The translations under genes were made by a program, and so were the position numbers. A stretch of 64,000 nucleotides of DNA from Patescibacteria group bacterium. Lineage in GTDB: Bacteria > Patescibacteriota > Patescibacteriia > SCPX01. Under the pieces are notes generated by a model. It saw only the letters and a list, made by a program, of their open reading frames with translations. It did not search any database and was not told where the DNA came from. This document shows positions 1-64,000 of this stretch, piece after piece. The stretch covers positions 6,876 through 70,875 of the forward strand of contig SCPX01000056.1 in NCBI GenBank assembly GCA_004298615.1, in the 5' to 3' direction. Every line of letters starts with the position of its first letter. Position 1 is the stretch's first letter.

Positions 1-36
1 CCAATGCGCCGGACAAGCGGTTAATTTTTCGCACCT

Positions 37-921
37 ATGAACGAAGATAAGCAAGTAAATGAAAATCAGCGCGAGGAAATGAAAGACGAGATTTATCACA
101 AAGAGCAAGAAATTGAGGAGGAAATTTCAGAGCTAAAGACAGAGCTGAAAGGCTATAAAAAGGCCATTCATCAATTGGATCGTGAAGGCCGCGGCTGGTT
201 TCGTTTTTGGATGATTCCTTTGGTAATAATTCTGGTTGGCGGCGGAATTTTAGGATTTATTTTTATTTCGCAATTCATCAAATACTACAATTTTGCCAAA
301 GAGGGGATACCGCTGGAAATTCTTTCGCAATCGTCCAGTCAATTCACTCAAACCCCGGGGATTAATCCGTCTTCTTCGTCATCTTCTTTGATTACGGCCG
401 CCAAGCTTGCGACCGCTGACGACCCAAGTCAAGGTAAGGAAAGCGCTAAAATTACTTTGGTGGAATTTTCCGATTTTCAGTGCCCGTATTCTGAAGAATC
501 GGCCGCGGTGGTCAAGCAATTGCTTCAAAGATATCCCGATGACATAAAATTGATTTATCGCGATTTTCCGGTGGATTCCATCCACTCTTTCGCGCGCAAA
601 GCGGCCGAGGCCGGCGCGTGCGCCCACGAGCAAGATAAATTTTGGGAATACCACGACAAGCTTTTTGAAAATCAGGAATCTTTAAATAATGAGGACAGCC
701 AAATTTTTTACAAAATCGCCAAAGATGTCGGATTGGACGAAAAGCTTTTCACGACCTGTTTCGGTTTTGGAAAATACAAATCGGAGGTAGAAGAAGATTA
801 TCAAGCCGGTGTTTCCGCCGGAGTGCGCGGCACACCTACCTGGTTTTTCAACGGCCAAAAAATCCAAGGCGCGCTTTCCTTGGAAACATTTGAAAAAATC
901 GCGCAGGAACTTTTAAAATAA
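37..921 (+). CDS. DsbA-like thioredoxin-fold protein. It has an N-terminal coiled-coil, one TM helix, and an active site that reads CPYS (CxxS) rather than CxxC.
   Basis: DsbA motifs are present ('LVEFSDFQCPYSEE', 'IYRDFPVD', 'TPTWFFNGQ'). The protein is paralogous to the ORF at 27185..28084, which carries CPFC. The DNA at 481-492 reads tgc ccg tat tct, confirming the CPYS. Confidence 0.7.
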   Translation: MNEDKQVNENQREEMKDEIYHKEQEIEEEISELKTELKGYKKAIHQLDREGRGWFRFWMIPLVIILVGGGILGFIFISQFIKYYNFAKEGIPLEILSQSSSQFTQTPGINPSSSSSSLITAAKLATADDPSQGKESAKITLVEFSDFQCPYSEESAAVVKQLLQRYPDDIKLIYRDFPVDSIHSFARKAAEAGACAHEQDKFWEYHDKLFENQESLNNEDSQIFYKIAKDVGLDEKLFTTCFGFGKYKSEVEEDYQAGVSAGVRGTPTWFFNGQKIQGALSLETFEKIAQELLK

Positions 922-937
922 TATTGGCAAAAATTTT

Positions 938-2092
938 ATGCAGCCTTTGGCGAATAAAATAAGGCCGGAAAGCCTGAAAGAATTTGTCGGCCAAGGACAT
1001 TTGGCAGGGGATAATAAACCCCTCCGCATTGCTATTGAAAATAAGCATTTGTTCTCCTTTATTCTATGGGGGCCGCCCGGGGTTGGAAAAACCACGCTGG
1101 CGCGCATTTACGCCAATGAATTGGACGCGGAGTTTTTTGAATTGTCCGCCGTCTCGGCCGGAAAAGATGATATTAAAAAAATTGTCAAAAGCGATACGGG
1201 CGATAAACCCAAGGTTCTATTTTTGGACGAGATTCACCGATTCAATAAAGCTCAGCAAGATTTTCTGTTGCCGTTTGCGGAGACCGGAGAATTGACATTG
1301 ATCGGCGCTACGACTGAAAATCCGAGCTTTGAGGTGATTTCTCCTTTGCTTTCCCGCTGCCGCGTTTTTACTCTAAACGCATTATCGGATGAGGAAATGA
1401 AACAAATTATCGCGCGTGCCGATTTAAAAATGGACGATGAAGCGCGGGATTGGCTGATCAATATGGCCAATGGCGATGCCCGGCAGGCTATCACGATGCT
1501 GGAAAATACGGAAAAACTTTACAAAAAAATTACGATTGAAAATTTAAAAAATACTCTTCAATCAAAATTCTTGCGATATGACAAACAAGGCGAAGAACAT
1601 TATAATACCATTAGCGCTTTTATAAAAAGCATGAGAGCGAGCCAGCCGGACGCCGCTTTGTATTATTTGGCGCGGATGATTGATTCCGGAGAAGATCCGA
1701 AATTCATCGCGCGGCGGATGGTGGTTTTTGCGAGCGAGGATATCGGTATGGCCCAGCCCACGGCTCTGGTGGTCGCCAATGGAGTATTTGAGGCCGTGGA
1801 AAAAATCGGTTTGCCCGAATGCGGCATTAATCTGGCGCATGGCGTGGTATATTTATCAACTTGCAAAAAGGACAGAGGAGCGTATGAGGCGTATATGTCG
1901 GCTATGGAAGATGTGAAAGCGCACGGCAATCTGCCAGTGCCTCTGAAAATCCGCAACGCTCCAACTAAATTGATGAAAGAATTGGAATACGGCAAAGGCT
2001 ACGAAAAATACACTAAAGAGGATTTATTGCCGGAAAAACTAAAAGGGAGAAAGTATTACGGCAAAACATCAATCTCTAATTCGCGCGAATAG
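938..2092 (+). CDS. rarA: Recombination factor RarA/MgsA (AAA+ ATPase)
   Basis: It has a Walker A motif ('WGPPGVGKTTLA') and a Walker B motif ('LFLDEIHRFNK'). The RarA C-terminal region ('ALYYLARMIDSGEDPKFIARRM') is also present. Confidence 0.85.
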   Translation: MQPLANKIRPESLKEFVGQGHLAGDNKPLRIAIENKHLFSFILWGPPGVGKTTLARIYANELDAEFFELSAVSAGKDDIKKIVKSDTGDKPKVLFLDEIHRFNKAQQDFLLPFAETGELTLIGATTENPSFEVISPLLSRCRVFTLNALSDEEMKQIIARADLKMDDEARDWLINMANGDARQAITMLENTEKLYKKITIENLKNTLQSKFLRYDKQGEEHYNTISAFIKSMRASQPDAALYYLARMIDSGEDPKFIARRMVVFASEDIGMAQPTALVVANGVFEAVEKIGLPECGINLAHGVVYLSTCKKDRGAYEAYMSAMEDVKAHGNLPVPLKIRNAPTKLMKELEYGKGYEKYTKEDLLPEKLKGRKYYGKTSISNSRE

Positions 2093-2104
2093 GCGAATAG
2101 TTTT

Positions 2105-3817
2105 ATGAAAAAATTCTTAATTTTTTTGATCATTGTTTTTGGGTTATTTGTTTCCGCAAATGTTTTTGCCGCGGAGAAGATTAATTCTTTTGCCGCTGAA
2201 ATAAATATCAATACAGATGCGAGTATCAATGTTTCCGAACGGATTGAATATGATTTCGGGTCAGCTCAAAAACACGGCATTTTCAGGGCTATCCCAATAA
2301 AATATCTAGCGCGAGGCGGGAGTTTCGCTTTGCGAATTTCCGATATTTCCGTTGCTGATGTAAAAGGCGCTCCGTATCAATTTACTACCTCATATCCGGG
2401 AAATAATATTCAAATAAAAATCGGCGATCCGAATATTGAAATTGCCGGCCGGCATATTTACATTATCCATTACACCATCAAGCGCGCGATAAATTTTTTC
2501 AATGATCACGACGAACTTTATTGGAATATTACGGGCAATGATTGGCCGGTAGCAATCGGTAGCGCTTCGGCCAAGATTATTTTGCCGCAAAAAATTGCCG
2601 GCGCTGATATCCAATCCGATTGTTTTGCCGGACCTTTTGGCAGTACGGAAAAGTGCAATTCAATGCTAAAAGGGCTGGGCCAAATAGATTCGGTCAGCTT
2701 CAATGAAAATCAATTGGCAGTTAATAACGGATTAACTATTGTGGTCGGTTTTCCAAAAGGAATGGTAATTAAGCCGAGCGTTTTGGTAAGTGCCGTAGAC
2801 TCGATAAGGGACAATAAAGGAATTTTATTTCCGATTTTTGTTCTTGTTGTTTATTTTGGTATGTGGTATAGGCGTAGGCGGTACCTAACTGATTGCGGGC
2901 CAACTATCGCGCAGTACGATCCGCCAGAGAATCTTTCGCCGGCTGAAGCAGGAATTTTGTGGCACGAACGGAGATGGGCAAGAGCCTCTAATATTGTTGC
3001 TGAAATTATTCATTTAGCCATTAAGGGTTATATCAAAATAATAAAAAAAGAAAATGGTGATTATGTATTAGAGTTGTTGCGCGATGATTTGCATGACCTG
3101 ACTGATTGTCAAAAAGAGATAATACAAGAAATAATATTAAAAAATGGGACTGATAAGAAGATCGCCCTTTCTCGCGTCGCTTTAAATTTAGAGAGCATAA
3201 TTTATTATCTTAATAACTGTTTTATAAATAATCTTATTAAAAATGGATATTTTTCCATATTTTATCGTCGCATTAATCAGATTGGATCAATTATTAGCTT
3301 TCTCCTTATAATCCCAAGTTTTGCTATTGGGATGATAGTTTTAGGCGGATTTATAACCGGTGCTTTAAGTTTCTTTAGCGCTATGATTATAATTTTTATT
3401 TTTAGTGCTTTTATGCTTACAACGAAATCTAAAGAAGGGGTTAAAGCCATTTGGTATATTGCGGGTTTGAAAATGTATATTGAGGTGGCGGAGGAGAGAC
3501 GAATACAATTTCATAATGCACCGGATAGAAATCCAGAACATTTTGAAAAGCTTTTGCCCTACGCTATAGCTTTAGGATTAGAAAAGCGGTGGGCGCAACA
3601 GTTCGTCGATGTATACACGCAAGCTCCAATGTGGTATGTTGACGACAAAATGAATCATTTCAATGTTAATAAGTTTGCGACAAGTGTTGCTTCCGTGAGG
3701 ATGTTGGGCGCTAATACTCTTCCAGAGTCTAGTGGAGCAAGCAGTGGGCGTAGTGGATTGAGCGGCGGCGGGGGATCGGGCGGCGGTTTTGGCGGTGGCG
3801 GTGGAAGGAGTTGGTGA
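2105..3817 (+). CDS. DUF2207-like membrane protein. It has a signal peptide, an extracellular domain and a TM region, and ends in a Gly-rich tail '...SW'.
   Basis: It is a paralog of the next ORF, with near-identical N-terminal domains ('AAEKINSFxAEIxINxDASINVSERIEYDFGSAQKHGIFR'). The C-terminus reads 'GGGGSGGGFGGGGGRSW'. Confidence 0.6.
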   Translation: MKKFLIFLIIVFGLFVSANVFAAEKINSFAAEININTDASINVSERIEYDFGSAQKHGIFRAIPIKYLARGGSFALRISDISVADVKGAPYQFTTSYPGNNIQIKIGDPNIEIAGRHIYIIHYTIKRAINFFNDHDELYWNITGNDWPVAIGSASAKIILPQKIAGADIQSDCFAGPFGSTEKCNSMLKGLGQIDSVSFNENQLAVNNGLTIVVGFPKGMVIKPSVLVSAVDSIRDNKGILFPIFVLVVYFGMWYRRRRYLTDCGPTIAQYDPPENLSPAEAGILWHERRWARASNIVAEIIHLAIKGYIKIIKKENGDYVLELLRDDLHDLTDCQKEIIQEIILKNGTDKKIALSRVALNLESIIYYLNNCFINNLIKNGYFSIFYRRINQIGSIISFLLIIPSFAIGMIVLGGFITGALSFFSAMIIIFIFSAFMLTTKSKEGVKAIWYIAGLKMYIEVAEERRIQFHNAPDRNPEHFEKLLPYAIALGLEKRWAQQFVDVYTQAPMWYVDDKMNHFNVNKFATSVASVRMLGANTLPESSGASSGRSGLSGGGGSGGGFGGGGGRSW

Positions 3818-3893
3818 AGAAACATTAATTGATAAATTTTATATATATTATGATAAAAAAATACAGAATAAAAAATATTGGAATAGAAGAAAT

Positions 3894-5603
3894 ATGATTA
3901 AATATTTAAGAAAAATATTTATTTTCACCTTTCTTGCCTTCGGTTTATTTATTTCCCCAAACGCTTTTGCCGCGGAAAAGATTAATTCCTTTGACGCTGA
4001 AATAAAAATCAATGCTGACGCGAGCATAAATGTTTCCGAACGGATTGAGTATGATTTCGGGTCAGCTCAAAAACATGGGATTTTCAGGGATATTCCGATA
4101 AAATACCAAGCCAGAGGAGGAAACTTCGCTTTGCGAATTTCCGATATTTCCGTAAACGATGAGAAAGGAACGCCGAATAAATTTACAACATCATATCCGG
4201 GCGACAACATTCAAATCAAAATCGGCGATCCGAATATTGAGATTACCGGCCGGCATATTTATATTATAAACTATACGATTAAACGCGCGATAAATTATTT
4301 TGATAATCACGATGAATTGTATTGGAATATTACGGGTAATGATTGGCCGGTGGCGATCGGCAGCGCTTCGGCCAAGATTATTTTTCCGCAAAAAATTGCC
4401 AGCGCTGATATCCAATCCGATTGTTTTGCCGGACCTTTCGGCAGCACGATAAGATGCAATTCCGATTTTATGCAATCCGGCATGACCAATTATGTTGGTT
4501 TTGATAATAATCAGTTGTCCGCATATAACGGATTAACCATTGTCGTCGGATTTCCCAAAGGAATCGTGATAAAACCGAGTAATTTTGAAGTTGCTTTGGA
4601 AACGGCCAAGGATAATTGGATAATCGGTTTGCCGATTATCGTTTTGATCGTTTGTTTTTATTTATGGTACACGCGCGGACGGGATCCGGCCGGCCGGGGC
4701 ATTATTATCGCCCAGTACGATTCGCCGGACAATCTGACTCCGGCCGAGGTGGGGACAATCGCGGACGAACACGCGCAGAATAAAGACATAACCGCCGAGA
4801 TAATTTTCTTGGCAACGCTCGGTTATTTGAAAATCAGACAAACTGAAAATAAAATTTTAATTTTCAAATCAAAAGATTACGAATTGGAAATAATTAAAAA
4901 CGATTTCAGCCAACTCAATGATTTTCAAAAGACAATAATGAATGGATTGTCCAAGGAGGCGGCCGCTCAAATAGTAAAATTATCTGATCTGAAAAATAAA
5001 TTTTACAAAGATCTGAAAGAAGCTAAAGATAAAGTTTATCAATCCGTAGCCGAAAAGGGTTATTTTAAGACTAACCCCAATAAAATCAGGGGAATATTCG
5101 CTCTCATCGGCGTGCCAATGATTATGCTGGGATTTTTTCTTGGAGGTTTTTTTGGCGCAATCGGGACAATCAGTCTGGCCGTATCAGGCGCTGTTTTGGT
5201 GATATTCGGTTATATTATTCCGGCGCGCACCAAAAAAGGAGTGGAGACAAAAGAGCACATTTTGGGACTCAAATTATATATGTCGGTGGCGGAAGCGCGG
5301 CGTTTGGAATTCCATAACGCTCCGGAAAAGAAGCCGGAAGTTTTTGAAAAACTTTTACCGTACGCGATGGCGCTGGGGGTGGAAAAACAATGGGCCAAGC
5401 AATTTGAAGGAATATATGATCAGCAGCCAAGTTGGTATCAGGGATCGGCCGGGGCTTTTAACGCCGTTATGTTTACCAGTATTATGAGCGATTTTTCGCA
5501 TTCGGCCAATTCAACAATGGCATCATCGCCTGGAGGCGGAAGCGGTTTTTCCGGAGGAGGTTCGGGCGGCGGGGGAGGCGGCGGCGGGGGAGGGAGCTGG
5601 TGA
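3894..5603 (+). CDS. DUF2207-like membrane protein, tandem paralog of the preceding ORF
   Basis: It shares the same N-domain and 'EFHNAPEKKPEVFEKLLPYAxALG' motif, and ends in a poly-Gly tail 'GGGSGGGGGGGGGGSW'. The start is taken at 'MIKYLRK'; the 5' extension to 3789 overlaps the upstream gene. Confidence 0.6.
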   Translation: MIKYLRKIFIFTFLAFGLFISPNAFAAEKINSFDAEIKINADASINVSERIEYDFGSAQKHGIFRDIPIKYQARGGNFALRISDISVNDEKGTPNKFTTSYPGDNIQIKIGDPNIEITGRHIYIINYTIKRAINYFDNHDELYWNITGNDWPVAIGSASAKIIFPQKIASADIQSDCFAGPFGSTIRCNSDFMQSGMTNYVGFDNNQLSAYNGLTIVVGFPKGIVIKPSNFEVALETAKDNWIIGLPIIVLIVCFYLWYTRGRDPAGRGIIIAQYDSPDNLTPAEVGTIADEHAQNKDITAEIIFLATLGYLKIRQTENKILIFKSKDYELEIIKNDFSQLNDFQKTIMNGLSKEAAAQIVKLSDLKNKFYKDLKEAKDKVYQSVAEKGYFKTNPNKIRGIFALIGVPMIMLGFFLGGFFGAIGTISLAVSGAVLVIFGYIIPARTKKGVETKEHILGLKLYMSVAEARRLEFHNAPEKKPEVFEKLLPYAMALGVEKQWAKQFEGIYDQQPSWYQGSAGAFNAVMFTSIMSDFSHSANSTMASSPGGGSGFSGGGSGGGGGGGGGGSW

Positions 5604-5604
5604 G

Positions 5605-5967
5605 CTAATTTCCGCATTTGCGGCATTGGCCGTATAAATAGATTTGAAAGTTTTGGACTTTGCCGATCTTGGTCTTTTTATTGATTAGCGAGATATTTTT
5701 ATCAAAAACATCGTAGATTTTGCCGCAGTCTTGGCAGACAAAATGCGCGTGGGGAGAGGTGTCCGCGTCAAACCGCGCCGGTTCTTTTGCCACTTCAATA
5801 ATCTCTCCTTTTTGTTTGAGAGTATTCAGAATCCGGTAGATTGTCCCATGGCTGATTGTCGGCAGTTTTTTCCTAACGGCTGAAAAAATAATCTCGGCCG
5901 ACGGGTGGGTCTTTACGCCTTTAAGATATTCCAAAACAGCTTGTTTTTGGATAGTGGAACGTTCCAT
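5605..5967 (-). CDS. Fur-family metalloregulator, PerR-like
   Basis: It has a Fur-family HTH ('GTIYRILNTLKQKGEI') and 'HHFVCQDCGKIYD...CRKCG' metal-binding motifs. It lies directly downstream of the peroxiredoxin gene on the same strand. Confidence 0.8.
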   Translation of the reverse strand: MERSTIQKQAVLEYLKGVKTHPSAEIIFSAVRKKLPTISHGTIYRILNTLKQKGEIIEVAKEPARFDADTSPHAHFVCQDCGKIYDVFDKNISLINKKTKIGKVQNFQIYLYGQCRKCGN

Positions 5968-6040
5968 ATTGCTTGATGATTACCAAATCATGACCATTCG
6001 GGATCCTGTCGCCGCGGCACCCCTCATTTAGGCAACCGAA

Positions 6041-6613
6041 TTATATTTTGCCAACCAAATCCAGCCCGGGCTTCAGAGTTTTTTCTCCCGGATGCCAGCT
6101 GGCCGGACAGACCAGACCTTTATTTTCCCGCACGAATTTCGCGGCTTGAAGTTTTCTCAAAATCTCGGCGCCTGATCGGCCGATGCTGTTGTCGTGAATA
6201 TCGCTTGCTTTAAGTACGCCATCCGGATCAATGATGAATGTCCCGCGCAAAGACAAGCCCTCATTTTCCAGATAGGTGCCGAAAGCGCGGCATAAATTTC
6301 CGGTCGGATCGGCCATCATCGGGTATTTGATTTTTTTAATGACCGCTGAAGCGTCATGCCACGCCTTGTGAGTAAAAACCGTGTCTGTACTCACGCTTAG
6401 GATCTCCGCTTCGTTTTTCTGGAATTCCGGATAAAGATCGGCCGCTTCCCCCAATTCGGTGGGGCAGATAAATGTAAAATCAGCCGGATAAAATAGAAGC
6501 ACGAGCCATTTTCCCCGGTAATCAGAGAGCTTTATTTTTTTAATTTCTTCTTCGTGATAAGCGTCTGATTCAAAATCGCTTATTTTTTGGCCTATTGCTG
6601 TCATAAAATGCAT
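6041..6613 (-). CDS. 2-Cys peroxiredoxin (AhpC/Prx family)
   Basis: The peroxidatic motif 'FTFICPTE' is present, along with a resolving Cys in 'LVCPASW', at typical Prx length. Confidence 0.85.
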   Translation of the reverse strand: MHFMTAIGQKISDFESDAYHEEEIKKIKLSDYRGKWLVLLFYPADFTFICPTELGEAADLYPEFQKNEAEILSVSTDTVFTHKAWHDASAVIKKIKYPMMADPTGNLCRAFGTYLENEGLSLRGTFIIDPDGVLKASDIHDNSIGRSGAEILRKLQAAKFVRENKGLVCPASWHPGEKTLKPGLDLVGKI

Positions 6614-6655
6614 TTGACGATTTAATAATAATGTATCGTAATCGCTAATAACTTC

Positions 6656-6668
6656 TTATTAGTAATAA
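6656..6668. promoter_or_regulatory. Perfect 6-1-6 palindrome TTATTAgTAATAA in the prx/fur promoter region; candidate Fur/PerR box
   Basis: The palindrome is seen directly in the sequence. Its resemblance to AT-rich Fur/PerR boxes is established knowledge. It sits about 45 bp upstream of the prx start codon on the minus strand. Confidence 0.3.
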
Positions 6669-7167
6669 TTCTTAATTACATTTTATTATTATTTATTGTT
6701 TTTGTCAAGCTATCGGCTTGTTAACAAAATGGCGAAATTATGCACAGTTTATCCACAGAAAAGGGCTTGACAACGGTAAAACTTCAGGAATATACTGAAA
6801 TTGAATTTCTTTCAACAATTTAAAAAATAAAATTAAAACAATAGAATCATTTTTTAAACAATTCTTAAACAATACTAACCAACCGAATTTGTTTGAAGAT
6901 TTGTCGAAGTGCTCTTGAAGCTTAGTAAGCGAAAAGAGCAGAGGGACGCGGCAAAACAAAAACATTCCTATTTTTAGGTTGGTTTTTGTATTTTCTGAAA
7001 ATTTATAAAGCCAACCTGATAACGGTTGGTTTTTTTATTGCAGTCAAACGCCTCCTCTTGAAATTTCAAGGGGGAGGGAAGGCGCTTGGCCGTAATTAGT
7101 GGCCATTAAAGGTCGAGATTTGTTCATTATTCAATTCAATCATTATTATTAAATACATCTCAAATAT

Positions 7168-7746
7168 ATGAAAAAACTATTTAAAGCATTGGCGGCGACA
7201 TCAATTTTGTCGCTTGCCCTGGCGTTTTCCATTCTACCGGCGCTGGCTTATGGATTTGATTTTGATAATCTTCGCATTGTCAAAATTAAAAACACCAATA
7301 AAGCTTATGTCAATAATATGGTCGCGGGCGCTTCAAGTACTGGCGACAATAGCGCGGCTGGCGGAGATGGAGGAAAAGTATATGACGATGGCACGGGCGG
7401 AGACGGCGGTACGGGAGTAATCCTGTCCGGCGATGCCGATGCTGCGGCTAAAACGAAAGTCTATGCTAATGAAACAAGCACGGATGTTACCGGAACTGAT
7501 TGCGGGTGTGATGACACTATGGAAGTAATCAAGGTGAGCAATTACAATAAAGCCAAAGTGAATAACATGGTGCTTGCGGCATCTTCAAGCGGAGGCAATA
7601 GCGCCTCGGGCGGCGATGGCGGCAAAGTGAAAGATGACGGGCAAGGCGGAGCCGGCGGCGATGCGATTGTTGAAACCGGCAGCGCGAGCAGCTGGGCTGC
7701 CTCAATGACTGTTGTCAATTCCACAACGACAACCATTGATCCGTAG
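7168..7746 (+). CDS. Secreted Gly/Asn-rich repeat protein containing two ~60-aa internal repeats
   Basis: It has a signal peptide ('MKKLFKALAATSILSLALAFS'). The repeats are 'NKAYVNNMVAGASSTGDNSAAGGDGGKVYDDGTGGDGG' and 'NKAKVNNMVLAASSSGGNSASGGDGGKVKDDGQGGAGG'. The same module recurs in the giant ORF downstream. Confidence 0.55.
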   Translation: MKKLFKALAATSILSLALAFSILPALAYGFDFDNLRIVKIKNTNKAYVNNMVAGASSTGDNSAAGGDGGKVYDDGTGGDGGTGVILSGDADAAAKTKVYANETSTDVTGTDCGCDDTMEVIKVSNYNKAKVNNMVLAASSSGGNSASGGDGGKVKDDGQGGAGGDAIVETGSASSWAASMTVVNSTTTTIDP

Positions 7747-7786
7747 AACGCTCTTGAATGGTCCCCTGGTAATACTCGGGGCCATT

Positions 7787-7825
7787 TCAAGTAAGCGCTC
7801 AAAGGTTGGTTGAGCGCTTACTTGA
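7787..7825 (+). promoter_or_regulatory. 15-17-bp perfect inverted repeat (caagtaagcgctcaa-N7-ttgagcgcttacttg) immediately 5' of, and abutting, the adhesin start codon
   Basis: The repeat is seen in sequence with no T-run after it. It would sequester the region just upstream of ATG 7827. Confidence 0.4.
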
Positions 7826-7826
7826 G

Positions 7827-10800
7827 ATGAATAAGACTATGAAGATTATAAAGTTTAAAAAAATATTTGCCATAATATCGCTGGCGGCGCAGCTTATTTT
7901 TCAGCCTGTGATCCCCATTTTTGTGCTGGCGCAAGAGGCGGATACGAGTATAGCGCCGCCGCCAAATATCGCTCCGATTGCGGCAGTAAGCGGACCGTCC
8001 TTAATAACGCCGGGCGGAACAGCGCAATTTTCTTCGGCCGGATCATCCGATCCGGACGGTTTTATTTCGGGATTTTCCTGGGATTTTTCTTATGACGGCC
8101 AAACATTCAATATTGAATCAACCGAAGCCAACCCGGCTTATTCATATAAAACTTTCGGCGTTTATACCGCAGCCTTGCAAGCGATTGACAATCAAGGCGC
8201 AGTCAGCAATATTTCAACCGCTTCCATAACCGTAAATTCACCGCCAAAAGTAATAAGAATTGAAATGGAGCCGATACCGGCATATTGGGATTACGAACTG
8301 GACGGAAAATTGCGTTCCTATGATCCGGAAGGGGACGCGATTACGCCCAAACGGCAATGGTATAAAAACGGCATACCGATACCGGGCGCTATCAATCGGC
8401 ATTTGGATCTTTCGTCCTTTACCGATATTCAACCAAATGATGTCTTGACGGTCGCCATATCGGCTTGCGATAAATACGCTTGCAGTCCGCCCTTTACTTC
8501 CGATCCTCTGGCTATTTCAAATTATTTGCCGGAAGCCAAAGCCAACGGGCCTTATTCCGGCTACGCTTTCAAGCCCATAAAATTTTCATCCGCCGGATCA
8601 CTGGACACCGAAGGGCCGATCGCCGGATATGAGTGGGATTTTGATTATGACGGAGAAAATTTTACGGTAGATTCAACGGAAGAAAATCCGGAATTTACTT
8701 ATCAAAAAGGCGGTAAATTCAAAGCGGCTTTGAGAGCGATTGATAAGACGGGAGGAAAAAGCGCAATCAACGCGGCCAGCGTTTCCGTCAATGGCCCGCC
8801 GGTAATCAAAGACATAGTTTTCTTTCCGTCAGATCCTCATTTGGGCGACGATTTAAACGCTTTGCCCGCTGTTTTGGACAGCGATGGAGATCCGGTGACG
8901 CTGAAATACAAATGGAGAAAAAATGGCAATCTGATTCCCGGCGCGGTCGGCGATAATCTGGATTTGGCCATAGGAGGCGATATTCGCAAGGGCGACAGCC
9001 TGGAATTGGAGGCAGAAGCCTGCGATCCTTTTTCGTGTTCGCCTGTTTTCAGATCGGCAAAAATGGTAATTGTTAATAAAACGCCTACTGCCTTGATAGA
9101 CGGCCCGTTTCTTGCCAAGCGCGGCGAGCCGTTGATTCTTGCCGCGCCCGATTCGGGCGACCAAGACGGAGTAATTTCCAAATACGAATGGGATTTGCAT
9201 TATGACGGGAATTCTTTTGACGCGGAATCCGAAGGGCTTTCTCCGCAAATAAATTTTGACGCGATCGGATCATACACTATCGGTTTGCGCGTGACGGACG
9301 ATGAAGGAGCGGTCAGTGAAATCGCCACATCCATTGTCACGGTTTGCGAGCCAAGCGAATGCAGCAAATCAGTTTTAGTCAATAATCATAACGAAGCGTC
9401 TGTTGCCAATAATATTGTCGTGGACGCGTATACGGGAAATAATAATGTTGCCAGAGGAAACGGCGGCGATGTGGGCGATGACGGCCAGGCGGGCAGCGGC
9501 GGGACTGGATTGATTTCAAGCGGCAATGCGGTAGGCGTGGCCAACGCTTCAAATATAGTCAACACCAATCTTATCAATGCGGCCGTGGATCAATCCCATC
9601 AAAATGTTTACGGGATTTATCAAGGTGATTTGAATGTCGCCGGACAATTGGACGCGCTTTCCGGACAATCAGGCGGGACAGGCGACATTTCTCTTTTGAC
9701 CATAAATAATCAAAATTCAGCCGATGTGTCAACAATCATAACGGTCAATGCGGGGACCGGCGGCAATTTATCGGCCGGAAACGGCGCCGTGGCAAATACG
9801 GGCAATGTCCAGGCCGCGGCCAATATTTTCAATTTGGTCAATACCAATGTCGTGGGCGGGAGTTTCTTATTTTCCAGTATGAATGTTTTCGGCGAATGGA
9901 ATGGCGATCTGGTCTTGCCAGGAGATTTGGTTTACACTCTGCAGTCCCAGGGAATAGACATTCTTGAACTCTTGAACAATAATACTTTGGAATTGGAAAA
10001 TATTATCAAAGCCCTGGGCAATACGGGCGATAATTCGGCCGCGGCTCTTGAAGGAGGCGATTCGGAAATTTCCACCGGCCTGGCCCGAGTATTTTCCAAA
10101 GTGTTTAATTTTGCCAACTTGAATATCGTAGGCGGAAATTATCTGCTGTTTATTCCCAATATTCTCGGGCAGTGGAAAGGCAAAGTGATAGACGGGGAAG
10201 ACGGAGATTATAATCTGGCTTTTGTAAAGGAAGGAAAAAAGAAAAAAGTCAAAACCGTGGCGGCCAACGGCAATAAAGCCAAAGTCTCCAACGCGATTTA
10301 CATAAACGGCGATACCGGAGCGAATTCCGCCGGATCGGATAAAAGCAATGCGTCCGTGAATTCCGGACGGGTGGATGTGGTCGCCAATATAATGAATTTC
10401 GTCAATTCAAATTTGGTCAATACCAATATTGTCGTTTCCGTGCTCAATATGTTCGGTTCGTGGAGCGGAAATATCGTGTACGCGTATCCTGATTTGGCCG
10501 CGGCCCTGGATGATGGCGCAGACTTTGTGGCGCCGGGAAACTCATTGATCTATACCGTTGCTTACGGCAATGGCGGAAAAGCCAAAGCCAAAGAAGTGAA
10601 AACATCTTTGACTTTGCCCGAAGGCGTGGTTTATCAATCCAATACCGGCGGCGCGGATCCAGTAATTTCCGGAAATACTTTGACTTGGTCATCGCCGGTT
10701 GTTGCCAACAGCGAAGTGAAATCATTTACCGTGGCTACGACAGTCTCTTCCGATCTTGCGCCCGCTACTGCGACTCTTGAGGCGGTCGTGGCTGTTTCCA

Positions 10801-12167
10801 CGCAGACCAGAGAAAAACGCACGGAAAATAATTTTGCAACCATTCAAACCGCGGTGCAATTTCCGGCAAATGATCCGCCGGCGCCGCCCGGGCCGGATAC
10901 GGGATCGGGAAATCAGCCGCCTGCCGACAATAATGGCACTGATAATATATCAGCTTCTTTGGTGGTGAAAAAATCCAATGACGCCAAAGGATCCAAAGCG
11001 CCGGGTGATACTGTTAATTTTACGGTTTCAGTGGAAAATACGGGGAATGCGTTGATTGATAAAGTCAAAATCGCCGACATTTTGCGCGATCCAAAGGACG
11101 AGAGCCTAAAAAAGAATTATTGGGAAGTCGGCGAAGTGATGCCCGGCGAAGAATTTGAAATTACTTATTCGGTCGCCGTTCCTTCGGACGCTGTGGCCGG
11201 AACCTACACGAATACGGCGCAGGCATCGGGAGTCATTCAAGGCGATGACGCGATTATTTATTCCAATGAAGCGAAAAGTTCATTTTCAGTCAGAGATTCT
11301 CCGCCAAATAATAATGCAAAAGACGGCAATACGGGCGATCAAAATAATCAGTCGGACTTAAATGTTGATTCAGGCAGGACGGGCGGGAATAGTACCGGCG
11401 AAAAAATTTCCGATAAGCTTGAGATTTCAAAGACCAATGATCTGACCGGTCCCATTTTGCCGGGAAGTAAAGTAGGATATTCCATTACGCTGAAAAATAA
11501 TGGCGACAGTACGATAAAAAATATCGTGGTGAGCGACGAATTGGTAAATGGTTTGAGCAAAATAGTGCTGGCGGCCGAAGATTTGCGGGACAAGAAAATA
11601 ACAACTTGGGAGTTTAAGGAATTAAAGCCCGGAGTGGGTTTGCGCATCAGCTATCAATTGGCCATTTCAGGAAACGCGCCGGCCGGCTTTTATACCAATA
11701 CCACTTGGGCCGAAGGGGAGGCGCAGGGCGGCGATAAGGTGTATTCCAATGTGGCTTCTTCAACGATTGAAATTTTATCAATGCTGGGCGTAAATATTCC
11801 GGCCGATTCCGGAGATTTCTTCGGCATTGCCTCGGCTTCGGCCGCGGAAAATATGCTGGGCTTCCCGTCTTTATTTTCTCCGCTTAGGCAAATTGCCGGC
11901 GCGGAGACTTGCCAGAGCTGGCCCCAAAGCATTTGGATTCTAATGTTCCTGCTTTACGCTTCCATCCTCGTCTGGTTTTATTTCTTTGACGGCAAAAAAT
12001 GGAGAGTCGTTTTCCCGTCAGCTTTGACAATCGTGGCCATCGGCCTGTATCTCATTTACGCCTGTCCGGGATCATTCATTTGGTGGCCGATGTCGGTCCT
12101 TGCTTCCGGATTTGTATTGACTGCTCTGGCTATAAATTTTCATCGCAACAGAAGAGCGATGGCTTAA
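7827..12167 (+). CDS. Giant (~1450-aa) cell-surface protein. Its parts are a signal peptide, three or more PKD-like domains interleaved with cadherin-like DxDGD modules, a Gly/Asn-rich repeat region, two DUF11-type repeats and a C-terminal TM anchor.
   Basis: PKD signatures ('FSSAGSSDPDG...FSWDFSYDGQ', 'FSSAGSLDTEG...YEWDFDYDGE', 'PDSGDQDGVISKYEWDLHYDG') are present. DUF11-like motifs ('APGDTVNFTVSVENTGNA', 'PGSKVGYSITLKNNGDS') and C-terminal hydrophobic helices are also present. The start is ambiguous among 7806, 7827 and 7839. Confidence 0.75.
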   Translation: MNKTMKIIKFKKIFAIISLAAQLIFQPVIPIFVLAQEADTSIAPPPNIAPIAAVSGPSLITPGGTAQFSSAGSSDPDGFISGFSWDFSYDGQTFNIESTEANPAYSYKTFGVYTAALQAIDNQGAVSNISTASITVNSPPKVIRIEMEPIPAYWDYELDGKLRSYDPEGDAITPKRQWYKNGIPIPGAINRHLDLSSFTDIQPNDVLTVAISACDKYACSPPFTSDPLAISNYLPEAKANGPYSGYAFKPIKFSSAGSLDTEGPIAGYEWDFDYDGENFTVDSTEENPEFTYQKGGKFKAALRAIDKTGGKSAINAASVSVNGPPVIKDIVFFPSDPHLGDDLNALPAVLDSDGDPVTLKYKWRKNGNLIPGAVGDNLDLAIGGDIRKGDSLELEAEACDPFSCSPVFRSAKMVIVNKTPTALIDGPFLAKRGEPLILAAPDSGDQDGVISKYEWDLHYDGNSFDAESEGLSPQINFDAIGSYTIGLRVTDDEGAVSEIATSIVTVCEPSECSKSVLVNNHNEASVANNIVVDAYTGNNNVARGNGGDVGDDGQAGSGGTGLISSGNAVGVANASNIVNTNLINAAVDQSHQNVYGIYQGDLNVAGQLDALSGQSGGTGDISLLTINNQNSADVSTIITVNAGTGGNLSAGNGAVANTGNVQAAANIFNLVNTNVVGGSFLFSSMNVFGEWNGDLVLPGDLVYTLQSQGIDILELLNNNTLELENIIKALGNTGDNSAAALEGGDSEISTGLARVFSKVFNFANLNIVGGNYLLFIPNILGQWKGKVIDGEDGDYNLAFVKEGKKKKVKTVAANGNKAKVSNAIYINGDTGANSAGSDKSNASVNSGRVDVVANIMNFVNSNLVNTNIVVSVLNMFGSWSGNIVYAYPDLAAALDDGADFVAPGNSLIYTVAYGNGGKAKAKEVKTSLTLPEGVVYQSNTGGADPVISGNTLTWSSPVVANSEVKSFTVATTVSSDLAPATATLEAVVAVSTQTREKRTENNFATIQTAVQFPANDPPAPPGPDTGSGNQPPADNNGTDNISASLVVKKSNDAKGSKAPGDTVNFTVSVENTGNALIDKVKIADILRDPKDESLKKNYWEVGEVMPGEEFEITYSVAVPSDAVAGTYTNTAQASGVIQGDDAIIYSNEAKSSFSVRDSPPNNNAKDGNTGDQNNQSDLNVDSGRTGGNSTGEKISDKLEISKTNDLTGPILPGSKVGYSITLKNNGDSTIKNIVVSDELVNGLSKIVLAAEDLRDKKITTWEFKELKPGVGLRISYQLAISGNAPAGFYTNTTWAEGEAQGGDKVYSNVASSTIEILSMLGVNIPADSGDFFGIASASAAENMLGFPSLFSPLRQIAGAETCQSWPQSIWILMFLLYASILVWFYFFDGKKWRVVFPSALTIVAIGLYLIYACPGSFIWWPMSVLASGFVLTALAINFHRNRRAMA

Positions 12168-12547
12168 AAATCAATAAAACAATAAAAACATAAACCAATC
12201 CGAAAAGTTTTTAAATTGTCAAACAAAAAAATGGCAAAACAAAAACAAAGAGGGTTGGTTTTATTTTTTAAAAAAATTACGCTTGCGGTCAAATGCCCTT
12301 TCCTGCCAACACTCAAGAAGCAGACACTTGGCCGCAATTTCGCGCTTTGTCGGAGAGCGACAAGCATCTTTCTGACAAATATCGCGATCCGCTTGACGCA
12401 AAGCGGCTATGAGCTTGGACTCTTGAAGCTTTGCGCAAGCGGTTGCCGCCATCAGCGAGCCTCGCCTTGAGCGGGCCGCCATCAAAGGTCGGAGGATATT
12501 GTTCTTTTAAGTATTAGGCGATTATTATTAACTTATGAATTGGAGGT

Positions 12548-13474
12548 ATGAAAAAAATATTTTTAGGCCTGGGCGTTTTCGCTCTTGCCTTGGCATTCAT
12601 TCCGATGTTTGCCGCCTTTGAAGCTCATGTGATCAATGTGACGGCCACGATTGAAAACGCTCTGAAGGTCAGTCCGAATCCTGTAGAATTCGGCACCGTG
12701 TTTCCAAATGAAACGGTATACAGAGATATGACCGTTGCGTTAAGTGAGTCTTTCTCAAGAGAAGATCGCGTGGACGATGTGGAGTACAAGATCGTACAAA
12801 AACCCAAACCAAAACCTCAAACACAAGGAACGACAGACTATTGCATACTGGAAAAAGCGGAACTTTACGCTTGTATAACCGCTCAACAGAATCCACCCAA
12901 CAACAAATCTCTCCAGGACGCCATAATGGCTTGTTATGGGAATTATGACACAACTCAATGTTATCCATCTATGTGTCAGTTTCTTTCCAAGCAGCCCGAT
13001 AGGCCGCAATGTTCAGACGGAGTAGATAATGATGGAGATTTGGCTATTGACGCTCAAGATCAGGGCTGCCTTGATGAAGCAGGTAATTATCATGCAGAGG
13101 ATGGTAATGAGGCTTTACCGGGCGTGCAGCCAGCAACAGATCAAGGGGTAGACGCGCCGCATCCGATTGCTGAATGTATGGACGGAATAGATAATGATTT
13201 AGATGGAAATATTGATTACTCTGCCGATAAAGAATGTGCGCAATATGGCGATAATAGCGAGTTTACGGCTGGAGATCAACCCCAAGTTAAGGGTAGGTTG
13301 TCTAAATTGGAAAACGATAAGCAGGATCTATGGATGCTTGATTTAGAAGTCCCGTGTTTTATCGGCCAATGCAAACAAGGCGAAGTCGGCTTATTGCCGC
13401 CCGCATGGGAGCACAGTAAGTTTGGTTGCGATCTGTGGGTAGAGGTGCAAGGAATTTCTGAAACGCCTACATGA
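12548..13474 (+). CDS. Secreted protein with a SipW-cognate-like leader, an Ig-like N-domain, Asp-rich DxDxDG repeats and a conserved C-terminal Cys module
   Basis: The leader reads '...LAFIPMFAAFEAHVINVTATIEN'. Repeats 'CSDGVDNDGDLAIDAQD' and 'CMDGIDNDLDGNIDYSAD' follow. The C-terminus reads 'VPCFIGQC...EHSKFGCDLWVEVQ'. Confidence 0.6.
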   Translation: MKKIFLGLGVFALALAFIPMFAAFEAHVINVTATIENALKVSPNPVEFGTVFPNETVYRDMTVALSESFSREDRVDDVEYKIVQKPKPKPQTQGTTDYCILEKAELYACITAQQNPPNNKSLQDAIMACYGNYDTTQCYPSMCQFLSKQPDRPQCSDGVDNDGDLAIDAQDQGCLDEAGNYHAEDGNEALPGVQPATDQGVDAPHPIAECMDGIDNDLDGNIDYSADKECAQYGDNSEFTAGDQPQVKGRLSKLENDKQDLWMLDLEVPCFIGQCKQGEVGLLPPAWEHSKFGCDLWVEVQGISETPT

Positions 13475-13510
13475 GGCTAAAATTATTCGCATTAAAGAAA
13501 GGAGGCGCTT

Positions 13511-14254
13511 ATGAATAGGATTAGAAAAATAATACTGTACGGACTCGGAGGATTGACGGTTTTGGCGTTCATTCCGCTATTTGCCGCTTTTGAAGCGCAT
13601 GTGATCAATGTGACGGCGCAGATTGAAAACGCGCTATTCGTGCATCCGGAGTCGCTGGAATACGGAACTGTGTTCCCGCAGGAACATTTAAACACTTCCT
13701 TTTTCGTGACTTTCAGCGAATCTTTTTCCGAGAGCAGTCAGACAAGAGTCGGCACGATTGAGTATGCGATTAAGCAAAAGCCGAAACCGTTGCCCGCATA
13801 TGTCGCACAAATCGGCGTGGATTCGGCGCGCGCGTGGTGCCACGATAATTATCCGCAAACGCCGTATGATCCGGCTATCACGGTCTGGCAAGATTATCTT
13901 TCAAGGTGTTATCCCACCATATGCCCAGCCCTGTCAAAGCACCCGGATAATAATCCTTCTACCGGACCAAACGCCAATAACGATATCGGTCTGCCGGCGT
14001 TTCATAATCCCTGGACGGAGTTTGCGATAGGAAAGCTGGTTAAGTTCCCGAACATAAACAATGACCCGGCGGATACTTGGACTATTGATCTGGCAGTGCC
14101 GTGCTTTAAAGGGCAGTGCGCGCAAGATTGGCCGAATTTCGTGCTTGGGCAAAATCCCAATGCCGGAGATCCTCTGCAATACGAGCTTCCGCCGGAATTG
14201 GAGCATCAAACATTCGGCTGCGATCTGTGGGTGGAAGTGACAAAAATCTATTAG
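13511..14254 (+). CDS. Paralogous secreted protein with the same leader and the same C-terminal Cys module
   Basis: It has '...LAFIPLFAAFEAHVINVTAQIEN', 'LEYGTVFPQE' and a C-terminus 'VPCFKGQC...EHQTFGCDLWVEVTK'. Confidence 0.6.
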   Translation: MNRIRKIILYGLGGLTVLAFIPLFAAFEAHVINVTAQIENALFVHPESLEYGTVFPQEHLNTSFFVTFSESFSESSQTRVGTIEYAIKQKPKPLPAYVAQIGVDSARAWCHDNYPQTPYDPAITVWQDYLSRCYPTICPALSKHPDNNPSTGPNANNDIGLPAFHNPWTEFAIGKLVKFPNINNDPADTWTIDLAVPCFKGQCAQDWPNFVLGQNPNAGDPLQYELPPELEHQTFGCDLWVEVTKIY

Positions 14255-14450
14255 TTAAAAAAACTCCCCCGCCGTGAGGCGGGGGCGCCCGCACCGTTCG
14301 CTGGCTGTCCCTCGGTTAGCCGAATCGGTGCGGGACACTGCACCTTAGCACAAGAAGCTTATAAAGTCAACCCTCGCTTTGATCTTTGCATTTTATTGCG
14401 GGCTTGAAGCGGGGGGAGACGGGCCCCCGATTATCATTAATCTAAAAATT

Positions 14451-14681
14451 ATGGAAGAGTTTCTGCTGGAAAATCAGTGGATAATCATTCTGGCGATTCT
14501 CTGGACTCTGCCGTGGAAAGGCATAGCGCTTTGGAATTCGTCTCGCAATGGAGATACCGGCTGGTTTATAGCGCTTTTGATTGTCAATACGCTGGGCATT
14601 TTGGAAATATTGTATATTTACGTATTCAGCAAAAATAAATCAAAAGAACGCGAATCGGCAATGCCTCAAACAATGAAGTAA
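14451..14681 (+). CDS. Small two-TM membrane protein (DUF5652-like, 'WTLPWKGIALW...NTLGILEILYIYVF')
   Basis: It has a hydrophobic profile. The start is chosen at 'MEEFLL'; the 5' part of the ORF (14379-14450) is GC-rich hairpins and probably non-coding. Confidence 0.45.
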   Translation: MEEFLLENQWIIILAILWTLPWKGIALWNSSRNGDTGWFIALLIVNTLGILEILYIYVFSKNKSKERESAMPQTMK

Positions 14682-14818
14682 ATTAGATGATTTAATTTAT
14701 TTCACTCGGCTTAGACCAATTTTCTTCTGCGGAACTCGCTCGCTTGCGCTTCGCTCAAACAGTCCTCGTGCGAAAATTGGCCAACCCTCGCGAAATAAAA
14801 TATATTAATAACTATATG

Positions 14819-15304
14819 AACGATATTAAAAATCAAACAATAGAAAAACCGGAAGAGCCGGAAATCGCAACGCCGGAGAAAAAAGAGAAGTATCGGATGC
14901 GCTTAAGCGATAAAATAATTGCCGCGGTTTTAGCCGTATTTTTCATTTGTATTTTTTACATTGTGCTGGACGCGAACAAATACCGCGCCACAGTCCGCAT
15001 CGCGCCGGGCGAGGGGATAGTGGGCATTAATCCGTCCACTGCCTCTTTGGACTTTGGCGATCTTTCGCGCGGCGCTTCGGCCGTGCGGCGGGTGGCTTTG
15101 AAAAACGGCACCAATCTTTCGATGTATGTGGCGATTTTAAAAATCGGCAGCATTTCCGATCTTGTAGACATAAGCAAAAATAATTTTAAGCTAAAGCCCA
15201 GAAGCGAAGAAAAGATTGAATTCACGGTTTTTGTTCCGGCTTCGGCGGAGATAGACAAGACTTATTCAGGAAGAGTTTATTTGTTTAAGATCCCGATATT
15301 TTAG
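14819..15304 (+). CDS. Membrane-anchored protein with an ASH/PapD-like (choice-of-anchor-D / DUF1573-type) Ig-fold domain
   Basis: An N-terminal TM helix ('IIAAVLAVFFICIFYIVL') is followed by 'TASLDFGDLSRGASAVRRVALKNGTNLSMYV...KIEFTVFVPASAE'. It is translationally coupled to the peptidase gene (stop at 15304, ATG at 15307). The start is uncertain among 14744, 14819 and 14897. Confidence 0.5.
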   Translation, partial: NDIKNQTIEKPEEPEIATPEKKEKYRMRLSDKIIAAVLAVFFICIFYIVLDANKYRATVRIAPGEGIVGINPSTASLDFGDLSRGASAVRRVALKNGTNLSMYVAILKIGSISDLVDISKNNFKLKPRSEEKIEFTVFVPASAEIDKTYSGRVYLFKIPIF

Positions 15305-15306
15305 TT

Positions 15307-15735
15307 ATGGCCACAAATAAAAAGTATTTGAGTTGGTTTATTTATTTTGCCGGACTCGCGATTTTGATTTTTGCCTTGCCGAAATTGCTTTCCCTTGGCT
15401 TGAGAACGCCCTCGCCTATGGCCGCCATCACTTCCGGATCAATGTGGCCGGTTTTGAAGCAAGGCGATTTGATTTTTATCCAAGGAATTGGCGCCAAAGA
15501 TTTAAAAATCGGCGATGTCGTAGTATACCGGAATCAAATCAATAATACCTTTACTATCCACCGGATCGCCAAATTGGAAAAAGAATTTATCACCACCAAG
15601 GGCGACGCGAATTTCCAGGAAGATCCGCCGGTGCGGTACGAAGACATAGTCGGCCGCGCGCTCACATTATCAAATAAGCCGCTCCGCCTACCATATTTAG
15701 GATCAATCACTATGCTGGCGAGCGGTTTGAAATGA
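15307..15735 (+). CDS. Signal peptidase I of the ER/archaeal type (S26B; SipW/Sec11-like)
   Basis: All three boxes are ER-type: 'SGSMWPVLKQGDLIFI' is Ser box B, 'TIHRIAKL' has HR instead of the P-type KR, and 'TKGDAN' is the Sec11/SipW box E. Confidence 0.75.
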   Translation: MATNKKYLSWFIYFAGLAILIFALPKLLSLGLRTPSPMAAITSGSMWPVLKQGDLIFIQGIGAKDLKIGDVVVYRNQINNTFTIHRIAKLEKEFITTKGDANFQEDPPVRYEDIVGRALTLSNKPLRLPYLGSITMLASGLK

Positions 15736-15815
15736 CTTTTAACCTTTAATTATTAACTTTTGCTTTCGTCCCGATGCGGCATTTGTTAATGGCCAATGGT
15801 TAACAGTTATAGTTT

Positions 15816-16463
15816 ATGAGCAAAAGATTATTCGGCACAGCTTCGCATTTATTAAAAATGTTAGCCATTACTCCTTTCTGGTTATTCATAGTTTTGTCTT
15901 TTTTTGTCCTGCCTCTTTCCGCTTTTGAAGCGCATGTGATTAATGTGACCGCGACAATTGATCCGGGACCGAAGATTTGCGACGCGCGGTCTCTGGGGTA
16001 TTGGAAAAATCACGAAGGTTGCGCTTGGGGCGAGGGAGAAAGTATTTGGGAGAGCGCGGTGCAAAGCCTAAGCACCGAATTTTCCGGAATTTTTTCCGCC
16101 GCGACCGGCGAGCAAATGTGTTATGATTTATGGCTGACAAATTGCAAGGGCACGAGCCTTCAGAAAAAACGCTGCCGCGCCCGCGTTCATACCTTGGCGG
16201 TTGAATTAAATGTCGTATCCGGCCGTTTGGATCTTGACGCATTGATTGCCGGCGCTGACAACGGCAATTCAGCCTTTGATCATCTTGGCTTGACTCAAAA
16301 TTCAACAATCAGAGAATCTCTCGCGGCCATTGAAGCGATAATCGCCAATAACAATTCCACCGCTTCCCAGTACACTGACGCGGCTTACGCGGCTGAACGG
16401 ATTTACGAATTTTATGAAAATGAGTGTGCGGAAAAGCCATATTGCATTTACGGGTTTGAATAA
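15816..16463 (+). CDS. Third secreted protein with the shared leader 'SAFEAHVINVTATID'; its mature part is Cys-containing and unrelated to the first two
   Basis: The leader reads '...FFVLPLSAFEAHVINVTAT'. The alternative start M15 gives a cleaner signal peptide. Confidence 0.55.
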   Translation: MSKRLFGTASHLLKMLAITPFWLFIVLSFFVLPLSAFEAHVINVTATIDPGPKICDARSLGYWKNHEGCAWGEGESIWESAVQSLSTEFSGIFSAATGEQMCYDLWLTNCKGTSLQKKRCRARVHTLAVELNVVSGRLDLDALIAGADNGNSAFDHLGLTQNSTIRESLAAIEAIIANNNSTASQYTDAAYAAERIYEFYENECAEKPYCIYGFE

Positions 16464-16499
16464 AATAATATGAGAAAATTTGAGAGGAGGTGAAATAGT

Positions 16500-16886
16500 A
16501 TGAACCAACATGAACATCACGCAGAATTAGTAAGCGGGTTCTTTAAAGAGCAGCGCCAAATTTTTGATTCCTCAAGTCAAGCGATGTACGCGTTTCTTGA
16601 TGATGATTGCAGAGTGTGTAATCAGAAATTTGCAACGCTTCTTGGGTACTCATCGCCGGATGAATGGTTTAAAGTGAATGTGCAAGGAGCTTTTCCAGCC
16701 GCCTTTGTTGATGACGGAAGCCAACAAACGCTCGTGGCCGCATATCAAAACGCGATGGAGAAAATGGAAGGCGCAACAATCAAAGTGGTCTGGAAGAAAA
16801 AATCAGGCGGAATAATTAACACAACCGTTATTCTTGTTCCGGTAGCTTATAGAGGCCACTTATTTGCTCTTCACTTCATTTCTTAA
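16500..16886 (+). CDS. Hypothetical cytoplasmic protein (128 aa)
   Basis: A strong RBS ('gagaggaggtgaaatagtATG') and coding-like composition support it. No family was recognised. Confidence 0.45.
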   Translation: MNQHEHHAELVSGFFKEQRQIFDSSSQAMYAFLDDDCRVCNQKFATLLGYSSPDEWFKVNVQGAFPAAFVDDGSQQTLVAAYQNAMEKMEGATIKVVWKKKSGGIINTTVILVPVAYRGHLFALHFIS

Positions 16887-17077
16887 GCAGAAAAAGTGAT
16901 TTACTAAAGATTGTGTAGGATGAAAAAACCCGCTTCAATGCCGGCGATCACGGCGAGATTATTGGAATGAGCTTTAGCGACTGCAAGGAAATCGCCAAGC
17001 CGATTATCGCCGGTTTCGCGGCGCGCCTATAAGGCAAAAATTCTCGCTTGACAAGCATTTTTAATAAGAGTAGTTTT

Positions 17078-17104
17078 AAAATATGGAGCATGTCTCCATA
17101 TTTT
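17078..17104 (+). promoter_or_regulatory. 11-bp inverted repeat aaaatatggag-N5-ctccatatttt, a hairpin or operator just upstream of gene 17129
   Basis: The repeat is seen in sequence. A TTGACA hexamer lies about 25 bp upstream. Confidence 0.3.
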
Positions 17105-17128
17105 AGCATATTTTTGTAACGAAAGGGG

Positions 17129-17632
17129 GTGAGAAATATGAAAAGTAAAAAATTTCTCGCAATAGCAGGGATATTTTCGCTTGCCGTTTTCAGCATCGGT
17201 TTGGCGGCAATCGGAGCGGATACTCAAAGTGTGACCGCAACAGTAACTCCGAAAAACATCTCTGTGACCGTAAGTCCTGGTTCAGTAGATTATGGCACTG
17301 TGGCCATCAATACAGAAAGCGCCCCGTCAGTCATTATTACTGCATCAAATAACGGTAATGTCGCAGAAAATTTTAATATAAAGGGCAGTAATTCAACGAA
17401 CTGGACTTTGAGTGATACGGCAGCCGGAGCGGATACATTTATGCATAAGTTTGCAAAGTCTGGTGATAGCTATGCGGCATACACCGCATTGCACAATACT
17501 AATTATACAGCCTTGGCCACCGCGGTTGGTACTTCTGGATCGCAACTCTTTAAACTAAAGTTAATTACGCCAACTTCAACCGCAACTTATGCCCAGCAAA
17601 GTACGACTGTGACAATTCAAGCAACTGAATAA
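17129..17632 (+). CDS. Secreted Thr/Ser-rich beta-rich protein (167 aa), a possible pilin/fibre-like subunit
   Basis: It has an RBS 'aagggggtgagaaatATG' and a signal peptide. The mature part reads 'ADTQSVTATVTPKNISVTVSPGSVDYGTVAINTE'. Confidence 0.55.
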   Translation: MRNMKSKKFLAIAGIFSLAVFSIGLAAIGADTQSVTATVTPKNISVTVSPGSVDYGTVAINTESAPSVIITASNNGNVAENFNIKGSNSTNWTLSDTAAGADTFMHKFAKSGDSYAAYTALHNTNYTALATAVGTSGSQLFKLKLITPTSTATYAQQSTTVTIQATE

Positions 17633-17755
17633 AAAAAAAGAGACTTTAAATGTCCGGTCTTGTCGTTACCCATCAATGTTTTAACGGAGATGGGCGGAGG
17701 GGAGAGGGTCTTTTGACAAACTCAAGACGACCTTCTCCTTTCTTAAGATATTAGT

Positions 17756-19921
17756 ATGGGAAAATATGGCCGTTTGGCAATTTTTGTTTTTATTTTTGCG
17801 AGTGCGGTGTCGGGACTCGCATTTTTTGCAGTAGCCGAAAAGCCGATTGAGCCCGCCGATATTGCCAGGGCAGACGCCAAGGTAAAAGCGTTAAAAAAAA
17901 TTGACGCTGATAAAAATAAAATTTTTGATGATTTGGAAGAGAAATTAAAAGGAAAAAACGACGCGGAGACCGCTGAAGTGATAATTTTGTTTGATCATAA
18001 ATTATCGGACGCGGAGGACGCGGAGATTGCGCGAAAAATTTCAGAGAAAAACCCGGCCCATCGCTATACTGCAATTCCTGGAATGGCAATCACGCTTTCC
18101 AAGCGAGAAATTAAAGATCTCGCATCATCTCCTCTGATTAAACAAATTGAAGACGATGCCGAGGTCCGTCCTTTTCTTGATAATTCCGTCAAATGGTTCG
18201 GCACTCAAAAAGCGCGGAAGGATTTTAGCGTGGACGGAAACGCGGACGGACTGGCCGCTTATTCCAAAGATGATATTGTGGCGGCCGTGCTTGATTCAGG
18301 TGTTGATCCCAATCATATTGATCTGGACGGCGGAAAAATTATCGGGTGGAAAGATTTTGCCACGGGCCAGGCCAATCCTTATGATCAAGTACCGGGCTGC
18401 GGCGGACACGGTACGCATGTTTCTTCAATTATTGCCGGCTCGGGCGAAGGCAATGTACTTTATAAAGGCGTGGCGCCGGGCGCCGCTTTGGTTGCCGTAA
18501 AAGTTTTAAAGCGGCAGGGCAATATTTGCACCGGCACGGTAAGCGATATTAATGCCGGCATTCAATGGGTGATTGACAATAAGGTTGCTTTGGGAATTGA
18601 AATAATAAATATGAGCTTGGGGGGAACGGGGTGTTCGAACGGCGCTGATTCGTTGTCTTTGATGGTCAATAGCGCTGTCGCTTCCGGAATTGCGGTTACT
18701 CTTGCGGCTGGCAATGAAGGGCCGGGCACCTGCACTATCAGTTCTCCGGCCGCGGCCGCCGATGCCATTACTGTCGGCGCTATGGCGGATGTGAATCCCG
18801 GCGCAAGCAGTCTTGACGGATATTGCGACGGCACGAGTTTAACCGCAGATCTGCCGAACAAAGGATTTTATTTGGCTTGTTTTTCTTCGCGCGGACCGAC
18901 AGCCGATGGACGCACCAAGCCGGACATCGCTTCGCCCGGCGTAATGATTATGGCCGCGCAGGCCGGCACAACCAATGGCTATGTAAGTTATAATGGTACG
19001 AGTATGGCCAGTCCTTTTACTGCCGGCGTGGCCGCGCTTATGCTGGATGCCAATCCGGGCCTGACGCCCGCCCAGATTAAATCAATGATAAAAGGTGCCG
19101 CCAAGGATTGGGGGCCGAGCGGAGACGATGTTGATTATGGCGCGGGCCGACTGGACGGATATGAAGCAATCAAAGCGGCCGGAAGTTTCACGGGCGCCAA
19201 TATCATAGTACCGGATCATCAATATTTTGCCGGAAGTCTTTCGGGCAGCGGCGATTTTGATTGGTACGATATTAATATTACGGATGCGGATTATCCGATC
19301 GCCGTCGCTATGATTATGCCGAATTGGACGGGGACATCCAGTCCCGATTTTGATATGAAGCTCTATCTGGCCGACGGGACAACGCAGGCGGGATCGTCCG
19401 AAGGCGTATTGCGTCAGGAAACAATCGGGTATCAGCCTGTTTCTGCCGGCGCTTATAAATTAAGAGTTTATCAATACGCGGGCAGCGGCAATTATTTTCT
19501 GGATATTTCCGCGCGTACGGCGGTGGTCAGCATTACTCTCGCCACTGACGGAAGCGTCAATTTCGGCACGGTAGCGCTGAATGCTTCAAAAGACACGACC
19601 CCCTCCGGCATTAATGATCCGGAAATAGTGCGCGTGGATACGGGTCCGGCTGATTTGTCCGTGCGTTCCACCAATTTTTCAGACGGGAGCAATAATTGGA
19701 GCTTGGGAACAAGCCCGGGCGCCAATCAAATCAAATGGGATTTTTCAAAAGATGGCAGCGCTTGGACGAATTTCGCGGCCGCCGGAACAAATTATCCTTT
19801 TGATTCGGCAGTGCCGGAATCAGACACGCGCGATCTCAATCTGCGCCTCACGCTGCCCTCAAGCACCTCGTCCAATAACAGTCACAGCGCGACAGTGACG
19901 ATAGTGGCGACGACGCCTTAA
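17756..19921 (+). CDS. Secreted subtilisin-like serine protease (S8) with an N-terminal propeptide-like region and C-terminal beta domains
   Basis: The catalytic triad motifs are present: 'VAVLDSGVDPNH' (Asp), 'HGTHVSSIIAG' (His) and 'GTSMASPFTAGVAALM' (Ser). Confidence 0.85.
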   Translation: MGKYGRLAIFVFIFASAVSGLAFFAVAEKPIEPADIARADAKVKALKKIDADKNKIFDDLEEKLKGKNDAETAEVIILFDHKLSDAEDAEIARKISEKNPAHRYTAIPGMAITLSKREIKDLASSPLIKQIEDDAEVRPFLDNSVKWFGTQKARKDFSVDGNADGLAAYSKDDIVAAVLDSGVDPNHIDLDGGKIIGWKDFATGQANPYDQVPGCGGHGTHVSSIIAGSGEGNVLYKGVAPGAALVAVKVLKRQGNICTGTVSDINAGIQWVIDNKVALGIEIINMSLGGTGCSNGADSLSLMVNSAVASGIAVTLAAGNEGPGTCTISSPAAAADAITVGAMADVNPGASSLDGYCDGTSLTADLPNKGFYLACFSSRGPTADGRTKPDIASPGVMIMAAQAGTTNGYVSYNGTSMASPFTAGVAALMLDANPGLTPAQIKSMIKGAAKDWGPSGDDVDYGAGRLDGYEAIKAAGSFTGANIIVPDHQYFAGSLSGSGDFDWYDINITDADYPIAVAMIMPNWTGTSSPDFDMKLYLADGTTQAGSSEGVLRQETIGYQPVSAGAYKLRVYQYAGSGNYFLDISARTAVVSITLATDGSVNFGTVALNASKDTTPSGINDPEIVRVDTGPADLSVRSTNFSDGSNNWSLGTSPGANQIKWDFSKDGSAWTNFAAAGTNYPFDSAVPESDTRDLNLRLTLPSSTSSNNSHSATVTIVATTP

Positions 19922-19990
19922 ATTCCAAATTCAAAGTTCAAATTTAAAAATTCAAAATTACAATTCAAAGTTTAAAATTTTTTAATCATT
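19922..19990. repeat. AT-rich degenerate tandem heptamers, (A)ATTCAAA-like, in the intergenic spacer
   Basis: Seen in sequence. Similar short tandem motifs lie just upstream of other start codons at 23382-23410, 24027-24057, 36680-36775, 38960-39075 and 52879-52908. Confidence 0.5.
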
Positions 19991-19999
19991 AATGTATTT

Positions 20000-20593
20000 A
20001 TGCGCAATCTTATTCGTATTTTTTTTATCGCCGTATTATTAAGCATTCCGGTAGTCAGTTTCGCCAATGTCGGCGTGGGAGTTGGTTTGGGGAAAATTGA
20101 AATCACGGAAAAATTGTCGCCCGGGGGCATTTATAAATTAAATTCCATACCGGTTTTGAACACGGGCGATGAAGCGGGCGCCTACGAAGTGGCGGCGACT
20201 TTTATGGCTGATCAGAAAGAATCGCGGCCCAAAGAGGATTGGTTTATTTTTGATCCGAAAACTTTTGAACTGGCGCCCGGCGAATCAAAATCAGTCAGCG
20301 TGACTATGACTCTTCCGATGAACGCCAAGCCCGGAGCTTATTTTGCTTTTTTGGAAGCGCATCCGACAGCCAAGAAAGAAGGCGTGTCAATCGGCGTGGC
20401 GGCCGCGACCAAGCTTTATTTTACGGTAGCGCCCAAAGGAGTTTTAGGGGCTTTTACTGCCCGCGCCTCCAGCCTCCTCAATCAAACCGCGCCCGGCTCA
20501 TTTATTGTTTTAGCCGTTTTGGGTATTCTTGCCTTAGCGATTGTTTTCCAAAAATTCTTCAAGGTGTCTTTCAATATTAAGAGAAAAAAGTAA
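20000..20593 (+). CDS. Cell-surface protein with a signal peptide and C-terminal TM anchor (DUF916/DUF3324-like architecture)
   Basis: It has an N-terminal signal peptide and C-terminal 'FIVLAVLGILALAIVFQKFFK' followed by basic residues. Confidence 0.5.
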   Translation: MRNLIRIFFIAVLLSIPVVSFANVGVGVGLGKIEITEKLSPGGIYKLNSIPVLNTGDEAGAYEVAATFMADQKESRPKEDWFIFDPKTFELAPGESKSVSVTMTLPMNAKPGAYFAFLEAHPTAKKEGVSIGVAAATKLYFTVAPKGVLGAFTARASSLLNQTAPGSFIVLAVLGILALAIVFQKFFKVSFNIKRKK

Positions 20594-20656
20594 AAACACA
20601 TTACTGGGTGTTCTGAACAGAGCGGAAGATGCCGAGGATAATACATTATAAAATGT

Positions 20657-21142
20657 ATGAAACGATTATTTTTTTTCATCTTTATACTTTTCTGCCTCTC
20701 TTTTGCGGCGCTGACGGTCTATGCCGCGTCGCAAATTTTGGTGACGGTCGGCGTTAATCCTTTAAATGTTGACGCGGACGCGAAAGGGAATCTTCGGGTT
20801 GGAAAAATTTTTACGCTTCAAACGAGGATTGAAAATAAAGGAGACGCGGCGCTTCAATATGCGACGGCCGAGCTTTTTGCTCCAAAAGAGATTGAGCTTG
20901 TCAGCGGGAGTTCGCAAGAATTTATAGGGGAAATCAAAGGCGGCCGGCATAAAGATGTCCGATGGAAGCTCAAAGCGGCTCTGTCCGGGCAGTATATAGC
21001 GACAGTGCGCGCTCAAGGAATAAATGAAGGAGGGGATAGCGTCTCAAGCGAAGATTCTATTCTCCTTGATATAAGAGAACCGCGCGGTTTAGGCGCAATT
21101 TTTGAAATATTTAGTCGCTTAGCGGCGATGTTTGATAATTGA
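20657..21142 (+). CDS. Secreted CARDB/DUF11-like beta-sandwich protein
   Basis: It has a signal peptide and the motif 'IENKGDAALQYATAELFAPKEIEL...GQYIATVRAQG'. Confidence 0.5.
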   Translation: MKRLFFFIFILFCLSFAALTVYAASQILVTVGVNPLNVDADAKGNLRVGKIFTLQTRIENKGDAALQYATAELFAPKEIELVSGSSQEFIGEIKGGRHKDVRWKLKAALSGQYIATVRAQGINEGGDSVSSEDSILLDIREPRGLGAIFEIFSRLAAMFDN

Positions 21143-21212
21143 TTTGACGCCATTTATTTTCTTTACTACACTTTGTAGTAGTATGTGGCGATAATTATAA
21201 GATCAAAAGGAG

Positions 21213-21452
21213 GTGATATTTATGATGTGGGATACATATGGTTTCGGCATAGGCTGGTCTTTTATGTGGATTTTTATGCTGCTTTTTTGGGTGTTGGTTA
21301 TTCTGGGAATCTTCGCGCTGATTCGCTGGCTTTCCCAAGGAGGCGAATCAAGAAACGGCGGGAGAGCGCTGGATATTTTGAAAGAACGCTACGCCAAGGG
21401 AGAAATTGACAAAAAAGAATTTGAGGAAAGGAAAAAAGACCTAATGTCTTGA
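21213..21452 (+). CDS. SHOCT-domain small membrane protein
   Basis: It has an N-terminal TM helix and a C-terminal '[25 protein letters not shown]' SHOCT motif. Confidence 0.6.
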
Positions 21453-21631
21453 TTATGCCGAATATTTTAATTATCGCGGTCCGAAATTTGTTCGGAGAAA
21501 AAGGACGCTTTTTTGACCATCGAGGGCGCTTGACCTTTTCATTTAGAGATAGTAATTTAAAGATATTGCCAGAGTCGTCATTAGGCAATATTAATGTTCT
21601 TTAACCAATTTATTTACCAGGGGGGAGTGCC

Positions 21632-22126
21632 ATGAAAAAATTAGTAATGGATGATGATAAGAAAATTGAGGATTATATTAAAAAAGAATTCGGCAGCGTT
21701 GAATCGTGCTGCGGAGTAATAATGCCGCCTTTGGAATCAGTGATTGAGATTTTTGAACCGTTGGAGACATGTCATGAATGCATTAAACCGCTCTCATCCT
21801 CATTTATTGCGTCAATGGCAAGAATGTTCGGGACCTTTCTTGAAGACAACGAAGCCGGTCTGGACGAGAATTACTGTATACCGCCTGGCACGTATACCGT
21901 TGTTTTTTTTGAAGGCAACCATAATTTACCGCATTGGGCGCATATTGAACCGGTGAACGGAGGACATGAGATCAAATTCTGTGCCGGTAATTGCGGCGAT
22001 GCCGTTATTGATTGGAGAGGAGCGCGAAAATCTCCCTTATCTCCTCCGGAAGAGAAGCGGATTGACAGAAAGTTGGAAAAGATGGCGAGAGAGGCGGACA
22101 GACGACGAGCTCTCAAAAATAAATAG
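21632..22126 (+). CDS. Cys-rich hypothetical protein (several CxxC-like pairs, basic C-terminal tail)
   Basis: It has the RBS 'ggggggagtgccATG' and the motifs 'SCCGV', 'CHEC' and 'CAGNCGD'. It follows a roughly 180-nt leader with hairpins. Confidence 0.45.
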   Translation: MKKLVMDDDKKIEDYIKKEFGSVESCCGVIMPPLESVIEIFEPLETCHECIKPLSSSFIASMARMFGTFLEDNEAGLDENYCIPPGTYTVVFFEGNHNLPHWAHIEPVNGGHEIKFCAGNCGDAVIDWRGARKSPLSPPEEKRIDRKLEKMAREADRRRALKNK

Positions 22127-22325
22127 AAATATCAAAAACGTTTTTCAGGATGGATTCATTCGCCGCCATTGCGCAATGCTTTGGCGGTTTAATTTTTCCG
22201 AAAAATTTTAGAAGATAAATTCAGCCGATTCGGACATTGACATTATTATTTCTATGTACTACACTAAGTAGTAGACAGTATCGATCATGTGCATAAGTTA
22301 ATTTTATGAATTTTAGTCATCGGAT

Positions 22326-23384
22326 ATGAGCTATTTTGCCATTTTTATCACCGCGTTTTTTGCCAGCGTGCATTGTGCCCTGATGTTTTCCGGGTTTATC
22401 TTGGCGTACTCGGTAAAAAAGACAAGCGACGGGCATACGCACCAACAAGAAGGCGTTTGGAAAAAACATTTATTGTTTAATGGAGGAAGAATCGTCAGCT
22501 TCACCATTATCGGAGCGATTTTGGGCGCGATCGGATCGTTTTTCACTCTTTCCGCGACTTTTAACGCGTGGATTACCATTGCTGCGGCTGTTATTATGGT
22601 ATTGTACGGCCTATCGATGCTTGAAATAAAATCTTTGCGGAAAATGAACAACTCTGTTCCGCGTTGGCTTTATCAACTGACCAAAAAACACGCCAATGAA
22701 CATGGACACAACCGGTTTGGAAAATTTCAACCGGCTGTTTTGGGAGTTCTAACCACTTTGATTCCGTGCGGACCGATTCAGGCATTGCAGATTCTCGCTC
22801 TTGGATCGGGGAGCGCCGTGCAAGGAGCGGCAATAATGCTGATTACGGGTATTGCCACGGCGCCCTTGCTTATGGGCTTGGGCGGGGTGGTTACCAGAAT
22901 GGCCGGAGCATTGAGGCAGAAAATGATCCGCTACGCCGCAATCGCTATTTTAATTTTCGCAATTTTGACTTTTGACCGGGGGCTGGCTTTGGCCGGATCG
23001 TCTTTCAGCGTTATACCCGATATTGGCAAGGTGAGAGAATCTTTTGCCTTGGTGATGGGCAGCGGCAATCCAAGTTCTTTTGAATCGGCTGAAAGCGTCT
23101 CGGTTAACGGCGGAATTCAAGAACTGACTCTCACGGCTGACGGAAGAATCGGCTATACGCCGAGCAGCTTGACCGTAAAAAAAGATGTTCTGGTTAAATT
23201 AACCGTCAAATACAACGGCCGCGGAGGATGCATAAAGCAATTTTTAATCCCGACTTTTGGCGTAAATGTCACACTGCCGGATAATGGCTCAAAAGTGGTG
23301 GAGTTTATCCCAAACAAATCAGGATCATTTACTATCACTTGTGGAATGGGAATGTATCGGGGAACGCTGGTGGTTGAGAATTAA
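22326..23384 (+). CDS. Polytopic membrane protein (DsbD_2/UreH-like TM region with 'SVHCALM' and 'LIPCGP') fused to a C-terminal cupredoxin-like domain
   Basis: The C-terminal 'PNKSGSFTITCGMGMYRGTLVV' parallels the 'FRCGMGMLHGKLIV' of ORF 23662. The family call is by motif only. Confidence 0.5.
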   Translation: MSYFAIFITAFFASVHCALMFSGFILAYSVKKTSDGHTHQQEGVWKKHLLFNGGRIVSFTIIGAILGAIGSFFTLSATFNAWITIAAAVIMVLYGLSMLEIKSLRKMNNSVPRWLYQLTKKHANEHGHNRFGKFQPAVLGVLTTLIPCGPIQALQILALGSGSAVQGAAIMLITGIATAPLLMGLGGVVTRMAGALRQKMIRYAAIAILIFAILTFDRGLALAGSSFSVIPDIGKVRESFALVMGSGNPSSFESAESVSVNGGIQELTLTADGRIGYTPSSLTVKKDVLVKLTVKYNGRGGCIKQFLIPTFGVNVTLPDNGSKVVEFIPNKSGSFTITCGMGMYRGTLVVEN

Positions 23385-23417
23385 GTATCAAGTATTGAGT
23401 ATTAAGTATTTTAGAAT

Positions 23418-23642
23418 ATGCTAAACAAAATTATTCTCTCTATCAAGGGAATGCATTGCGGCTCGTGCGCGTATTTGATTGAAGATATTTTAAAAGAACA
23501 AAAAGGAGTGGCCGAGGCAAAGGTTGATTTTGTCAAACAAACTTGCGAAGTGAAAATGGAAGAAGAAGTGAAGCCGGAAGAATTGATTAAAGCGATTCAT
23601 GACATTCAAGGAGAAGAATTTTCTGCGCAAATCGTGAATTAA
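23418..23642 (+). CDS. copZ: Copper chaperone CopZ (HMA domain)
   Basis: The MxCxxC motif 'GMHCGSCAYLIE' is present in a 74-aa protein. Confidence 0.8.
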   Translation: MLNKIILSIKGMHCGSCAYLIEDILKEQKGVAEAKVDFVKQTCEVKMEEEVKPEELIKAIHDIQGEEFSAQIVN

Positions 23643-23661
23643 GAGTAAAGCATTAAGAGTT

Positions 23662-24039
23662 ATGTCTCCTGATAAAATCATTGTCCTTATAGGAGGGATT
23701 GGCTTGATCGGCTTTATTGTCTGGTATTTTTTGATGCGGCCGGAAGAAAAAGAAGAAGCCAGGACCGAGGAAGGGGCGCAGGAAATAAAAATTTTGGTGG
23801 AACGCGGTTATGCTCCGGAGACGATCATTGCCAAAAAAGGAATTCTTTTGAAGCTGATGTTTGAGCGAAAAGAAGAGGACTCTTGTTCCGAGCGGCTGCT
23901 TATTCCAGAATTTAAAATCAATCAATTTTTGACTCCCAACGCGGTGACGGAAATTTCTTTTGTGCCGGACAAAGCTGGCGAATTTGAATTCCGTTGCGGA
24001 ATGGGGATGCTCCACGGAAAATTAATAGTTAAAAGTTAA
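23662..24039 (+). CDS. Membrane-anchored cupredoxin-like protein (Cupredoxin_1-type)
   Basis: It has an N-terminal TM helix, and 'PDKAGEFEFRCGMGMLHGKLIVKS' matches the Cupredoxin_1 C-terminus (Cys-...His/Met). Confidence 0.55.
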   Translation: MSPDKIIVLIGGIGLIGFIVWYFLMRPEEKEEARTEEGAQEIKILVERGYAPETIIAKKGILLKLMFERKEEDSCSERLLIPEFKINQFLTPNAVTEISFVPDKAGEFEFRCGMGMLHGKLIVKS

Positions 24040-24060
24040 AAGTGCAAAGTTAAAATCATT

Positions 24061-26319
24061 ATGGCTTCTAAGACGGTATATCTTTCCGGAATGACTTGCG
24101 CGTCGTGCGCGTTGACCATCGAGCGGACGCTTAAAAAGCAAAAGGGCGTGAAAAACGCTTCGGTTAATTTTGCTTTGCGCAAGGCGTTTGTGGATTATGA
24201 TGAAAAAGAAGCGAATACGGAAGATTGGGTAAAAAAGATTAAAGAAAGGGGATATGACGCGGAAGTGGAAAATGATCATCCGCAAGAAGAAGGGGAGAAG
24301 GATCGGGAAGAAAAGGCGCGTGAAAAAGAAACCTCCGAGCTGAAAAGAAAATTTTTAATCGGTCTTATTTTGTCAATTCCGATTTTTTTCGGAAGCTACC
24401 CTATGTGGTTTCCTTGGATGCCGGAAATTTTGACGGATTTCAGGATTTTGCTTTTACTGACGATTCCGGTGCAATTTTGGGTGGGATTGCAATTTTTGCG
24501 CGGAATGATTGCCGGATTTAGGCACCGATCGGCCGATATGAATACGCTGATCGGAATTGGTACTTTGGCTGCATTTTTTTTCAGCGCGGGCGTGACATTT
24601 TTTCCGGAAATTTTTCCCGAAAAACTGCGAGGCGATATTTATTACGACACCTCGGCTGTCATCATAACTTTGATTATCTTGGGAAGATATTTTGAGGCGC
24701 TCACTCGCGGCAAAGCCTCGCAGGCGATCCGCGCGCTGGTTGGGCTTCAACCAAAAACCGCGCACAGAATCAGGAATCATGAATCAGGAATCATGAATCA
24801 GGAATATGATGAAGTTCTAATTGAAGATATCAAAGTTGGTGATTTATTATTGGTAAAGCCCGGGGAAAAAATTCCGACTGACGGAGTGGTGGTAGAAGGA
24901 GGATCGGCCGTGAATGAATCAATGGTCACGGGCGAATCAATGCCGGTTTCCAAAAAAATAGGCGATACGGTCATCGGCGCGTCAATCAATGAGACCGGAA
25001 GTTTTATTTTTAGGGCGGCAAAAGTCGGCAAAGACACAATGCTTTCCGGAATTATCAAGCTGGTGGAAGAAGCGCAAGCTTCAAAAGCGCCTATCCAAAA
25101 ATTGGCCGATCTGGTGACGAGCTATTTTGTCCCGGCGGTTTTAATTATTGCGGTGGCGACATTTGCCGCGTGGTATGTTTGGGGGCCGGCGGAATCCGCC
25201 TTTACTTTCGCGCTTTTAAATATGGTGGGAGTTTTGATTATTGCTTGTCCCTGCGCTCTGGGATTAGCCACGCCCACGGCCATTATGGTCGGTACGGGCA
25301 AGGGCGCGCAAAACGGAATTCTCATTAAAGGCGGTGAGGCGCTGGAGCGCGCTTATAAAATCAATACGATAATTTTTGACAAGACCGGCACGCTCACGCG
25401 CGGCGAGCCCGAAGTGACCGATACGGTATTGCACTCGGATAAATCTCCGGAAGTATTGATCAGCTTGGCGGCGTCAGTTGAAAAAAGATCCGAGCATCCG
25501 TTGGCGTCAGCCATTGTTGAACACGCCAAGCAAAAAAATATTCCAATTTTTGAAGTTTCTGAATTCAAATCAATTTCCGGCCAAGGAATCCAAGGAAGGG
25601 TTGATGGAGATATCATTCAAATCGGCCGGCAATCGTTTTTGGAAGCCAATAATATTAAAATAAATGCCAATGTTTCGCGCGACATTGATCGACTCTCTGG
25701 CGAAGGAAAAACTCCGGTTTTGGTGGGTATTGGCGGTAATTTTGCCGGCATTATCGCCATTGCCGACGCTCTGAAAGAACATTCGGCCGAGGCGATAAAA
25801 AAAATCAAGCAGCAAAGCATCGAGACCTATATGATCACCGGCGATCATCAAAAAACCGCCGAGGCCATCGCCAAAAAAGTCGGGATTGAAAATGTAATGG
25901 CCGAAGTATTGCCCAAAGATAAGGCGCAAAAAGTAAAAGAACTTCAGGAAAAAGGCAAGATCGTCGCCATGGTGGGAGACGGCATTAATGACGCTCCGGC
26001 CTTGGCCCAGGCGGATTTGGGCATAGCTATCGGATCGGGGACTGATGTGGCGATTGAGACAGGCGACATAGTGCTGGTGAAAAGCGATTTGCGCGATGTG
26101 ATTCGTGCTATAATATTATCGCGCCGGACCGTCCGGACTATTTGGCAAAATCTTTTCTTTTCTTTCTTTTATAACGGAGCATTGATTCCCGTGGCCGCCG
26201 GTCTTCTTTTTCCTTTTTTCGGAATTTTGCTAAATCCCATCTTGGCCGGAGCGGCTATGGCGCTGTCATCCGTATCTGTTGTTTTGAATTCATTAAGACT
26301 GCAAAGAATTAAAATATAA
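24061..26319 (+). CDS. copA: Copper-translocating P1B-type ATPase CopA
   Basis: All the signature motifs are present: HMA 'GMTCASCALTIE', 'CPCALGLATP', 'DKTGTLT' and 'GDGINDAPAL'. Confidence 0.9.
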   Translation: MASKTVYLSGMTCASCALTIERTLKKQKGVKNASVNFALRKAFVDYDEKEANTEDWVKKIKERGYDAEVENDHPQEEGEKDREEKAREKETSELKRKFLIGLILSIPIFFGSYPMWFPWMPEILTDFRILLLLTIPVQFWVGLQFLRGMIAGFRHRSADMNTLIGIGTLAAFFFSAGVTFFPEIFPEKLRGDIYYDTSAVIITLIILGRYFEALTRGKASQAIRALVGLQPKTAHRIRNHESGIMNQEYDEVLIEDIKVGDLLLVKPGEKIPTDGVVVEGGSAVNESMVTGESMPVSKKIGDTVIGASINETGSFIFRAAKVGKDTMLSGIIKLVEEAQASKAPIQKLADLVTSYFVPAVLIIAVATFAAWYVWGPAESAFTFALLNMVGVLIIACPCALGLATPTAIMVGTGKGAQNGILIKGGEALERAYKINTIIFDKTGTLTRGEPEVTDTVLHSDKSPEVLISLAASVEKRSEHPLASAIVEHAKQKNIPIFEVSEFKSISGQGIQGRVDGDIIQIGRQSFLEANNIKINANVSRDIDRLSGEGKTPVLVGIGGNFAGIIAIADALKEHSAEAIKKIKQQSIETYMITGDHQKTAEAIAKKVGIENVMAEVLPKDKAQKVKELQEKGKIVAMVGDGINDAPALAQADLGIAIGSGTDVAIETGDIVLVKSDLRDVIRAIILSRRTVRTIWQNLFFSFFYNGALIPVAAGLLFPFFGILLNPILAGAAMALSSVSVVLNSLRLQRIKI

Positions 26320-26345
26320 ATCTTGAAAATTGTTAATTTGCAAAA

Positions 26346-27206
26346 ATGAAAAATCCTCTTATAAAACTCGCTTTGGTTGTCTTTACTTTTATTATCGCGA
26401 TCGCTCTATTTGCTTCTTTTATTAGTCCCAGAAATGATCTGGGCGCGTTTGTCGCGCCATCGCTTTTTGTCGCGTATTTGGGCGGAGTTCTTTCAATAAT
26501 TTCTCCTTGTTCAATCGCTGTTTTGCCGGCTTTTTTTGCCATCACTTTCAGGGAAAAAGAAAAATTAAGACGCGCCGTTTTGATTTTTTCTCTCGGCCTC
26601 ATATCGGTTTTTATTCCTCTGGGTATTGGCGCGTCATTTGTCGCCAAATCTTTTTTTGAAAATAGGAATATTTTTATTACGACCGCCGGAGCGCTTTTGA
26701 TTTTTTTTGGAATTTTGACAATATTGGGCAAACAAATTCATTTGTTTGAGAAAAATCCGCACATTGAAAAGGCGGCGCGGGGCGGCTTCAAATCTATTTT
26801 TCTAATGGGAGCGCTTTTTGCTTTTGGCACCGGCTCCTGCGCGGCGGCCGTTTACGGCGGAATTTTGACTCTGGCGGCCGCTTCCAATACCGTCTGGTAC
26901 GGGACACTGCTCCTTTTAATATTTTCCGCCGGCCTGATTACTCCCATATATATTCTAAGCGCGTATTTTGATAGGATAAATATTTCCCAAGTTTGGTGGA
27001 TAAAAGGCAAGGTTTTCCAGGTTAAATTGTCGAAAAAAGAATATTATTTTCATTCCACCAATATAATCGCCGGCCTACTATTGACCGTAGTAGGAATTGC
27101 CTTTATAATGTGGAAGGGAACATCTTTCCTTTTGCCATTTTTTGACAAGACGGGGCTTATTAGTTTATACTATAACCTCAATGAATGGCTGATGCTAAAT
27201 CTTTAA
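26346..27206 (+). CDS. ccdA: CcdA/DsbD-family thiol-disulfide transporter membrane protein
   Basis: It has the 'LSIISPCSIAVLP' motif and a polytopic profile. It lies adjacent to the DsbA-like gene. Confidence 0.7.
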   Translation: MKNPLIKLALVVFTFIIAIALFASFISPRNDLGAFVAPSLFVAYLGGVLSIISPCSIAVLPAFFAITFREKEKLRRAVLIFSLGLISVFIPLGIGASFVAKSFFENRNIFITTAGALLIFFGILTILGKQIHLFEKNPHIEKAARGGFKSIFLMGALFAFGTGSCAAAVYGGILTLAAASNTVWYGTLLLLIFSAGLITPIYILSAYFDRINISQVWWIKGKVFQVKLSKKEYYFHSTNIIAGLLLTVVGIAFIMWKGTSFLLPFFDKTGLISLYYNLNEWLMLNL

Positions 27207-28084
27207 AAACGCATTATTATAAAATAATTATTAATTGGTTAAATTCATTTATGACCGAAACACATCACGCTCCGCATCATGAGCCGGTTCATCATACGCC
27301 GACTCCGCAACCCCCTTATTATCAAGGACAGGGAGGGGGATTATTGGACGCTCCGCCGAAAACCACTTTTGTTATGGGTTTTTTAGCCGGAATAGTTTTG
27401 ACCGCTGTCGTGGGATTATTCTTTATATTCCCGTCCGTGGCGCAAAATGCCAAAAATGGCAAAGTGGCCGGTACGACGACCAATAGCAATACCAACACAG
27501 CTCTGGCAGTAACGCCTCCAGCCGCCGGTGACGAGCCGGTTATTGGAAATTTCCGGGCTGTTACCGATTCCGAACACATTCGCGGCGACAAAAAATCGCC
27601 TCTCACGATTGTTGAGTACTCCGATTTTGATTGCCCTTTTTGCGAGCGGTTTCACCCGACTATGCAAAAAATATCAGACGAATATAAAGGCAAAGTCAAA
27701 TGGGTCTACCGGCATTTTCCTTTAGACTCTCTGCACCCGAATGCCCGCAAAGCGGCTGAAGCCAGCGAATGCGCCAATGAATTGGGCGGCAATGACGCTT
27801 TCTGGAAATTCGCCGATAAGCTCGCTGGTGAAAGCGGACAATCAACTGCTGAAAAACTTACGACCTACGCAAAAGATATCGGGCTCAATGAAGCTAAATT
27901 CAAAACCTGCGTTGATTCGGAAAAGTACAAGCAAAAAGTCCAAGACGATTACAATGACGCGGCCGCGGCTGGAGGCCAAGGCACTCCTTACAGCGTCTTG
28001 ATTGATTCTAAAGGCGGGAAGACCGCGATCAACGGCGCGCAACCATATGAGTCTGTAAAAGCGATGATAGACGCGAAGCTGTAA
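27185..28084 (+). CDS. DsbA-like thiol:disulfide oxidoreductase with a CPFC active site, a His/Pro-rich N-terminus and one TM helix
   Basis: It has 'IVEYSDFDCPFCERFHP' and 'VYRHFPLDSLHP'. An alternative start at 27251 ('MTETHH') is possible. Confidence 0.7.
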   Translation: MADAKSLKTHYYKIIINWLNSFMTETHHAPHHEPVHHTPTPQPPYYQGQGGGLLDAPPKTTFVMGFLAGIVLTAVVGLFFIFPSVAQNAKNGKVAGTTTNSNTNTALAVTPPAAGDEPVIGNFRAVTDSEHIRGDKKSPLTIVEYSDFDCPFCERFHPTMQKISDEYKGKVKWVYRHFPLDSLHPNARKAAEASECANELGGNDAFWKFADKLAGESGQSTAEKLTTYAKDIGLNEAKFKTCVDSEKYKQKVQDDYNDAAAAGGQGTPYSVLIDSKGGKTAINGAQPYESVKAMIDAKL

Positions 28085-28184
28085 AGACACAGATGAACGC
28101 AAGATAATTTAAATCGCAAGATTAACGCCAGATATCTTGCGTATATCTCGCGACTAATAAATCTCGCGTATATCTGCGTATTCT

Positions 28185-28955
28185 ATGATTCCGTGGTTTC
28201 AAATAGAACAAATCCATTTCGGGCCCCTCACGATTCAAGTGTGGGGCCTCTTGGTATCTCTGGGTTTTATGCTCGGAGCGTTTGTGCTTTGGAAAGAAGC
28301 GAGGCGCAAGGGAGTGGATGCCAATATCATTTTGGATCTTTTTATTTTAATTTTAGCGGGCGCAATTATCGGCGGGCGGCTTTTTTATGTTGCCGAGCAT
28401 TACAAAGAGTATATCGGCGATCTTTTGCGGATTTTTCTAATTTCCGAAGGGGGGATGTCTTTCTTTGGAGGATTTTTAGCTGCTTTGGCGGCCGGAGTGG
28501 TTTTTGTTCATAGAAAAAAGATGCCGGTGTGGAAAATCACGAACATAATCGCGCCAGCTTTGGCCGCCGGCTACGCAATCGGCCGATTCGGCTGTCTTTT
28601 CATTCACGATCATTTGGGGAAAATCACCAATTTCTTTTTGGGTATAAAGACGCCAGACGGCACGATCCGCCACGAGCCGATAATTTACGAAATTTTTTTC
28701 AATGGCCTGACGCTTTTCTTTGTTCTCTGGTTTTTGCGAAAGAGGATCAAAAAAGACGGAATGCTTTCGATTATTTTCCTTGTCTGGTTTTTGTCCGTGC
28801 GGTTCGTCACTGACTTTTTCCGCTCCGCCGATTTGCCCGATTCGGACATAAGATATTTCGGCTTAACTCTGGCGCAGATAACTATAATAATATTTGCAGT
28901 ATTTGTTTTGCTGATTTCTAAATATTTTATAACGAAGAAACAAAACGCACATTAA
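28185..28955 (+). CDS. lgt: Prolipoprotein diacylglyceryl transferase
   Basis: Lgt motifs are present ('GGRLFYV', 'GGMSFFGGFLAA', 'GRFGCLFIHDHLG'). Confidence 0.85.
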   Translation: MIPWFQIEQIHFGPLTIQVWGLLVSLGFMLGAFVLWKEARRKGVDANIILDLFILILAGAIIGGRLFYVAEHYKEYIGDLLRIFLISEGGMSFFGGFLAALAAGVVFVHRKKMPVWKITNIIAPALAAGYAIGRFGCLFIHDHLGKITNFFLGIKTPDGTIRHEPIIYEIFFNGLTLFFVLWFLRKRIKKDGMLSIIFLVWFLSVRFVTDFFRSADLPDSDIRYFGLTLAQITIIIFAVFVLLISKYFITKKQNAH

Positions 28956-28980
28956 GATTTAATTTACAGTAATTAAACAT

Positions 28981-29128
28981 CGTCGCAATTCAAAATATGT
29001 CGTGCATCAAACGATCGTCACATATACGACATTATTTCTTAAGATTAAAAAATAATACGATATGGATTCATCGAGTAAAAGCAGTTTATGATATGTCGTG
29101 CATCAAACGATCGTCGCATATACGACAA
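28981..29128. repeat. Left ~150-bp direct repeat unit containing two 36-bp palindromes (28997-29032 and 29093-29128) separated by a conserved 'atacgatatggattcatcgagtaaaagcagtttatg' core
   Basis: Seen in sequence. The unit is about 85% identical to unit 31246-31392. The palindrome is ATGTCGTgcatcaaaCGATCGtcacatatACGACAT. Confidence 0.65.
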
Positions 29129-29229
29129 AATTATATTATGCTATAATAAATTAAGGCGAAATAAAAGCGAGAAAAGAAGAGGCGACGGGTGTTTGAATTA
29201 ATAAATTAATAACGCAATTATCAATAATT

Positions 29230-29814
29230 ATGAAAGGCGAAAATAGATTGAAAATATTGGAGTTTCTTGAAAATTCCGGCCAGGCATTAGAGGAATTGTT
29301 TTTTATTTTTACAGTGCCCTACGGCACTTCTTTTCACGGGGCGGAATATCGTTTGAGAAAATTTCGAGAGGAGAGAGAGAATTTAAAAACCCTCAAAAAA
29401 GATAAACGGCGGTTTGATGACTTGATTTATCGTTTGCGCAAAGATGTGTTGATTGATGATATTAAGAGTAAAAAAGGGTCTTTTTTGCGCCTAACGCAAA
29501 GGGGAATAGAAATTTTAAACAAACTGCGCGACAAAAAAGACAAAGCAATGCCTGACGCAAAATATCAAAGCCAAAATGACGATAATTTAAAGATAATTAT
29601 TTTTGATATTCCCGAAGGGGAGAAAAGAAAGCGCGTTTGGCTGCGTTCCGCCCTTAAAAACTTAAATTTTACAATGCTTCAGAAAAGCGTTTGGGCGGGG
29701 AAAAGCAAGCTGCCCCACGAGTTCGCGATAGATTTGAATAAACTGAAAATAATTTCTTATGTAGAAATTTTTGCTATCAGCAAGACCGGAAGCTTGAAGC
29801 AATTAAAATTTTAA
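29230..29814 (+). CDS. PaaX-like transcriptional regulator (wHTH N-terminus plus a PaaX_C/Cas2-fold-like C-terminus)
   Basis: 'KIIIFDIPEGEKRKRVWLRSALKNLNFTMLQKSVWAG' resembles the PaaX C-terminal block. The N-terminal 'LKILEFLENSGQ' is wHTH-like. The family call is by motif only. Confidence 0.45.
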   Translation: MKGENRLKILEFLENSGQALEELFFIFTVPYGTSFHGAEYRLRKFREERENLKTLKKDKRRFDDLIYRLRKDVLIDDIKSKKGSFLRLTQRGIEILNKLRDKKDKAMPDAKYQSQNDDNLKIIIFDIPEGEKRKRVWLRSALKNLNFTMLQKSVWAGKSKLPHEFAIDLNKLKIISYVEIFAISKTGSLKQLKF

Positions 29815-29841
29815 AAAAACAAATCTACCAAGATTCGAACG

Positions 29842-29877
29842 ATGTCGTACATCAGACGATCGTCGCATATACGACAT
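29842..29877. repeat. Third copy of the 36-bp palindrome (atgtcgtacatcagacgatcgtcgcatatacgacat), 30 bp upstream of gene 29908
   Basis: Seen in sequence. Confidence 0.6.
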
Positions 29878-29907
29878 ATCTGAACAGCGTTGTAATCCGA
29901 TGGTATA

Positions 29908-30543
29908 ATGCTAATGAAAAAAAATATGGACAATGAGAATAATCATAATCCCGAGCCTACCCAAGAGATGCCATTGGTTGATATTGGAAAAGATAATCAT
30001 GATCAAACAGATCAGCAAAAAAGAGACGAGCGAATCCTGCAAATTGATCAGGAGTTGGCCGAGTTTTCAGTTAAGGCGCAAACCGAAGACGAGATAAACG
30101 CCGTTCAAATGGAAAGAGATCAAGAATATCAAAACAAAATCCAAGAACTGGAGACGGGCCTGAGCCAGCCGCTTTCCGAAGAAACAAAAGATAAAATTCA
30201 TCAGAATATGGTGGATAGCGTAATCGATCGGGCACGAAGAGTGAATAATAAGTTTGATAATCTGCAGATATTAAGAAATACGGAAAATCTTATTACTAAC
30301 ATGGAATCGCTTGGTGCAAAAATTGACAATAATTCAAGGATTAGGTTGGTAGAGATATTATCTTCGCCTCAGATATTGCATGTTAATAGGCGCGAACTAG
30401 TAAAACTATTTGGAGTTGATGAGAAAGATGACGCATTAGTCAGAAAACTTTATCAACCATTCAATGAAAAGTACGGGAAATTATTAAAAGAATGGTTGAT
30501 AAAAGAAAATAAATTTTTTTCTCCAAATCAGAAATTAAATTAA
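29908..30543 (+). CDS. Hypothetical acidic coiled-coil protein (211 aa)
   Basis: The ORF has coding-like composition. No TM helix and no recognised motif. Confidence 0.45.
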   Translation: MLMKKNMDNENNHNPEPTQEMPLVDIGKDNHDQTDQQKRDERILQIDQELAEFSVKAQTEDEINAVQMERDQEYQNKIQELETGLSQPLSEETKDKIHQNMVDSVIDRARRVNNKFDNLQILRNTENLITNMESLGAKIDNNSRIRLVEILSSPQILHVNRRELVKLFGVDEKDDALVRKLYQPFNEKYGKLLKEWLIKENKFFSPNQKLN

Positions 30544-30584
30544 CCGGAAATCAAGAAGTTCAAATCAATGGCGAAACGATAGAT

Positions 30585-31226
30585 ATGGCGGAACTTAATG
30601 ATTCTAAGATTTCTGAACTAGGAATAAAAAAAATTAAACGAATTATAGATGGAATCATTAATGACAATGAAAGTACTGCCGGACAAGGTATGTTCTGGAA
30701 TGTTTTGGTGCCAAAAGAAATACCTTTTGTTTTAAAGACTGAGCGCAAGCTTTATGATGAAAGTCAGGAAAAATACAGAAGAAAATCACTATTACAATAC
30801 CCGATTATTAGAGATAGTATAGGAAAAGAATTTTTACCTAAACAAGCTGTTTTGCTGGCGCACGATTCAGAACGATTTTATGTTTTGCAAGAAAAAATGC
30901 CATTGCAAAAAATGACAAGTATTAGAAATAAAAATATTGATTCAGTTATTGCTGGTGATTACGGACAGGAAATTGTAAACGCTTTGAGCGAAGAGAAAAA
31001 TAAAGAAAAATTGAGGGAATTTATTTCCGGAGTTGAGCGTCTCTATAAAGATCATAAACTAATAATTGATACGGTTGGGGATAATTTATTTTTTAATGTT
31101 TCCGAAGGCGGTGATTTGAATATAAAGCTGGTGGATTACGGCGCCTTCAAACAGCGTGGGGATGTCCCAAATAGTGACATAAAAGAAGTGCTAGTGTTTT
31201 TAGAAAAATTGACGAATTTATTATAG
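30585..31226 (+). CDS. Small atypical protein-kinase-like protein (RIO/Bud32/Kdo-kinase-like size, no activation segment)
   Basis: A Gly-loop-like 'STAGQGMFWNVLV' is followed by 'VLK' (beta-3 Lys). 'LIIDTVGDNLFF' resembles a catalytic loop (D...N), and 'IKLVDYGAF' is DFG-like. This is an inference from motifs only. Confidence 0.4.
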   Translation: MAELNDSKISELGIKKIKRIIDGIINDNESTAGQGMFWNVLVPKEIPFVLKTERKLYDESQEKYRRKSLLQYPIIRDSIGKEFLPKQAVLLAHDSERFYVLQEKMPLQKMTSIRNKNIDSVIAGDYGQEIVNALSEEKNKEKLREFISGVERLYKDHKLIIDTVGDNLFFNVSEGGDLNIKLVDYGAFKQRGDVPNSDIKEVLVFLEKLTNLL

Positions 31227-31245
31227 GCGAACTTTTTTTTTGAAT

Positions 31246-31392
31246 TACTGCAATTCAAAATATGTCGTAGATCTACCAATCGTCACATATACGACATTAT
31301 TATCTTGAGATTAAAAAAATACGATATGGATTCATCGGGTAAAAGCAGTTTATGGTAAGTCATACATCAGCCGATCGTCATATATACGACAT
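31246..31392. repeat. Right ~150-bp direct repeat unit, with palindrome copies at 31262-31297 and a degenerate one at 31357-31392
   Basis: Seen in sequence. Together with 28981-29128 it brackets the three-gene cassette. Confidence 0.65.
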
Positions 31393-31540
31393 TTTTACCG
31401 ACTTATTTCATGACATAACTTTTATAATATTTGGTCGCACATTGTGCGATCGCTTCATCTGCGACTAGAATTATTTTGCCCCCATTTGTTTTTTTATAAT
31501 TTAATAGTATAATGAAAAAATATTTGTTTGATTTGAAATC

Positions 31541-32476
31541 ATGCCGATTGTTGAAGTAAAAAATTTATCCAAATATTATCCCAAGCCCGATAATCCGAAA
31601 GAAAAATTCGCGGCCGTGGATGATGTTTCATTTGAAATAAAAGAAGGGGAGACTTTTGGCATTCTGGGGCCGAACGGCGCGGGCAAAACCACGACTTTGG
31701 AAATGCTTGAGGGATTGAAAGTTATTGAAAAAGGGGAAGCGCTTGTCTCTGGAATTTCCGTAAAAAACGATCCGATGAGAGTGAAACAGATAATCGGGGT
31801 CCAGCTCCAGGAAAGCCATTATTTTGATTTTTTAAAACTCAAAGAATTGCTTGATTTGTTCGGAGAATTTTATCATCGCAAAATTGACGGCCTGGAATTG
31901 CTTCGCGAAGTCCAGCTGGAAGATAAAAAAGCGGCTTATACCAGGCAATTATCCGGTGGACAAAAACAGCGCCTCTCCATCGCTTCGGCTCTGGTCAATG
32001 ATCCCAAAGTGCTTTTTTTGGACGAACCGACCACGGGCTTGGATCCGCAAGCCAGGCATAATTTGTGGGATTTGGTGAAAAAAATAAAAGCCAAGGGGAA
32101 AACAATCGTCTTGACCACGCATTATATGGAAGAGGCGCAAATCTTATGCGATCGCTTGGCGATTATGGATCATGGAAAAATAATCGCGCTGGACACGCCG
32201 GATAATCTTGTGAATAAATACGCCCCGATATCGCATATTATTATAAAAACGGATCAGCCGCTGCCAGACGAAGAATTGAAGAATATTCCGCATGTTCAAA
32301 GCATATCATCAGAAAACGATTTTTATGATTTTTGGGTAAGCAATCCGGAAGAGGTTTTACTGCGCTTGGTGGAATTTGCTAAATCGCGCGGCATTAAAAT
32401 TTTATCACTGCGCGTTGAGCGGTCTACTTTGGAAGATGTTTTTTTGAGCTTGACGGGAAGAGAATTAAGAGATTGA
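31541..32476 (+). CDS. ABC transporter ATP-binding protein (ABC-2/DrrA-like)
   Basis: It has a Walker A motif ('GPNGAGKTT'), the ABC signature ('LSGGQKQRLSIA') and a Walker B motif ('LFLDEPTTGLD'). Confidence 0.85.
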   Translation: MPIVEVKNLSKYYPKPDNPKEKFAAVDDVSFEIKEGETFGILGPNGAGKTTTLEMLEGLKVIEKGEALVSGISVKNDPMRVKQIIGVQLQESHYFDFLKLKELLDLFGEFYHRKIDGLELLREVQLEDKKAAYTRQLSGGQKQRLSIASALVNDPKVLFLDEPTTGLDPQARHNLWDLVKKIKAKGKTIVLTTHYMEEAQILCDRLAIMDHGKIIALDTPDNLVNKYAPISHIIIKTDQPLPDEELKNIPHVQSISSENDFYDFWVSNPEEVLLRLVEFAKSRGIKILSLRVERSTLEDVFLSLTGRELRD

Positions 32477-32480
32477 ATTT

Positions 32481-33575
32481 ATGACTTTATTTAAACTCAC
32501 CATTGCCAATATCAAAATGTATTTGCGCGATCGGCAGGCGCTTTTTTGGGCATTCTTTTTTCCTTTGCTTTTAATGACGGTATTCGGGGTGATGAATTTT
32601 GAAGGATCGGGAAAATTAACATTGGGAGTGGTCAATCTTTCGCCATCGCCCGCGGCTGGCGAATTTGTCAGTTCGTTGGAAAAAAGCGAATCGCTGGACA
32701 TCAAAAAAGATTCCAGAGAAAACGAAGAAGCGGCGCTCAAGAAAGGGGACAGGGACGCGGTGATGATTTTGCCGGAAGATTTTCTGGCCGATCCGGCGAA
32801 AACCTCGCCTTACACAATCAAAGTTTTGGTCAATAAAGGGCGGCCCCAGCAGAGTAGTACGGCCTTGTCCGTGCTCGGCAGTATTTTTTCCGAAATGGAA
32901 AGAAATATGACGCAAAAGCCGAAATTATTCGCCATTGAAACCGAGGATGTGGTGGCGCGCAATTTGCGGTATATTGATTTTGTGGTGCCTGGGGTGGTCG
33001 CTCTTTCCATTATGCAGCTTTCCATTTTCGGGATCGGCTTTACCATTGTTGAATACAAACGCAAAGGTGTGATGAAGCGGCTTTTTGTCACACCTTTGAA
33101 ACCGCTTGATTTCACATTATCCCATGTGATTATGCGCTTGCTTGTTTCAATATTTCAAGTGAGTATTTTATTTGCCGTGGCGATTTTGGTTTTCAATGTT
33201 AATGTGCTCGGCAGTTTTGCCGCTTTGTATTTTTTCGTAATATTGGGCGGGCTTTTATTTTTAAGCTTTGGTTTCGCCCTGGCCGGCATTTCCAAGACCG
33301 AAGACGCTTTGCAAGGATTGACCCAAGTATTTGTTTTTCCTCAAATGTTTTTGGGTAATGTATTTTTTTCCACCGACGCGATGCCGGAATGGCTTCAAAA
33401 GATTGTAGTATATATGCCTTTGAATTATTTGTCGGACGCGATTCGGAAAATTTCCACCGAAGGCACTGGGCTGATGGATCTTCAAAAAGATATTTTGGGA
33501 ATTTCGGTCTGGATAATCATCGGCTTTGTCTTAGCCATTAAACTCTTCCGCTGGCGCGAAGCGGCGAATAGTTAG
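32481..33575 (+). CDS. ABC-2 family transporter permease
   Basis: It has six predicted TM helices and the ABC-2 motif region ('FVFPQMFLGNVFFS'). It follows the ATPase with a 4-nt gap. Confidence 0.75.
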   Translation: MTLFKLTIANIKMYLRDRQALFWAFFFPLLLMTVFGVMNFEGSGKLTLGVVNLSPSPAAGEFVSSLEKSESLDIKKDSRENEEAALKKGDRDAVMILPEDFLADPAKTSPYTIKVLVNKGRPQQSSTALSVLGSIFSEMERNMTQKPKLFAIETEDVVARNLRYIDFVVPGVVALSIMQLSIFGIGFTIVEYKRKGVMKRLFVTPLKPLDFTLSHVIMRLLVSIFQVSILFAVAILVFNVNVLGSFAALYFFVILGGLLFLSFGFALAGISKTEDALQGLTQVFVFPQMFLGNVFFSTDAMPEWLQKIVVYMPLNYLSDAIRKISTEGTGLMDLQKDILGISVWIIIGFVLAIKLFRWREAANS

Positions 33576-33613
33576 TTTTTTGACAAAAAGGCGTAATTGT
33601 ATTATAATTCTCC

Positions 33614-33688
33614 CGCGGGGTGGAGAAGTGGCATCTCGTCGGGCTCATAACCCGAAGATCGGCCGTTCGAATCGGCCCCCCGCAACCA
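33614..33688 (+). tRNA. Initiator tRNA-fMet (anticodon CAT), with CCA encoded
   Basis: A manual cloverleaf fold works. The D-stem is GAGA/TCTC with A11:U24. The anticodon stem is TCGGG/CCCGA with three consecutive G:C pairs at 29-31:39-41. The anticodon loop is CTCATAA and the T-arm is GGCCG-TTCGAAT-CGGCC. The C1xA72 mismatch confirms the initiator identity. Confidence 0.8.
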
Positions 33689-33729
33689 AGTAAAAAATAA
33701 GCGAATGACTTTCACCCGCCTAAATTTTT

Positions 33730-33803
33730 GGCTGGGTAGCTCAGTTGGTTAGAGCGAAGGACTCATAAGCCTTAGGTCGTGGGTTCGATTCCCACCCCAG
33801 CTA
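33730..33803 (+). tRNA. tRNA with CAT anticodon, probably elongator tRNA-Met (tRNA-Ile2/lysidine not excluded)
   Basis: The acceptor is GGCTGGG/CCCAGCT (G1:U72 wobble). The D-arm is GCTC..GAGC with GG. The anticodon loop is CTCATAA. The T-arm is GTGGG-TTCGATT-CCCAC, the discriminator is A, and CCA is not encoded. Confidence 0.75.
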
Positions 33804-33807
33804 CTAG

Positions 33808-33890
33808 CCAAAAATTTGGGCGGGCGAGTAAGCCTTAGGTCAGTGGTTCTGCGCCAGAGGCGCATCCGCCTTGGGCGGAGATTCCACTTT
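33808..33890 (+). other. tRNA-fragment-like sequence that duplicates the anticodon/variable/T-stem segment of the preceding tRNA ('agtaagccttaggtcagtgg'), followed by two GC hairpins
   Basis: Seen in sequence. It cannot be folded into a cloverleaf, so it may be an integration scar or att remnant. Confidence 0.3.
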
Positions 33891-33929
33891 GACTGATGAT
33901 AATTATAATCTAATTGGCGTTATGAAAGT

Positions 33930-34418
33930 ATGAAAAAAACTCATTTTATACTTATTATCGTTATTACGACTTTTATTTCCGGCAGCGTAGCATTCGCTGC
34001 TTCATTGGCAGTTAAGTGCCCGGTAGTTATTGCTACTAAATCATCTAAGTCATATACATTGTCAAAAAATAAATTTGTTTGTTTTAAATCAGAAGCAGAT
34101 GCAAAAAAATCTGGCTACAAAAATGAAAAAACGGTTAAAAAAACATGGAAACCGGTAACTTCTTTTTCTGGTTCAGTTGACAAGACTACCGATCCATTTA
34201 TAATTACCGGAGCGCAATGGCGTATTAAATGGGATTATCCAGGGGACGCCCATTTTGCAATCGTTGTATATGATGCTACGAAAAATGAATACAAAAAGCT
34301 CATGGTTAATACTATCGGCGCAACAAATGACAACTCTAACTACTATGGGGCGGGATCATATTATTTAGATATTAGCGCTGGTTCTGATTGGAATGCTTCA
34401 ATTGAAGAATATAAGTAA
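33930..34418 (+). CDS. Small secreted hypothetical protein
   Basis: A signal peptide ('MKKTHFILIIVITTFISGSVAFAAS') is present. No family was recognised. Confidence 0.5.
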   Translation: MKKTHFILIIVITTFISGSVAFAASLAVKCPVVIATKSSKSYTLSKNKFVCFKSEADAKKSGYKNEKTVKKTWKPVTSFSGSVDKTTDPFIITGAQWRIKWDYPGDAHFAIVVYDATKNEYKKLMVNTIGATNDNSNYYGAGSYYLDISAGSDWNASIEEYK

Positions 34419-34448
34419 TGTTAATAAGTCAAAGTTGTAGCACTGTTT

Positions 34449-35003
34449 ATGTTTTTATCAAATCACGCGGCTGTGGGAGCGCTTTTGACCGTGCACACTG
34501 ACAATCCGGCAAGCGCTTTTGTTCTTGGATATTTTTCCCATTATCTTCTGGATATGATCCCGCACGGTGACGAAAAAGTCGGCACTTGGATGAAAGAAAA
34601 ACACACGAACTTGCGTTCCGCCGGAGTATTGATGGCCGACTTGAGCATTACGGCTATATTCTTTTTATCACTAAGCTGGAAAATTGATTTTCCCCATCCG
34701 TATGTCGTGGCGGCGGGAGTCTTCGGGGCGATGTTGCCGGATTTTCTGTACGGATTTTACGATCTCATAAGAAAATATCTTTCACCGGAAAAAAAGAAGC
34801 ACTACCGCGAAAAAGGCGGCTGGCTCATCAAATTGGCCAAGCGAACGCTTTGGGATAATTTTTTATTGGAGCGGCATTTTTATATTCACAGAAAAATTCA
34901 TTTTGCCCTGGGATACAATATTTCATTTCCAAGGGGCATGATTTTTCAAGCAGTGCTTCTCGGATTTTTATATTGGAGCACGCTTAATTATTTGAGTGTA
35001 TGA
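34449..35003 (+). CDS. Membrane-associated metal-dependent hydrolase-like protein (YdjM/DUF457-like)
   Basis: It has 'YFSHYLLDMIPHGDE' and several TM helices. The assignment is weak. Confidence 0.4.
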   Translation: MFLSNHAAVGALLTVHTDNPASAFVLGYFSHYLLDMIPHGDEKVGTWMKEKHTNLRSAGVLMADLSITAIFFLSLSWKIDFPHPYVVAAGVFGAMLPDFLYGFYDLIRKYLSPEKKKHYREKGGWLIKLAKRTLWDNFLLERHFYIHRKIHFALGYNISFPRGMIFQAVLLGFLYWSTLNYLSV

Positions 35004-35548
35004 ATCTGAAATCACAAATTGAAAGTTTGCTTTTCCTTTCTCCGAAGCCTGTGGCGGTAAAGAAATTGGCCGAGGTGACGGGCGGAAAAAAAGAGGAAAT
35101 ACAAAATATTTTGGATGAGCTTAAAAAAGAATATGACGAGCGCGGCGGCGGAGTGTCAGTAATAGACCACCAAGGATCTTATCAAATGTCCACTTCGGCG
35201 GAAAATTCGGAAATGGTTAGGAATTTTTTAAAGGATGAACAACTCGGCGAATTGACCAAGCCGGGTCTTGAAACTTTGACGATTATCGCGTATCGCGGCC
35301 CTCTAACCAAAGCCGAATTGGAACAGATCAGGGGAGTGAATTGCGGTTTGATTTTACGCAATTTGATGATCCGCGGATTGGTGGAAAGACGGGAAGAAAA
35401 AGACAAATTGCGCACCGTGTATGAAGTGACGCACGAATTTTTAAGATATTTAGGACTTACTTCCATTAAAGAATTGCCGGATTATGAAAAACTCTCCACG
35501 CATGAGAGTATAGAGAGAGTGTTGGAAGAAGCGGGTAAACGAGTATGA
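35000..35548 (+). CDS. scpB: Segregation and condensation protein B
   Basis: ScpB wHTH repeats are present ('IESLLFLSPKPVAVKKLAEV', 'LTIIAYRGPLTKAELEQIRG'). The ATGA start overlaps the upstream stop. Confidence 0.8.
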   Translation: MNLKSQIESLLFLSPKPVAVKKLAEVTGGKKEEIQNILDELKKEYDERGGGVSVIDHQGSYQMSTSAENSEMVRNFLKDEQLGELTKPGLETLTIIAYRGPLTKAELEQIRGVNCGLILRNLMIRGLVERREEKDKLRTVYEVTHEFLRYLGLTSIKELPDYEKLSTHESIERVLEEAGKRV

Positions 35549-36282
35549 AATACCTCATCGCCAATTGGAAAATGAATCTTGGGATAAAAGAGAGTGTTGA
35601 GTTGTCTAAAAAAATATCCGGCGAAATTGAGTCTGATAAAATTAAAACCATTGTTCTTTGTCCATCGTTTGCTTCTTTAGCCGAAGTTTCCGAAGTCATT
35701 AAAAAAAGTTCATTAAAATTGGGCGCGCAGGATATTTTCTGGGTAAATAAAGGCGCGTTCACCGGAGAAGTGGGGGCGCCGGAATTGAAAGAGATCGGAG
35801 TAGAATTTGTGATTGTCGGACATTCGGAAAGACGGCATATTGTCGGCGAAACCGACGAAGTGATAGCGAAAAAAATGAAATTGGCGGCGGATTTCGGATT
35901 GCGGCCGATTTTGTGCGTGGGCGAGACGGGGGACGAGCGGGAAAACGAGCAAGCGGAAAAAAGGGTGGCGGAGCAATTGGATCTCGGGCTTCAGCTCTTG
36001 GACAACGCGCAAATTTCCAAAATCTTGATAGCTTACGAACCGGTCTGGGCGATCGGCACGGGCAAAGCGTGTTCGCCCGATGACGCGCTATCAATGTTCG
36101 TTTTAATCAAAAAAGTTTTGCAAGAAAAATTCAGTGAAAATAATATCCCGATTCTTTACGGCGGGAGCACGGATGATAAAAATATTGCTTCGTACATTGA
36201 AGCCGGTTATGCCGGCGCTTTGGTCGGAGGGTCAAGTCTGAAACCGCTGACATTTTTGAAAATGAAAGAGGCGATTGAATAA
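35545..36282 (+). CDS. tpiA: Triosephosphate isomerase
   Basis: TIM motifs are present ('NWKMN', 'GHSERR', 'AYEPVWAIGTGK', 'YGGS'). Confidence 0.9.
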   Translation: MKYLIANWKMNLGIKESVELSKKISGEIESDKIKTIVLCPSFASLAEVSEVIKKSSLKLGAQDIFWVNKGAFTGEVGAPELKEIGVEFVIVGHSERRHIVGETDEVIAKKMKLAADFGLRPILCVGETGDERENEQAEKRVAEQLDLGLQLLDNAQISKILIAYEPVWAIGTGKACSPDDALSMFVLIKKVLQEKFSENNIPILYGGSTDDKNIASYIEAGYAGALVGGSSLKPLTFLKMKEAIE

Positions 36283-36360
36283 GGTTAAATGGTTTTCTTT
36301 GTGAATATCCCGCCAATTATATGGGTTTTGAGTTGAATGTTTTTATGGTATAATATTTAA

Positions 36361-36678
36361 ATGTTAATAACCAAAGAAAAAGTCCTCAAAAAATTAAAGG
36401 AAGTGATAGATCCGGAATTGCATTTGAATATAGTGGATTTAGGCTTTATTTACGGGATTGAGTTTCCCAAAAAAGACAGCGTAAAGGTAAAAATGACTAT
36501 GACTTCGCCCGCTTGTCCCTTGGCGCCTTATTTCGAGGAGGAAGTACCGGCAGTTGTTAAAAAAATAAAAGGAGTAAAAAGCGCCAAGGTGGAATTTACT
36601 TTTACGCCCAAGTGGACGCGGGTCAAGATTTCAGAATCAGCCAAAGAAGAATTACGGATGAGGGGAGTGCCTATTTGA
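36361..36678 (+). CDS. DUF59/SufT-like Fe-S cluster assembly protein
   Basis: It has 'VIDPELHLNIVDLGFIYGIEF' and a conserved Cys in 'MTSPACPL'. Confidence 0.65.
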   Translation: MLITKEKVLKKLKEVIDPELHLNIVDLGFIYGIEFPKKDSVKVKMTMTSPACPLAPYFEEEVPAVVKKIKGVKSAKVEFTFTPKWTRVKISESAKEELRMRGVPI

Positions 36679-36807
36679 CTCGTATCATCAATCTCGTATC
36701 TCGTATCTTGATAGTTGATGGTCATAAGTTCCAAGATGCAAGTTAAAAGATATAAGATGCAAGAAATTGTAAAGGTCGAAAAAAATTATTATTAAAATTA
36801 AGAATAA

Positions 36808-37413
36808 TTGAAATATATGAATAAAATTATCAAAAAAGCCGTTTTGTCGGCAATAGCGAGCTCCGGACTTTTTATCGGCATGACCGCATTAGTGCACGGA
36901 GCGGGAGCCGGAACAGCCGCGCCATCATCGTTTTACAGTCATGAAATTTTTGCCGTACTTCACGGATTTCTCGGACTTTTATTGATTATGGGCTTGATGC
37001 TTGTTTTGGGAGGGCTTATTCAAATGAAAGTGAACGGCAACGGATTCCAGATGATTAAAGTCGGCACGGCTATGCTTTTGGTTTCATCGGTAATACTCGC
37101 TTTATCCGGTATTTATTTGTACAGCTTGTATCGCGGAGGATCGATCGGAGCGCCGGAAAGCGCGAGAAAGATTATCAAGGCGAGTACGCGGCCTTGGGTG
37201 CACGGCATTATGATGGAAATGAAAGAATTTATCGGCGTGTATGTGCCGGTAATTATCGCTATGATGTATGTGGTGGTAAAAACTTACGGCGCCGGATTTG
37301 TAGAGAATAAAAAAGCCAGAATGATGTTTACGGTCTTATTGACGCTCGCCGTTGTATGGACCGTCGTGACATTCGGATTCGGAGCGTTCATTACTAAAAC
37401 CGTGCCATTATAA
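36808..37413 (+). CDS. Hypothetical polytopic membrane protein
   Basis: Hydrophobic profile only. Confidence 0.45.
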   Translation: MKYMNKIIKKAVLSAIASSGLFIGMTALVHGAGAGTAAPSSFYSHEIFAVLHGFLGLLLIMGLMLVLGGLIQMKVNGNGFQMIKVGTAMLLVSSVILALSGIYLYSLYRGGSIGAPESARKIIKASTRPWVHGIMMEMKEFIGVYVPVIIAMMYVVVKTYGAGFVENKKARMMFTVLLTLAVVWTVVTFGFGAFITKTVPL

Positions 37414-37432
37414 ACTAACCCGTTGAATCTAT

Positions 37433-37756
37433 ATGACTGAAGATATAATAAACGAAGGAAAGCTTTTGGCGGCTTATATTGGCGGCGGAGTGATGCTTTT
37501 GGCGATCGGCATTTTGAATGTCGCGAGCGAATTGTCCGAAAGTACCGGCAAAGCGCTGGAGCTTTATAAGCCTTTAGGCGCTTATTCCGGAAAAATCACC
37601 TTTGGGCTGATTTGCGGAGCGATTGTCTGGGGAATTCTGCATTTTGTATTGAAAGACAAAAAAGCGGATGCCAAGCTCGGGCTTTACTTTTTTATAGCCG
37701 CGCTTTTACTCGCCACCTTATTCGTATTTACGCCGTTTATTGGGTTACTTGAATAA
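37433..37756 (+). CDS. Hypothetical membrane protein (3 TM helices)
   Basis: Hydrophobic profile only. Confidence 0.4.
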   Translation: MTEDIINEGKLLAAYIGGGVMLLAIGILNVASELSESTGKALELYKPLGAYSGKITFGLICGAIVWGILHFVLKDKKADAKLGLYFFIAALLLATLFVFTPFIGLLE

Positions 37757-37838
37757 TAACCAATACTTCAAAAGAATGAGCGTTTGCCTTTCCGCCTTTT
37801 TGGCGGAAGGAGAGATTCGCATTCTACGACAAGCAAGT

Positions 37839-38150
37839 ATGCAGCCACCACTCAACAAACCGGAAAGCAACGGTGGAAAAAAAAGCGATCAGCTCAATGT
37901 CTTTTACGCTCTGTCTTTGGCTTGGCAAATGGGATTTTTGATTATCGCGCCGATTTTATTGTTCTTATTCGGCGGATATATGATTGACAAATGGCTAAAG
38001 ACCGCTCCGCTTTTCATAATCATCAGCATTTTCGCGGCACTGGCCGTCTCGGTTTACGAAATACACCACTTGATCAAGCCGATGCTGGAAAGCAGCCGAA
38101 AAGAACTGGAAGAAATTACCGGTGAAAAAAGCGATAGCAATAAGAAGTAA
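37839..38150 (+). CDS. AtpZ/AtpI-like ATP-synthase-associated small membrane protein
   Basis: 'FYALSLAWQMGFLIIAPILLFLFGGYMIDKWL' matches the ATPase_gene1 (AtpZ) motif. The start is chosen at 'MQPPLN'. Confidence 0.55.
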   Translation: MQPPLNKPESNGGKKSDQLNVFYALSLAWQMGFLIIAPILLFLFGGYMIDKWLKTAPLFIIISIFAALAVSVYEIHHLIKPMLESSRKELEEITGEKSDSNKK

Positions 38151-38158
38151 AATATTTT

Positions 38159-38938
38159 ATGAGCTCTCCGCATATTTCTCTGATACCGGAACACATTGGG
38201 AATATTTTGGGAATTTCTTTCACCAATTCGGTTTTGACCGCGTGGCTGGTGACGGTTGTTTTGACAATTTTAGCGATCGCAGCCACGAGAGAAATGCGTT
38301 TTGTGCCGAGAGGAATCCAGAATTTTTTTGAAACAATGATAGAATATGTGCTGGGATTGGTGGAACAGGTGATGGAAAATCGCGAGCAAGCGCGAAAGAT
38401 TTTTCCGCTGGTGGCGACAATTTTTCTATTCGTGCTTTTTGCCAATCTGATGGGCATTTTCCCGGGCATAGGTTCTATCGGCATAATCGCGGAGCACGGA
38501 GAAGAATTTATTCCTCTTTTGCGCCCCACTAATGCCGATCTGAATATGACCGTGGCGCTGGCTTTGATTTCCGTGGTTGCCATTCAATTTTTGGGTATCG
38601 CAACGCTCGGATTTATAAAATATTCCAAAAGGTTTTTTAATTTTACCAGTCCCTTGAAGCTCGTCATCGGCTTATTTGAATTGTTGGGAGAATTTACCAA
38701 AATCATTTCTTTTTCTTTCCGGCTTTTCGGCAATATTTTCGCGGGCGAAGTCCTCCTGATCGTTATCGGATTTTTAGCGCCTTACATTATTCCCGTACCG
38801 TTTTTATTTTTGGAAATATTTACTGGTTTTATTCAGGCCTTTATTTTCGCCATACTGACCTTGGTATTTTACAAAGTGGCGATCACGCAAGAAGGCGAAG
38901 AAACAGAAACTCAAGAAGAAACTAAACCCGCTCAATAG
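38159..38938 (+). CDS. F0 ATP synthase subunit a, paralog 1, located outside the main atp operon
   Basis: It has the 'SFRLFGNIFAGEVLL' signature with the essential Arg and five or six TM helices. Confidence 0.8.
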   Translation: MSSPHISLIPEHIGNILGISFTNSVLTAWLVTVVLTILAIAATREMRFVPRGIQNFFETMIEYVLGLVEQVMENREQARKIFPLVATIFLFVLFANLMGIFPGIGSIGIIAEHGEEFIPLLRPTNADLNMTVALALISVVAIQFLGIATLGFIKYSKRFFNFTSPLKLVIGLFELLGEFTKIISFSFRLFGNIFAGEVLLIVIGFLAPYIIPVPFLFLEIFTGFIQAFIFAILTLVFYKVAITQEGEETETQEETKPAQ

Positions 38939-39091
38939 GCGGAGTAGAATATTATCAAATTAATTACAAAATTCGAATATCGAAATACGAAACAAATCCC
39001 AAATTCAAATTTTCAAAAATTAATAAACTTGTTTTGTTATTTTGATTTTGATTATTAAATATTGTTTCGGATTTCGGATTTGAGAGGTATT

Positions 39092-39673
39092 ATGTCTTAT
39101 CAAGCAAAAAATTATGATCAATTACTGGGCATCAAGGGATTAAGCGATCAATTATTAAAAAATCATTTTACCCTATATCAAGGATATGTGACTAATTTCA
39201 ATAAAGTAAACGATATATTGGTTGCAATGGAGAGGGAAGGAAAATTCGGAACTCCGGAATACGCGGAATTGAATCGCCGTTTTGGCTGGGAATTCAACGG
39301 GATGCGGCTTCACGAATATTATTTTGAAAATTTGTCAAAAGAAGTGCGCGCTATTGATCAAAATTCCGAATTGCATAAAAAAATTGTTGCCGAGTTCGGC
39401 TCTTATGAAGCGTGGGAAAAAGATTTCAGAGCTATGCTTGCGATGCGGGGGATCGGCTGGGTGGTTTTATATCACGATGCGCAAGCCGACAGATTATTCA
39501 ATGTTTGGATCAACGAGCACGACGCGGGCCACTTTGCCGGTTGTACGCCTATTCTTGTCGTTGATGTTTTTGAGCACGCTTATATGATAGACTACGGCAT
39601 CAAACGCGCGGACTACATTGAAGCGGTAATGAAAGCGATCAGCTGGGAATCAGTTGAACAAAGAATGAAGTGA
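39092..39673 (+). CDS. Fe/Mn superoxide dismutase family protein (divergent N-terminal His region)
   Basis: It has 'DVFEHAYMIDYG' (Asp and His ligands) and 'FNGMRLHEYYFENL'. The N-terminal 'HHxKHH' motif is reduced to 'KNHFTLYQGYV'. Confidence 0.7.
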   Translation: MSYQAKNYDQLLGIKGLSDQLLKNHFTLYQGYVTNFNKVNDILVAMEREGKFGTPEYAELNRRFGWEFNGMRLHEYYFENLSKEVRAIDQNSELHKKIVAEFGSYEAWEKDFRAMLAMRGIGWVVLYHDAQADRLFNVWINEHDAGHFAGCTPILVVDVFEHAYMIDYGIKRADYIEAVMKAISWESVEQRMK

Positions 39674-39679
39674 GTTTGA

Positions 39680-39707
39680 CAGGATGCCGCAAGGCATCCT
39701 GTTTTCT
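39680..39707 (+). terminator. Rho-independent terminator (caggatgcc-gcaa-ggcatcctg followed by ttttct)
   Basis: Seen in sequence. Confidence 0.7.
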
Positions 39708-39805
39708 AAAAAATATTTTTACAAATAGTTGCAAGAAGTGGAAAAATGTGCTATACTGTAAATAATATATTATTTATTATTAAAATTACATATTTACTTT
39801 GAATT

Positions 39806-40453
39806 ATGAAAAGACTTCCAATTGTCGGAATATTTTTCGCCTTAGCGGGAATAGCGTTTCTTTTGGCGGGCGGAGCGGCCTTAGGCATGGCAAAGGCCGG
39901 GAAAACATCGCTTCAGGCCGTATACAAAGCCCAGAATCTTATGATGACTTATGACGCGAACGGCAATTTTACGGACCGGGATAAAGTTGAAGGAGGAAAC
40001 GCCATTCTTTCGCTATTGACCAATGATTGGAAATATCCTTTGAGAAAAGGCTCGCTTGATCCTAAAAATCCTTTGGTGAATACGCCCGACGAGGTGATGG
40101 TGCAGTATGCGCGTATCAGCTATCATACGCTGCACAGCACGCAAACCATCACGCTGGATAAAGATGTAGAGTATAAGGGACAAACATATAATGCGGGCAA
40201 GCATGATTTTGCCGTTGATGGACGGTATTGGCAGGATTTTGATCGAGCGCACCCGATTGAAGGAGCGGCGCGCAGTCAGGCCTGGAGCCCCACCGTGCTC
40301 GGGTTATTGGCAAGCTTGCAGGCCGGATTTGCTTCGCATACTCTGGTGGAACTGGCGTTTTATTTCAGCCTGTTGGTTATGGGTCTTGGCATGATTTTTC
40401 TTCTTGGCGGCATAGGGATTGCGTATGCCGGCCTGAAAGAGCGTAAAAAATAA
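39806..40453 (+). CDS. Hypothetical protein with N- and C-terminal TM helices and a periplasmic middle
   Basis: Hydrophobic profile only. Confidence 0.45.
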   Translation: MKRLPIVGIFFALAGIAFLLAGGAALGMAKAGKTSLQAVYKAQNLMMTYDANGNFTDRDKVEGGNAILSLLTNDWKYPLRKGSLDPKNPLVNTPDEVMVQYARISYHTLHSTQTITLDKDVEYKGQTYNAGKHDFAVDGRYWQDFDRAHPIEGAARSQAWSPTVLGLLASLQAGFASHTLVELAFYFSLLVMGLGMIFLLGGIGIAYAGLKERKK

Positions 40454-40565
40454 CCGGCAGCTTTAATTTGTTTTGCCGCTGATGCCGCCCGCTTGGTTTT
40501 TCCAACGGGCGCTTTAGTAAAGGGGATCAGGGTAAAGAGTCGGCTCTGTAATTTTAATTGAAAAT

Positions 40566-42419
40566 ATGTGCGGGATTATTGGATACATCGGAACAAAACA
40601 GGCGTTGCCCATTCTTTTGGAAGGGTTGAGACGCTTGGAATACCGCGGTTATGATTCAGCCGGAGTGGCGCTCGTGGCGCCGGACCCGCTTGGCGGCGAG
40701 GCAAGCGGAAGCAAGATTTTTACCGAGCGGGCGGCGGGGAAAGTGTCCGAGCTTGAAAACAAATTTATTGATAATAATCTTCCCGGGCTCATCGGTATCG
40801 GCCATACGCGTTGGGCGACGCACGGAGCGCCGAAAGAAGAAAACGCCCATCCGCACGGGGATTGCGAAAACAATATCGCCGTGGTGCATAACGGCATTAT
40901 TGAAAATTATCAGGAATTGAAAAACGAACTTGCGGCGCGCGGGCATAAATTCCGGTCGGAAACCGATACGGAAGTTATCGCGCATCTTTTGGAGGACGAG
41001 CCAAAAGAACTTTCCTTGGAAAAAAAGTTGATGAATATTTTGCCGCGGCTGGTCGGGACTTACGGTCTGGCCGTGATTGATAAAAATGATTCGAAAAAAA
41101 TCGTGGTGGCGCGTTTGGGCAGCCCTTTGGTCATCGGCATCAGAGGATCGGAATTTTTTATCGCGTCCGATCCGAGCGCTTTTATTTCTCAAACGAGAGA
41201 GGTTCTTTATTTGGATGACGGAGAGGTCGCGGCTCTTAGTCCCCAAGGCATTGAAATTATTGAAAAAGGAATTTCAAAAAATAAACAATCCGAGCTTTTG
41301 GAATGGAGCGCTGAAAAAATTGAAAAGCAAGGCTATCCGCATTTTATGTTAAAGGAGATAAACGAGCAGCCGAAAGTGATTGAAGACACGATCCGCGGAC
41401 GGTTGGAGGAAAAAGACGGTTTGGCGCATTTGGGCGGACTCAAAGAAGCGGAAGAGAAGTTGCGGAAAATTGAAAAAATAATAATTGTCGGTTGCGGTTC
41501 GGCTCTGTATTCCGGAAAAATAGGGGAATATATAATTGAAGAATATGCCGGGATTCCGGTTGAATGCGAATACGCTTCCGAATTTCGGTACAGAAAACCG
41601 GTTTTGGATGATTCCACCGCGGTTTTGGCCGTGAGCCAATCGGGCGAAACCGCCGATACTTTGGCCGCGATTCGCGAAGCAAAGAGAAAAGGAGTATTGA
41701 CTCTCGGAATGGTTAACGCGGTCGGTTCAACTATCGCGCGCGAAACCGATGCCGGAATTTACAATCACGCCGGACCCGAGATCGGTGTCGCTTCAACCAA
41801 AGCGTTTATTTCGCAAGTGGCCGCATTCGCGCTTATCACGCTTTTTCTCGGAAGACAGAGGCAAATGTCGGCCGTGACCGGCGTTCGCATTGCGGAAGAA
41901 TTAAAAACATTGCCGGAAAAAATATCGCAAATTTTTTCGCAAAAAGAACAAATTGAAAGCATCGCGGAAAAATATGCCAAGTTTTCAAATTTTCTTTATT
42001 TGGGAAGAAAATACAACGCGCCGATCGCTTTGGAAGGAGCTTTAAAGCTCAAAGAAATTTCTTACATTCACGCCGAGGGATATCCGGCCGGAGAAATGAA
42101 GCACGGGCCCATCGCTCTTTTGGACAAGAATTTTCCGGTGGTCGCCATCGCTCCCAAAGACAGCGTTTATGAAAAAATGAAATCGGCCATTGAAGAGGCA
42201 AAAGCCAGACAGGCTCCGGTACTTGCTCTGACCACCGAGGGAAACAATGAAATGGAAAATTTGGCCGATGACATAATTTATATTCCAAAAACTCTGGAAA
42301 TGTTGACGCCGATTTTGAGCATTATTCCTCTCCAACTTTTTGCTTATTATATCGCCGTATCAAAAGGATACGATCCGGACAGGCCGCGCAATCTCGCCAA
42401 ATCAGTGACTGTAGAGTGA
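40566..42419 (+). CDS. glmS: Glutamine--fructose-6-phosphate aminotransferase
   Basis: It starts with an N-terminal 'MCGIIGYIG' Ntn-Cys and has two SIS domains. The C-terminus reads 'AKSVTVE'. Confidence 0.9.
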   Translation: MCGIIGYIGTKQALPILLEGLRRLEYRGYDSAGVALVAPDPLGGEASGSKIFTERAAGKVSELENKFIDNNLPGLIGIGHTRWATHGAPKEENAHPHGDCENNIAVVHNGIIENYQELKNELAARGHKFRSETDTEVIAHLLEDEPKELSLEKKLMNILPRLVGTYGLAVIDKNDSKKIVVARLGSPLVIGIRGSEFFIASDPSAFISQTREVLYLDDGEVAALSPQGIEIIEKGISKNKQSELLEWSAEKIEKQGYPHFMLKEINEQPKVIEDTIRGRLEEKDGLAHLGGLKEAEEKLRKIEKIIIVGCGSALYSGKIGEYIIEEYAGIPVECEYASEFRYRKPVLDDSTAVLAVSQSGETADTLAAIREAKRKGVLTLGMVNAVGSTIARETDAGIYNHAGPEIGVASTKAFISQVAAFALITLFLGRQRQMSAVTGVRIAEELKTLPEKISQIFSQKEQIESIAEKYAKFSNFLYLGRKYNAPIALEGALKLKEISYIHAEGYPAGEMKHGPIALLDKNFPVVAIAPKDSVYEKMKSAIEEAKARQAPVLALTTEGNNEMENLADDIIYIPKTLEMLTPILSIIPLQLFAYYIAVSKGYDPDRPRNLAKSVTVE

Positions 42420-42511
42420 TGCAGGCTTGACTTGTGCGGTTTTGAGTGCTAAACTGTGTTATTAAATTGTTCCTTTTTGAATTTAACCAAATAAACACAG
42501 GGGGATGAAAA

Positions 42512-42745
42512 ATGGAAGAAAAGTTGAATCTAGCGAAAGAAGATCAGAAGTTTATGTTTAAGCTTGTGTTTGGAATAGTTGCGATTTTTTTATTGACTAT
42601 GGCGATAAAGTGGATAATTCCAAATAGAGAAAAGCCGCTAACGCACGAGCAAAAAATGCGGATGGCGATTGAAAAAAATCGCAAGGAAGCATTAAGAAAG
42701 AGATCGGGTCTCTTGTCAGGAAGGCGGGTGAACCGGCATACTTGA
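42512..42745 (+). CDS. Small membrane protein (77 aa)
   Basis: A TTGACT-N17-TAAACT promoter-like pair lies upstream, and one TM helix is predicted. Confidence 0.35.
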   Translation: MEEKLNLAKEDQKFMFKLVFGIVAIFLLTMAIKWIIPNREKPLTHEQKMRMAIEKNRKEALRKRSGLLSGRRVNRHT

Positions 42746-43081
42746 TTTGCCGGAAAAATCAGCTGTTTTTGGCGAGATTTGAAGGATCGCCGGAAAATTT
42801 AACCGTGATAACCGATGAAGTTATTCCCGATGCGACCTGCCAATAATTACGCGGCCGCTCACTGCCCAAACCTGATAAGTTTGGGCTTATTTTTTAGCGC
42901 TTTAGCTTCAAGTCTTGACATGAAAATTTTAAAGGTGTATAAATAATATTGGTTCTTAAAAAATCAAAATTATAAATAATTTACATATAGGACTTACGCG
43001 TTTGAATTCAATTTAGGGGCGGCCAATTTCCGGCCAATGCTTTTAAAATGATCCAAACCTGTAAGCCTTGATGAATCGATT

Positions 43082-44386
43082 ATGCCGAAACTCTCTTCAT
43101 CAGAGGCGTTTATTTTTATTATTCAAATTCTTGTTCTTTTAGGATCTGCCAAAGCAGCAGGCGAATTATTTAAAAAAATCAAACAACCCGCCGTTATAGG
43201 CGAAATTTTAGCCGGTATTATTTTAGGACCGACTGTTTTTGGCGCGCTAATGCCGCAAAGTTTTGACTGGCTTTTTCAATCGGCCAAAGGCGCTTCTCTT
43301 TCTTTGGATGGATTTATTTTATTGTCCGCGATTTTTCTTTTGTTCGCGGTTGGTCTGGAAATTGACATTGAGACGATTAAAAAACAAGGCCGGGCGGTGG
43401 GATGGATGAGCTCTCTGGGCATTCTCATTCCTTTGGCTATCGGCGCCGGCACGGGCTGGCTGATTTACCCGATGGTTGATTTGCCGGTTTCCCGCGAAGT
43501 TTTTTCGCTTTTTATGGGTGCGGCTCTTTCCATTTCGGCTTTGCCGGTGATTGCACGAGTTTTAATGGATTTGGGTCTGCTCAAAAGCAAAATCGGCAGC
43601 TTGATAATCGCGGCCGCGACGATCAATGATGTGGTCGGGTGGCTGATATTCACAATAGCTTTGAGTATGGCGGGAGGCGAAAGCGCACACCTGAATATTT
43701 GGGCTACGATTATTCTGACAATAATTCTCGCGGTTTTATCAGTCACTTTGTTGAAAAAAGCGGTAAATTTTATTTTGGGAATTATTAGTAAAAATTTTTC
43801 AGGAAACGGGGCGATTTTTGGAACAAGCATAGTATTGATGCTTGTTTTTTCTTTAATTACCGAATATATCGGAATCCACGCGGTTTTCGGCGCGTTTTTG
43901 GTGGGCGTCGCGATCGCCGGTTCAAAATACTTCAATAAAGAAGTGAAAGAAAGCATTGGGAATTTTACCGCCAATATTTTGGCGCCGATGTTTTTTGTTT
44001 CCGTGGGATTGAAAGTTAATTTTTTAAAAAGTTTTGACTGGAAAATAGTTTTAATTGTTATCGCGGCGGCTTATATCAGCAAGATTTTGGCCGGGATTAT
44101 CGGCGGACGGCTTGCTAAAATTTCTCAAAAAGAAGGTTTGGCCGTCGGTCTTGGGATTGCCGCTCGCGGCGGAATGGGAATAATTTTGGCAATCCTGGCT
44201 TTGAACGCGCATTTGGTGAACGAGGTTCTTTTTGAAGCGTTGGTGATTATGGCGGTCGTCACTTGCGTAAGCGCCGTATTGATTAAGCCGCTTTTAACCA
44301 AGTCAATAAATAAATCAAGCGCCGGCTCCGAATCAATATCTCCAAGTATTGCCGTTAGCGCGCATCACTCAAATCCGTCGCCTTGA
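43082..44386 (+). CDS. Cation:proton antiporter, CPA2 (Kef/NapA-type)
   Basis: It has a 12-13-TM Na_H_Exchanger profile ('GEILAGIILGP', 'LFAVGLEID'). Confidence 0.75.
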   Translation: MPKLSSSEAFIFIIQILVLLGSAKAAGELFKKIKQPAVIGEILAGIILGPTVFGALMPQSFDWLFQSAKGASLSLDGFILLSAIFLLFAVGLEIDIETIKKQGRAVGWMSSLGILIPLAIGAGTGWLIYPMVDLPVSREVFSLFMGAALSISALPVIARVLMDLGLLKSKIGSLIIAAATINDVVGWLIFTIALSMAGGESAHLNIWATIILTIILAVLSVTLLKKAVNFILGIISKNFSGNGAIFGTSIVLMLVFSLITEYIGIHAVFGAFLVGVAIAGSKYFNKEVKESIGNFTANILAPMFFVSVGLKVNFLKSFDWKIVLIVIAAAYISKILAGIIGGRLAKISQKEGLAVGLGIAARGGMGIILAILALNAHLVNEVLFEALVIMAVVTCVSAVLIKPLLTKSINKSSAGSESISPSIAVSAHHSNPSP

Positions 44387-44453
44387 AAAGCTAAGAGCCG
44401 TTTACCTCTTGCGCCAATTTTTAAACATTAAGACAAGTATAAAAAGTTGACGC

Positions 44454-44484
44454 AAGGGGTAAATAGTTTATTTACCCCTTTTTG
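44454..44484 (+). terminator. Rho-independent terminator (aaggggtaaata-gtt-tatttacccctt followed by tttg)
   Basis: Seen in sequence. Confidence 0.7.
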
Positions 44485-44619
44485 TTCTTTGTAAATTCAG
44501 CAAGATGTCGCGCATTTTCTGCAGGATGAGTTTAGCCCGAACTTTTCGGGATATATGCCCATACTTCAGGATATGCATGAAAAATAAACCAATAACCACA
44601 AACCACAAGGAGGTAGAAA

Positions 44620-45954
44620 ATGAGTCATTCAGTATCGGGAGTTTCTCTGTTTTTGTTGCAAGCGCCGCTTTTAATCGGTTTACCATTTGCCATTTGGCGG
44701 TTCAAATTCGTCCAAAGGTTTATTCCTTTGGTAGTAATCCAGATAATGCTCGGCGTAGTTCTCGGTCCGTCAATATTAGGTCGAGTTTTTCCGGAAATGT
44801 TCAATACGCTATTTCCGCAAGCATCTCTGATGCCTATTAACGGCCTTTCTTGGATTGCCATAATCCTCTTCGGATTTCTTACCGGACTTCATTTTGATTA
44901 TCGCGATATCAAAGGCCGGGGCGCCTCATTTGCCATTACCAGTCTTTCCAGTATTTTAGTGCCTTTCGGCTTGGCTCTTTTGGCCGCCTGGCAGATTTGG
45001 AATTCTTATTCCAATGTTTTTGCCGGCAATAATGCCATTGCTTTCACATTTATTATCGCAATGGGAATTGCGGTCGGAGTGACAGCCTTACCGGTTCTGT
45101 CGGCGATATTGATAGAAATGCATTTGATTCAGCGGCCGCTGGGCAAAGCCGCTCTTGGTTTCGCCACTGTCAATGACGGAGTCCTCTGGATTCTGGTTTC
45201 AATTCTTTTGTCTCTGGCTTCGTCCGGAGCGAATATCAATGCGGCAACAGTCGCAAAAACCATAGGATTAACTCTATTGTTTCTCTCGATTATGGCGCTG
45301 GCAGTAAGGCTGTTTATTATGCGTTGCCTGAATGCGAAAATAATTTCTTCGCAAATCCATAATCAAGATTTGGTGGCGGTGCTTTGCCTGCTTTTCATTT
45401 CGGCTTTTATTACCGAATTGATCGGCGTTCATTTCCTATTGGGCGCTTTTACGGCCGGAGCCATAATTCCCAAGGAAATGTCCCACGGCATCCAGCACAA
45501 ACTTGAGCATTCAGTCTCAATAATCCTTTTACCGTTCTTTTTTATGTCCACGGGACTGCAAACTAAGTTTGACTTCGGCGCTTCGGAGATCTGGATTCTT
45601 TTTGCTCTTATGACCGCCGTATCAATTGTCGGCAAAGTGGCCGGGACTGCCATTCCTGAAAAACTAAGCGGCTCTTCGTGGGTCAGGTCTTTGGAACTCG
45701 GCGCGCTGATGCAGTGCAAGGGACTGATGGAGGTCGTCGTTCTTCAAATGATGCTTGCGGCGCAGATTATTACGCCGCAATGTTTCTCCGCCATGCTTTT
45801 TATGGCCATCACTACTACGGCTTTTACCAAGCCGGCCGTATTGATCGTGCGCAGATATTTCGGAACGCACAAACACCGCATTGAAGACGCCGAACCAATG
45901 ATAATGGACGCTCCGGAGCCGCCGCAATTAATGGAATTGGTAAAAAACGGATAG
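44620..45954 (+). CDS. Cation:proton antiporter, CPA2 family, paralog
   Basis: It has the Na_H_Exchanger profile ('IMLGVVLGPSILG'). Confidence 0.75.
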   Translation: MSHSVSGVSLFLLQAPLLIGLPFAIWRFKFVQRFIPLVVIQIMLGVVLGPSILGRVFPEMFNTLFPQASLMPINGLSWIAIILFGFLTGLHFDYRDIKGRGASFAITSLSSILVPFGLALLAAWQIWNSYSNVFAGNNAIAFTFIIAMGIAVGVTALPVLSAILIEMHLIQRPLGKAALGFATVNDGVLWILVSILLSLASSGANINAATVAKTIGLTLLFLSIMALAVRLFIMRCLNAKIISSQIHNQDLVAVLCLLFISAFITELIGVHFLLGAFTAGAIIPKEMSHGIQHKLEHSVSIILLPFFFMSTGLQTKFDFGASEIWILFALMTAVSIVGKVAGTAIPEKLSGSSWVRSLELGALMQCKGLMEVVVLQMMLAAQIITPQCFSAMLFMAITTTAFTKPAVLIVRRYFGTHKHRIEDAEPMIMDAPEPPQLMELVKNG

Positions 45955-45982
45955 ATTTTATTTAATCTTGCTTTTGTTCTTT

Positions 45983-46025
45983 AAAGTCCAAACTTTTTTA
46001 GTTAAAAGTTTGGACTTTTTTTTAT
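45983..46025 (+). terminator. Rho-independent terminator (aaagtccaaactttt-ttagtt-aaaagtttggacttt followed by ttttta)
   Basis: Seen in sequence. Confidence 0.7.
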
Positions 46026-46156
46026 CCGTTTTCTCTTAAAATTATTCTAAACCATTGCAATTTAATGAAAATTCGGCTATACTGTTTATGTTTTTAAGGA
46101 GATTATTATTTTTTTAAGTGCGGATCAATGAGTTTTGATGGTATATTCATCAAGAT

Positions 46157-48328
46157 TTGTTGACGCGCATTTGTCTCTTCTCTATGCATGAGAGCTCGTT
46201 TTTTCTCGTCGTTTTGGCGGTTTCGTTCCTTTTATTTTTAGCCGCTTATGTGGCGGTTTATGTAAAGCAGATCCGTTTGCCTTATACCGTGGCGTTGACG
46301 GTCTTTGGAATAATTTTAAGCATTTTATCCCGTTTTGCGCCGTTTGATTTTTTAAATGTATTGGAACTTTCGCCCGATCTGGTATTTTATTTATTTTTGC
46401 CAATGCTTATTTTTGAAGGCGCGTACAATATGAAATTTTTGGAGTTGCGCGCGAATTTTAAAACGATTTCGGCTCTTGCGATCGGCAGTTTATTGGTCTC
46501 CGCTTTTTTCATCGGCTGGGCTTTATTTCAAGTTTTCAAAATGATCGGATTGGAAATTCCTTTTATCACTCTTTTACTTTTCGGGGCGCTTATTTCAGCC
46601 ACCGACCCGATCGCCGCTCTGGCGATTTTCAAAGAATTGGGCGTACCCAAAAGATTGCGACTGCTTTTGGAAGGGGAGAGTGTGGCCAATGACGGGACGG
46701 CTCTAGTGCTTTTTCAGGTGGTCTTAGGCATTGCCTCGGGCGGGGCATTGACCGCCTGGAAGCTGGCGGAAAGTTTTGGCAATTTTTGGTTTTTGGTCGG
46801 CGGAGGAATTATTTTCGGAAGCGTTTTAGGGATTATTTTTTCAAAATTGATAGAGCGGATAAGAAATTTAGCCGTTGTGGAAATTACTTTAACATTGGTT
46901 CTCGCCCATACGGCTTTTATTTTTGCGGAAAAATTTCTTCATGTTTCGGGAATTATCGCCACGGCAAGCGCAGCTATGCTGATAGGAAATTACGGCCGGT
47001 ATAAAATTTCTCCGGAAGTGCGGAGCTTTATGGAACATTTTTGGGAGTATATGGCTTTTGTAGCCAACTCCCTTATTTTTTTGCTAATCGGGCTTTCCAT
47101 CCGTGAAGCGCGTTTTGGAAATTACATCTGGCCGATCATAATAGCTTTGGCGGTCGTATTTATCGCACGATTCGTTTCCGTTTACGCGGTAATCCCGTTT
47201 ACCAACAAATTAGCCAAGGAAGAAAAAACGCCTTTTTCCTGGCAATTTATCCTGTCTTGGGGCGGATTGCGCGGCGCTTTGCCTATGGCCATCGTGCTTA
47301 TCTTGCCGGCCGACTCGCCGTTTTTACCGGCCGAACATCGGGAGTTACTTTTAGTTTTGACGGTTTCCGTGATTTATTTTACTCTGCTTTTTCAAGCGCC
47401 GACTTTGACGAAATTTTTAAATAGATTTAGGTTGACGGTCTTGACTCCGGTCCAGCAATTGGAACAGGAAGAAGGATTTTTACTTATGGACTCGGCCATT
47501 TTGAAAAAGCTTGACGAAATGAAAGCGAGCGGGAAATTACCGGCAAGCACTCATGAGCGTCTGCGCGAGCTTTACGCCGGACTTCATAAAGATGCCGAAC
47601 AAAGATTGCGGACGCTGTTAAAAGACCGAGGCGAGATTTTATCGCACGAAGAAATGCTTTTTATATTGCGCAAGCATTTGCTGGGAATTGAGCGGCAAGC
47701 GTACATCCGTCTTTTTGACAAGCACGAGATTTCCGAAAGAATGCTGGTGGTTTTAAAAGATAAAATAGACAGGCAGATTGACCGCTTGGAAAGACGAGTG
47801 CCGCAAGCGGCCGCGGTGGGCAAAGGCAGCCGTCTGGCTTTTTGGGAATTGGAACAGAAAATTTATAAATTTATTGATAAAATCAATATCGCCTTTGTGA
47901 AAAATTGGTCTAAAAACCGAAAGCTTGATTTTGAAATTGAAGTTTATCAGAAATACCGCGCCAGAAAAATTGCCGTTGAAAAAGCGATGAAAGAGCTTGA
48001 CAATATCACGGCGACGCGCGTTTTTATCGACCAGGCGGTCATTGATGCCGTAAGGAAACAATACGATTATTGGTTTGAAAATTCTCTAAAAAGATTGGAT
48101 GAAATGGAAAAGAAAAATCCCATCCTCATTGAATCAATCAGATTCGTGATCGGGAATACCGTATCTATAGCCCTTGAGCAAAAAATACTCCGCGAATTGC
48201 TGCAAAAAGGAATTTTGGCGGAAAACGCTTATGCCGAAGTAAACGATTATCTTCACGGCCTGATTGTTGAAAAACATGATGTTAAGAAAATGTATTTTAA
48301 GGAATTAAAAGAAAGAGGAATGGCTTAA
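46157..48328 (+). CDS. Na+/H+ antiporter of the CPA1 (NhaP) type with a long cytoplasmic regulatory C-terminal domain
   Basis: The TM domain carries 'ATDPIAALAIF' and 'GESVANDGTALVLF'. A C-terminal soluble domain of about 300 aa follows. Confidence 0.75.
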   Translation: MLTRICLFSMHESSFFLVVLAVSFLLFLAAYVAVYVKQIRLPYTVALTVFGIILSILSRFAPFDFLNVLELSPDLVFYLFLPMLIFEGAYNMKFLELRANFKTISALAIGSLLVSAFFIGWALFQVFKMIGLEIPFITLLLFGALISATDPIAALAIFKELGVPKRLRLLLEGESVANDGTALVLFQVVLGIASGGALTAWKLAESFGNFWFLVGGGIIFGSVLGIIFSKLIERIRNLAVVEITLTLVLAHTAFIFAEKFLHVSGIIATASAAMLIGNYGRYKISPEVRSFMEHFWEYMAFVANSLIFLLIGLSIREARFGNYIWPIIIALAVVFIARFVSVYAVIPFTNKLAKEEKTPFSWQFILSWGGLRGALPMAIVLILPADSPFLPAEHRELLLVLTVSVIYFTLLFQAPTLTKFLNRFRLTVLTPVQQLEQEEGFLLMDSAILKKLDEMKASGKLPASTHERLRELYAGLHKDAEQRLRTLLKDRGEILSHEEMLFILRKHLLGIERQAYIRLFDKHEISERMLVVLKDKIDRQIDRLERRVPQAAAVGKGSRLAFWELEQKIYKFIDKINIAFVKNWSKNRKLDFEIEVYQKYRARKIAVEKAMKELDNITATRVFIDQAVIDAVRKQYDYWFENSLKRLDEMEKKNPILIESIRFVIGNTVSIALEQKILRELLQKGILAENAYAEVNDYLHGLIVEKHDVKKMYFKELKERGMA

Positions 48329-48435
48329 GATAGCGCATAATTTGCTAACCTTAGCCAAAATACCGCAAAAGTCTTGCCAAAAACTAATTTTTGGTTTATA
48401 ATGAGCCAATTTGGTTAAAATTAATTCAAATAAAA

Positions 48436-49254
48436 ATGGCTAAAGAATTGGAAATTTCAATCGCGGCCGAACCGATTTTTCATATTGGATCTTTTGCCGT
48501 CACAAACTCGCTATTGAATTCTTGGGTCGCGGTTGTAATAATCGTAATATTATCAATGTTGATAAGGCGAAAAATAACCCGCGTGCCAAGAGGATTGCAA
48601 AATGTTGTTGAAATGATTTTTGAACAAGCTTTGACCTTGGCCGATTCCATCACCGGTTCGCGTGAAAAATCAATGAAATTTTTACCCATAGTTCTCCCGC
48701 TTTTTACTTTTATATTGATAAATAATTGGCTGGGAATCCTGCCGGGCATCGGTTCCATAGGATTTTTTGAAGGAGAAGGGGATCATAAACTGTTTGTTCC
48801 GTTTTTTCGCGGCGCGACCGCCGATTTGAATACCACTTTGGCTCTAGCCGTTGTGACCATAATTTTGACGCACATATTCGGAGTGATAATGACCGGCGCT
48901 TGGAGCCATTTTAATAAATTTATAAGAATCAATCTTTTTCTGGAATTGCCCAGAAAAGTTTTTAAAGAAAAAGAATACTCGGCTCTGCTCACCAATCCGA
49001 TTCAATTTTTCGTCGGTTTGATTGAAATAGTCGGAGAGTTGGCAAAAGTGGCATCGTTGTCTTTCCGGTTGTTCGGCAATATTTTCGCCGGCGAAGTGCT
49101 GATGGGAGCGATTGCTTTGATTTTCGCCTACGCTTTGCCCATACCGTTTATGTTTTTGGAAATGATCGTGGGAATTGTGCAGGCGCTGATTTTCTCAATT
49201 CTGGCATTGGTTTTTATGAGCATTATGTCAACGGATCATGCGCACGAACATTAA
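48436..49254 (+). CDS. atpB: F0 ATP synthase subunit a (operon copy)
   Basis: It has the 'SFRLFGNIFAGEVLM' signature and is the first gene of the atp operon. Confidence 0.85.
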   Translation: MAKELEISIAAEPIFHIGSFAVTNSLLNSWVAVVIIVILSMLIRRKITRVPRGLQNVVEMIFEQALTLADSITGSREKSMKFLPIVLPLFTFILINNWLGILPGIGSIGFFEGEGDHKLFVPFFRGATADLNTTLALAVVTIILTHIFGVIMTGAWSHFNKFIRINLFLELPRKVFKEKEYSALLTNPIQFFVGLIEIVGELAKVASLSFRLFGNIFAGEVLMGAIALIFAYALPIPFMFLEMIVGIVQALIFSILALVFMSIMSTDHAHEH

Positions 49255-49323
49255 TTTATGTTTATTATTAAAAATTATTAATTAATAATGCGATCTTCTT
49301 GAAAAAGAAAGAATCGCGCATAA

Positions 49324-49545
<222 letters not shown>

Positions 49546-49557
49546 TTAAAAAATACC

Positions 49558-50061
49558 ATGGAATCAATCATTGAAACATTTCATCTTGATTGGAAATTAT
49601 TTTTAGCCCAAGCGGTGAATTTCACCATTGTGGCGGTGGTTTTGTGGCGCTTTGCTTTCAAGCCGTTGGCGAAAAATCTGTCCGAACGGACCAAAACCAT
49701 TGAAAAAAGCCTGAAGCAAGCCAAGGAAATCGCGGAACAAAGAGAAGAGATGCTGAAATTGCGCGAACAGGCCGTGCTGGAAGCGCAGATTGAAGCCAAA
49801 AAAGTGATTGATGAGACCAGCAATAAGATGAAAGAATACGAAGAACAGATGCGGATTAAAACGCAAAATCAAGCGGAAGTTATTTTAACCAAAGCCAAGT
49901 CCGATATTCAGGAAGAGAAAGGAAAAATGTTGAGCGAGGTCAGACAAGAAGCGGCCGATTTGGTGGTAATGGCTTTGGAAAAAGTTTTGCAGGAAAAAGT
50001 CACGGCCGATTTGGATAAAAAATTGGCGGAAAAAGCGGTTAATAGCATTGCGACGAATTAA
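49558..50061 (+). CDS. atpF: F0 ATP synthase subunit b
   Basis: An N-terminal TM helix is followed by a long charged helix. Confidence 0.8.
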   Translation: MESIIETFHLDWKLFLAQAVNFTIVAVVLWRFAFKPLAKNLSERTKTIEKSLKQAKEIAEQREEMLKLREQAVLEAQIEAKKVIDETSNKMKEYEEQMRIKTQNQAEVILTKAKSDIQEEKGKMLSEVRQEAADLVVMALEKVLQEKVTADLDKKLAEKAVNSIATN

Positions 50062-50066
50062 TTATT

Positions 50067-50456
50067 ATGAAAAAAATAAATGCAAAACATTACGCTCAAG
50101 CGCTTTCCAGAATTTCCGGCGCTCCGGATTTAAGCGTTGTTTTGGATAATTTTTTTAACTTGGTTCGGAAAAACGGCCAATTGTCCGGATTGGGAGAAAT
50201 ATTAAGCGAATACGAACGCATAGCGCTGGAAAAAAAAGAAGGTATTGCCGCGGATTTGTCAGTGGCTGCTTCGGAGAATAAGACAATAATCACGGAGATG
50301 ATTAAACGGATAAAAATTCCCGGCATTGAAAAATTTAAAATTACCGCCAGAGACGACAAAGATCTTTTAGGCGGATTTAAATTACGCGTCAGGGATATTT
50401 TGATAGACGCCGGCTTAAAGAAAAAAATTACTGACCTTAAGAAATCATTTAATTAG
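50067..50456 (+). CDS. atpH: ATP synthase subunit delta (OSCP), short form
   Basis: Assigned by position between atpF and atpA, with the OSCP-like C-terminus '[16 protein letters not shown]'. Confidence 0.6.
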
Positions 50457-50457
50457 T

Positions 50458-51975
50458 ATGCCCAATGACGAACGGATTATCCGGTATTTACAAGAAAAAA
50501 TCAATCAATTCGCGCCTAAAACTGAAATTGAGCGCGTAGGCACCGTGACCGAAGTGGCTGACGGCGTGGCAAGAATAGACGGACTATCTAACGCGGCGGC
50601 CAGTGAAATGCTTGAATTTATCACCAAAGACAACGAAGTTATAAATGGAATGGTTTTGAACCTGGAAGAAGATTCGGTCGGCGCCATGATTCTCGGAGAT
50701 TACGCCAAAATAAAAGAAGGCGATACGGTCAAATCAACCGGCCGGATTTTATCAATTCCGGTGGGCGATGAATTGCTTTCACGGGTGATTGATCCTTTGT
50801 GCAATCCCGTGGACGGCCGGGGACAGATAGAATCGTCAAAATACTATCCGGTTGAGAAAAAAGCGCCCGGGGTGATTGAGCGCGAATCCGTGAAAAGCCC
50901 GCTCCAGACCGGCATCAAGGCCGTTGATACGATGATTCCGATCGGCCGGGGGCAGCGGGAATTGATTATTGGCGACAGGCAGACCGGAAAATCCCAAATC
51001 GCCATTGATACGATTATTAATCAAAAAGGGCAAAATACGATTTGCATTTATGTGGCGATCGGGCAAAAAGAATCAAAAATCGCGCGCATCGCGGCCAGAT
51101 TGGAAGAAGCGGGAGCTATGGATTACACGATTGTGGTGGTGGCGGGCGCGTCTGATCCGGCGCCGCTTTCTTTTCTCGCGCCGTATTCCGGCTGCGCCAT
51201 TGGAGAATATTTTATGGATCAGGGAAAAGATGTTTTGATCGTGTATGACGATCTTTCCAAACACGCGACAAGCTACCGGCAGGTATCTCTGATTTTGCGA
51301 CGGCCCCCCGGCAGGGAAGCATACCCGGGCGATGTTTTTTATCTGCACTCCAGGCTTTTGGAAAGGTCTTGCAAATTATCCAAAGAATTGGGCGGGGGGA
51401 GTATCACCGCTTTGCCGATTATTGAAACGCAAGCCGGCGATGTATCCGCTTATATTCCGACCAATGTTATTTCCATAACGGACGGCCAGATATATCTTGA
51501 AGGCGACCTTTTTTATCAAGGAGTGCGGCCGGCCGTCAATGTGGGTCTTTCCGTTTCCCGCGTGGGATCGGCGGCGCAGACCAAAGCAATGAAAAAAGTG
51601 GCCGGAAAAATCCGCTTGGAATTGGCGCAATATCGGGAATTGGCGGCGTTCGCGCAATTTGCGTCCGATCTTGACGAGACGACCAAGAAACAAATTGAGC
51701 GGGGAAAAAGATTGGTGGAAGTATTGAAGCAAGACCAATTCAGTCCGATGTCAATGGAGCATCAGGTAGCCATAATTTACGCGGCTATAAACAGTTATAT
51801 TGATGATGTGGCGGTTGAGAAAGTGAAGGACTTTGAAAATCAGTTTCATTCTTATCTTGACGCGAGTTTCGGAGGCTTGATGAAAAAACTGGGAGAACAA
51901 AAAGAGCTTACACCGGAAATTGAAAAGGAATTAAAAAAAGCGATAGAGGTTTTTAAAAAAGTTTATGGCCAGTAA
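50458..51975 (+). CDS. atpA: ATP synthase subunit alpha
   Basis: It has a Walker A motif ('GDRQTGKS') and the 'ITDGQIYLE' motif. Confidence 0.95.
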
Positions 51976-52861
51976 TACGCGCCAAATCAGAAGGCAAATC
52001 AAATCCATTAAAAATACGGCGAAAATTACGCGCGCGATGGAAATGATTTCAGCCGTTAAGCTGCAAAAAACTCAAGCGCAGGCTTTGGCTTCACGCGCTT
52101 ATTCGCTTGCCGCCAAAGAAATTCTGGAAAAGCTCACTCTGGGCATTGAAACAAGCGAGCATCCTTTTTTCATCGAGCGGCCGATAGAGCGAATCGGCAT
52201 TATCGTAATGTCGTCCAATCGCGGATTGTGCGGAAGCCTGAACGGCAATATTTTGAAAACCGTTTTGGATTATGAAAAAAATATTTTAGTGAATTTTCCC
52301 GGCGCTGAAATTTCTTACATTACAATGGGAAAAAAAATTCGCGACAGCCTGGCCAGGCTTGGAAAAAATATTTTAGCCGATTTTCCCAAACCGGACATCG
52401 CTTTGAATAGTTTGCCGGCCGTCCCATTGGCGAATTTGGCGGTTGAGGAATTTTCCAAGAAAAATCTGGATCGCGTGGTTATGATTTTTCCCGAATCAGT
52501 TTCAATCGTTAATCAAAAACCGATCGTTTTGCAGCTTTTGCCTCTGGCGTATGAATTTGCCGAAGAAGCGGCCGAAAAAGAAGCTGAAAAAAAACGCCGC
52601 ATTTCTTATATTTTTGAGCCGACCAAAGAGGAGATTTTGGGGCAAGCGCTCGTGAGACTTTTAGAAACGCGGGTTTTTCAATCGCTTTTGGAAGCCAATG
52701 CCGCGGAGCACGCGGCCAGAATGGTGGCTATGAAAAACGCGACCGACAGCGCCAAGGATTTGGTTGACGATCTGACGCTTTTTTACAACCGCACCCGCCA
52801 AGCCGCGATCACTCAAGAAGTATCGGAAATCACTTCGGGACGGTTGGCGCTTGAAAATTAA
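51965..52861 (+). CDS. atpG: ATP synthase subunit gamma
   Basis: The gamma-subunit N-terminus '[26 protein letters not shown]' is present. It overlaps atpA by 11 nt. Confidence 0.9.
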
Positions 52862-52892
52862 ATATGATTTATATTTAAATACTTAATACTAA

Positions 52893-54293
<1,401 letters not shown>

Positions 54294-54302
54294 AGTGGTA
54301 AT

Positions 54303-54725
54303 ATGTCAAAGAAGATCCATTTTCAAATAGTCACGCCGGAAAAAGTCGCGTATAAGGATGATGTTGATTCTATTACTTTGTCTACGCAAATAGGAGAAAT
54401 TACCGTTTTGCCGGATCACGCGCCTTTGATTTCATCTTTAAAATCAGGCGAGGCGATTATCAAAAAAGACGGAGAGGAATTAAGCATTGCCGTTTCCGGA
54501 GGATTTCTTCAAATCCAGCCGAAAAATAGAGCGGTGGTATTGGCGGATGCGGCCGAGCGGGCCGAAGAAATTTCCGAAGAGCGGGCCGAGGAAGCGAGGA
54601 AGCGGGCCGAAGAAATTTTAAAAGAAAAAAGATTGGATAAGGCCGAAATGGCCACGGCCGCCGCCGCTTTGGAAAAATCGTTAATACGATTAAAAGTCGC
54701 GCGGAGGCGGACCGGAAGACGCTAA
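54303..54725 (+). CDS. atpC: ATP synthase subunit epsilon
   Basis: It has an N-terminal beta-sandwich and a C-terminal helical hairpin. Confidence 0.85.
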   Translation: MSKKIHFQIVTPEKVAYKDDVDSITLSTQIGEITVLPDHAPLISSLKSGEAIIKKDGEELSIAVSGGFLQIQPKNRAVVLADAAERAEEISEERAEEARKRAEEILKEKRLDKAEMATAAAALEKSLIRLKVARRRTGRR

Positions 54726-54728
54726 AAT

Positions 54729-55268
54729 ATGTTCAGACTTTTTTATAAAATTTTTACCACGCCAAAAACCGTCATAAGCGCTGATGATTTGAATTGCGAG
54801 CAGGCGGAAGTGAATGCTATCGGCGCGAAGATTCAAGAAAAAGTGAAAAAGCTTTTTCGGGGATCTCTGGCTATAAGAATGGTGGATGCCGGATCAACCA
54901 ACGCGGCCGAGTATGAATTGACGGCTTTGTCCAACGCTTTTTACGATGCGGACAGATTCGGAATTCATTTTGTGGCCTCGCCGAAGCACGCGGATATGCT
55001 TATAGTCACCGGGCCGGTGACGAGAAATATGAAAAACGCCTTGATCAAGGCCTACGAGGCAACTCCTGATCCAAAAATCGTCGTGGCGCTGGGAGACGAT
55101 GCCATAGACGGCGGAATTTTCAAAGGATCTTACGCGACTTATGACGGAGTGAAAAAAGTAATACCGGTTGATTATGAAATTCCCGGCGATCCGCCCAGTC
55201 CCAAAACAATCCTTTGCCATTTATTGAAAATCATCGGAACAATTGAAGCTAAACGGGCAGGAGGATAA
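54729..55268 (+). CDS. NuoB/HyfI-like (complex-I 20-kDa / hydrogenase small-subunit homologue) lacking all four [4Fe-4S] cysteine ligands
   Basis: Alignment to NuoB by eye gives 'FVASPKHADMLIVTGPVT' = 'FRASPRQSDVMIVAGTLT'. 'VVALGDDAIDGG' corresponds to 'ISMGSCANSGG' (Cys to Asp). 'IPVDYEIPGDPPSP' corresponds to 'VPVDIYVPGCPPT' (Cys to Asp). The CCxxE box is replaced by 'DAGSTNAAE'. Confidence 0.75.
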   Translation: MFRLFYKIFTTPKTVISADDLNCEQAEVNAIGAKIQEKVKKLFRGSLAIRMVDAGSTNAAEYELTALSNAFYDADRFGIHFVASPKHADMLIVTGPVTRNMKNALIKAYEATPDPKIVVALGDDAIDGGIFKGSYATYDGVKKVIPVDYEIPGDPPSPKTILCHLLKIIGTIEAKRAGG

Positions 55269-55274
55269 AACTAA

Positions 55275-57326
55275 TTGGATATGCAAGAATTAATATTGTC
55301 TCAAACTGTTTTTTTCGCCGTATTGGCGTTGTTTGGCTTGGGAGCGATATCCTCTTTATTTTTCAGAAAAGATGATAAGTTGGCGAATTTAGCCGGAAGT
55401 TTTTTCGCCATTTTAGGATCGCTTTTAGGAATTGTTTACGCGGTTGCCGCCCTGTATTCCGATACATCGATTTTTTATGAGATGAAATCATCTTTTCCCT
55501 TGTTGTCATATAATTTCAATATAGATCGGCTCGCCGCGTTTTTTATTTTCATAATTTCCTTGATCTCGCTTTTTTGTTCAATTTATGGCGCAGGTTACAT
55601 AAAACATTTTTACGGAAAATACAATATCGGCACGCTTGGATTTTTTTACAATCTTTTTATCGCGGGAATGCTTTTGGTCGTCTCTTCCTCTAATATTTTA
55701 TTTTTCCTCATTGCCTGGGAAATAATGTCTTTGGCGTCTTATTTTCTGGTTATTTACGAACGGGACAAGCAGGAAAATATAAAAGCCGGATTTCTGTATT
55801 TTGTAATGACGCATATTGGCACCGCTTTTATAATTTTGGCGCTTTTATTGCTGTATAAGTTCGCCGGATCTTTTGATTTTTTGGCGATAAAAGAAGCCGT
55901 CGGGAGTATTCCGCCGCTTGCGAAAGACGCGATTTTTATTCTCGCTTTTATCGGTTTCGGCACAAAAGCGGGAATTATCCCAATGCATATCTGGCTGCCC
56001 GCCGCTCATCCGGCCGCGCCGTCCCATGTTTCCGCCTTGATGTCCGGCGTGATGATCAAGACCGGAATTTATATGATGATTCGTATATTTTTTGATATTC
56101 TGCCAAATGCTCCGGTTTGGTGGGGAACGGTGATTTTAATTTGCGGCGCCACTTCGGCTCTTTTAGGAGTTTTGTACGCGCTTACCGAGCATGACATCAA
56201 AAGACTTTTGGCTTATCACAGCATAGAAAATATCGGCATAATTCTTTTGGGTCTGGGCTCTGCTCTGGTTTTTGCAGCACTTAATATGAAATCGTTTGCG
56301 GCACTGGCTCTTATTGCTTCTCTTTTTCATATTTTAAACCACGCTGTTTTTAAGTCGCTTTTATTTTTGGGCGCCGGATCAGTGATTTCAAAAACTCATA
56401 CGAGAAATATTGAAGAATACGGCGGACTCATCAAACATATGCCGCAGACTGCGCTGTTTTTTCTGGCCGGATCAATGGCTATCTCCGCTCTTCCGCCTTT
56501 CAACGGTTTTTTCAGCGAATGGCTGACATTTCAAGCGCTGTTTGAAGGAATAAAATCAATGAGCTCGTTTTATCGCTGGATTTTTGTTTTTTCAGCCGGA
56601 TCTTTGGTCCTGACAAGCGGTTTGGCGCTGGCTTGTTTTGTTAAGGCCTTTGGTCTGACATTTTTGGCCCGACCGAGAAGCGAGGCAGTAAAGCACGCCA
56701 AAGAATCCTCATTTTCTTTGAGGCTCGGAATGGCGACTTTGGCGGTTTTATGTTTGCTTCTTGGCTTGTTATCAGGATTTTTATTCGCGATTTTTAATAA
56801 GATATTGCAAGGCATAAAATCTTTCGGCGATTATGATCCGGCGCTGGTTGTTTCGCAAAATCATCTCATCAGCGTCAACGGCGGATTTTCCTCAATTTCC
56901 GCTCCGGCGATTTTTGCCGTATTGATTTTGGCCGGTATTGCCGCGTTCGCGATAATCCGCTTAATTTCAAAAGATCAAAAAGTAAAAATCGGCGCCACTT
57001 GGGATTGCGGGACAAATCTCGGTCCCAGAATGGAAATCACTTCCACCGGATTTTCCCGGACGATTATTATGATTTTTAAAGGAATATTAAAGCCGAGCAA
57101 ACAAGCGGGGATTGAATATTCTGACGCCAATATGAGATATTTCCCAAAATCAAGAACTATGGTTTTTGAGATAAGTGATGTTTACAAAAAATATTTTTAC
57201 AAGCCGCTTTATAGTTTTGTTTTTAAAATTTCCGCGCGAGTCAAAAAAATACAAAGCGGCAATGTCAATGCCTATGTTTTATACATCTTTATGGCTTTGA
57301 TATTATTGCTGTTTTTCGCGGTTTAA
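55275..57326 (+). CDS. NuoL/MrpA/HyfB-like antiporter-type membrane subunit
   Basis: It is 683 aa with a Proton_antipo_M core ('WLPAAHPAAPSHVSALMSGVMIKTGIY'). Confidence 0.75.
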   Translation: MDMQELILSQTVFFAVLALFGLGAISSLFFRKDDKLANLAGSFFAILGSLLGIVYAVAALYSDTSIFYEMKSSFPLLSYNFNIDRLAAFFIFIISLISLFCSIYGAGYIKHFYGKYNIGTLGFFYNLFIAGMLLVVSSSNILFFLIAWEIMSLASYFLVIYERDKQENIKAGFLYFVMTHIGTAFIILALLLLYKFAGSFDFLAIKEAVGSIPPLAKDAIFILAFIGFGTKAGIIPMHIWLPAAHPAAPSHVSALMSGVMIKTGIYMMIRIFFDILPNAPVWWGTVILICGATSALLGVLYALTEHDIKRLLAYHSIENIGIILLGLGSALVFAALNMKSFAALALIASLFHILNHAVFKSLLFLGAGSVISKTHTRNIEEYGGLIKHMPQTALFFLAGSMAISALPPFNGFFSEWLTFQALFEGIKSMSSFYRWIFVFSAGSLVLTSGLALACFVKAFGLTFLARPRSEAVKHAKESSFSLRLGMATLAVLCLLLGLLSGFLFAIFNKILQGIKSFGDYDPALVVSQNHLISVNGGFSSISAPAIFAVLILAGIAAFAIIRLISKDQKVKIGATWDCGTNLGPRMEITSTGFSRTIIMIFKGILKPSKQAGIEYSDANMRYFPKSRTMVFEISDVYKKYFYKPLYSFVFKISARVKKIQSGNVNAYVLYIFMALILLLFFAV

Positions 57327-57335
57327 TGGAATAAT

Positions 57336-58265
57336 ATGGAAAATATAATCAACTGGACAATTCAAATTTTGCTCTTGCCGGCCTTGTCGCCGCTCTGTGT
57401 CGGCATTATCAGAAAAATAAAAGCGCGCTTTCAAAATCGCCAAGGAGCGAGCGTTTTTCAGCCATATAATGATCTGTGGAAGCTTTTTCATAAAGACGAG
57501 GTGATAAGCTCTGACGCTTCCTGGATATTCCGTTTCGCGCCGTTTGCGATTTTTGGAGCGACTTTGGCAGTCTCGGCCAGTCTTCCGATTTTCGCCTCGT
57601 TTTTGTCAAATAATTTCACGAGCGATATTTTAGCGGTTATTTATATTCTGGCGATCGGTACTTTTTTCTTGGCGCTCGCCGGATTGGATGTCGGGGGAGC
57701 TTTCGGGGGATTTGGTTCAAGCCGGGAGATGACCGTGTCGGCGCTGGCCGAAGGCGGACTTTTATTTTCATTGCTCGTCCTTTCTTTCATGAGCGGAACG
57801 ACTAACCTTTTTTCAATTTCCGGCACCATTGATTCTTTGCCTCTCGCGTCTCTCTTGCCGGTTGTTCTGGCATTCTTGGGATTCTTTATCGTTTTATTGG
57901 CGGAGACGGCCCGCTTTCCTTTTGACAATCCGTCCACTCATCTTGAGCTTACGATGATCCACGAAGCGATGATAATTGAATATTCCGGAAAGCGGCTTGC
58001 CCTGATTGAATGGGCATCGGCCAATAAGCTGTTAATTTTCATAACGCTCGGCTCAAGTCTGTTTTTCCCAATAGGCATTGCCCATTCCATGGGCGTGATC
58101 GCGATAGCCGCCGCTATTTTATTTTATCTTTTGAAAGTCCTGGTTTTTTGCGTAGCCGTCGCCATTATTGAATCCGGCATTGCCAAACTTCGTCTTTTTC
58201 GGCTTCCGGATTTGCTGCTTTTTTCTTTTATTTTAAGCGTTATCGCCCTTGGTTTGATAATTTAA
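57336..58265 (+). CDS. NuoH/HycD-like membrane subunit
   Basis: Its N-terminus 'IRKIKARFQNRQGASVFQPYNDLWKLF' matches the HycD/NuoH 'RxGPxxxQxxxDxxKL' block; it has about 8 TM helices. Confidence 0.75.
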   Translation: MENIINWTIQILLLPALSPLCVGIIRKIKARFQNRQGASVFQPYNDLWKLFHKDEVISSDASWIFRFAPFAIFGATLAVSASLPIFASFLSNNFTSDILAVIYILAIGTFFLALAGLDVGGAFGGFGSSREMTVSALAEGGLLFSLLVLSFMSGTTNLFSISGTIDSLPLASLLPVVLAFLGFFIVLLAETARFPFDNPSTHLELTMIHEAMIIEYSGKRLALIEWASANKLLIFITLGSSLFFPIGIAHSMGVIAIAAAILFYLLKVLVFCVAVAIIESGIAKLRLFRLPDLLLFSFILSVIALGLII

Positions 58266-58268
58266 AAT

Positions 58269-58931
58269 ATGATTGACGCGATGAACAATTCATTTTTTCA
58301 ATTTACGGCAATCACGGCGGTTTTTTTGTCAGCCGTGCTGCTCCATATTACGAAAAGAAATTCAACTGCGGTCTCCTTGTATTTTATCCAATCGCTCGCC
58401 GTGGCCGCTTTGCTTTTCCGGCCGCTGTTTGAAAATTTCTCTTTGGCCGTTCTGCTGATGGCCGGATTGACTTTGGCGATAAAAGCCGCAGTCGCGCCGC
58501 TTTTCTTTTCAAGATTGATCAAAAGACATCAATTGAAATTTTCCGCCAGCACTTATTTGAATACGCCGCTGACTTTGATCGTCATAGCCGCTCTTGCCGC
58601 GCTGACCAATTCTCGGATTTTTTCCCACATCGCGTCGATTGATCCGGACAATAAAAAAATATTGGGACTGGCTATTGCCGTGATCCTCGTATCTTTTTTT
58701 CTGATCATCAATCGCAAAGGCGCCGTGTCGCAAATCATCGGGATTCTGTCGCTGGAGAACGGGATCGTCGCTTTTGCTTTGTTTTCCGGACTGGAACAAT
58801 CGCCGGCGCTCCAAATCGGCGTGATATTTGATCTTTTTGTCTGGGTGATTATTGCCGCCGTTTTTATTTCAATGATCTATAAGCAATTCGGTTCGCTTGA
58901 TGTGACCGAACTGAAGCATTTGAAAGAATAA
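58269..58931 (+). CDS. HyfE-like small membrane subunit (NuoK-related)
   Basis: Its 220-aa size and position match hyfE. It has 6-7 TM helices; motif support is weak. Confidence 0.5.
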   Translation: MIDAMNNSFFQFTAITAVFLSAVLLHITKRNSTAVSLYFIQSLAVAALLFRPLFENFSLAVLLMAGLTLAIKAAVAPLFFSRLIKRHQLKFSASTYLNTPLTLIVIAALAALTNSRIFSHIASIDPDNKKILGLAIAVILVSFFLIINRKGAVSQIIGILSLENGIVAFALFSGLEQSPALQIGVIFDLFVWVIIAAVFISMIYKQFGSLDVTELKHLKE

Positions 58932-58934
58932 TTT

Positions 58935-60383
58935 TTGAATATGGAATTGATTTTAATCATCGGATCTCCCATAGTCGCTTCAATCGCCAGTTTTTTTTCA
59001 AGCAAAAGAAAAGCCTGCGAAACAGCGACAATAATCGCCGGAGCCGTTGCTTTGGCCGCAGCGCTGTTTGCCGTGCTTAAAGTTTCCTCCGAAGGGACTT
59101 ATTCGCCCAATGATTATTTTTCAATTGACGCGCTTGGAGCCATAATTATCTCATTGATAGCTTTCATCGGCTTTATTGCCGCGCTGTATTCAACGGCTTA
59201 CTTGAGAAGGGAAACGGAAAAGGGGATAATTGGCTTTGAAAAAGTCAGGCTTTACTTCATTCTTTTCAATTTATTCATCGCGGCTATGTTTTTGGCCGCT
59301 TCCACTTCCAATCCCATAATAATGTGGATCGCCATTGAAGGCACCACTCTTTCCACGGCGTTTTTGATCAGTTTTTACAATAAGCCGTCCGCTATGGAGG
59401 CGGCGTGGAAATATTTGATCATCAATTCAATCGGATTACTCTTGGGATTTTTCGGCACCTTGCTTTTTTACACGGCCCTGACGCACGGAGAGGGAATTGC
59501 ATTCAGCTGGGATTCTTTGATGGATAGCGCCAAAAATCTTGATCCGATGATTGCGAAAATCGCTTTTATATTCATATTGGTCGGCTACGGAACAAAGACC
59601 GGCTTGGCGCCAATGCACACTTGGCTTCCCGACGCTCACAGCAAAGCGCCGGCGCCCGTCAGCGGACTTTTGTCCGGTTTGCTGCTTAATGTCGCGATGC
59701 TGGCCATTTTGCGTTTTAAAGTCGTGGCCGATGCCGCGATTGGCGGACAGTTTACCGGCAACTTATTGATTTGGTTCGGTCTAATCTCAATTGTTTTGGC
59801 GGGCTTTATCATAATGGTGCAGAAAAATTACAAACGCTTGTTCGCTTATTCCAGTATTGAAAATATGGGAATCGCGGCTATGGGATTCGGCTTCGGCGGA
59901 ATCGGATCGTTCGCGGCTATTCTTCATATAATTTATCACGCGCTGGCCAAATCGCTTCTTTTCTTCTCGTCCGGCAACATATTTTTACGATACAGTTCCA
60001 CAAAAATCGCCAAAGTGAAAGGAATGTTGTCCGCAATTCCGGCCACGAGCCTTGTCGTTGTGATAGGATTTTTGACAATCGTCGGCGTTCCGCCTTTCGG
60101 AATATTTATGACAAAGTTTTATATTTTGTCCGAAGGTTTGAAAACCCATCCTGTCCAAACGATTATCGCGCTGGTTTCGTTCGTCATTATTTTTGTCGGT
60201 TTCCTGACTCACGCCGCGGCTTTGCTCTTCGGCAATGCGCCCGAAGAGATTTCCAAAGAAAAAGAAAACAAGTGGACAATTATTCCACTGGCGATTTTAA
60301 TAATCGCTTTTGTCGTTTTGAGCGTATATTTGCCGCCACCGCTTAAAATCCTGATTGACTCCGCTTTAATCAAATACCAATAA
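58935..60383 (+). CDS. NuoM/N / HyfF-like antiporter-type membrane subunit
   Basis: It has the Proton_antipo_M motif 'GLAPMHTWLPDAHSKAPAPVSGLLSGLLLNVAM'. Confidence 0.7.
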   Translation: MNMELILIIGSPIVASIASFFSSKRKACETATIIAGAVALAAALFAVLKVSSEGTYSPNDYFSIDALGAIIISLIAFIGFIAALYSTAYLRRETEKGIIGFEKVRLYFILFNLFIAAMFLAASTSNPIIMWIAIEGTTLSTAFLISFYNKPSAMEAAWKYLIINSIGLLLGFFGTLLFYTALTHGEGIAFSWDSLMDSAKNLDPMIAKIAFIFILVGYGTKTGLAPMHTWLPDAHSKAPAPVSGLLSGLLLNVAMLAILRFKVVADAAIGGQFTGNLLIWFGLISIVLAGFIIMVQKNYKRLFAYSSIENMGIAAMGFGFGGIGSFAAILHIIYHALAKSLLFFSSGNIFLRYSSTKIAKVKGMLSAIPATSLVVVIGFLTIVGVPPFGIFMTKFYILSEGLKTHPVQTIIALVSFVIIFVGFLTHAAALLFGNAPEEISKEKENKWTIIPLAILIIAFVVLSVYLPPPLKILIDSALIKYQ

Positions 60384-60384
60384 T

Positions 60385-61956
60385 ATGAATAACAATGAAA
60401 TAATCGCCAAATATCTGCCGGCGCATGCGGATGTAAAAATCAATAATAATTTTATCGCATTTGAGATTCCGCACTCTTCGCTGAAAGAGATTGTTTGCGA
60501 TCTTTACCGCAAGCACAATCTGCCGCTAAAGACCATAACCGCGGCAGATGAAAGGGAAGAAAACGGCTGTTTTAAGATATTCTATGCGTTTGGAGCGCCG
60601 AAAGAAAATATTTTTGTGGCGCCCTTTATCAGGATTGAAAGCTCTGAGGAATTTCCTTCTTTGACTTCGGAAATTCACGAAGCGTCAACTTATGAAAGAA
60701 AAATAAAAACTTTTTTCGGCCTAAATCCCATTGGCCATCCGAATCCGCGGACATTGATTCTTCACGAGAATTGGCCCAATGGTTTATTTCCTTTGAGAAA
60801 AGATTTTAACTGGCAGACCCGTCCGGCCGAGGCCAAGGAACATTTTGAATTTTATAAAATAGAAGGGGAGGGGATTTATGAAATTCCGGTGGGGCCGATC
60901 CACGCAGGAATTATTGAGCCGGGACATTTCCGTTTCAATGTGGCCGGAGAAGAGATTTTGAATCTTGAGCCGCGGCTCGGTTTTGTGCACAAAGGAAGCG
61001 AGAAATTGTTTGAGATTTTGCCGCTTGAAAAAAAATTGATTTTATCCGAGAAAATTTCCGGCGACAGCGCTTTTTCTCATTCTCTTGCTTTTTGCCAAGC
61101 CGTAGAGTCTTTGGGCGGGATCAATGTTCCGGAGCGGGCCAAATATTTGAGAGTCGTATACGCGGAACTGGAAAGACTGGCCAATCATTTGGGCGACATC
61201 GGCTTCATAATGCTTGACACCGGATTTAATTTCGGCGGGGCAAACGGCAGCCGCTTGAGAGAAATGATAATGCAGATAAACGAGCGATTGACCGGCAGCC
61301 GGTTTTTGCGCGGGGTAAATATTTTCGGAGGAGTCGCAAAAGACATAAACAGGCAAGCGGCAGATAAATTAATGGAGGATTTGGAAAATATCGTAAATGA
61401 TTTTTCCGAAGTGATTGAAGTGGCCGAAAACAGCGATTCGCTTTTGAACCGGCTGAAAGGCACGGGAATTGTCACGGGCCAAATTGCCAAAGATCATGGA
61501 GTAACCGGCGTGGCCGGGCGGGCGGGCGGAAGCAAAAATGACGCGAGAAAAGATTTCCCTTACGCGGCTTATGATAAATTGGATTTCCAGATCGCGGTTG
61601 AAGAAACAAGCGATGTTTACGCGCGATTCCGCGTCCGCATAAAAGAAGTTTATTCGTCTTTTGAAATAATAAAACAAGCTTTGGAAAATTTGCCGGAAGG
61701 AGCGGTTAATGCGCCCTTGGCGGCCGTCAATCTAACGCCGAACGCGCAGGCTTTGAGTATTGTTGAAGGTTGGCGCGGAGACATCGTATATTTCGCAATG
61801 ACTGACGCGCGGGGAAATATCAGCCGCGTTGATGTGCGGGATCCGTCTTTCTTAAATTGGACGGCCGCCGGACACGCCGGTCCGGGCAATATTGTTCCGG
61901 ACTTTCCTCTGATAAACAAGAGCTTTAATTTGTCGTATTCCGGAAACGATCTTTGA
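60385..61956 (+). CDS. HycE/HyfG-like fused NuoC-NuoD ([NiFe] large-subunit homologue) lacking all four Ni-Fe cysteine ligands
   Basis: 'PVGPIHAGIIEPGHFRF' aligns to the HycE/NuoD core. 'EKISGDSAFSHS' replaces the 'RVCGICGFAHS' L1 motif (both Cys to Ser). The C-terminal 'DVRDPSFLNW' replaces 'DPCYSC' (Cys to Ser and Cys to Asn). Confidence 0.75.
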   Translation: MNNNEIIAKYLPAHADVKINNNFIAFEIPHSSLKEIVCDLYRKHNLPLKTITAADEREENGCFKIFYAFGAPKENIFVAPFIRIESSEEFPSLTSEIHEASTYERKIKTFFGLNPIGHPNPRTLILHENWPNGLFPLRKDFNWQTRPAEAKEHFEFYKIEGEGIYEIPVGPIHAGIIEPGHFRFNVAGEEILNLEPRLGFVHKGSEKLFEILPLEKKLILSEKISGDSAFSHSLAFCQAVESLGGINVPERAKYLRVVYAELERLANHLGDIGFIMLDTGFNFGGANGSRLREMIMQINERLTGSRFLRGVNIFGGVAKDINRQAADKLMEDLENIVNDFSEVIEVAENSDSLLNRLKGTGIVTGQIAKDHGVTGVAGRAGGSKNDARKDFPYAAYDKLDFQIAVEETSDVYARFRVRIKEVYSSFEIIKQALENLPEGAVNAPLAAVNLTPNAQALSIVEGWRGDIVYFAMTDARGNISRVDVRDPSFLNWTAAGHAGPGNIVPDFPLINKSFNLSYSGNDL

Positions 61957-61959
61957 TTT

Positions 61960-63477
61960 ATGCCGATAAGGCAGTCTTTGGTTATTCGTTTGATATTAGC
62001 CGCGCTTATTTTGGGAATCGGTTTGGGAGATTTTTTAGAAAATGATTTTGCCTATTGGGCGGTTATCGGCATTGGAATAGCGGCGCTGATTTTTTCGGTT
62101 ATGGAGCGAAACAGGATTTTTTATTTAACGGGCATTTTATTGCTCGTTTTTTGTTTTGGCGGAATTTGGGCGCGCTTAAACGAGCCGATAATTGATCAAT
62201 CGCACATTGGATTTTACAACGGACAAAAAATTTTATTGCAGGGAATTGTAGTCGGGGAGCCGGAAATGAAAAAGGCGAGTATCAGATATGCTATTAGAGA
62301 AATCACGGCGGATAATCATGATTTGCGCGGCCGATTGCTCATTACCTCGCGATTTTATCCGGAATACCATTACGGCGATTTATTGGAAATTGAATGCAAA
62401 TTAAAAAAACCGGAGCCGTTTGAAGGTTTTGAATATGATAAATATTTATCGCGCTATGGTATTTATTCTACTTGCTCTTTTCCGAAAATCGCTTTGCTGG
62501 AACAAAACAAAGGGAGCGCCGTCCGCGCAATGCTTCTGGATTTTAAAAAATATTTCACAAGCCGATTGGAGAAAATTTTTCCAGCCGCGCCCGCCGCTTT
62601 GGCCGCCGGACTTTTGACCGGCGAAAGAAGCGGTATTCCTGAGGAATTGAAAGATAAATTTTCCACCACCGGTTTGTCGCACATTTTGGCAGTATCTGGT
62701 TTCAATATCACGATTATCGGATGGGCGATTTATTGGGTGAGCGCCAGAGCGCCGTTTATGAACCGGAAACGCGCTTTTTGGCTGTCACTCGGAATTATTT
62801 TTTGTTTCGTCCTGATTGCCGGTTTTGAGGCATCAATCATCAGAGCGGCGATTATGGGATCATTGGTCTTGATTGCCGAGCAAGCCGGCCGCCGGCGTTC
62901 CGGCTTGAATCTGCTATTGATTGCGGCCGCGGTTATGCTGCTCATCAATCCAAAACTTTTTTGGCTGGACATCGGCTTTCAACTTTCCTTTTTGGCGACT
63001 TTCGGACTTTTGGAAGTGTCGCCCCGAATTGAAAAATATTTTTTATGGATGCCGGAAACTTTGGAATTGCGCAAAACTTTTGCGGCCACAATTTCCGCGC
63101 AAATTATGACTCTGCCGATAATCGCTTCGTCATTCGGCATCGTGTCTTTGATTGCGCCGCTGACCAATATAATCGTTCTGCCGCTCATTCCTTACATTAT
63201 GCTGTTTGTCCTGATTGCCGGAATCGGAGCCGTGATTTTTATCAAACTTGGAATAGCGCTCGCGCTGGTTCCCTTGATTCTGATTTGGTATGTTATTTTC
63301 ATAGCCCAATTTTTCTCCGATATTCCTTTTGCCGCGCTGGAAATTGAATCCTATTGGATCGTCTGGATCGGATTTGCCATCAGTATGATTTTGATCTTTA
63401 AAAAAGAACTTAAAAAATCATTCGCTTTGGCGCCGCGGTTTCGGTTTCTGAAGAAAGTGCAAGCCGATCGCAATTAA
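61960..63477 (+). CDS. comEC: ComEC/Rec2-family DNA-uptake channel protein (no beta-lactamase domain)
   Basis: 'TTGLSHILAVSGFNITIIG' matches the ComEC competence domain; it has about 10 TM helices. Confidence 0.75.
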   Translation: MPIRQSLVIRLILAALILGIGLGDFLENDFAYWAVIGIGIAALIFSVMERNRIFYLTGILLLVFCFGGIWARLNEPIIDQSHIGFYNGQKILLQGIVVGEPEMKKASIRYAIREITADNHDLRGRLLITSRFYPEYHYGDLLEIECKLKKPEPFEGFEYDKYLSRYGIYSTCSFPKIALLEQNKGSAVRAMLLDFKKYFTSRLEKIFPAAPAALAAGLLTGERSGIPEELKDKFSTTGLSHILAVSGFNITIIGWAIYWVSARAPFMNRKRAFWLSLGIIFCFVLIAGFEASIIRAAIMGSLVLIAEQAGRRRSGLNLLLIAAAVMLLINPKLFWLDIGFQLSFLATFGLLEVSPRIEKYFLWMPETLELRKTFAATISAQIMTLPIIASSFGIVSLIAPLTNIIVLPLIPYIMLFVLIAGIGAVIFIKLGIALALVPLILIWYVIFIAQFFSDIPFAALEIESYWIVWIGFAISMILIFKKELKKSFALAPRFRFLKKVQADRN

Positions 63478-64000
63478 AATGGCCATGCTGGCCAGAGCCA
63501 ATTGATAGCGGGCGCTACCCCAGCCGGAAAATACCGTGACTATGCCGCCCCACAAAAGCGGGCCGATGATTACGGCGAACCGTTCAAAAATGGAGTAAAA
63601 ACTAAAAAATTTTCCTTGTTCGTTTTCCGGAATCAAGGTGACGAAAAAAGCGCGCGATACGGACCAAATGGCGCCGAAGAAAAATCCGCCGATCGCGTTG
63701 ATAATCCAAAAAAACCAAACGGTGTTTGACCAAGCCATGGCTCCGAAAAGGATCATCCAGATAATGAGGATTCGTTGAAGCGCTTTTTTATGTCCGATTT
63801 TGTCCGCGTACCAGCCGACAAAAGTGCCTCCGATTGCGGCCATAACCAAAGATGTGAATATTATCAAAAGTTTCTTAAAATCATCAATATGAAAAACCCG
63901 CTCCATATAAAGCGGCCCGAAAATAATAATAGTGCCGACCGCGTTATTGAAAAAGAAAAAAGATAATAGAAAGCGCAGCGCGTCCGGATATTTCTTAAAC
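63418..64000 (-). CDS. MFS-type transporter, C-terminal part (the gene runs off the window edge)
   Basis: The ORF stays open to position 64000 in frame ('...FKKYPDALRFLLSFFFFNNAVGTIIIFGPLYMERVF...'). It has TM helices with MFS-like loops 'GWYADKIGHKK' and 'SVSRAFF'. Confidence 0.6.
   Translation of the reverse strand, partial: FKKYPDALRFLLSFFFFNNAVGTIIIFGPLYMERVFHIDDFKKLLIIFTSLVMAAIGGTFVGWYADKIGHKKALQRILIIWMILFGAMAWSNTVWFFWIINAIGGFFFGAIWSVSRAFFVTLIPENEQGKFFSFYSIFERFAVIIGPLLWGGIVTVFSGWGSARYQLALASMAILIAIGLHFLQKPKPRRQSE

What the first reader, a model, noticed from the sequence alone, without database searches (positions are those of the whole stretch)
14819..15735. ASH/PapD-like (choice-of-anchor-D-type) membrane protein translationally coupled to the SipW-like peptidase
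The beta-sandwich motif 'SLDFGDLSRGASAVRRVALKNGTNL...IEFTVFVPASAE' is the MSP/PapD-like Ig fold. This fold is often used as a chaperone or usher-like partner, or as an anchor. Its 4-bp coupling to the peptidase gene suggests that it acts as an accessory (TapA-like anchor or chaperone) for the leader-bearing substrates.
Basis: inference. Interest (0 to 1): 0.5.

Follow-up and report, generated by a model that had tools for sequence, protein, structure and literature searches.

The report
Membrane Ig partner of SipW-like peptidase
A small membrane-anchored protein with a PapD/MSP-type beta-sandwich is encoded next to a dedicated SipW/Sec11-type signal peptidase in an undescribed Patescibacteria surface-protein operon, and is most likely that peptidase's non-catalytic helper.

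Summary
The interval holds two genes: a 162-aa protein (14816-15304; the true ATG is 3 nt before the stated start) and a 142-aa ER/archaeal-type signal peptidase I (15307-15735). They are separated by 2 nt, not overlapped by 4 bp, although ATGA overlaps occur in relatives.

The family is essentially restricted to Patescibacteria. In 47 of 47 informative loci its gene sits directly upstream of the peptidase. It is flanked by two to five genes that share an invariant N-terminal segment, P-x-F-A-A-FEAHVINVTA-x-IENAL. These substrates are not TasA-like.

Function is inferred. The protein is most likely a membrane-tethered accessory that works with the peptidase on that conserved segment. The comparisons are TapA, the Ig domain fused to the archaeal fimbrial peptidase TafD, and SPC22/23. 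No test here separates a substrate-binding role from a peptidase-supporting role. I rate it a new variant of a known kind, of moderate interest.

The parts
14816..15304 (+). ASH/MSP/PapD-like single-pass membrane protein gene (162 aa, stop included)
   Evidence: The ORF and ATG were read directly. The product is identical to P0001. There are 226 homologues. The AF2 model has pLDDT 85.
14816..14902 (+). Variable, charged cytoplasmic N-terminal tail (residues 1-29)
   Evidence: It is unconserved in alignment A1, has low pLDDT, and has a K/R-rich flank next to the TM.
14903..14968 (+). Transmembrane helix, a signal-anchor; its C-terminal half and the following LDANKY are nearly invariant
   Evidence: AF2 places a helix at residues 29-50 of the 161-residue model. 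Hydropathy is 2.85, and at least 2.18 in 40 of 40 homologues.
14975..15295 (+). Extracytoplasmic eight-stranded Ig-like beta-sandwich of ASH/MSP/PapD type
15307..15735 (+). Dedicated ER/archaeal-type (SipW/Sec11-like) signal peptidase I, 142 aa, 2 nt downstream
   Evidence: TIGR02228 scores 94.3 bits against a cut-off of 51.85. Human SEC11A (7p2p_A) matches at E 1.2e-8, with SGSMWP Ser, IHRI His and GDAN motifs aligned. A peptidase lies directly after the ASH-like gene in 47 of 47 informative loci.
12548..13474 (+). Leader-bearing substrate 1 (308 aa) with acidic double-disulfide repeats
   Evidence: N-terminus is ...FIPMFAAFEAHVINVTATIENAL. NF033662 scores 43.1 bits against a cut-off of 41.
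13511..14254 (+). Leader-bearing substrate 2 (247 aa), the most conserved 'FVHP' type
13586..13636 (+). Invariant segment AFEAHVINVTAQIENAL of substrate 2 (residues 26-42)
   Evidence: It is invariant in alignment A2, yet residues 26-38 have pLDDT below 50 in the monomer model. The same segment occurs in every substrate of 48 loci.
15816..16463 (+). Leader-bearing substrate 3 (215 aa), the 'C-type': AFEAHVINVTATID then CDARSLGYWKNHEGC
   Evidence: A gene of this type follows the peptidase in most loci, often with a 4-bp overlap.

Best explanation
The gene at 14816-15304 encodes a type II (N-in, C-out) single-pass membrane protein. Its extracytoplasmic domain of about 105 residues is an ASH/MSP/PapD-like Ig sandwich that sits directly on the outer face of the membrane.

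It is the single-copy, non-catalytic partner of a dedicated SipW/Sec11-type signal peptidase. Both belong to a Patescibacteria-wide operon whose other genes all begin with the same invariant segment, P-x-F-A-[A/G]-FEAHVINVTA-x-IENAL.

Most likely the two proteins are made in matched amounts and act together at the membrane surface. The sandwich would use its conserved edge (the A'-B hairpin plus the last strand) to hold the extended N-terminal segment of each substrate by beta-strand addition as it leaves the Sec channel. That would let the substrate be cut and then passed on to assembly or anchoring at the cell surface.

In function this would make it a counterpart of three known proteins:
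- TapA in Bacillus.
- The Ig-like domain fused to the archaeal fimbrial peptidase TafD.
- Partly, SPC22/23 of the eukaryotic signal peptidase complex.

Shown here: gene, topology, fold, family, synteny and close gene spacing. Inferred: the physical complex, strand binding, and substrate polymerisation.
For: - Fold and topology are established.
- The ASH-like gene lies directly upstream of the peptidase in 47 of 47 informative loci. This includes a distant 63% GC lineage with a 4-bp overlap.
- Starting instead from two substrate homologues recovers the same operon.
- Each fully covered locus carries one ASH-like gene and one peptidase gene against two to five leader genes, and the database holds 226 ASH-like and 215 peptidase homologues.
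- Conservation is concentrated at every position of the TM C-half plus LDANKY, the A'-B hairpin (L77-V92) and the last strand (G151-P159). This is more than a fold core needs and fits an interaction surface.
- The PapD/MSP fold family is a known strand-binding module. FimC, PapD and the VAP-FFAT complexes are among the structural hits.
- The most conserved part of the substrates is left unplaced in the monomer model. That is expected for a segment used in trans.
- Some substrates carry VWA, LTD, or SdrD_B domains (with faint SpaA hits), which are typical of adhesins or pilus subunits.
- Precedents: TapA, the Ig domain of TafD, WxLIP and SPC22/23.
- One bacterial locus (L054) and two loci with Woesearchaeota-type relatives (L009, L055) have distant ASH-like genes next to secreted proteins, with no peptidase within 5 kb. 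This points to the substrates as the primary partner.
Against: - No interaction was tested, and no multimer prediction was possible.
- The protein has one Ig domain, not the two-domain cleft of chaperone-usher chaperones.
- It lacks any copy of the substrates' motif that would make it TapA-like. Profile-profile comparison is null.
- A distance-matrix correlation over 21 loci links it about equally to the peptidase (partial r 0.42) and to the downstream substrate (0.49), so it does not discriminate.
- It is not shown that the substrates form fibres. They are not TasA-like.
- The invariant segment could be cut off at V-x-A rather than kept.
Confidence: 0.45

Rival explanations
1. It is a purely structural subunit of the peptidase, working like SPC22/23 (Spc3). 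The TM helix and sandwich would brace and position the small Sec11-like catalytic subunit at the membrane surface and be needed for activity, without binding substrates specifically.
For: - The peptidase is ER-type and aligns with SEC11A/C.
- SPC22/23 is likewise a type II single-pass protein. Its beta-sandwich embraces SEC11 and is required for activity.
- Adjacency is invariant and the genes are frequently overlapping or near-abutting.
- The TM segment is highly conserved, which suggests helix-helix contacts in the membrane.
- The peptidase is very short, at 142 aa.
- Partial r with the peptidase is 0.42.
Against: - There is no sequence or top-60 structural match to SPC22/23 or ASF1-like folds.
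- From my own knowledge, not tested here, archaeal Sec11-type peptidases and SipW are not known to need a partner.
- Distant ASH-like relatives occur beside secreted proteins without a peptidase.
- The conserved surface includes the strand edge typical of peptide binding in this fold family.
Confidence: 0.25
2. It is itself a substrate, a true TapA-like nucleator. The long N-terminal region would be a signal peptide cut at L-D-A|N-K-Y. The freed N-terminal strand (NKYRATVRV...) would then be donated to the first fibre subunit.
For: - L50, D51 and A52 are invariant or nearly so, and fit the -3/-1 rule.
- The substrates have L/F-x-A at the same distance from a hydrophobic stretch of similar length.
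- TapA also has a 43-residue signal peptide and lies upstream of, and overlapping, sipW.
- A permissive profile alignment places KYRATVRI on AFEAHVINV, and GINPSTASLDFGDLS on FVHPESLEYGTVF.
Against: - That alignment is not significant: P 0.19, probability 0.3%. The default comparison is null.
- Strand 53-61 is a confident integral strand of the sandwich, with one-face conservation typical of a core strand.
- There is no helix-breaking Pro or Gly before the putative site, unlike the substrates.
- Distant members have M or T at the -1 position.
Confidence: 0.12
3. It is a passive membrane anchor or basal subunit. It would accept or cap the terminal subunit of a surface fibre, or tether the co-encoded adhesins, and play no part in processing.
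For: - It is a membrane-anchored Ig domain in a surface-protein operon.
- WxLIP is a precedent: a membrane-anchored Ig protein that tethers co-encoded surface proteins by strand insertion.
- Distant relatives sit beside secreted proteins without a peptidase.
Against: - This does not explain why the gene is placed, in every locus, immediately before and often overlapping the peptidase gene rather than beside a substrate gene.
- There is no linker between TM and domain, so the domain cannot reach through a cell wall.
Confidence: 0.1
4. It is an unrelated small surface or adhesion protein that is merely co-transcribed.
For: ASH-type Ig domains are common in bacterial surface proteins. The profile also hits giant ASH-repeat proteins. 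The window is a surface-protein island.
Against: - Adjacency is 47 of 47, across roughly 40-60% sequence identity to the window protein.
- The family is restricted to genomes that carry the leader/peptidase system.
- There is exactly one copy per operon.
Confidence: 0.06

Closest known systems
TapA of the Bacillus subtilis tapA-sipW-tasA operon
   Same: It is a small Ig-fold accessory protein encoded immediately upstream of a dedicated ER-type signal peptidase, with stop/start overlap in B. subtilis and in several relatives here. It is membrane-associated and low in copy number relative to the substrates. It is proposed to act on the substrates' N-terminal strand.
   Different: - TapA is a V-set Ig protein with a cleaved signal peptide and a disordered N-terminus that copies TasA's donor strand.
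- This protein is ASH/MSP-type and probably an uncleaved signal-anchor with no linker.
- It has no copy of the substrates' motif and no sequence match to TapA.
- The substrates here are not TasA/camelysin.
TafD, the dedicated signal peptidase of haloarchaeal Tat-fimbriae and its Thermococcus/Archaeoglobus homologues
   Same: A dedicated S26 signal peptidase sits in an operon with several subunits that share processing. The peptidase is physically combined with a membrane-anchored extracellular Ig-like domain of unknown role. The arrangement here looks like the same pair split into two adjacent genes.
   Different: - In TafD the Ig domain is fused C-terminally, and the protein has four TM helices.
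- TafD substrates use Tat signals.
- No fused ASH-peptidase protein was found among the 120 best peptidase homologues.
- Homology between the Ig domains was not tested.
SPC22/23 (SPCS3/Spc3) of the eukaryotic signal peptidase complex
   Same: It is a type II single-pass membrane protein whose beta-sandwich sits at the membrane surface beside a Sec11-type Ser/His peptidase and is required for its activity. The peptidase here aligns with SEC11A/C.
   Different: - No sequence or top-ranking structural similarity was found. SPC22/23 is ASF1-like, whereas this protein is ASH/MSP-like.
- The eukaryotic complex is a general peptidase, not one dedicated to a single leader.
[quoted passage not shown]
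   Different: Those chaperones are soluble, two-domain and periplasmic, and work with an outer-membrane usher in diderm bacteria. This protein has one domain, is membrane-anchored, has no usher-like protein among the neighbouring genes scanned, and comes from a Patescibacteria genome (monoderm from my own knowledge, not tested).
WxLIP (DUF916-DUF3324) of Gram-positive WxL clusters
   Different: WxLIP has two Ig domains and a C-terminal anchor, has no associated peptidase, and binds peptidoglycan-binding WxL partners.

Membership tests
ASH / MSP / PapD-like Ig superfamily | Sequence match above the curated Pfam threshold (ASH PF15780, PapD-like PF14874, MSP) | tested here: not met
   ASH scores E 0.02 and 15.5 bits against 27. 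PG_0320-like_C scores 20.5 bits against 27. Cep192_D3 scores 15.1 bits against 27.
ASH / MSP / PapD-like Ig superfamily | Seven- to eight-stranded Ig sandwich whose closest solved structures are ASH/MSP/PapD domains | tested here: met
ASH / MSP / PapD-like Ig superfamily | A family profile recovers bona fide members | tested here: met
   Profile A1 hits P0241 at E 1.8e-56 over 27 repeats. P0241 scores 4e-209 against Pfam ASH.
Choice-of-anchor D domain (NF012200) | Score at or above the curated cut-off of 45 bits | tested here: not met
   16.3 bits, E 0.011.
Chaperone-usher periplasmic chaperone (PapD/FimC) | Two Ig domains (PapD_N plus PapD_C) forming a cleft | tested here: not met
   There is one domain of about 105 residues after the TM. 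No PapD_N or PapD_C hit appears at E up to 1.
Chaperone-usher periplasmic chaperone (PapD/FimC) | A cognate outer-membrane usher encoded alongside | tested here: not met
   None of the nine neighbouring proteins scanned in the window hits an usher family, and no usher family appears in the precomputed Pfam listings of the related loci. The source is a Patescibacteria MAG.
Chaperone-usher periplasmic chaperone (PapD/FimC) | Conserved basic pair in the cleft that anchors the subunit's C-terminus | not tested
R90 is invariant, but its equivalence is unknown.
TapA (TasA anchoring/assembly protein) | Gene immediately upstream of the sipW-type gene and closely spaced with it | tested here: met
   The spacer is 2 nt here. 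Adjacency holds in 47 of 47 loci, with a 4-bp overlap in 7 of 40.
TapA (TasA anchoring/assembly protein) | N-terminal segment homologous to the fibre subunit's donor strand, behind a cleaved SipW-type signal peptide | tested here: not met
   There is no FEAHV-type motif. hhalign of A1 against A2 is null. The permissive run gives P 0.19. Cleavage was not testable.
TapA (TasA anchoring/assembly protein) | Sequence family or V-set Ig fold of TapA | tested here: not met
SPC22/23 (Spc3) signal peptidase complex subunit | Type II single-pass topology with a beta-sandwich at the extracytoplasmic membrane face | tested here: met
   The description of SPC22/23 is.
SPC22/23 (Spc3) signal peptidase complex subunit | Partner is a Sec11-type Ser/His peptidase | tested here: met
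   TIGR02228 scores 94.3 bits. SEC11A matches at E 1.2e-8.
SPC22/23 (Spc3) signal peptidase complex subunit | Sequence or fold membership (SPC22 family, ASF1-like sandwich) | tested here: not met
SPC22/23 (Spc3) signal peptidase complex subunit | Stable physical complex with the peptidase, required for activity | not testable with these tools
   This needs a multimer prediction or biochemistry.
TafD-type fimbrial signal peptidase with Ig-like domain | Ig-like domain fused to the peptidase in one polypeptide | tested here: not met
   The genes are separate. The 120 best peptidase homologues are 109-232 aa, and the five longest or most divergent inspected carry only insertions or N-terminal extensions, no ASH domain.

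The most novel reading that the evidence does not exclude
The protein is a PapD-fold assembly chaperone or platform working at the cytoplasmic membrane of a monoderm bacterium. Tethered next to a Sec11-type peptidase, it would capture the conserved N-terminal strand of the substrates and drive usher-free donor-strand polymerisation of a previously unseen, non-TasA, non-type-IV surface filament. That filament would be common across the Parcubacteria-type lineages sampled here (Vogel-, Yonath-, Ryan-, Azam- and Giovannonibacteria). Equivalently, ASH-like protein plus peptidase would be a two-subunit prokaryotic signal peptidase complex.
Probability: 0.15. Interest if true: 0.8.

Novelty: new variant of a known kind. 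Interest (0 to 1): 0.55.

Why it matters
Patescibacteria are ultrasmall bacteria, and all cultivated members are obligate episymbionts on other microbes. Their attachment to hosts has so far been studied mainly through type IV pili (abstract listed).

This operon is widespread and strongly conserved in the Parcubacteria-type lineages sampled here. It combines a dedicated Sec11/SipW-type peptidase, a membrane Ig partner, and several proteins with one invariant N-terminal segment, some of which carry VWA, LTD or SdrD_B adhesin modules. I found no description of it in the searchable literature.

If the ASH-like protein is a membrane-tethered strand-binding helper, it would extend the PapD/MSP strand-binding principle to a monoderm, usher-free setting. 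It would also link three arrangements that are currently treated separately: TapA-SipW, TafD with its fused Ig domain, and SPC22/23-SEC11. The hypothesis is simple to test with a few recombinant proteins.

Tried and rejected
- **Common origin of accessory and substrates.** Profile-profile comparison of the ASH-like family with the substrate family gave no similarity. A permissive run gave an appealing but non-significant alignment, P 0.19. Common origin is therefore not claimed.
- **Distance-matrix correlation (mirror-tree test).** Over 21 complete loci the partial r was 0.42 with the peptidase, 0.49 with the downstream substrate and 0.0 with the upstream substrate. The sample is too small and is confounded by paralogy, so the result is not decisive.
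- **Search for ASH-peptidase fusion proteins.** None were found among the best 120 peptidase homologues or the best 150 profile hits.
- **AFDB fold search.** The library was not available.
- **Literature.** Searches for this operon in Patescibacteria returned nothing relevant.
- **Promoter and terminator scan of 12100-16700.** Counts were at shuffle level, so it is uninformative about transcription units.
- **Distant archaeal relatives (L009, L055).** Their neighbours have no family hits, so they give only weak support.
- **PDB sequence search with the family profile.** It found only insignificant Hydin and FAP74 repeat matches, E about 0.14.

Full report
**What is in the interval.**
- The first ORF runs to a TAG at 15302-15304. 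Its first ATG is at 14816, not 14819.
- The 162-aa product is identical to a deposited hypothetical protein of a Patescibacteria MAG (P0001).
- The second gene (ATG 15307, stop 15733-15735) encodes a 142-aa signal peptidase.
- The two genes are separated by TT. The stated 4-bp overlap is not present here.
- The quoted sequence motifs are present.

**The peptidase.**
- It passes the curated model for archaeal/ER-type signal peptidase I: TIGR02228 scores 94.3 bits against a cut-off of 51.85.
- It aligns with human SEC11A/C at E about 1e-8. The Ser (SGSMWP), His (IHRI) and GDAN motifs are in register.

**The first protein: anatomy.**
- An alignment of 40 homologues (A1) shows a variable charged N-tail. 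One hydrophobic helix follows, whose C-terminal half and the LDANKY after it are nearly invariant. A well-conserved domain of about 105 residues completes the protein.
- Hydropathy is 2.85 here and at least 2.18 in all 40. The N-flank carries about twice as many K+R as the C-flank, so the domain faces outward.
- AF2 on A1 gives mean pLDDT 85. It predicts a helix at residues 29-50, followed after two residues by eight strands at pLDDT of about 90 or more, apart from a dip to 75-77 in the loop at residues 62-75. There is no linker, so the sandwich sits on the membrane surface.

**The first protein: fold.**
- Foldseek returns the same families, but no hit better than E 2.6e-3.
- Every curated sequence model is missed: ASH 15.5 bits against 27, PG_0320-like_C 20.5 against 27, and choice-of-anchor D 16.3 against 45.
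- A profile of the family searched against 1.84 billion representatives finds 901 proteins at E up to 1e-3. Among them are giant proteins with many repeats that are unambiguous Pfam ASH proteins.
- The fold-superfamily assignment is therefore supported. Membership of a named family is not.

**Distribution and context.**
- The named homologues come from Patescibacteria/Parcubacteria-type MAGs (Vogel-, Yonath-, Ryan-, Azam-, Giovannoni-, Doudna-, Uhrbacteria). Most other homologues carry no source name, and two loci sit in MAGs labelled Gammaproteobacteria.
- I collected 48 loci.
- The gene order is almost fixed. One to four genes come first, whose products start ...P(M/L)F(A/S)A-FEAHVINVTA-x-IENAL. 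Then come the ASH-like gene and the peptidase. Usually a further gene follows, starting ...[A/G]FEAHVINVTATI(D/E) and then often C-[DN]-A-x-S-x-GYW(K/R)NHEGC.
- A peptidase lies directly downstream of the ASH-like gene in 47 of 47 loci where the contig allows a test.
- Spacers are short. Seven loci have a 4-bp overlap, eight have 2-3 nt, and 28 of 40 have 18 nt or less. Start calls used a simple first-ATG rule.
- Starting from two substrate homologues on long contigs recovers the same operon.
- A distant 63% GC lineage keeps the arrangement, with an AFESHxIN leader variant, an ASH-like gene, and a peptidase overlapping it by 4 bp.
- Still more distant TM-plus-ASH proteins lie beside secreted proteins with no SipW-like gene within 5 kb. 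These are one bacterial locus next to a YEAHIMTVTA-leader protein and two loci with Woesearchaeota-type relatives.

**The substrates.**
- The 247-aa protein (13511-14254) has 802 homologues at about 60% identity.
- Its AF2 model (pLDDT 84) is an Ig-like sandwich with a Cys-rich helical insert.
- The invariant AFEAHVINVTAQIE segment is the only long stretch with pLDDT below 50.
- There is no TasA/camelysin or SipW-cognate signal model hit.
- Larger paralogues in other loci carry VWA, LTD or SdrD_B modules, with faint SpaA hits.
- Across all loci the residue before FEAHV is always A or G, while the one before that varies widely. This favours cleavage at [A/G]|[F/Y]EAHV, which keeps the invariant segment on the mature protein.
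- A canonical V-x-A| site at the end of the motif is an alternative, and it would remove the segment.
- That these proteins polymerise is an inference from three things: the shared N-terminal segment, the unplaced strand, and the precedents of TasA, Abp and tafi.

**How the ASH-like protein most likely works.**

Facts:
- Invariant adjacency and close spacing with the peptidase.
- One copy per operon, against two to five substrates.
- A domain held at the membrane face, where signal peptidases cut.
- Conservation at every position of the TM C-half plus LDANKY, the A'-B hairpin (L77-V92) and the last strand (G151-P159). Strand A alternates, as a plain core strand does.
- A fold family repeatedly used to bind extended peptides by strand addition (PapD/FimC with pilins, VAP with FFAT).

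Inference:
- It is a non-catalytic partner that acts together with the peptidase on the substrates' conserved N-terminal segment. It would hold or present that segment for cleavage and hand-over to surface assembly.

**Precedents for this reading.**
- TapA is an Ig-fold protein encoded upstream of and overlapping sipW. It acts on TasA's strand-accepting site.
- TafD is an archaeal fimbrial signal peptidase that carries a membrane-anchored Ig-like domain of unknown role in the same polypeptide.
- WxLIP is a membrane-anchored Ig protein that binds co-encoded surface proteins.

**The main rival and why it cannot be excluded.**
- The main rival is a purely structural SPC22/23-like subunit. SPC22/23 is a type II protein whose sandwich embraces SEC11 and is needed for activity.
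- I could not separate the two readings. The distance-matrix correlation is equivocal and no multimer prediction was available.
- A TapA-like cleaved nucleator (cut at LDA|NKY) is less likely. Strand 53-61 is an integral, one-face-conserved strand, no helix breaker precedes the site, and distant members have M or T at position -1.

**Comparison, novelty and verdict.**
- It works like TapA, the TafD Ig domain or SPC22/23, but it is a member of none of them. It also fails the thresholds of ASH and choice-of-anchor D, while sharing their fold superfamily.
- The substrates are a separate family from TasA.
- I found no description of this operon.
- I class it as a new variant of a known kind: a dedicated SipW-type peptidase, an Ig accessory, and co-encoded surface or fibre proteins.
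- Interest is 0.55. The system is widespread and conserved in a poorly understood phylum and offers a testable mechanistic idea, but every functional statement is inferred.

Noticed in passing
window 14379-14681 (+): A DUF5652 membrane-protein gene (Pfam E 3e-23) sits between the second substrate gene and the ASH-like gene. In the other loci that gap is usually around 60-100 bp (longer in some), so this looks like a local insertion into the operon.
   Followed up: partly
window 15816-16463 (+) and the gene after the peptidase in most related loci: The downstream leader-bearing protein has a different body, with no family hit and not modelled here. It carries a conserved C-[DN]-A-x-S-x-GYW(K/R)NHEGC motif right after the leader. 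It often overlaps the peptidase gene by 4 bp, and its divergence tracks that of the ASH-like protein (partial r 0.49).
   Followed up: partly
window 12548-13474 (+): The first substrate carries acidic double-disulfide repeats (NF033662, 43.1 bits against a cut-off of 41) inserted in the Ig-like body.
   Followed up: no
window 14266-14285: A perfect 8-bp all-G+C hairpin (CCCCCGCC-GTGA-GGCGGGGG) lies just after the second substrate gene. It has a T-run only on the minus strand, so it is not a canonical + strand terminator.
   Followed up: no
window 7806-12167, 17129-17632, 17756-19921, 20000-21142 (+): The operon lies in a surface-protein island. The island holds a 1453-aa PKD/DUF11/DUF7507 protein with C-terminal TM helices, a 167-aa secreted protein with a weak choice-of-anchor D hit, an S8 subtilase with Tk-SP propeptide and PPC domains, and two small CARDB/fn3-like proteins.
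   Followed up: partly
window 16500-16886 (+): A 128-aa stand-alone PAS-domain protein (PAS_8, E 3e-6) lies directly after the operon.
   Followed up: no
L009 2876-5423 and L055 2206-5423: Distant TM-plus-ASH proteins close four-gene operons in L009 (protein found in a Woesearchaeota MAG) and in the similar, untyped 34% GC locus L055. The other genes encode small TM proteins, N-glycosylation-motif-rich secreted beta proteins (motif ...VNFT..S....FGSGY) and a protein of about 380 aa with an N-terminal signal-like hydrophobic stretch (C-terminal TM seen in L009). No signal peptidase lies within 5 kb.
   Followed up: partly
L053 2666-6370: A 63% GC lineage has the same operon with a divergent leader (FAAFESH[MQ]IN) and long Pro/Arg-rich cytoplasmic tails on both the ASH-like protein (223 aa) and the peptidase (233 aa).
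   Followed up: partly
L003 2187-4835, L008 3753-5048, L051 3510-4922, L052 3395-4702: Some leader-bearing paralogues carry a VWA domain. Others downstream carry LTD or SdrD_B domains (with faint SpaA hits). This pattern recalls tip adhesins and stalk subunits of Gram-positive pili.
   Followed up: no

Follow-up and report, generated by a model that had tools for sequence, protein, structure and literature searches.

The 64-kb stretch of Patescibacteria DNA analysed here (the window) carries a small regulator gene accompanied by six long palindromic sites (O1-O6). We conclude that the palindromes are probably the operators of this regulator, which would act as an autorepressor and here would also control a split kinase-like gene and probably an ABC exporter. 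Nothing points to the insertion of a mobile or defence cassette; in appearance the locus is a small set of regulated genes.

The regulator (gene 1, 29230-29814, + strand) is a mini-PaaX of 194 amino acids. It combines a winged helix with a Cas2-like PaaX_M domain and stops at residue 194, right after the latter, without the C-terminal domain of PaaX. It matches PaaX_M (PF20803) at 8.1e-12 with 45.5 bits (cutoff 24) and TIGR01573 (cas2) with 25.1 bits (cutoff 24.5). The score for Pfam CRISPR_Cas2 is 23.4, under the cutoff of 23.8, that for TIGR02277 (PaaX) is 18.7 bits (cutoff 264.55), and the Pfam HTH_45 match is weak (0.052). An AlphaFold model (pLDDT 83.5) places helices at residues 4-71 and a beta-hairpin wing at residues 75-88. 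Its best PDB fold matches in Foldseek are PaaX (8a39) and Rv0674, and the matches include PadR/MarR/PaaX winged helices as well as Cas2 structures. A PDB sequence search with the regulator profile returned nothing meaningful, and actinobacterial PaaX-family regulators match gene 1 by tblastn.

PaaX is the phenylacetyl-CoA-responsive repressor of paa genes in E. coli and Pseudomonas (PDB 8a39, 3l09). It shares with gene 1 the order of an N-terminal winged helix and a Cas2-like middle domain. At approximately 305-316 amino acids it is larger than the 194-residue gene 1 protein, which lacks the C-terminal helical domain to which the PaaX literature assigns ligand binding. The window and the related loci contain no paa genes; the neighbours are lgt, the kinase-like gene and the ABC exporter in the former and diverse housekeeping genes in the latter. 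PaaX acts as a repressor at its own promoter and recognises a long dyad, TGATTC-N27-GAATCA (PMC9493321). The site predicted here, TGTCGT-N22-ACGACA, is likewise a long dyad. Unlike PaaX, the regulators described here occur as several paralogues per genome, and their sites have a near-invariant central ACGATCGT block and lie on both sides of the gene.

The C-terminal domain of gene 1 also shares with Cas2 the beta-alpha-beta-beta-alpha-beta fold and the signature motifs [FY]DI...R.R...LQ.SVW. Unlike Cas2, gene 1 is fused to a winged helix, and Pfam assigns PaaX_M rather than CRISPR_Cas2. Several family records bear the database label "CRISPR-associated endonuclease Cas2". This label looks wrong here because neither cas1 (searched among the neighbours) nor a CRISPR-like array (searched in the full 64 kb) is present, and the TIGR01573 score just above its cutoff would account for it.

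The palindromes follow the pattern TGTCGT-N7-ACGATCGT-N7-ACGACA and span 34-36 bp. The pattern matches five times in 64 kb against an expectation of zero, in one orientation throughout and only at this locus. O1 (28995-29032, core pattern 28998-29031), O2 (29094-29127) and O3 (29843-29876) match exactly, O4 (31263-31296) has two mismatches, and the degenerate O5 (31358-31391) has three. Upstream of the ABC transporter lies O6 (31434-31465), a diverged site with the structure GTCGCACATTGTG-CGATCG-CTTCATCTGCGAC. Apart from O1-O5, it is the one element in the 64 kb that is centred on CGATCG and has matching arms, and a search of the window for a second regulator paralogue able to use it found none.

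Four of these sites fall in two direct repeats. Unit A (28981-29128, + strand) comprises O1, O2 and a 61-nt spacer upstream of the regulator and is collinear with related loci L009 and L010. Unit B (31246-31392, + strand) lies before the ABC transporter, contains O4 and O5 and is a lineage-specific copy of unit A. The two are 84.6% identical (126 of 149 aligned columns), and beyond both edges identity falls to about 35-40%. The initial annotation had described direct repeats of about 85% identity with two palindromes each, and these are real, with two 34-36-bp elements per unit. It overlooked a fifth palindrome, O3, and the diverged sixth, O6. Its view that the repeats bracket exactly three genes does not stand, as the sites mark every intergenic region and the genes number two.

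Neither a generic promoter element at many loci, a role that had been considered for the repeats, nor a REP-like dispersed repeat fits these sites. The remaining ~61 kb of the window lack the pattern, and a 10-kb locus usually holds just two copies. Intrinsic terminators were also rejected: among 57 downstream copies only 3 are followed by a T5 run, among 50 upstream copies only 1, and no terminator-like site was called at the palindromes.

The arrangement is a property of the regulator family. We found 195 homologues of gene 1, nearly all with a precomputed PaaX_M domain. All source names seen are Patescibacteria (MAGs), and several mini-PaaX paralogues occur per genome. Of 67 homologous loci, 58 carry a ~32-nt palindrome upstream of the regulator gene and the same one downstream of it, whatever the neighbours. 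In a motif-free test, in which the regions before and after the regulator were compared for a common palindrome, the shared palindromes scored 13-16 of 16, where the background has its mode at 9-10. Homologues at 80-83% identity occupy another context (DUF3467, phosphatase and pentose-phosphate genes) and still have a pair of sites before the gene and a single one behind its stop codon, so the sites travel with the regulator. The initial annotation had offered a tightly autoregulated accessory system as one of its readings, and for the regulator and its sites this was essentially right.

The core ACGA|TCGT is near-invariant (1.3-1.9 bits), and the arms are variable and lineage-specific. Arm identity is 0.85 within one unit. 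Between loci it is 0.93 where the proteins are at least 80% identical, 0.78 at 60-80% and about 0.4 below that, and among paralogues of one MAG it averages 0.43. The arms thus co-diverge with the regulator protein. Both arms have changed at 60 positions against 28.5 expected under a permutation null that preserves per-locus and per-position rates, and 0 of 5000 permutations reach 60. A naive expectation of about five compensatory changes was discarded as too low. Complementarity is retained in 40 of 43 double changes. The dyad symmetry of the palindromes is actively maintained.

The gene 1 protein would bind the 34-36-bp dyad, and its Cas2-fold domain probably mediates dimerisation, as in PaaX. 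An extended -10 box, TGcTATAAT (29139-29147, + strand), read from the sequence, marks the putative regulator promoter. It starts 14 nt after the end of O2 in the window, and the same box follows O2 at the same distance in L001. O2 would cover the -35/spacer region of this predicted promoter, and O1, kept in L001-L005, L009, L010 and L014, lies 96 bp upstream. With one site over its own promoter and another upstream, gene 1 would repress itself. In the family as a whole, upstream palindromes are followed closely on their 3' side by an excess of -10-like hexamers, with counts of 14 vs 2 in the interval +15 to +19 and of 14 vs 3 in the interval +30 to +39.

The next site, O3, lies between genes 1 and 2, 29 nt after the stop codon of the regulator gene. 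Directly downstream is a candidate promoter (TGAACA, 17-nt spacer, TATAAT, with TG; 29881-29909, + strand), identified by consensus match only, which with 10 of 12 consensus matches is the top promoter-like site of the region. From this position O3 could control gene 2/3.

Gene 2 (29926-30543, + strand; the ORF list starts it at 29908, the NCBI model at 29926) encodes an acidic coiled coil and a helical "SSPxI..R.EL" module. Its 205-amino acid product (P0126) aligns with residues 1-210 of family members that are 420-450 amino acids long. The gene 3 frame (30513-31226, + strand) comprises a linker (30513-30584) and a protein-kinase-like domain of 213 amino acids with an ATG at 30585. A T7 run (30514-30520, + strand) sits at the frame break, and one extra T yields a single ORF of ~439 amino acids. 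Joined conceptually, the two frames align over their whole length with full-length family members, and P0130 and P0003 read through the junction. As judged from these alignments, genes 2 and 3 are one gene split by a frameshift in the T7 run, and the count of three genes in the initial annotation reflects two halves of one ~435-amino acid ORF.

The gene 3 domain has a bilobal kinase fold and the catalytic signature of beta-3 Lys, D-x4-N and D[FY]G, which it shares with RIO kinases, NleH/OspG effector kinases, PI4K type II and WaaP. D-x4-N (D162, N167) and DYG (D184-G186) are invariant in alignment A1, and K277 (the Lys of "VLK"), D388, N393 and D410-Y-G412 are conserved at 90% or more in alignment A5. 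The domain (~210 amino acids) is near the size of OspG and NleH. Unlike these minimal and atypical kinases, it is preceded by the acidic coiled coil and helical module in a frameshift-split gene. Pfam, NCBIfam and PADLOC gave no sequence-level family match for gene 3. The domain calls of the initial annotation (PaaX/Cas2-fold winged helix, coiled coil, mini kinase-like domain) all hold, as do the DxxxxN and DYG motifs it had noticed.

The ABC-2 type exporter (31541-33575, + strand) consists of an ATPase (31541-32476) and a permease (32481-33575), with Pfam matches to ABC_tran, DrrA1-3_C and ABC2_membrane_3. It is followed by two tRNA-Met genes; on the other side of the locus, the upstream neighbour is lgt (Pfam LGT, 8e-47). 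These flanking genes agree with those named initially. Palindromes lie upstream of the exporter in the window and in L009-L011, with O4 kept in L009, L010 and L011. The positions of O4, O5 and O6 suggest that the exporter is part of the regulon, and it is probably an additional target of the regulator. The 150-bp direct repeat would then be a lineage-specific duplication of the regulator's double-operator region, placed before the exporter. Since O1-O6 stand before the regulator, gene 2/3 and the exporter, they may define a small local regulon.

Several observations run against the operator reading. A homodimer-operator model does not predict half-site coupling, yet coupled changes are observed. 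Downstream copies occur where no promoter follows, including loci with a convergent next gene (L048, L061, L035, L070, L016), and some extra copies sit between convergent gene ends. Such a copy could serve as a loop anchor or roadblock. There is no conserved target gene: a Pfam census of 37 downstream genes was heterogeneous and housekeeping, and a common target across the family was rejected. Regulator genes are AT-richer than their neighbours, also at third codon positions, in 36-38 of 37-39 loci. The maintained symmetry and the site after the stop codon are not explained by a textbook repressor model.

Some of these observations favour an alternative that we consider unlikely, in which the palindromes function as hairpins or cruciforms in the DNA and the Cas2-fold domain nicks, recombines or carries out replication-linked processing. 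The unit would be self-contained, possibly selfish or occasionally mobile, with transcriptional control secondary or absent. The two-fold excess of coupled changes with kept self-complementarity, the conserved centre with freely varying arms, the bracketing regardless of neighbour orientation and the low GC and GC3 all fit it. So do the homology between the window and L001, which spans exactly O1 to O3, the close orthologues in unrelated contexts (window vs L001/L004; L075 vs L083 at 91% identity) and the Cas2 signature motifs, kept together with an invariant Asp after strand 1. However, most orthologous pairs at 60-87% identity are syntenic on both flanks, and copies within a genome are never identical or nearly so, paralogues reaching ~64% identity at most. 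Each locus has just 2-5 sites, and the rest of the 64 kb has none. Viral contigs yielded no relatives, and plasmid matches are distant actinobacterial PaaX regulators only. The elements are perfect 32-mers in other lineages; in the window lineage they are only partly palindromic. There 8-10 of 13 arm positions pair, hairpin energies are weak (-2 to -12.6 kcal/mol) and three sequence blocks are kept, as expected for a protein reading duplex DNA. Hairpin-templated quasipalindrome correction could moreover yield symmetry without function.

The unit resembles REP/RAYT, IS200/IS605 ends and integron attC in having a palindrome-flanked gene, complementarity kept above sequence and a conserved core. 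Unlike those systems, it has no Y1/HUH transposase or integrase, its copies number 2-5 per locus and are not dispersed, both flanks carry the same sequence, which co-diverges with the protein, and synteny is mostly stable. We give a low probability to the proposal that palindrome-gene-palindrome represents an undescribed, Patescibacteria-wide class of self-contained elements, whose winged-helix/Cas2-fold protein recognises its own pair of structure-forming palindromes, with their invariant CGATCG centre and co-evolving arms, and does more there than repress: it would nick or recombine the DNA or form a boundary. If true, such elements could also account for the cargo exchanged next to the unit between the window and L009.

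It is very unlikely that the palindromes work mainly as RNA, as 5' and 3' UTR hairpins of the regulator mRNA that would be terminators, stability elements or the targets of translational autoregulation via an RRM-like Cas2 fold. One copy on each side of the ORF, the maintained complementarity, the stable hairpins expected of the perfect 32-nt palindromes in other lineages and the several upstream copies that end only 10-20 nt before the start codon are in its favour. Mismatches, however, show no strand bias in type (G.T 48 vs A.C 51) and thus no G.U bias, downstream T5 runs are rare and the window copies fold weakly. Rfam at gathering thresholds returned the two tRNAs only, with no family match at the palindromes. 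The -10 box downstream of O2 in the window and L001 would also place O1 and O2 outside the transcript from that predicted promoter.

Comparison with close relatives bears on the proposal of the initial annotation that the locus is an inserted module with att-like repeats. Loci L009-L011 (87-92% nucleotide identity) keep lgt, both upstream palindromes, the regulator and the third palindrome collinear with the window. They also keep the first ~123 codons of gene 2, one pre-ABC palindrome and the ABC transporter. Three gene 2 homologues (P0127, P0128, P0129) share these codons and then continue differently, and in a close relative the C-terminal part of gene 2/3 is exchanged for a glycosyltransferase-containing module. 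The replaced segment is 30279-31199 only. One boundary (~30278) falls within gene 2 and the other (~31200) some 60 nt ahead of unit B; neither coincides with a repeat unit, and the full unit B copy is specific to the window lineage, L009 having the O4 equivalent alone at this position. A metagenome scan with the ABC ATPase, aimed at a close relative whose empty site holds one repeat copy, recovered distant transporters only (at most 66% identity), with no lgt or regulator nearby.

Neither Pfam nor NCBIfam matched a recombinase or integrase among genes 1-3 or the neighbours. A phage or plasmid origin was rejected on the viral-contig and plasmid results above and on a phage collection in which the kinase-like domain is absent. 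The suggestion of a defence or toxin-regulator module likewise fell away, as PADLOC (PADLOC-DB 2.0) matched gene 1 alone, through its Cas2 domain (3e-6), and left genes 2 and 3 without a match. The full proposal, a three-gene accessory cassette of possible defence or toxin-regulator type that entered between lgt and the ABC transporter and has the 150-bp repeats as att-like ends, is very unlikely and is largely refuted by L009-L011. In its favour, the repeats are real, the segment has a GC content of 34.7% vs 43.8% for the window, its genes are unrelated to the housekeeping neighbours and part of its content differs between close relatives. Against it, reduced GC characterises the regulator throughout the family and is not confined to this locus, and the same palindromes stand beside the regulator in unrelated contexts.

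Searches of a literature library found nothing joining PaaX with Cas2, a winged helix with Cas2, or PaaX with the Candidate Phyla Radiation (CPR), and on Patescibacteria, palindromes and transcription factors they found unrelated work only. Patescibacteria have tiny genomes and few recognisable regulators, and to our knowledge almost nothing is known experimentally about their transcription control. For each regulator paralogue the flanking sequence directly reveals a 32-36-bp palindrome of its own, and this provides predicted protein-site pairs that could be tested in vitro without culturing. The gene predicted to be regulated here encodes a rare protein in which a coiled coil is combined with a minimal kinase-like domain. 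We speculate that its swapped C-terminal part may be of interest for research on interactions between CPR bacteria and their hosts.

The first gene of the locus (29230–29814, + strand) encodes a 194-aa protein that matches PaaX_M at 8e-12 and scores just over the NCBIfam cas2 cutoff and far under the PaaX equivalog cutoff. In its predicted model (pLDDT 83.5), a winged helix is joined by a connecting helix to a ferredoxin-like Cas2 fold. E. coli PaaX and Rv0674 are the closest PDB matches, with PadR/MarR winged helices and Cas2 ranking behind them. Unlike PaaX, the protein lacks the C-terminal domain, and no ligand-binding domain is evident in it. At E ≤ 1e-3, 195 homologues were listed by a word-indexed search, with identities to the query of 42–93% among the best 120, and a scan of species-representative genomes yielded 139 relatives, with up to four per MAG. 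Record titles of the homologues name Patescibacteria lineages or unclassified 'bacterium' MAGs. Although several of these records are labelled 'CRISPR-associated endonuclease Cas2', the regulator locus carries neither cas1 nor a CRISPR array.

The regulator gene is accompanied by a series of palindromic sites. The ~150-bp direct repeats reported in the initial annotation are real: units A (28981–29128) and B (31246–31392) align at 84.6% identity, the similarity ends at both edges, and each unit holds two copies (O1 and O2 in A, O4 and O5 in B) of a 34–36-bp palindromic element, TGTCGT-N7-ACGATCGT-N7-ACGACA. When up to three mismatches are allowed, the 64-kb window contains five copies of this pattern, compared with 0 expected from shuffles, and all five share one orientation and lie at the regulator locus. 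The fifth copy (O3, 29843–29876) is located between genes 1 and 2, and a diverged, CGATCG-centred sixth copy (O6) occupies 31434–31465. From lgt through the ABC transporter, no intergenic region is without such a site. Describing the locus as a cassette between two repeats leaves part of the arrangement out. The flanking genes match the original description, with DsbD-like, DsbA-like and LGT genes upstream of gene 1 and an ABC-2 exporter (ATPase and permease) downstream, followed by two tRNA-Met (CAT) genes (33614–33688 and 33730–33804). These are 42 nt apart, begin directly after the ABC permease, and may be an initiator and elongator pair or include a tRNA-Ile2 precursor.

Elsewhere in the window, a 1453-aa ORF with PKD, DUF11 and DUF7507 repeats (7806–12167) probably encodes a large surface protein; the regulator loci of two relatives (L001, L004) likewise adjoin giant CarboxypepD_reg/FG-GAP surface proteins. 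A complex-I/Mrp or group-4-hydrogenase-like subunit cluster (55275–61953) with two Proton_antipo_M proteins, a NuoH-like protein and a fused NuoC-NuoD directly follows an F-type ATP synthase operon (49558–54725) and precedes ComEC (61960–63477). To our knowledge, such complex-I/Mrp- or hydrogenase-like respiratory modules are uncommon in Patescibacteria.

The cassette was originally counted as three genes, but the second (29926–30543, +) and third (frame 30513–31226, +) are better read as one, split at a T7 run (30514–30520). The kinase-like gene 3 has few close relatives, and an exhaustive profile search recovered 56 representatives of its family, most of them 420–450 aa long with the kinase-like domain at ~210–440. 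Read 5' of its own ATG, the gene 3 frame gives IFFSKSEIKLTGNQEVQINGETID, which is homologous to the linker that the related proteins P0130 and P0003 read through uninterrupted. Gene 2 stops in a different frame just past the T7 run. With one additional T, the product is 439 aa long and can be aligned over the entire length of full-length members (27–47% identity). Judged by reading frame and homology, genes 2 and 3 are a single gene. The frame break, present in one contig, may reflect slippage, a misassembly or a true mutation. In another sample (SRR22388208), a gene-2-like ORF that follows a 65-aa XRE-type HTH gene ends right after the linker (P0130, L012:385–1071), and the start of a stand-alone kinase-like domain adjoins a transposase HTH fragment on a short contig (P0002, L008:6–958). 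The two may represent an IS insertion that split the gene 2/3 counterpart in another organism.

Contigs L009–L011, from close relatives (87–92% nucleotide identity), carry different cargo at this locus. Collinearity with the window begins at the end of lgt and continues to 30278, covering the two upstream palindromes, the regulator, the third palindrome and the first ~123 codons of gene 2; it resumes at ~31200 and extends across a palindrome into the ABC transporter. The difference is confined to the intervening piece, which in the window holds the remainder of gene 2 and the kinase-like domain and in L009 a different C-terminal region and a 485-aa ORF that encodes a GT2 glycosyltransferase domain. 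The variable DNA (~30278 to ~31200) is not bounded by the repeats, leaving the proposed att-like repeats and mobile cassette unsupported. A defence function, also proposed, finds no support.

In L009 (1234–3620), as in L010 and L011, a 258-aa protein (P0127) is followed by the 485-aa ORF. P0129, a 370-aa protein encoded on a 1.4-kb contig, has a C-terminus that matches the N-terminal part of the 485-aa ORF, so that P0127 and the 485-aa ORF correspond to one longer ORF, of which they seem, from P0129, to be the halves. This split is no isolated assembly error, since nine contigs drawn from several samples share it. The kinase-like cargo is probably ancestral, because the 3'-terminal ~35 nt of the kinase-like gene (…LEKL.NLL-stop) persist in L009 before the pre-ABC palindrome. 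Upstream of the ABC operon, L009 has one palindrome; the window instead carries the regulator's double-site region copied in full, so unit B is a lineage-specific duplication. The first ~120 residues of gene 2 (29926–30278; acidic, coiled coil) are ~70% identical in P0127, P0128 and P0129, and are followed by at least three C-terminal continuations: kinase-like, an unknown domain plus GT2, and early termination. The architecture is thus modular and 'polymorphic', with a recombination breakpoint within the ORF.

The palindromes accompany the regulator across its family, for which all loci were taken from MAGs. Homologues at 80–83% identity occur in a very different context, with a giant surface protein upstream and DUF3467, phosphatase and pentose-phosphate genes downstream, and retain two palindromes upstream and one just past the stop codon. 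When the 250 nt preceding each regulator gene were compared, without any preset motif, with the 160 nt following it, 58 of 67 loci had a ~32-nt palindrome common to both flanks. Mostly, 13–16 of 16 positions are paired (background mode 9–10), and the centre, ACGA/TCGT, is near-invariant (1.3–1.9 bits per position) with lineage-specific arms. In most loci the count within ~10 kb is exactly two; third or fourth copies, present at a few, are intergenic without exception. The two copies of one unit have arms at 0.85 identity, and between loci arm identity is 0.93 at protein identities ≥80%, 0.78 at 60–80% and ~0.4 below. Paralogues from the same MAG have unrelated arms (mean identity 0.43), with L050/L063 as the single exception. 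This co-divergence is the behaviour expected of co-evolving protein–site pairs. L050 and L063, both from MAG CAYICF01, are 64% identical and have a near-equal palindrome (arm identity 0.92), which may reflect cross-regulation or recent site duplication.

Extra locus-specific palindromes lie 1–4 kb from some regulators (L064:9049, L066:9112, L028:790 and 6357, L032:4482, L048:3411, L080:6558), several of them where two convergent genes meet; in L028 and L032 a convergent neighbour is enclosed by them (palindrome, regulator, palindrome, gene, palindrome). In a set of 37 downstream genes with the regulator's orientation (L014–L082), DNA-repair genes recur (GIY-YIG/UvrC in 2–3, methylpurine glycosylase, DNA alkylation repair enzyme) alongside AlaRS, LepA, YchF and Sua5, numbers too small to call an association with repair. 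Orthologous pairs at 60–87% identity mostly keep synteny on both flanks, and a few have lost it. No relatives were found in viral contigs or a phage collection.

PaaX is itself an autorepressor, and the operator it recognises is a long dyad, TGATTC-N27-GAATCA (PMC9493321). Across the family studied here, −10-like hexamers are enriched right 3' of the upstream palindromes and not of the downstream ones (14 versus 2 at +15 to +19; 14 versus 3 at +30 to +39). With promoter positions taken as consensus matches, these boxes would place the upstream site over the −35/spacer region of the regulator's predicted promoter, the position of a repressor. In the window, a TGcTATAAT box lies 14 nt past O2, and likewise in L001. 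We infer that the regulator binds as a dimer through pairing of its Cas2-like domains and represses itself via O1 and O2. The regulator would also control the gene 2/3 promoter via O3, which immediately precedes the region's top-scoring promoter-like site, and via O4–O6 it would probably control the ABC exporter.

Several observations are at odds with a simple repressor model. The downstream copy is present even where the next gene is long and convergent (L048, L061, L035, L070, L016), and so is not simply the next gene's operator; it could be a loop anchor or a roadblock. Both-arm changes between the two copies of a unit occur at 60 positions, compared with 28.5 ± 3.9 expected under permutations keeping per-locus and per-position rates, none of which (0/5000) reaches 60. 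Where such changes start from a complementary pair, 40 of 43 stay complementary (chance ~40%). The dyad symmetry is thus actively maintained. An independent reading of half-sites does not predict coupled arm changes, whereas hairpin-templated quasipalindrome correction or recognition of folded DNA would. A role at the RNA level, as hairpins or intrinsic terminators, is argued against by the absence of mismatch-type bias in the palindromes (G.T 48, A.C 51) and of T-tracts after them. That the palindrome-gene-palindrome unit serves something besides transcriptional control is a minority possibility to which we assign little weight.

Compared with their neighbours, regulator genes average 7.9 points less GC and 11 points less GC3 (36–38 of 37–39 loci, L014–L083), a family-wide offset larger than amino-acid composition alone explains. 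The local GC dip (34.7% versus 43.8%) is in part due to the regulator genes being GC-poor, and their low GC hints at accessory status or low expression. We conclude that gene 1 most likely encodes a truncated, multi-paralogue PaaX-type repressor with self-bracketing operators. The initial suggestion of an autoregulated accessory system largely holds and applies more widely, to a family encountered in this analysis only among Patescibacteria.

Follow-up and report, generated by a model that had tools for sequence, protein, structure and literature searches.

The window, i.e. the 64-kb stretch of DNA analysed here, contains a compact cassette located between lgt, encoding a prolipoprotein diacylglyceryl transferase (28185–28955, + strand; Pfam LGT, E = 8e-47), and a pair of genes encoding an ABC ATPase and an ABC-2 permease (31541–32476 and 32481–33575, + strand; Pfam ABC_tran and ABC2_membrane_3). 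The cassette opens with the gene for a 194-aa 'mini-PaaX' regulator (29230–29814, + strand), a match to Pfam PaaX_M and the presumed binding protein of the sites described below, and continues with cargo (29908–31226, + strand) made up of two ORFs (29908/29914–30543 and 30585–31226) without Pfam or NCBIfam matches. The second cargo frame is open from 30513 in a three-frame translation, and a frameshift in the T7 run at 30514–30520 seems to have divided what was a single gene into the two ORFs. In the window the regulator gene has as neighbours lgt, dsbA/dsbD, the ABC-2 genes and genes of unknown function; none of the genes close by is a paa gene.

An initial annotation of this DNA had reported five 36-bp palindromes around the cassette, and a pattern search allowing up to three mismatches across the 64-kb window returned exactly five matches, at the coordinates reported and in one common orientation (28997–29032, 29093–29128, 29842–29877, 31262–31297 and 31357–31392, here S1 to S5), against 0.00 expected from shuffled sequence. 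No further copy was found in the 64-kb window outside 28997–31467, even with three mismatches. The spacing originally given (7+N7+6+N7+7) sums to 34 nt, and the true pattern is ATGTCGT-N8-CGATCG-N8-ACGACAT, 36 nt in length. Likewise, the perfect arms and palindromic core attributed to every copy occur in S1 (36 bp, ATGTCGTGCATCAAACGATCGTCACATATACGACAT) and S3, each with 0 mismatches to the pattern, but not in the other three: S2 ends in ACGACAA (1 mismatch), the degenerate S4 has the core CAATCG (1 mismatch), and S5, also degenerate, starts with the left arm AAGTCAT (2 mismatches). The middle parts of the window copies are not self-complementary (12–15 of 18 mirrored positions match), and single-strand folding of the copies is no more stable than that of shuffled sequence (z −0.3 to −2.2). 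The 36-bp site can equally be read as abutting units, TCGT-N7-ACGA / TCGT-N7-ACGA; as a general architecture these two tandem 15-mers were rejected, fitting the TCGT-box lineage only.

Two further features had been overlooked. S1 + S2 and S4 + S5 are parts of a 146-bp direct repeat that brackets the cassette, the left unit (28985–29130, + strand) consisting of a 12-nt leader, S1, a 60-bp spacer and S2, and the right unit (31250–31394, + strand) of leader, S4, a 59-bp spacer and S5. The two units are identical at 126 of 147 columns, and the spacer (57/60 identical) is better conserved than the sites, S4 and S5 being, we infer, decaying duplicates of S1 and S2 inside the duplication. The 96% identical orthologue L128 has a single site at the S4/S5 position, a well-kept equivalent of S4 (centre 6181), with no equivalent of S5; the distal upstream copy, S1, has counterparts in L001, L004, L005 and L128. 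The second feature is a variant site, S6, between S5 and the ABC gene (31432–31467, core 31435–31464; TCGCACATTGTGCGA followed by TCGCTTCATCTGCGA), which has the architecture of the other sites with TCGC/GCGA boxes and brings the total to five copies and one variant within 2.5 kb. TCGC-type palindromes flank 55–57% identical paralogues of the regulator in L006, L132, L133 and L136. No such paralogue is encoded in the window, and S6 probably belongs to a paralogue of this kind encoded outside it.

Two of the sites lie against promoter-like sequences, all promoters here being consensus matches. The site nearest the putative promoter of the regulator gene is S2, whose end lies 13 nt short of a TATAAT hexamer (29142–29147) within a putative extended −10 read from the sequence (29139–29147, + strand; TGCTATAAT). 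This spacing is kept in L001, L005 and L129, and orthologues conserve the region as ATTATG(C/T)TATAAT, matching TGnTATAAT. S3 starts 28 nt past the regulator stop codon and abuts the next promoter, the best promoter-like site of the region (29881–29909, + strand; TGAACA-17-TATAAT with a TG extension, scan score 10/12), which begins 3 nt past S3; if functional, this promoter implies that the next gene starts at the ATG at 29914 and has a very short leader or none. In lineages other than that of the window, TTGACG forms the palindrome centre in 12 of 55 upstream vs 5 of 66 downstream copies, TATAAT-like hexamers peak 17 nt past this centre, and the ATG lies 25–50 nt from the palindrome centre. 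An intrinsic-terminator reading was rejected: the terminator scan found none at the window sites, and a T-run (at least 6 T in the next 10 nt) follows only 8 of 57 downstream copies.

The regulator itself matches PaaX_M (PF20803; E = 8.1e-12, 45.5 bits vs a 24-bit cutoff) over residues 117–187, while its N-terminal part gave no Pfam match to the N-terminal PaaX domain. The AF2 model (pLDDT 83.8) contains helices followed by a beta-hairpin at 75–88. Foldseek ranked PaaX (8a39) and Rv0674 (3kfw) first among PDB structures, with Cas2 proteins after them, all weakly (best E = 4e-3, TM 0.27), and a PDB profile search gave MarR-type matches, likewise weak. PaaX is the phenylacetyl-CoA-responsive repressor of paa operons in E. 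coli and Pseudomonas and is about 305–316 aa long. The window protein ends directly after the Cas2-like domain, at 194 aa; because the C-terminal effector domain is missing and the PaaX equivalog model TIGR02277 scores 18.7 vs a cutoff of 264.55 bits, it is not a true PaaX. Its Cas2 scores straddle the thresholds (PF09827, 23.4 vs 23.8; TIGR01573, 25.1 vs 24.5; about 37 residues matched), and D126 (in FDIPE), at the position of the Cas2 catalytic-type Asp, is invariant in the alignment. The family is large (664 clusters at 50% identity, E ≤ 1e-30), its members are usually labelled 'Cas2' or 'hypothetical' in public records, and no relative was found on viral contigs.

We compared the locus with about 90 loci of uncultured CPR bacteria encoding relatives of this winged-helix plus Cas2-like protein (35–96% identity), scoring the best 17+17 palindrome (at least 14/17) up to 250 nt upstream of the gene and up to 200 nt after its stop codon. 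Palindromes were found upstream in 51 of 78 loci (65%) and just after the stop codon in 61 of 84 (73%), compared with 1 of 300 control windows (0.3%) reaching the same score. They are 34–36 bp long, with CGATCG at the centre of 101 of 134 sites and mostly CGGCCG, CGGTCG or CGACCG in the remainder, and their outer boxes are lineage-specific. Sites and a PaaX_M/Cas2-like winged-helix gene were found together in every lineage examined, and the conserved unit is palindrome–gene–palindrome, about 690 bp from centre to centre. Helical phasing of the two flanking copies was not significant (best uncorrected p ~0.05), and no locus carried two family members. Orthologues with 79–96% identity have two copies upstream and one just past the stop codon, also where the surrounding genes are unrelated. 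This is seen in L001–L005 and L120 (regulator 79–83% identical), where the segment homologous to the window starts 5 nt ahead of S1 and stops at exactly the last base of S3, amid different neighbours; a synteny test found no homologues of the L004 neighbours in the window. L002 and L003 come from groundwater samples of Hainich. Among 25 relatives, the adjacent genes were unrelated housekeeping genes with no common function, and the downstream copy lay between convergent genes in 20 of 52 loci. The family has no conserved target gene, its only conserved partner being the pair of palindromes that brackets its own gene, and the initial annotation's arrangement of one operator before each transcription unit does not generalize. 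A collection-wide scan for TGTCGT-N8,9-CGATCG-N8,9-ACGACA does not allow the distribution of the motif to be measured from its matches: 104 of 117 loci among the matches listed were chance occurrences in high-GC genomes, and about a dozen were CPR loci. We found no description of the family or the motif in the literature on PaaX, Cas2-like proteins, Patescibacteria and palindromes.

The position of the module is variable. At this place L208, L209 and L210 have neither module nor palindrome, the last bases of lgt overlapping the start codon of the ABC gene, and in L209 and L210 Lgt is 81% identical to that of the window. Since lgt is joined directly to the ABC gene in these close relatives, the whole module is an insertion in the window, comprising module plus cargo (2.6 kb) between lgt and the ABC exporter operon. 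L208 shares a 176-kb contig with L001, on which the module is found some 60 kb from this position, ahead of a DUF3467 gene. The window insertion shows neither a transposase or integrase nor a clear target-site duplication; a 19-nt match at the lgt/ABC junction (17/19 identical) was equalled by 1 of 500 shuffles and lacks conservation in L128, so that we treat a target-site duplication as unproven. A second weak repeat near the junctions was spotted by eye. The cargo also varies, L128 having ORFs of 258 aa and 485 aa in its place, with the breakpoints of the replacement not at palindromes, and the 394-aa neighbour in L006 showing no similarity to the window cargo. Other CPR genomes contain palindromes of the same class between housekeeping genes, with no family member in the block examined, and one Peribacteraceae genome has at least three copies with a common flank. 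These comparisons weaken the link to the ABC-2 exporter that had been proposed: S4 and S5 look like decaying copies, and at this place L128 has a single site and L208–L210 have none. It is possible that the ABC genes are a lineage-specific regulatory target.

The arms of the palindromes evolve in a structured way. Between the two copies of a locus, arm positions 2–5 and 14–16 almost never differ and positions 11–13 often do, as would be expected if two boxes that are read had a linker between them. Differences mirrored on both arms numbered 62, compared with 25.8 ± 3.6 by chance in a within-locus permutation test, and 43 of the 62 were fully compensatory. A symmetric dimer alone does not demand mirrored changes, and the excess points to a hairpin or cruciform constraint, or to template-switch correction of quasi-palindromes. 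Dyad symmetry was the criterion by which 122 sites were picked for a count of pairs, which makes that count partly circular, and we put weight instead on the control windows and the permutation test. In many lineages the palindromes are perfect (17/17) and fold with z about −9. The outer box tracks the putative recognition helix, i.e. the helix preceding the beta-hairpin wing, with TCGT paired with RF.D..Y.L(R/K), CTATC with KQKYYNLIYKLK and GTCAAC with RHRFYSMMNKLEKD, although this co-variation is confounded by shared ancestry.

On balance we favour the reading that the 36-bp elements are cognate duplex sites of the adjacent 194-aa protein, the whole probably forming an autoregulated, self-contained and positionally variable module. 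The co-occurrence of site and gene, the conserved layout and the promoter overlap lend partial support to the operator role first proposed for the palindromes; the regulator, described there as PaaX-like, is not a true PaaX. The layout also departs from that usual for operators, given the downstream copies between convergent genes, the neighbours without a common function, the mirrored changes on both arms and the insertion of the whole module. Recognition as duplex is favoured because the window copies are poor hairpins yet conserved in sequence. In the mechanism that we suggest, the Cas2-like domains would dimerize and place two winged-helix domains at a distance of about three helical turns, where these may read the lineage-specific outer boxes (TGTCGT / ACGACA here), about 28 bp apart; the near-universal central box ACGATCGT would be read by some conserved region of the protein, and arm positions 11–13 would form an unread linker. 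S2 would span roughly −49 to −14 of the regulator's own putative extended −10 promoter, with S1 helping cooperatively, and this placement predicts autorepression. S3 would abut the −35 of the next gene's putative promoter. A simple role as operator of the next promoter cannot explain the downstream copy in general, since it so often lies between convergent genes and without a T-run; it may instead act as a looping partner or a roadblock.

A different reading, which we consider unlikely, holds that palindrome–gene–palindrome is a selfish or mobile module, analogous to REP/RAYT or IS200/IS605 ends, in which the Cas2-like domain recognizes and possibly cuts terminal hairpins or cruciforms and promoter overlap is secondary; it is compatible with autoregulation. 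The empty lgt/ABC sites of L208, L209 and L210 would fit such a module, as would the loss of similarity between the window and L001-type loci at the outer palindrome edges, the flanking of the gene by copies whatever the orientation of its neighbours, themselves unrelated housekeeping genes, and the solo and dispersed copies in other CPR genomes, including the three or more in one Peribacteraceae genome. However, any accessory gene commonly shows insertion polymorphism and shuffled synteny, the module comes without a transposase, an integrase or a clear target-site duplication, no further copies occur in the 64-kb window, no locus has two family members, and the exchange of cargo that separates the window from L128 has its breakpoints away from palindromes. 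The excess of mirrored, compensatory arm changes and the perfect 17/17 palindromes of many lineages also speak for it, as does the invariant D126; against this, template switching at quasi-palindromes can yield mirrored changes without function, and the window lineage keeps imperfect, non-hairpin sites that are conserved in sequence. We hold it doubtful, as a more specific proposal, that the palindrome–gene–palindrome unit constitutes an autonomous CPR element whose own CGATCG-centred 34–36-bp repeats are recognized as hairpins or cruciforms, and possibly cleaved or recombined, by a CRISPR-independent Cas2-like protein.

The same perfect stems (15–17 bp in many lineages) and compensatory changes, together with the copy just past the stop codon in 61 of 84 loci, could also be expected of RNA hairpins that act as UTR stabilizers, processing sites or terminators of the regulator mRNA and are possibly bound by the Cas2-like, RNase-related domain. 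This is improbable: the upstream copies contain or overlap a putative promoter and would therefore not be fully transcribed, T-runs are as rare as noted above, the window copies fold like shuffles and the elements have no Rfam match. Moreover, G-T accounts for about one-third of the non-complementary cells in the per-pair table, with no clear wobble enrichment, and the protein has, in its model, a winged-helix DNA-binding region. Least credible is a reading in which the palindromes have nothing to do with the regulator and represent dispersed repeats of a REP-like or miniature type, or else a degenerate CRISPR-like array. Their 36-bp length and partial dyad symmetry do resemble REP and CRISPR repeats, some database records call family members 'Cas2', and dispersed copies exist in the Peribacteraceae genome; yet in the window the copies are confined to 2.5 kb of the 64 kb, their spacings (96, 749, 1420 and 95 nt) form no array, the ORFs scanned near the cassette include no cas1, and the link to the gene extends over about 90 loci with lineage-specific arms. 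For the window this reading is largely refuted, and the original view that the repeats are not CRISPR-like was correct, given their irregular spacing and an 18-mer scan that finds no array in the window.

Known systems supply partial parallels. E. coli PaaX is an autorepressor with the operator TGATTC-N27-GAATCA that represses its own promoter by steric hindrance, and its sites resemble those of the window in being long palindromes (~34–39 bp) with distant 6–7-bp outer arms (PMC9493321). Like PaaX, the modelled regulator appears to carry a winged helix at its N terminus and, next to it, the Cas2-like domain that is central in PaaX, but it is shorter, lacks the C-terminal effector-binding domain and has no paa genes nearby, its neighbours having no common function; its family's sites also differ in their conserved CGATCG centre, in often being fully palindromic and in standing one on each side of the gene. 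With LacI (O1–O2), GalR (OE–OI) and DeoR the locus shares two or more identical palindromes several hundred bp apart around a transcription unit, a likeness that would fit a dimer of dimers binding cooperatively, although here the sites bracket the regulator's own gene, at the ~690 bp given above, without detectable helical phasing. Like Cas2 and VapD, the regulator occurs together with repeats of about 36 bp that are partly palindromic; unlike Cas2 in CRISPR loci, it is fused to a winged helix, its repeats bracket the regulator gene itself, the 'spacers' of the window are genes, and the locus lacks a leader and a regular repeat-spacer array, with no cas1 among the ORFs scanned near the cassette. 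REP/RAYT and IS200/IS605 elements offer the parallel of a single gene between its own palindromic repeats at variable genomic positions, with arm complementarity kept by mirrored changes, but the gene flanked here encodes a winged helix plus a Cas2-like domain and no HUH/Y1 transposase, the window lacks the tens to hundreds of dispersed copies, and the repeats overlap promoters.

To our knowledge, almost nothing is known about the control of transcription in CPR/Patescibacteria. The pairing of boxes and helices described here amounts to a proposed protein–DNA recognition code for a very large family, with a universal ACGATCGT core and lineage-specific outer boxes, and the result corrects the family's misleading 'Cas2' annotation. 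Bracketing palindromes, mirrored arms and insertion polymorphism raise the question of whether such modules are plain autoregulators, insulators, mobile units or elements of an addiction type. Provided that the Cas2-like domain joins in recognition of the repeats, the family would bear on how Cas2 came to act with palindromic repeats. Should the reading as an autonomous element be true, these modules would represent a new class of selfish or mobile module and a living relative of Cas2 with specificity for palindromic repeats as long as those of CRISPR.

Exactly five stretches of the 64-kb window match ATGTCGT-N8-CGATCG-N8-ACGACAT with no more than three mismatches, all of them in one orientation and starting at 28997 (S1), 29093 (S2), 29842 (S3), 31262 (S4) and 31357 (S5); shuffled sequence gave none, and no further copies of the 36-bp site occur in the window, the G+C content of which is 44%. 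The five palindromes are thus where the initial annotation had placed them, while several details differ: the spacers measure 8 rather than 7 nt, and only S1 and S3 are perfect in both outer arms and core (S2 ends in ACGACAA, S4 has CAATCG as its core, S5 begins with AAGTCAT). In this lineage the 36-mer also parses as two TCGT-N7-ACGA units placed end to end, a reading that led to a sixth site with TCGC/GCGA boxes (S6, 31435–31464), just 5′ of the ABC gene. The region is bounded by lgt (28185–28955) on the left and an ABC ATPase/ABC-2 permease pair (31541–33575) on the right. The segment holding S1, S2 and their spacer (28985–29130) recurs as a direct repeat holding S4 and S5 (31250–31394), identical in 126 of 147 columns; the 60-bp spacer (57/60 identical) is conserved more than the sites it separates, and the changes cluster in the left half of S4 and likewise of S5. 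Other exact 18-mer repeats in the window (2228–2620 versus 4029–4420; 12626 versus 13598; 13584 versus 15919) point to duplicated gene segments unrelated to the palindromes.

The ORF between S2 and S3 (29230–29814) encodes a 194-aa protein, here called mini-PaaX, that matches Pfam PaaX_M (E 8e-12), the central Cas2-like domain of PaaX, and scores at the threshold of Cas2 models. Because it lacks the C-terminal effector domain of PaaX, it reaches only 18.7 bits against the PaaX equivalog model (cutoff 264.55 bits). In its AF2 model (pLDDT 83.8), helices and a beta-hairpin wing accompany a ferredoxin-like domain. Among PDB folds, E. coli PaaX (8a39) and Rv0674 (3kfw) match best, with Cas2 proteins and VapD ranking next, all at weak E-values. 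The family has many members, all of which, where named, belong to Patescibacteria/CPR: a word index gave 195 matches, and of the 50%-identity clusters covered by an exhaustive HMM search, 664 reached E ≤ 1e-30 and 1512 reached E ≤ 1e-10. We found no viral relatives, and the searchable literature gave no description of either the family or the motif.

The palindromes co-occur with this gene. In six loci from other genomes (L001–L005, L120), orthologues 79–83% identical to mini-PaaX sit in a neighbourhood wholly unlike that of the window, with a large surface protein 5′ and DUF3467, phosphatase and rpiB genes 3′; all the same, two palindromes lie upstream and one ~28 nt past the stop codon, as in the window, and DNA similarity starts 5 nt before S1 and stops exactly at the final base of S3. 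A metagenome scan with the family alignment added 80 loci (35–96% identity), which were counted jointly with the earlier ones. A palindrome scoring at least 14/17 (best 17+17 nt) was present within 250 nt before the ATG in 51 of 78 loci and within 200 nt past the stop in 61 of 84, whereas of 300 control windows taken at these loci just one had such a palindrome. Of 134 sites, 101 have CGATCG at the centre, and the others mostly CGGCCG, CGGTCG or CGACCG. The outer arms are wholly different among lineages, yet common to both copies of a locus. When the copies of a locus are compared, arm positions 2–5 and 14–16 are almost invariant and positions 11–13 differ in about one-third of comparisons; by this conservation pattern, the predicted site has three parts: an outer box that is specific to the lineage, a ACGATCGT core that is universal, and a linker that varies. 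The box follows the sequence of the helix before the wing (TCGT with RF.D..Y.L(R/K), CTATC with KQKYYNLIYKLK, GTCAAC with RHRFYSMMNKLEKD), which is compatible with direct readout, common descent being a confounder. Paralogues 55–57% identical (L006, L132, L133, L136) are flanked by TCGC-type palindromes resembling S6, and S6 is therefore probably the site of a paralogue encoded outside the window. In L006, TCGC- and TCGT-type palindromes form pairs ~83 bp apart (1408–1525 and 3608–3727), one pair at each end of a unit of two genes, which encode a 394-aa protein of unknown function and the regulator; the sites are conserved, the spacer between them is not, and the arrangement suggests that two paralogous regulators share adjacent sites, as at S5/S6. 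Perfect 34-bp palindromes of another, unrelated family (..TTCCAACATTCT|AGAATGTTGGAA..) lie near some relatives of mini-PaaX (centres at L189 3636 and L198 2781 and 2837) and may be the operator of a different regulator.

The position of the sites relative to promoters is consistent with repression. Thirteen nucleotides after S2 lies ATTATG(C/T)TATAAT, conserved in the L001-type orthologues, such that S2 would span about −49 to −14 of a putative extended −10 promoter; S3 ends 3 nt before the top promoter-like site of the region (TGAACA-17-TATAAT with TG extension). In many other lineages the predicted promoter lies inside the palindrome: TTGACG occurs at the centre of 12 of 55 upstream copies versus 5 of 66 downstream copies, with a TATAAT-like hexamer peak 17 nt beyond, at the edge of the arm. 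There the ATG is 25–50 nt from the centre, and leaders would therefore be very short or absent. A protein bound to the palindrome would block RNA polymerase. PaaX itself represses its own promoter by occluding RNA polymerase, from an operator that is likewise a long palindrome, TGATTC-N27-GAATCA (PMC9493321).

In two loci with Lgt 81% identical (L209, L210), found among three empty sites reached via Lgt homologues, dsbD-dsbA-lgt runs directly into the ABC ATPase gene, the lgt end overlapping the ABC start codon; in the third (L208) the junction is uninterrupted, and the regulator module lies ~60 kb away on the same 176-kb contig (L001). These module-free junctions argue that sites, regulator and cargo are a 2.6–3.7-kb insertion in the window and its orthologues L128 (96%) and L129 (90%). 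The annotation's link between regulator and ABC-2 exporter is best explained as incidental, arising from the place of insertion and from a duplication of the promoter region that is now decaying. The cargo in the window, two ORFs of 211 and 213 aa (29908–31226) without family matches, looks like a single ~437-aa gene interrupted where a T7 run (30514–30520) has changed by one base, as with T8 the first frame runs straight into the second; the second ORF has a seemingly kinase-like stretch, 'IIDTVGDN...VDYG'. L128 carries different cargo (3699–6085, compared with window 30278–31200): a 258-aa protein sharing just its N-terminal ~125 residues with the first ORF, then a 485-aa protein with weak GT2-like glycosyltransferase matches. 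The breakpoints, inside the first cargo gene and ~60 nt before S4, are not at palindromes, and L128 has a single right-hand site, S5 and S6 being absent. Its leader before the ABC gene (6289–6424) holds a long-range inverted repeat (CCCCGCAGT ... ACTGCGGGG), missing in the window, the 3′ arm of which adjoins the ABC start codon; the repeat could act as a switch, by attenuation or at the level of translation. Direct repeats between the lgt 3′ end and the sequence just before the ABC start (28878–28896/31415–31433, ATAACTATAATAATATTTG versus ATAACTTTTATAATATTTG; 28900–28925/31520–31540, a TATTTGTTT..GATTT..AAAT motif) may be remnants of a duplication upon insertion; they are statistically weak (1/500 shuffles) and absent from L128.

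That the palindromes are operators of the adjacent PaaX-like protein, as first proposed, is supported by a family-wide association of gene and site; the placement of the downstream copy does not suit a plain operator. In 20 of 52 loci the genes on its two sides converge, and a T-run follows it in only 8 of 57; it therefore serves neither as operator for a promoter further on nor as a canonical terminator. The co-directional 3′ genes of 25 members have housekeeping functions unrelated to one another (e.g. alaS, PrkA, Pup ligase, PfkB, Rpe, TsaE, UDP-glucose dehydrogenase), and no locus has two family members; by its surroundings, the gene's sole conserved partner is its own palindrome pair, separated by 625–776 bp (median 688), a distance that shows no helical phasing. 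Where the copies of a locus differ, the change recurs in mirror image on the other arm in 62 cases (43 fully compensatory), against 25.8 ± 3.6 by position-preserving permutation (maximum 44 in 5000) and 13–27 in slid registers; among 122 sites pre-selected for symmetry, mirrored cells are complementary in 91.9% versus 56.8% in shuffles. As a symmetric dimer needs no symmetry at positions it does not read, this excess points to a hairpin/cruciform constraint or to an established mutational process, the correction of quasi-palindromes by template switching. Fold z-scores are −0.3 to −2.2 for the window copies versus −9 for L010 and L140; the former are poor hairpins yet conserved in sequence, so hairpin formation is not universally required, and a reading as RNA hairpins is poorly supported.

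Palindromes also occur apart from the gene. Nearly identical copies of TGTCGTAGAGACGCCCGATCGGGCGTCTCTACGACA lie on three contigs of one Peribacteraceae MAG (among the matches listed, L033 7951–7986, L062 6725–6760 and L072 7202–7237, the last one base different), sharing a ~40-nt flank on one side and having no family member in the fetched blocks around them; they resemble a dispersed repeat belonging to this class of palindrome. Solo TGTCGT...CGATCG...ACGACA palindromes (among the matches listed, L012 3594–3629, L015 1574–1607, L061 2744–2779, L104 3061–3096) stand between housekeeping genes (alaS, rpsR, atpB, DUF763) in Saccharibacteria, Azambacteria and Paceibacterota, with no PaaX_M gene in the fetched blocks. 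Set beside the family-wide gene–site association, a REP-like reading is poorly supported, as is a CRISPR-like one, which the annotation too had set aside; the window contains no CRISPR-like array. The mirrored evolution of the arms and the variable genomic position would suit a selfish or mobile element, a reading compatible with autoregulation; no integrase or transposase was found with the module, nor any convincing target duplication at the lgt/ABC junctions, and we regard the mobile-element reading as rather unlikely. We favour, with reasonable though not strong confidence, the view that the palindromes are the duplex DNA sites recognised by the neighbouring mini-PaaX, and that mini-PaaX most likely represses its own promoter. 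The wider finding is a family-wide, self-contained palindrome–gene–palindrome module, the arms of which evolve in mirrored fashion while its genomic position varies.

Follow-up and report, generated by a model that had tools for sequence, protein, structure and literature searches.

The gene of the Fo a-subunit is normally single-copy and bound to its c-ring. Isoform genes for a membrane subunit of a rotary ATPase are found in the form of several atpE (c) genes in Acetobacterium woodii and as atp6-1/atp6-2 in Arabidopsis mitochondria. N-ATPase operons have the order atpD-C-Q-R-B-E-F-A-G, in which AtpR is present and delta is absent, and in these operons a small membrane protein adjoins atpB. 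A solitary atpB is known from Helicobacter/Campylobacter, and strain-variable gene blocks occur downstream of glmS, an attTn7-type hot spot. In Pelobacter/Geobacter, atpZIBE is located apart from atpXFHAGDC (PMC3543383). Two rotary ATPases per genus are common (PMC11738941). Roles of AtpZ/AtpI in Mg2+ uptake and assembly have come to light only through genetic studies in Bacillus pseudofirmus (PMC4453477). Our search of the literature for a-subunit genes that are duplicated or stand alone, whether in CPR or in other organisms, gave nothing relevant.

Here we analyzed a 64 kb stretch of a Patescibacteria contig (the window), which contains two a-subunit genes, a1 and a2. The a1 gene lies about 9.5-10 kb away from the complete atp operon, separated by 8 unrelated genes (9 ORFs counting a 77-aa ORF), among them SOD, a membrane protein, GlmS and three PF00999 antiporters. 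The features are as follows:

36808..37756, + strand: two membrane proteins of 201 aa (36808-37413) and 107 aa (37433-37756), packed 5' of atpZ-a1
37790..37808, + strand: predicted stem-loop, TTCCGCC-TTTTT-GGCGGAA, read from the sequence
37839..38150, + strand: atpZ, ATPase_gene1/AtpZ family (PF09527), 103 aa, two predicted membrane helices
38159..38938, + strand: a1 (atpB copy 1), full-length stand-alone Fo a-subunit, 259 aa (PF00119)
39092..39673, + strand: SOD, Fe/Mn superoxide dismutase (PF02777), right after a1
40566..42419, + strand: glmS, GATase/SIS-domain protein with an orthologue in the sister strain; left border of the variable block
42420..61958, + strand: variable block with the 77-aa ORF, three Na+/H+ exchangers, atpBEFHAGDC and a 6-gene Mbh/Ehr-like complex
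43082-44386, 44620-45954 and 46157-48328, + strand: three cation:proton antiporters (PF00999; 204, 147 and 220 bits)
48436..49254, + strand: a2 (atpB copy 2), 272 aa, first gene of the operon (PF00119)
49333..54725, + strand: atpE, F, H, A, G, D, C, encoding c, b, a short delta, alpha, gamma, beta and epsilon (Pfam)
54729..61956, + strand: Mbh/Ehr-like membrane complex with NuoB-, NuoL-, NuoH-, NuoK-, NuoM- and NuoCD-like proteins (Pfam)
61960..63477, + strand: comEC (PF03772), right border of the block

A sequence-only reading of this DNA had claimed two full-length a-subunits, an AtpZ gene starting at 37839 before the first copy with c, b and F1 genes absent beside it, the essential Arg in this copy, three cation:proton antiporters between the copies and a canonical operon without AtpZ/I. 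All of these claims held in our analysis. Both a-subunits score above the cutoffs of PF00119 (33.9 bits; a1 162.5, a2 139.6) and TIGR01131 (102.6 bits; a1 111.8, a2 105.2). The full-length HMMER alignments of a1 to solved a-subunits, which match it end to end, establish its fold class. The AtpZ protein is a small two-helix membrane protein, alignable with the AtpZ of complete operons, whose PF09527 domain gave 46.3 bits (cutoff 26.6) within the ORF 37740-38150. Its start, the ATG at 37839, was set by comparing three relatives (including L002 and L099), in which this ATG is conserved. When we searched the six-frame ORFs of the window with the AtpZ HMM, the only match was this gene, at the a1 site.

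The atpZ and a1 genes are spaced by 8 nt and are the only atp genes at this site. Analysis of the ORFs, Pfam and a c-subunit HMM scan gave no c, b, F1 or AtpR-like gene adjoining a1, and the HMM scans of the six-frame ORFs of the 64 kb window gave no hidden c-like gene or second AtpZ near the pair. The a2 gene stands in an operon with c and b; a1 is followed by SOD. The predicted stem-loop abuts the AAGGAGAG ribosome-binding site 5' of atpZ. It is found at the equivalent place in L099 and, built from another stem sequence, also in L002. A promoter/terminator scan around the pair gave no convincing terminator 3' of a1, and the promoter-like sites were not in excess of shuffled sequence. The two membrane genes upstream, for which neither Pfam nor NCBIfam gave a family, are separated by gaps of 19 to about 80 nt up to atpZ and are possibly co-transcribed with the pair. 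The encoded proteins are kept at 92-95% in the 90% relatives and are missing from the 72% relatives.

The operon is the only place in the window with F-type c, b and F1 genes, which are present as one set (Pfam and ORFs; c was checked by a six-frame HMM scan). It has the standard order atpBEFHAGDC, contains delta and lacks atpZ; after a2 the starts are c 49333, b 49558, delta 50067, alpha 50458, gamma 51965, beta 52911 and epsilon 54303. The a2 protein is of the Buchananbacteria type, with 60-70% identity to Buchananbacteria-like a-subunits. Operons of the a2 type at 69-70% identity (L093, L100) have their own atpZ, while atpZ is missing from those at 80% identity or more (the window, L095 and L096).

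The a1 and a2 proteins are 38% identical over the full length. Alignment to the E. coli a-subunit, for which the reference was checked against PDB 5t4o_K, showed that R210, the essential Arg, as well as N214, E219, Q252, N116 and N148 (E. coli numbering) and a Glu at position 245 are present in a1, in a2 and in all 7 clade members. The c-ring-facing helices are nearly the same in both proteins, hence we see no obvious functional difference favouring two regimes. The contrasts are a cytoplasmic loop insert in a2 (18 aa, preceding helix 5) and an acidic C-terminal tail in a1, which is peculiar to the a1 clade. With a dN/dS of 0.05-0.12, a2 is as constrained as a1. Judged from this constraint, a1 and a2 both appear to be functional copies.

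For the next comparison we scanned species-representative genomes with a1. The generic FGNIFAGE motif drew many matches, and 80 loci were used as a gene-order survey. Among the matches listed, no a1 relative closer than 56% was detected, and in 78 of the 78 informative CPR species representatives (of 80 listed) the F-type genes follow right after a. A typical example is Uhrbacteria L008 (GCA_016188385.1) with atpZ-a-c-b-delta-alpha-gamma-beta-epsilon, whose a-subunit is 55% identical to a1. From gene order and similarity we conclude that the standard CPR operon atpZ-B-E-F-H-A-G-D-C begins with the homologues of atpZ and a1. A neighbour-joining tree places a1 inside the CPR F-type radiation, with deep branches that are too unreliable to tell which copy is the vertical one.

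The place of the pair in the chromosomal backbone, ScpB-TIM-FeS...atpZ-a1-SOD, is retained in relatives down to 72% identity. At this position we detected a1 relatives with 90% (L001-4), 91% (L099), 76% (L092) and 72% (L005-7) identity, and the a1 ORF is undisrupted in 7 lineages. The MAG of the window carries the protein TAN57670.1, that of the 72% relative HLC99517.1 (GCA_035289705.1) and that of the sister strain HEY4495547.1; L004 and L102 come from one sample, ERZ27254752. The gene 3' of a1 is a SOD throughout the clade, of the Fe/Mn type in L001-4, L092 and L099 and a Ni-SOD (PF09055) in L005-7. The dN/dS of a1 is overall about 0.07-0.15, with the larger values in the deeper comparisons. 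Against the sister we obtained 0.074 for a1, 0.062 for TIM, 0.078 for SOD, 0.104 for GlmS and 0.126 for atpZ. In the distant relative the identity is 72% (tblastn) or 74% (codon alignment) for a1, 60% for TIM and about 52% for atpZ, and helices 5 and 6 of a1 hardly vary throughout the clade. A relative-rate count for a1 gave 8 changes on the sister branch vs 4, an excess that is not significant. From these comparisons of gene order and codons we conclude that atpZ-a1 is a genuine module, intact and kept by selection, on the conserved backbone of a small Patescibacteria clade. The ATPase genes of the 72-76% relatives are not on the contigs that we examined (for the 72% relatives, none within 11 kb). 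We tried to link the a2-type operon L100 to the 72% lineage L005, both from ERZ28563803, and rejected this link, because the tetranucleotide correlation (r 0.89) is too weak.

The region downstream of glmS behaves differently. The collinearity between the window and the sister strain, whose a1 is 90% identical, stops at 42417. In the sister, a V/A-type ATPase operon with its own subunit I fills the glmS-comEC interval; the comEC of the window has 87% nt identity with that of the sister, which adjoins the V-type operon directly 3'. On the 32.6 kb sister contig we detected no F-type c gene, yet a1 is intact there, and this weakens the tie between a1 and the operon of the exchangeable block (the island operon). 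The sister's V/A-type ATPase was, however, apparently acquired recently, since the GC contents differ (0.36 vs 0.42) and the relatives of its A subunit that we detected drop from 100% straight to 63% identity. The retention of a1 in the sister is consequently of little weight. A metagenome scan with the V-type subunit C of the sister matched the sister contig alone, which it extended. In the window, the tetranucleotide signature of the block fits the rest of the DNA (r 0.97-0.99). On another contig, L095, an a2 operon is joined to the 3' end of glmS, whose nt identity is 95% with the sister and 83% with the window. The dS between this operon and that of the window is about 1.0, equal to the backbone divergence. 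Together, these data suggest that a1 and the a2 operon coexist long-term. The Mbh/Ehr-like complex lacks the usual Cys ligands upon inspection of the sequence. By Pfam, the block holds no transposase or Tn7-like genes and consists of transporters, ATPase subunits and complex-I-like proteins only; its borders have no common k-mer of at least 11 nt and no terminal repeats. The hallmarks of a Tn7-like insertion at glmS, transposition genes and terminal repeats, are missing.

The explanation that we favour, tentatively and with a little less than even confidence, is a single F1Fo in which a1 and a2 are interchangeable isoforms and AtpZ is supplied from the backbone in trans. The single set of c, b, delta and F1 genes would give one F1Fo enzyme, which could be fitted with either a1 or a2, both having the Arg/Asn/Glu/Gln proton path. 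The backbone AtpZ would act in trans on the operon-encoded enzyme, and the fixed neighbours, an FeS-assembly protein and the superoxide dismutase, hint that a1 may be regulated apart from the operon. Alternative Fo assemblies, which the sequence-only reading had put forward, appear to be the most plausible reading, backed by the strong purifying selection on both copies and by their long-term coexistence. Since atpZ is lost in the island operons of those lineages that have a backbone atpZ, sharing also fits better than two independent enzymes.

Two independent enzymes would result if a1 and AtpZ served a second, dispersed F-type synthase whose other subunits (c, b, delta and F1) were encoded beyond the window. 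In this case the cell would hold a pair of complete F-type synthases, and the sister one F-type and one V-type enzyme. Dispersed atp genes have precedent, as outlined above, the possession of two rotary ATPases is common among genera (PMC11738941), and such a synthase would account for the intact a1 in the sister with the V-type block and for the 72% relatives without ATPase within 11 kb. We nevertheless believe that this is unlikely. Although a1 is separate from F1 genes, the distal cluster of the window has its own a gene, a2, and an a-less F-type cluster was present in none of the loci examined. In the survey, a adjoins c in 78 of 78 informative CPR representatives (of 80, among the matches listed), the island atpZ is lost exactly where the backbone atpZ exists, and two or three rotary ATPases would presumably be costly in a CPR-sized genome. 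It is more doubtful still that an ancestral operon lost its distal genes as the island operon took over and left the pair as a stump, kept chiefly for AtpZ. Here AtpZ would be selected for assembly or Mg2+ handling, with a1 coupled to atpZ and contributing little. The absence of atpZ from the island operon and its presence in the relatives of this operon agree with the idea, as do the distance of only 8 nt between atpZ and a1 and the Bacillus data on AtpZ/AtpI, with their roles in Mg2+ uptake and in assembly (PMC4453477). What speaks against a passenger gene is the constraint, which is stronger on a1 than on atpZ (dN/dS 0.074 vs 0.126; identity 72-74% vs about 52%) and leaves helices 5 and 6 of a1 near-invariant, a pattern not expected for such a gene.

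We also consider it improbable that AtpZ and a1, perhaps together with their membrane neighbours, act independently of F1Fo as an ion leak, a sensor or a partner of a non-F-type c-ring. In this scenario, equally improbable to us, the F-type a-subunit and AtpZ would form a free-standing module that is kept under either an F-type or a V/A-type block without needing an F-type c-ring, for example as a regulated ion path tied to the neighbouring oxidative-stress genes. Indeed, a1 and atpZ are intact where the block holds a V/A-type ATPase that brings its own subunit I, the acidic C-terminal tail is unique to the clade and the linkage to SOD is constant with SODs of two unrelated families. Yet all the residues that work against the c-ring carboxylate are kept, the sister retention weighs little after an apparently recent V-type exchange and the sister branch shows no significant excess of changes (8 vs 4). 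Moreover, the 72% relatives lack both membrane neighbours. An a-subunit is not known to function without a c-ring. The other possibility offered by the sequence-only reading, that an N-ATPase (alternate Na+-type F1Fo) operon left the pair as its remnant, is refuted by our data and we give it hardly any credence. The PF09527 match next to a1 does recall the small membrane protein beside atpB in N-ATPase operons. However, TIGR03306 (altF1_A), with its cutoff of 302.1 bits, gave only 92.5 bits for a1 and 75.7 bits for a2, and TIGR01131 was passed; the nearest relatives of the pair head ordinary, delta-containing CPR operons, a1 falls within the CPR F-type radiation and an AtpR-like gene is absent. 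A weaker version fits, in which the pair resembles the start of a normal F-type operon of CPR. Finally, the contig is metagenome-assembled, so that an assembly or binning artefact joining two organisms has to be considered, and a1 could be a decaying pseudogene. Both are extremely improbable. The a1 region has a 100% match in an independent Logan assembly, and other, independent contigs show each of the joints a1-SOD-glmS, glmS to a2 operon and NHE3-a2, so that every joint is reproduced. The tetranucleotide signatures are uniform, and a1 has an intact ORF in 7 lineages, with a dN/dS not above 0.14.

In summary, two diverged a genes that are equally constrained in a reduced genome suggest that stator isoforms can tune one synthase. 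If true, isoform tuning would be a cheap adaptation of a minimal cell's only chemiosmotic machine. In addition, close relatives swap entire cassettes for energy conversion at a single site of the chromosome, here an F-type ATPase with antiporters and the Mbh/Ehr-like complex, there a V/A-type ATPase. This exchange is a natural experiment on the replacement of rotary ATPases and supplies a test case for the survival of an F-type a-subunit in a V-type background.

The locus shares features with several known systems. With the standard CPR operon, as in L008, it has the same two proteins, their order and their spacing at the 5' end in common, but here the pair stops after atpB, SOD is next and the other seven genes are absent. 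As in the dispersed atp systems of Geobacteraceae and Helicobacter, an a gene (with AtpZ in Geobacteraceae) lies away from the F1 genes. In those systems every enzyme has a single a gene, and the Geobacteraceae c gene adjoins a; here, the distant operon has a second a gene and c is not beside a1. Second operons of the N-ATPase type also place extra F-type genes in one genome and a small membrane protein by atpB, but they are nine-gene operons without delta and with a TIGR03306 a-subunit, and none of these properties is seen here. The isoform systems likewise have more than one gene for one membrane subunit of one rotary enzyme. There, however, the isoforms are c genes within an operon or near-identical organellar copies, while here the a genes are 38% identical and have separate loci and histories. 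Like an attTn7-type hot spot, the block starts with the stop codon of glmS and varies in content between close relatives; it differs in that transposase and Tn7-like genes are missing and in that its cargo is a complete energy-conversion set.

Profile scans (Pfam, NCBIfam) and ORF listings placed two full-length a-subunit genes in the window, as a sequence-only reading had claimed: a stand-alone copy, a1, that follows an AtpZ gene and has no c, b or F1 genes beside it, and a second copy, a2, that starts a canonical operon without AtpZ.

Features of the window and of two contigs of relatives (cutoffs: PF00119, 33.9 bits; TIGR01131, 102.6 bits)
37839-38150: atpZ, PF09527 (ATPase_gene1/AtpZ)
38159-38938: a1, full-length Fo a-subunit, 259 aa (PF00119 162.5 bits, TIGR01131 111.8 bits)
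39092-39673: Fe/Mn SOD after a1
42420-61958: glmS-comEC block, 19.5 kb, with a 77-aa ORF, three antiporters, the F-type operon and a six-gene Mbh/Ehr-like complex
48436-49254: a2, a-subunit, 272 aa (PF00119 139.6 bits, TIGR01131 105.2 bits)
48436 to 54725: canonical operon atpB-E-F-H-A-G-D-C, a2 first
L005 (72% relative), 1162-1614: Ni-SOD after a1, with its maturation peptidase
L090 (sister strain), 6022-15212: glmS-comEC block, 9.2 kb, with a complete V/A-type ATPase

The end of atpZ and the start of a1 (NCBI protein entry TAN57670.1) are 8 bases apart. The top database matches are labelled Patescibacteria, in line with the affiliation of the organism. An HMM from c-subunits of Patescibacteria (CPR), run over the whole window, found exactly one F-type c gene, at 49333, and no hidden c-like ORF near a1; an HMM from CPR AtpZ proteins likewise found exactly one AtpZ gene, the one adjoining a1. 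Between a1 and a2 lie the Fe/Mn SOD, a membrane protein, glmS, the 77-aa ORF and three PF00999 cation:proton antiporters, the last also in agreement with the first reading. The delta subunit (50067-50456) is short, with 129 aa that align to OSCP profile positions 47-171 only; short versions of 133-135 aa occur in other CPR operons as well.

The two a-subunits are 38% identical over their full length. In the numbering of E. coli AtpB (sequence identical to PDB chain 5t4o_K), R210, N214, E219, Q252, N116 and N148 are kept in a1, a2 and all relatives aligned, confirming the essential Arg of the first copy and showing the ion-path residues to be present in both. Position 245 is Glu throughout, as is common in non-enterobacterial a-subunits. 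Helices 5 and 6, which face the c-ring, hardly differ between the two copies; a2 and its clade carry an 18-residue insert before helix 5, and the a1 clade an acidic C-terminal tail of ~15 residues. Solved a-subunits are matched end to end by a1 (top match 9itj_T, 188 bits), which also matches the spinach, Bacillus PS3, E. coli and mycobacterial chains. The proteins a1, a2 and AtpZ are ordinary members of PF00119 and PF09527.

The comparison covered 64 kb of this genome, and contigs of 33 kb or less for the relatives. The local order ScpB-TIM-FeS-assembly protein-(two membrane proteins)-atpZ-a1-SOD is shared by contigs whose a1 is 90% (L001-L004), 91% (L099), 76% (L092) and 72% (L005-L007, including MAG GCA_035289705.1) identical; in L099, atpZ is an intact 91-aa ORF missed by the gene caller. 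The gene after a1 is always a SOD, from one of two unrelated families: Fe/Mn in the window and relatives of at least 76%, Ni in the 72% lineage. Nei-Gojobori dN/dS estimates against the sister, a close strain, were 0.074 for a1 (dS 0.86), 0.126 for atpZ, 0.062 for TIM, 0.078 for SOD and 0.104 for GlmS. Deeper pairs gave 0.10-0.15 for a1, and the a2 values, 0.05-0.12, lie in the range of those for a1. Conservation of a1 in the 72% relative exceeds that of TIM (60%). The low dN/dS and the conservation in relatives rule out a decaying remnant and indicate that a1 is a functional gene.

Tightly packed ahead of atpZ-a1 are the genes of two family-less membrane proteins (201 and 107 aa, 36808-37756), conserved at 92-95% in close relatives and missing from the 72% lineage. 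A small stem-loop (37790-37808) abuts the atpZ ribosome-binding site and is also found in L099; L002 has one there whose stem differs in sequence (GGCGCC repeats). In L001 (~9290-9500), a ~110-nt tandem duplication shifts the frame inside atpZ; L002 shares the V-type block and its a1 gene is identical, but it has no such duplication. The duplication could reflect strain variation or an assembly error. Upstream of the conserved segment, two tRNA-Met (CAT) genes stand in tandem, 42 nt apart (33614-33804).

The proposal that the pair is a remnant of an N-ATPase-like second operon had to be rejected, since the N-ATPase a-subunit model TIGR03306 (cutoff 302.1) scored a1 at only 92.5 bits and a2 at 75.7 bits, and the relatives belong to ordinary CPR operons. 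Among the matches listed, a1 has relatives at 45-57% identity in Uhrbacteria, Berkelbacteria, Moranbacteria and other CPR, all of them a-subunits. An Uhrbacteria locus (L008) reads atpZ-a-c-b-delta-alpha-gamma-beta-epsilon, and the pair therefore corresponds to the first two genes of an ordinary CPR operon. As to the phylogeny of the two copies, suggested as a check, in a neighbour-joining tree whose deep nodes are not reliable, a1 and its close relatives form one clade of ordinary branch length inside the CPR radiation, and a2 groups with Buchananbacteria- and Gribaldobacteria-like sequences. Six Peribacteria/Peregrinibacteria loci (L042, L048, L051, L061, L068, L078) show the rearranged order beta-epsilon-atpZ-a-c-b-alpha-gamma, with atpZ not detected in L061.

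The pair belongs to the stable backbone, and the operon to a block that varies. Alignment with the sister contig Ga0209541_10002802 (L001 + L090) shows collinearity over window positions 29322-42417, at 80-95% nucleotide identity, and once more from comEC onwards (61959-63380, 87%). The V/A-type subunits of the sister that Pfam assigned are I, K, C, F, A, B and D; an unassigned ORF of 188 aa, located between K and C, may encode subunit E. No repeats or transposition genes were found at the block borders. In L095, the glmS 3' end (95% nucleotide identity to the sister, 83% to the window) is joined to CBS-CitMHS-a2-c-b-delta-alpha, and L096 repeats the NHE3-a2-c joint of the window. The a2 operons of window and L095 differ by a dS of ~1.0, matching the backbone divergence, and the tetranucleotide signature of the window block is that of the host (r 0.97-0.99). 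The sister V-type block has a GC of 0.36 versus 0.42 for the backbone, and a comparison of its A subunit with 5.8 billion proteins yielded nothing between 100% and 63% identity. Most simply, the ancestor of the group would already have carried both the backbone atpZ-a1 and, after glmS, an operon headed by a2, which the sister lineage would recently have exchanged for a foreign V/A-type one. Earlier work describes V-type ATPases in Paceibacterales (PMC11974145).

The six-gene complex-I/Mbh-like cluster after atpC (54729-61956) appears to be without redox ligands: in the NuoCD-like protein, 'EKISGDSAFSH' and, at the C terminus, 'NLSYSGNDL' stand where [NiFe] hydrogenases carry Cys motifs, and the Cys residues that ligate the FeS cluster are missing from the NuoB-like protein. 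The six genes may encode an ion-translocating module of the Ehr type that is possibly non-redox. In another CPR genome (L052, CAYHUB010000003.1, 9308-16333), a-c-b-alpha-gamma is followed directly by genes homologous to the NuoB-like (69%) and NuoL-like (64%) genes of the window, with beta and epsilon not detected between gamma and the NuoB-like gene; ATP synthase and Mbh/Ehr-like complex are therefore linked elsewhere too.

The window holds two intact, constrained a-subunit genes, with one c, b, delta and F1 set and one atpZ. Each of the a2-type operons at 69-70% identity (L093, L100) comes with a PF09527 gene upstream, whereas those at 80% or more (window, L095, L096) lack it and are preceded by transporters, so the lineage with the backbone atpZ is the one whose operon is without it. 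We tentatively favour, at slightly less than even confidence, that a single F1Fo would be built from the one c, b, delta and F1 set, that either a1 or a2 could be fitted into it, and that AtpZ would be provided in trans. The main rival, that a1 serves a second, dispersed F-type enzyme with its other genes outside the window, is rather doubtful. It has a precedent in the solitary atpB of Helicobacter. A second is Pelobacter, where the atp genes are split into atpZIBE and atpXFHAGDC (PMC3543383).

Retention of the pair mainly for atpZ is distinctly unlikely, as constraint is stronger on a1 than on atpZ. We give similarly little credence to a role independent of F1Fo: it would suit a1 being kept in the V-type sister, but that exchange is recent, and in a relative-rate count the changes on the sister branch were not significantly more numerous (8 vs 4).

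Among the matches listed, F-type genes (c, b, alpha etc.) directly follow the a gene in 78 of 80 CPR species-representative loci, the other two being cut by contig ends, so CPR do not in general carry a stand-alone atpZ-a pair. Literature searches brought up no report of a conserved atpZ-atpB pair standing alone beside a complete a-containing operon. The arrangement fits neither the standard operon nor the N-ATPase, and it is also unlike the known split operons, which have one a gene per enzyme.
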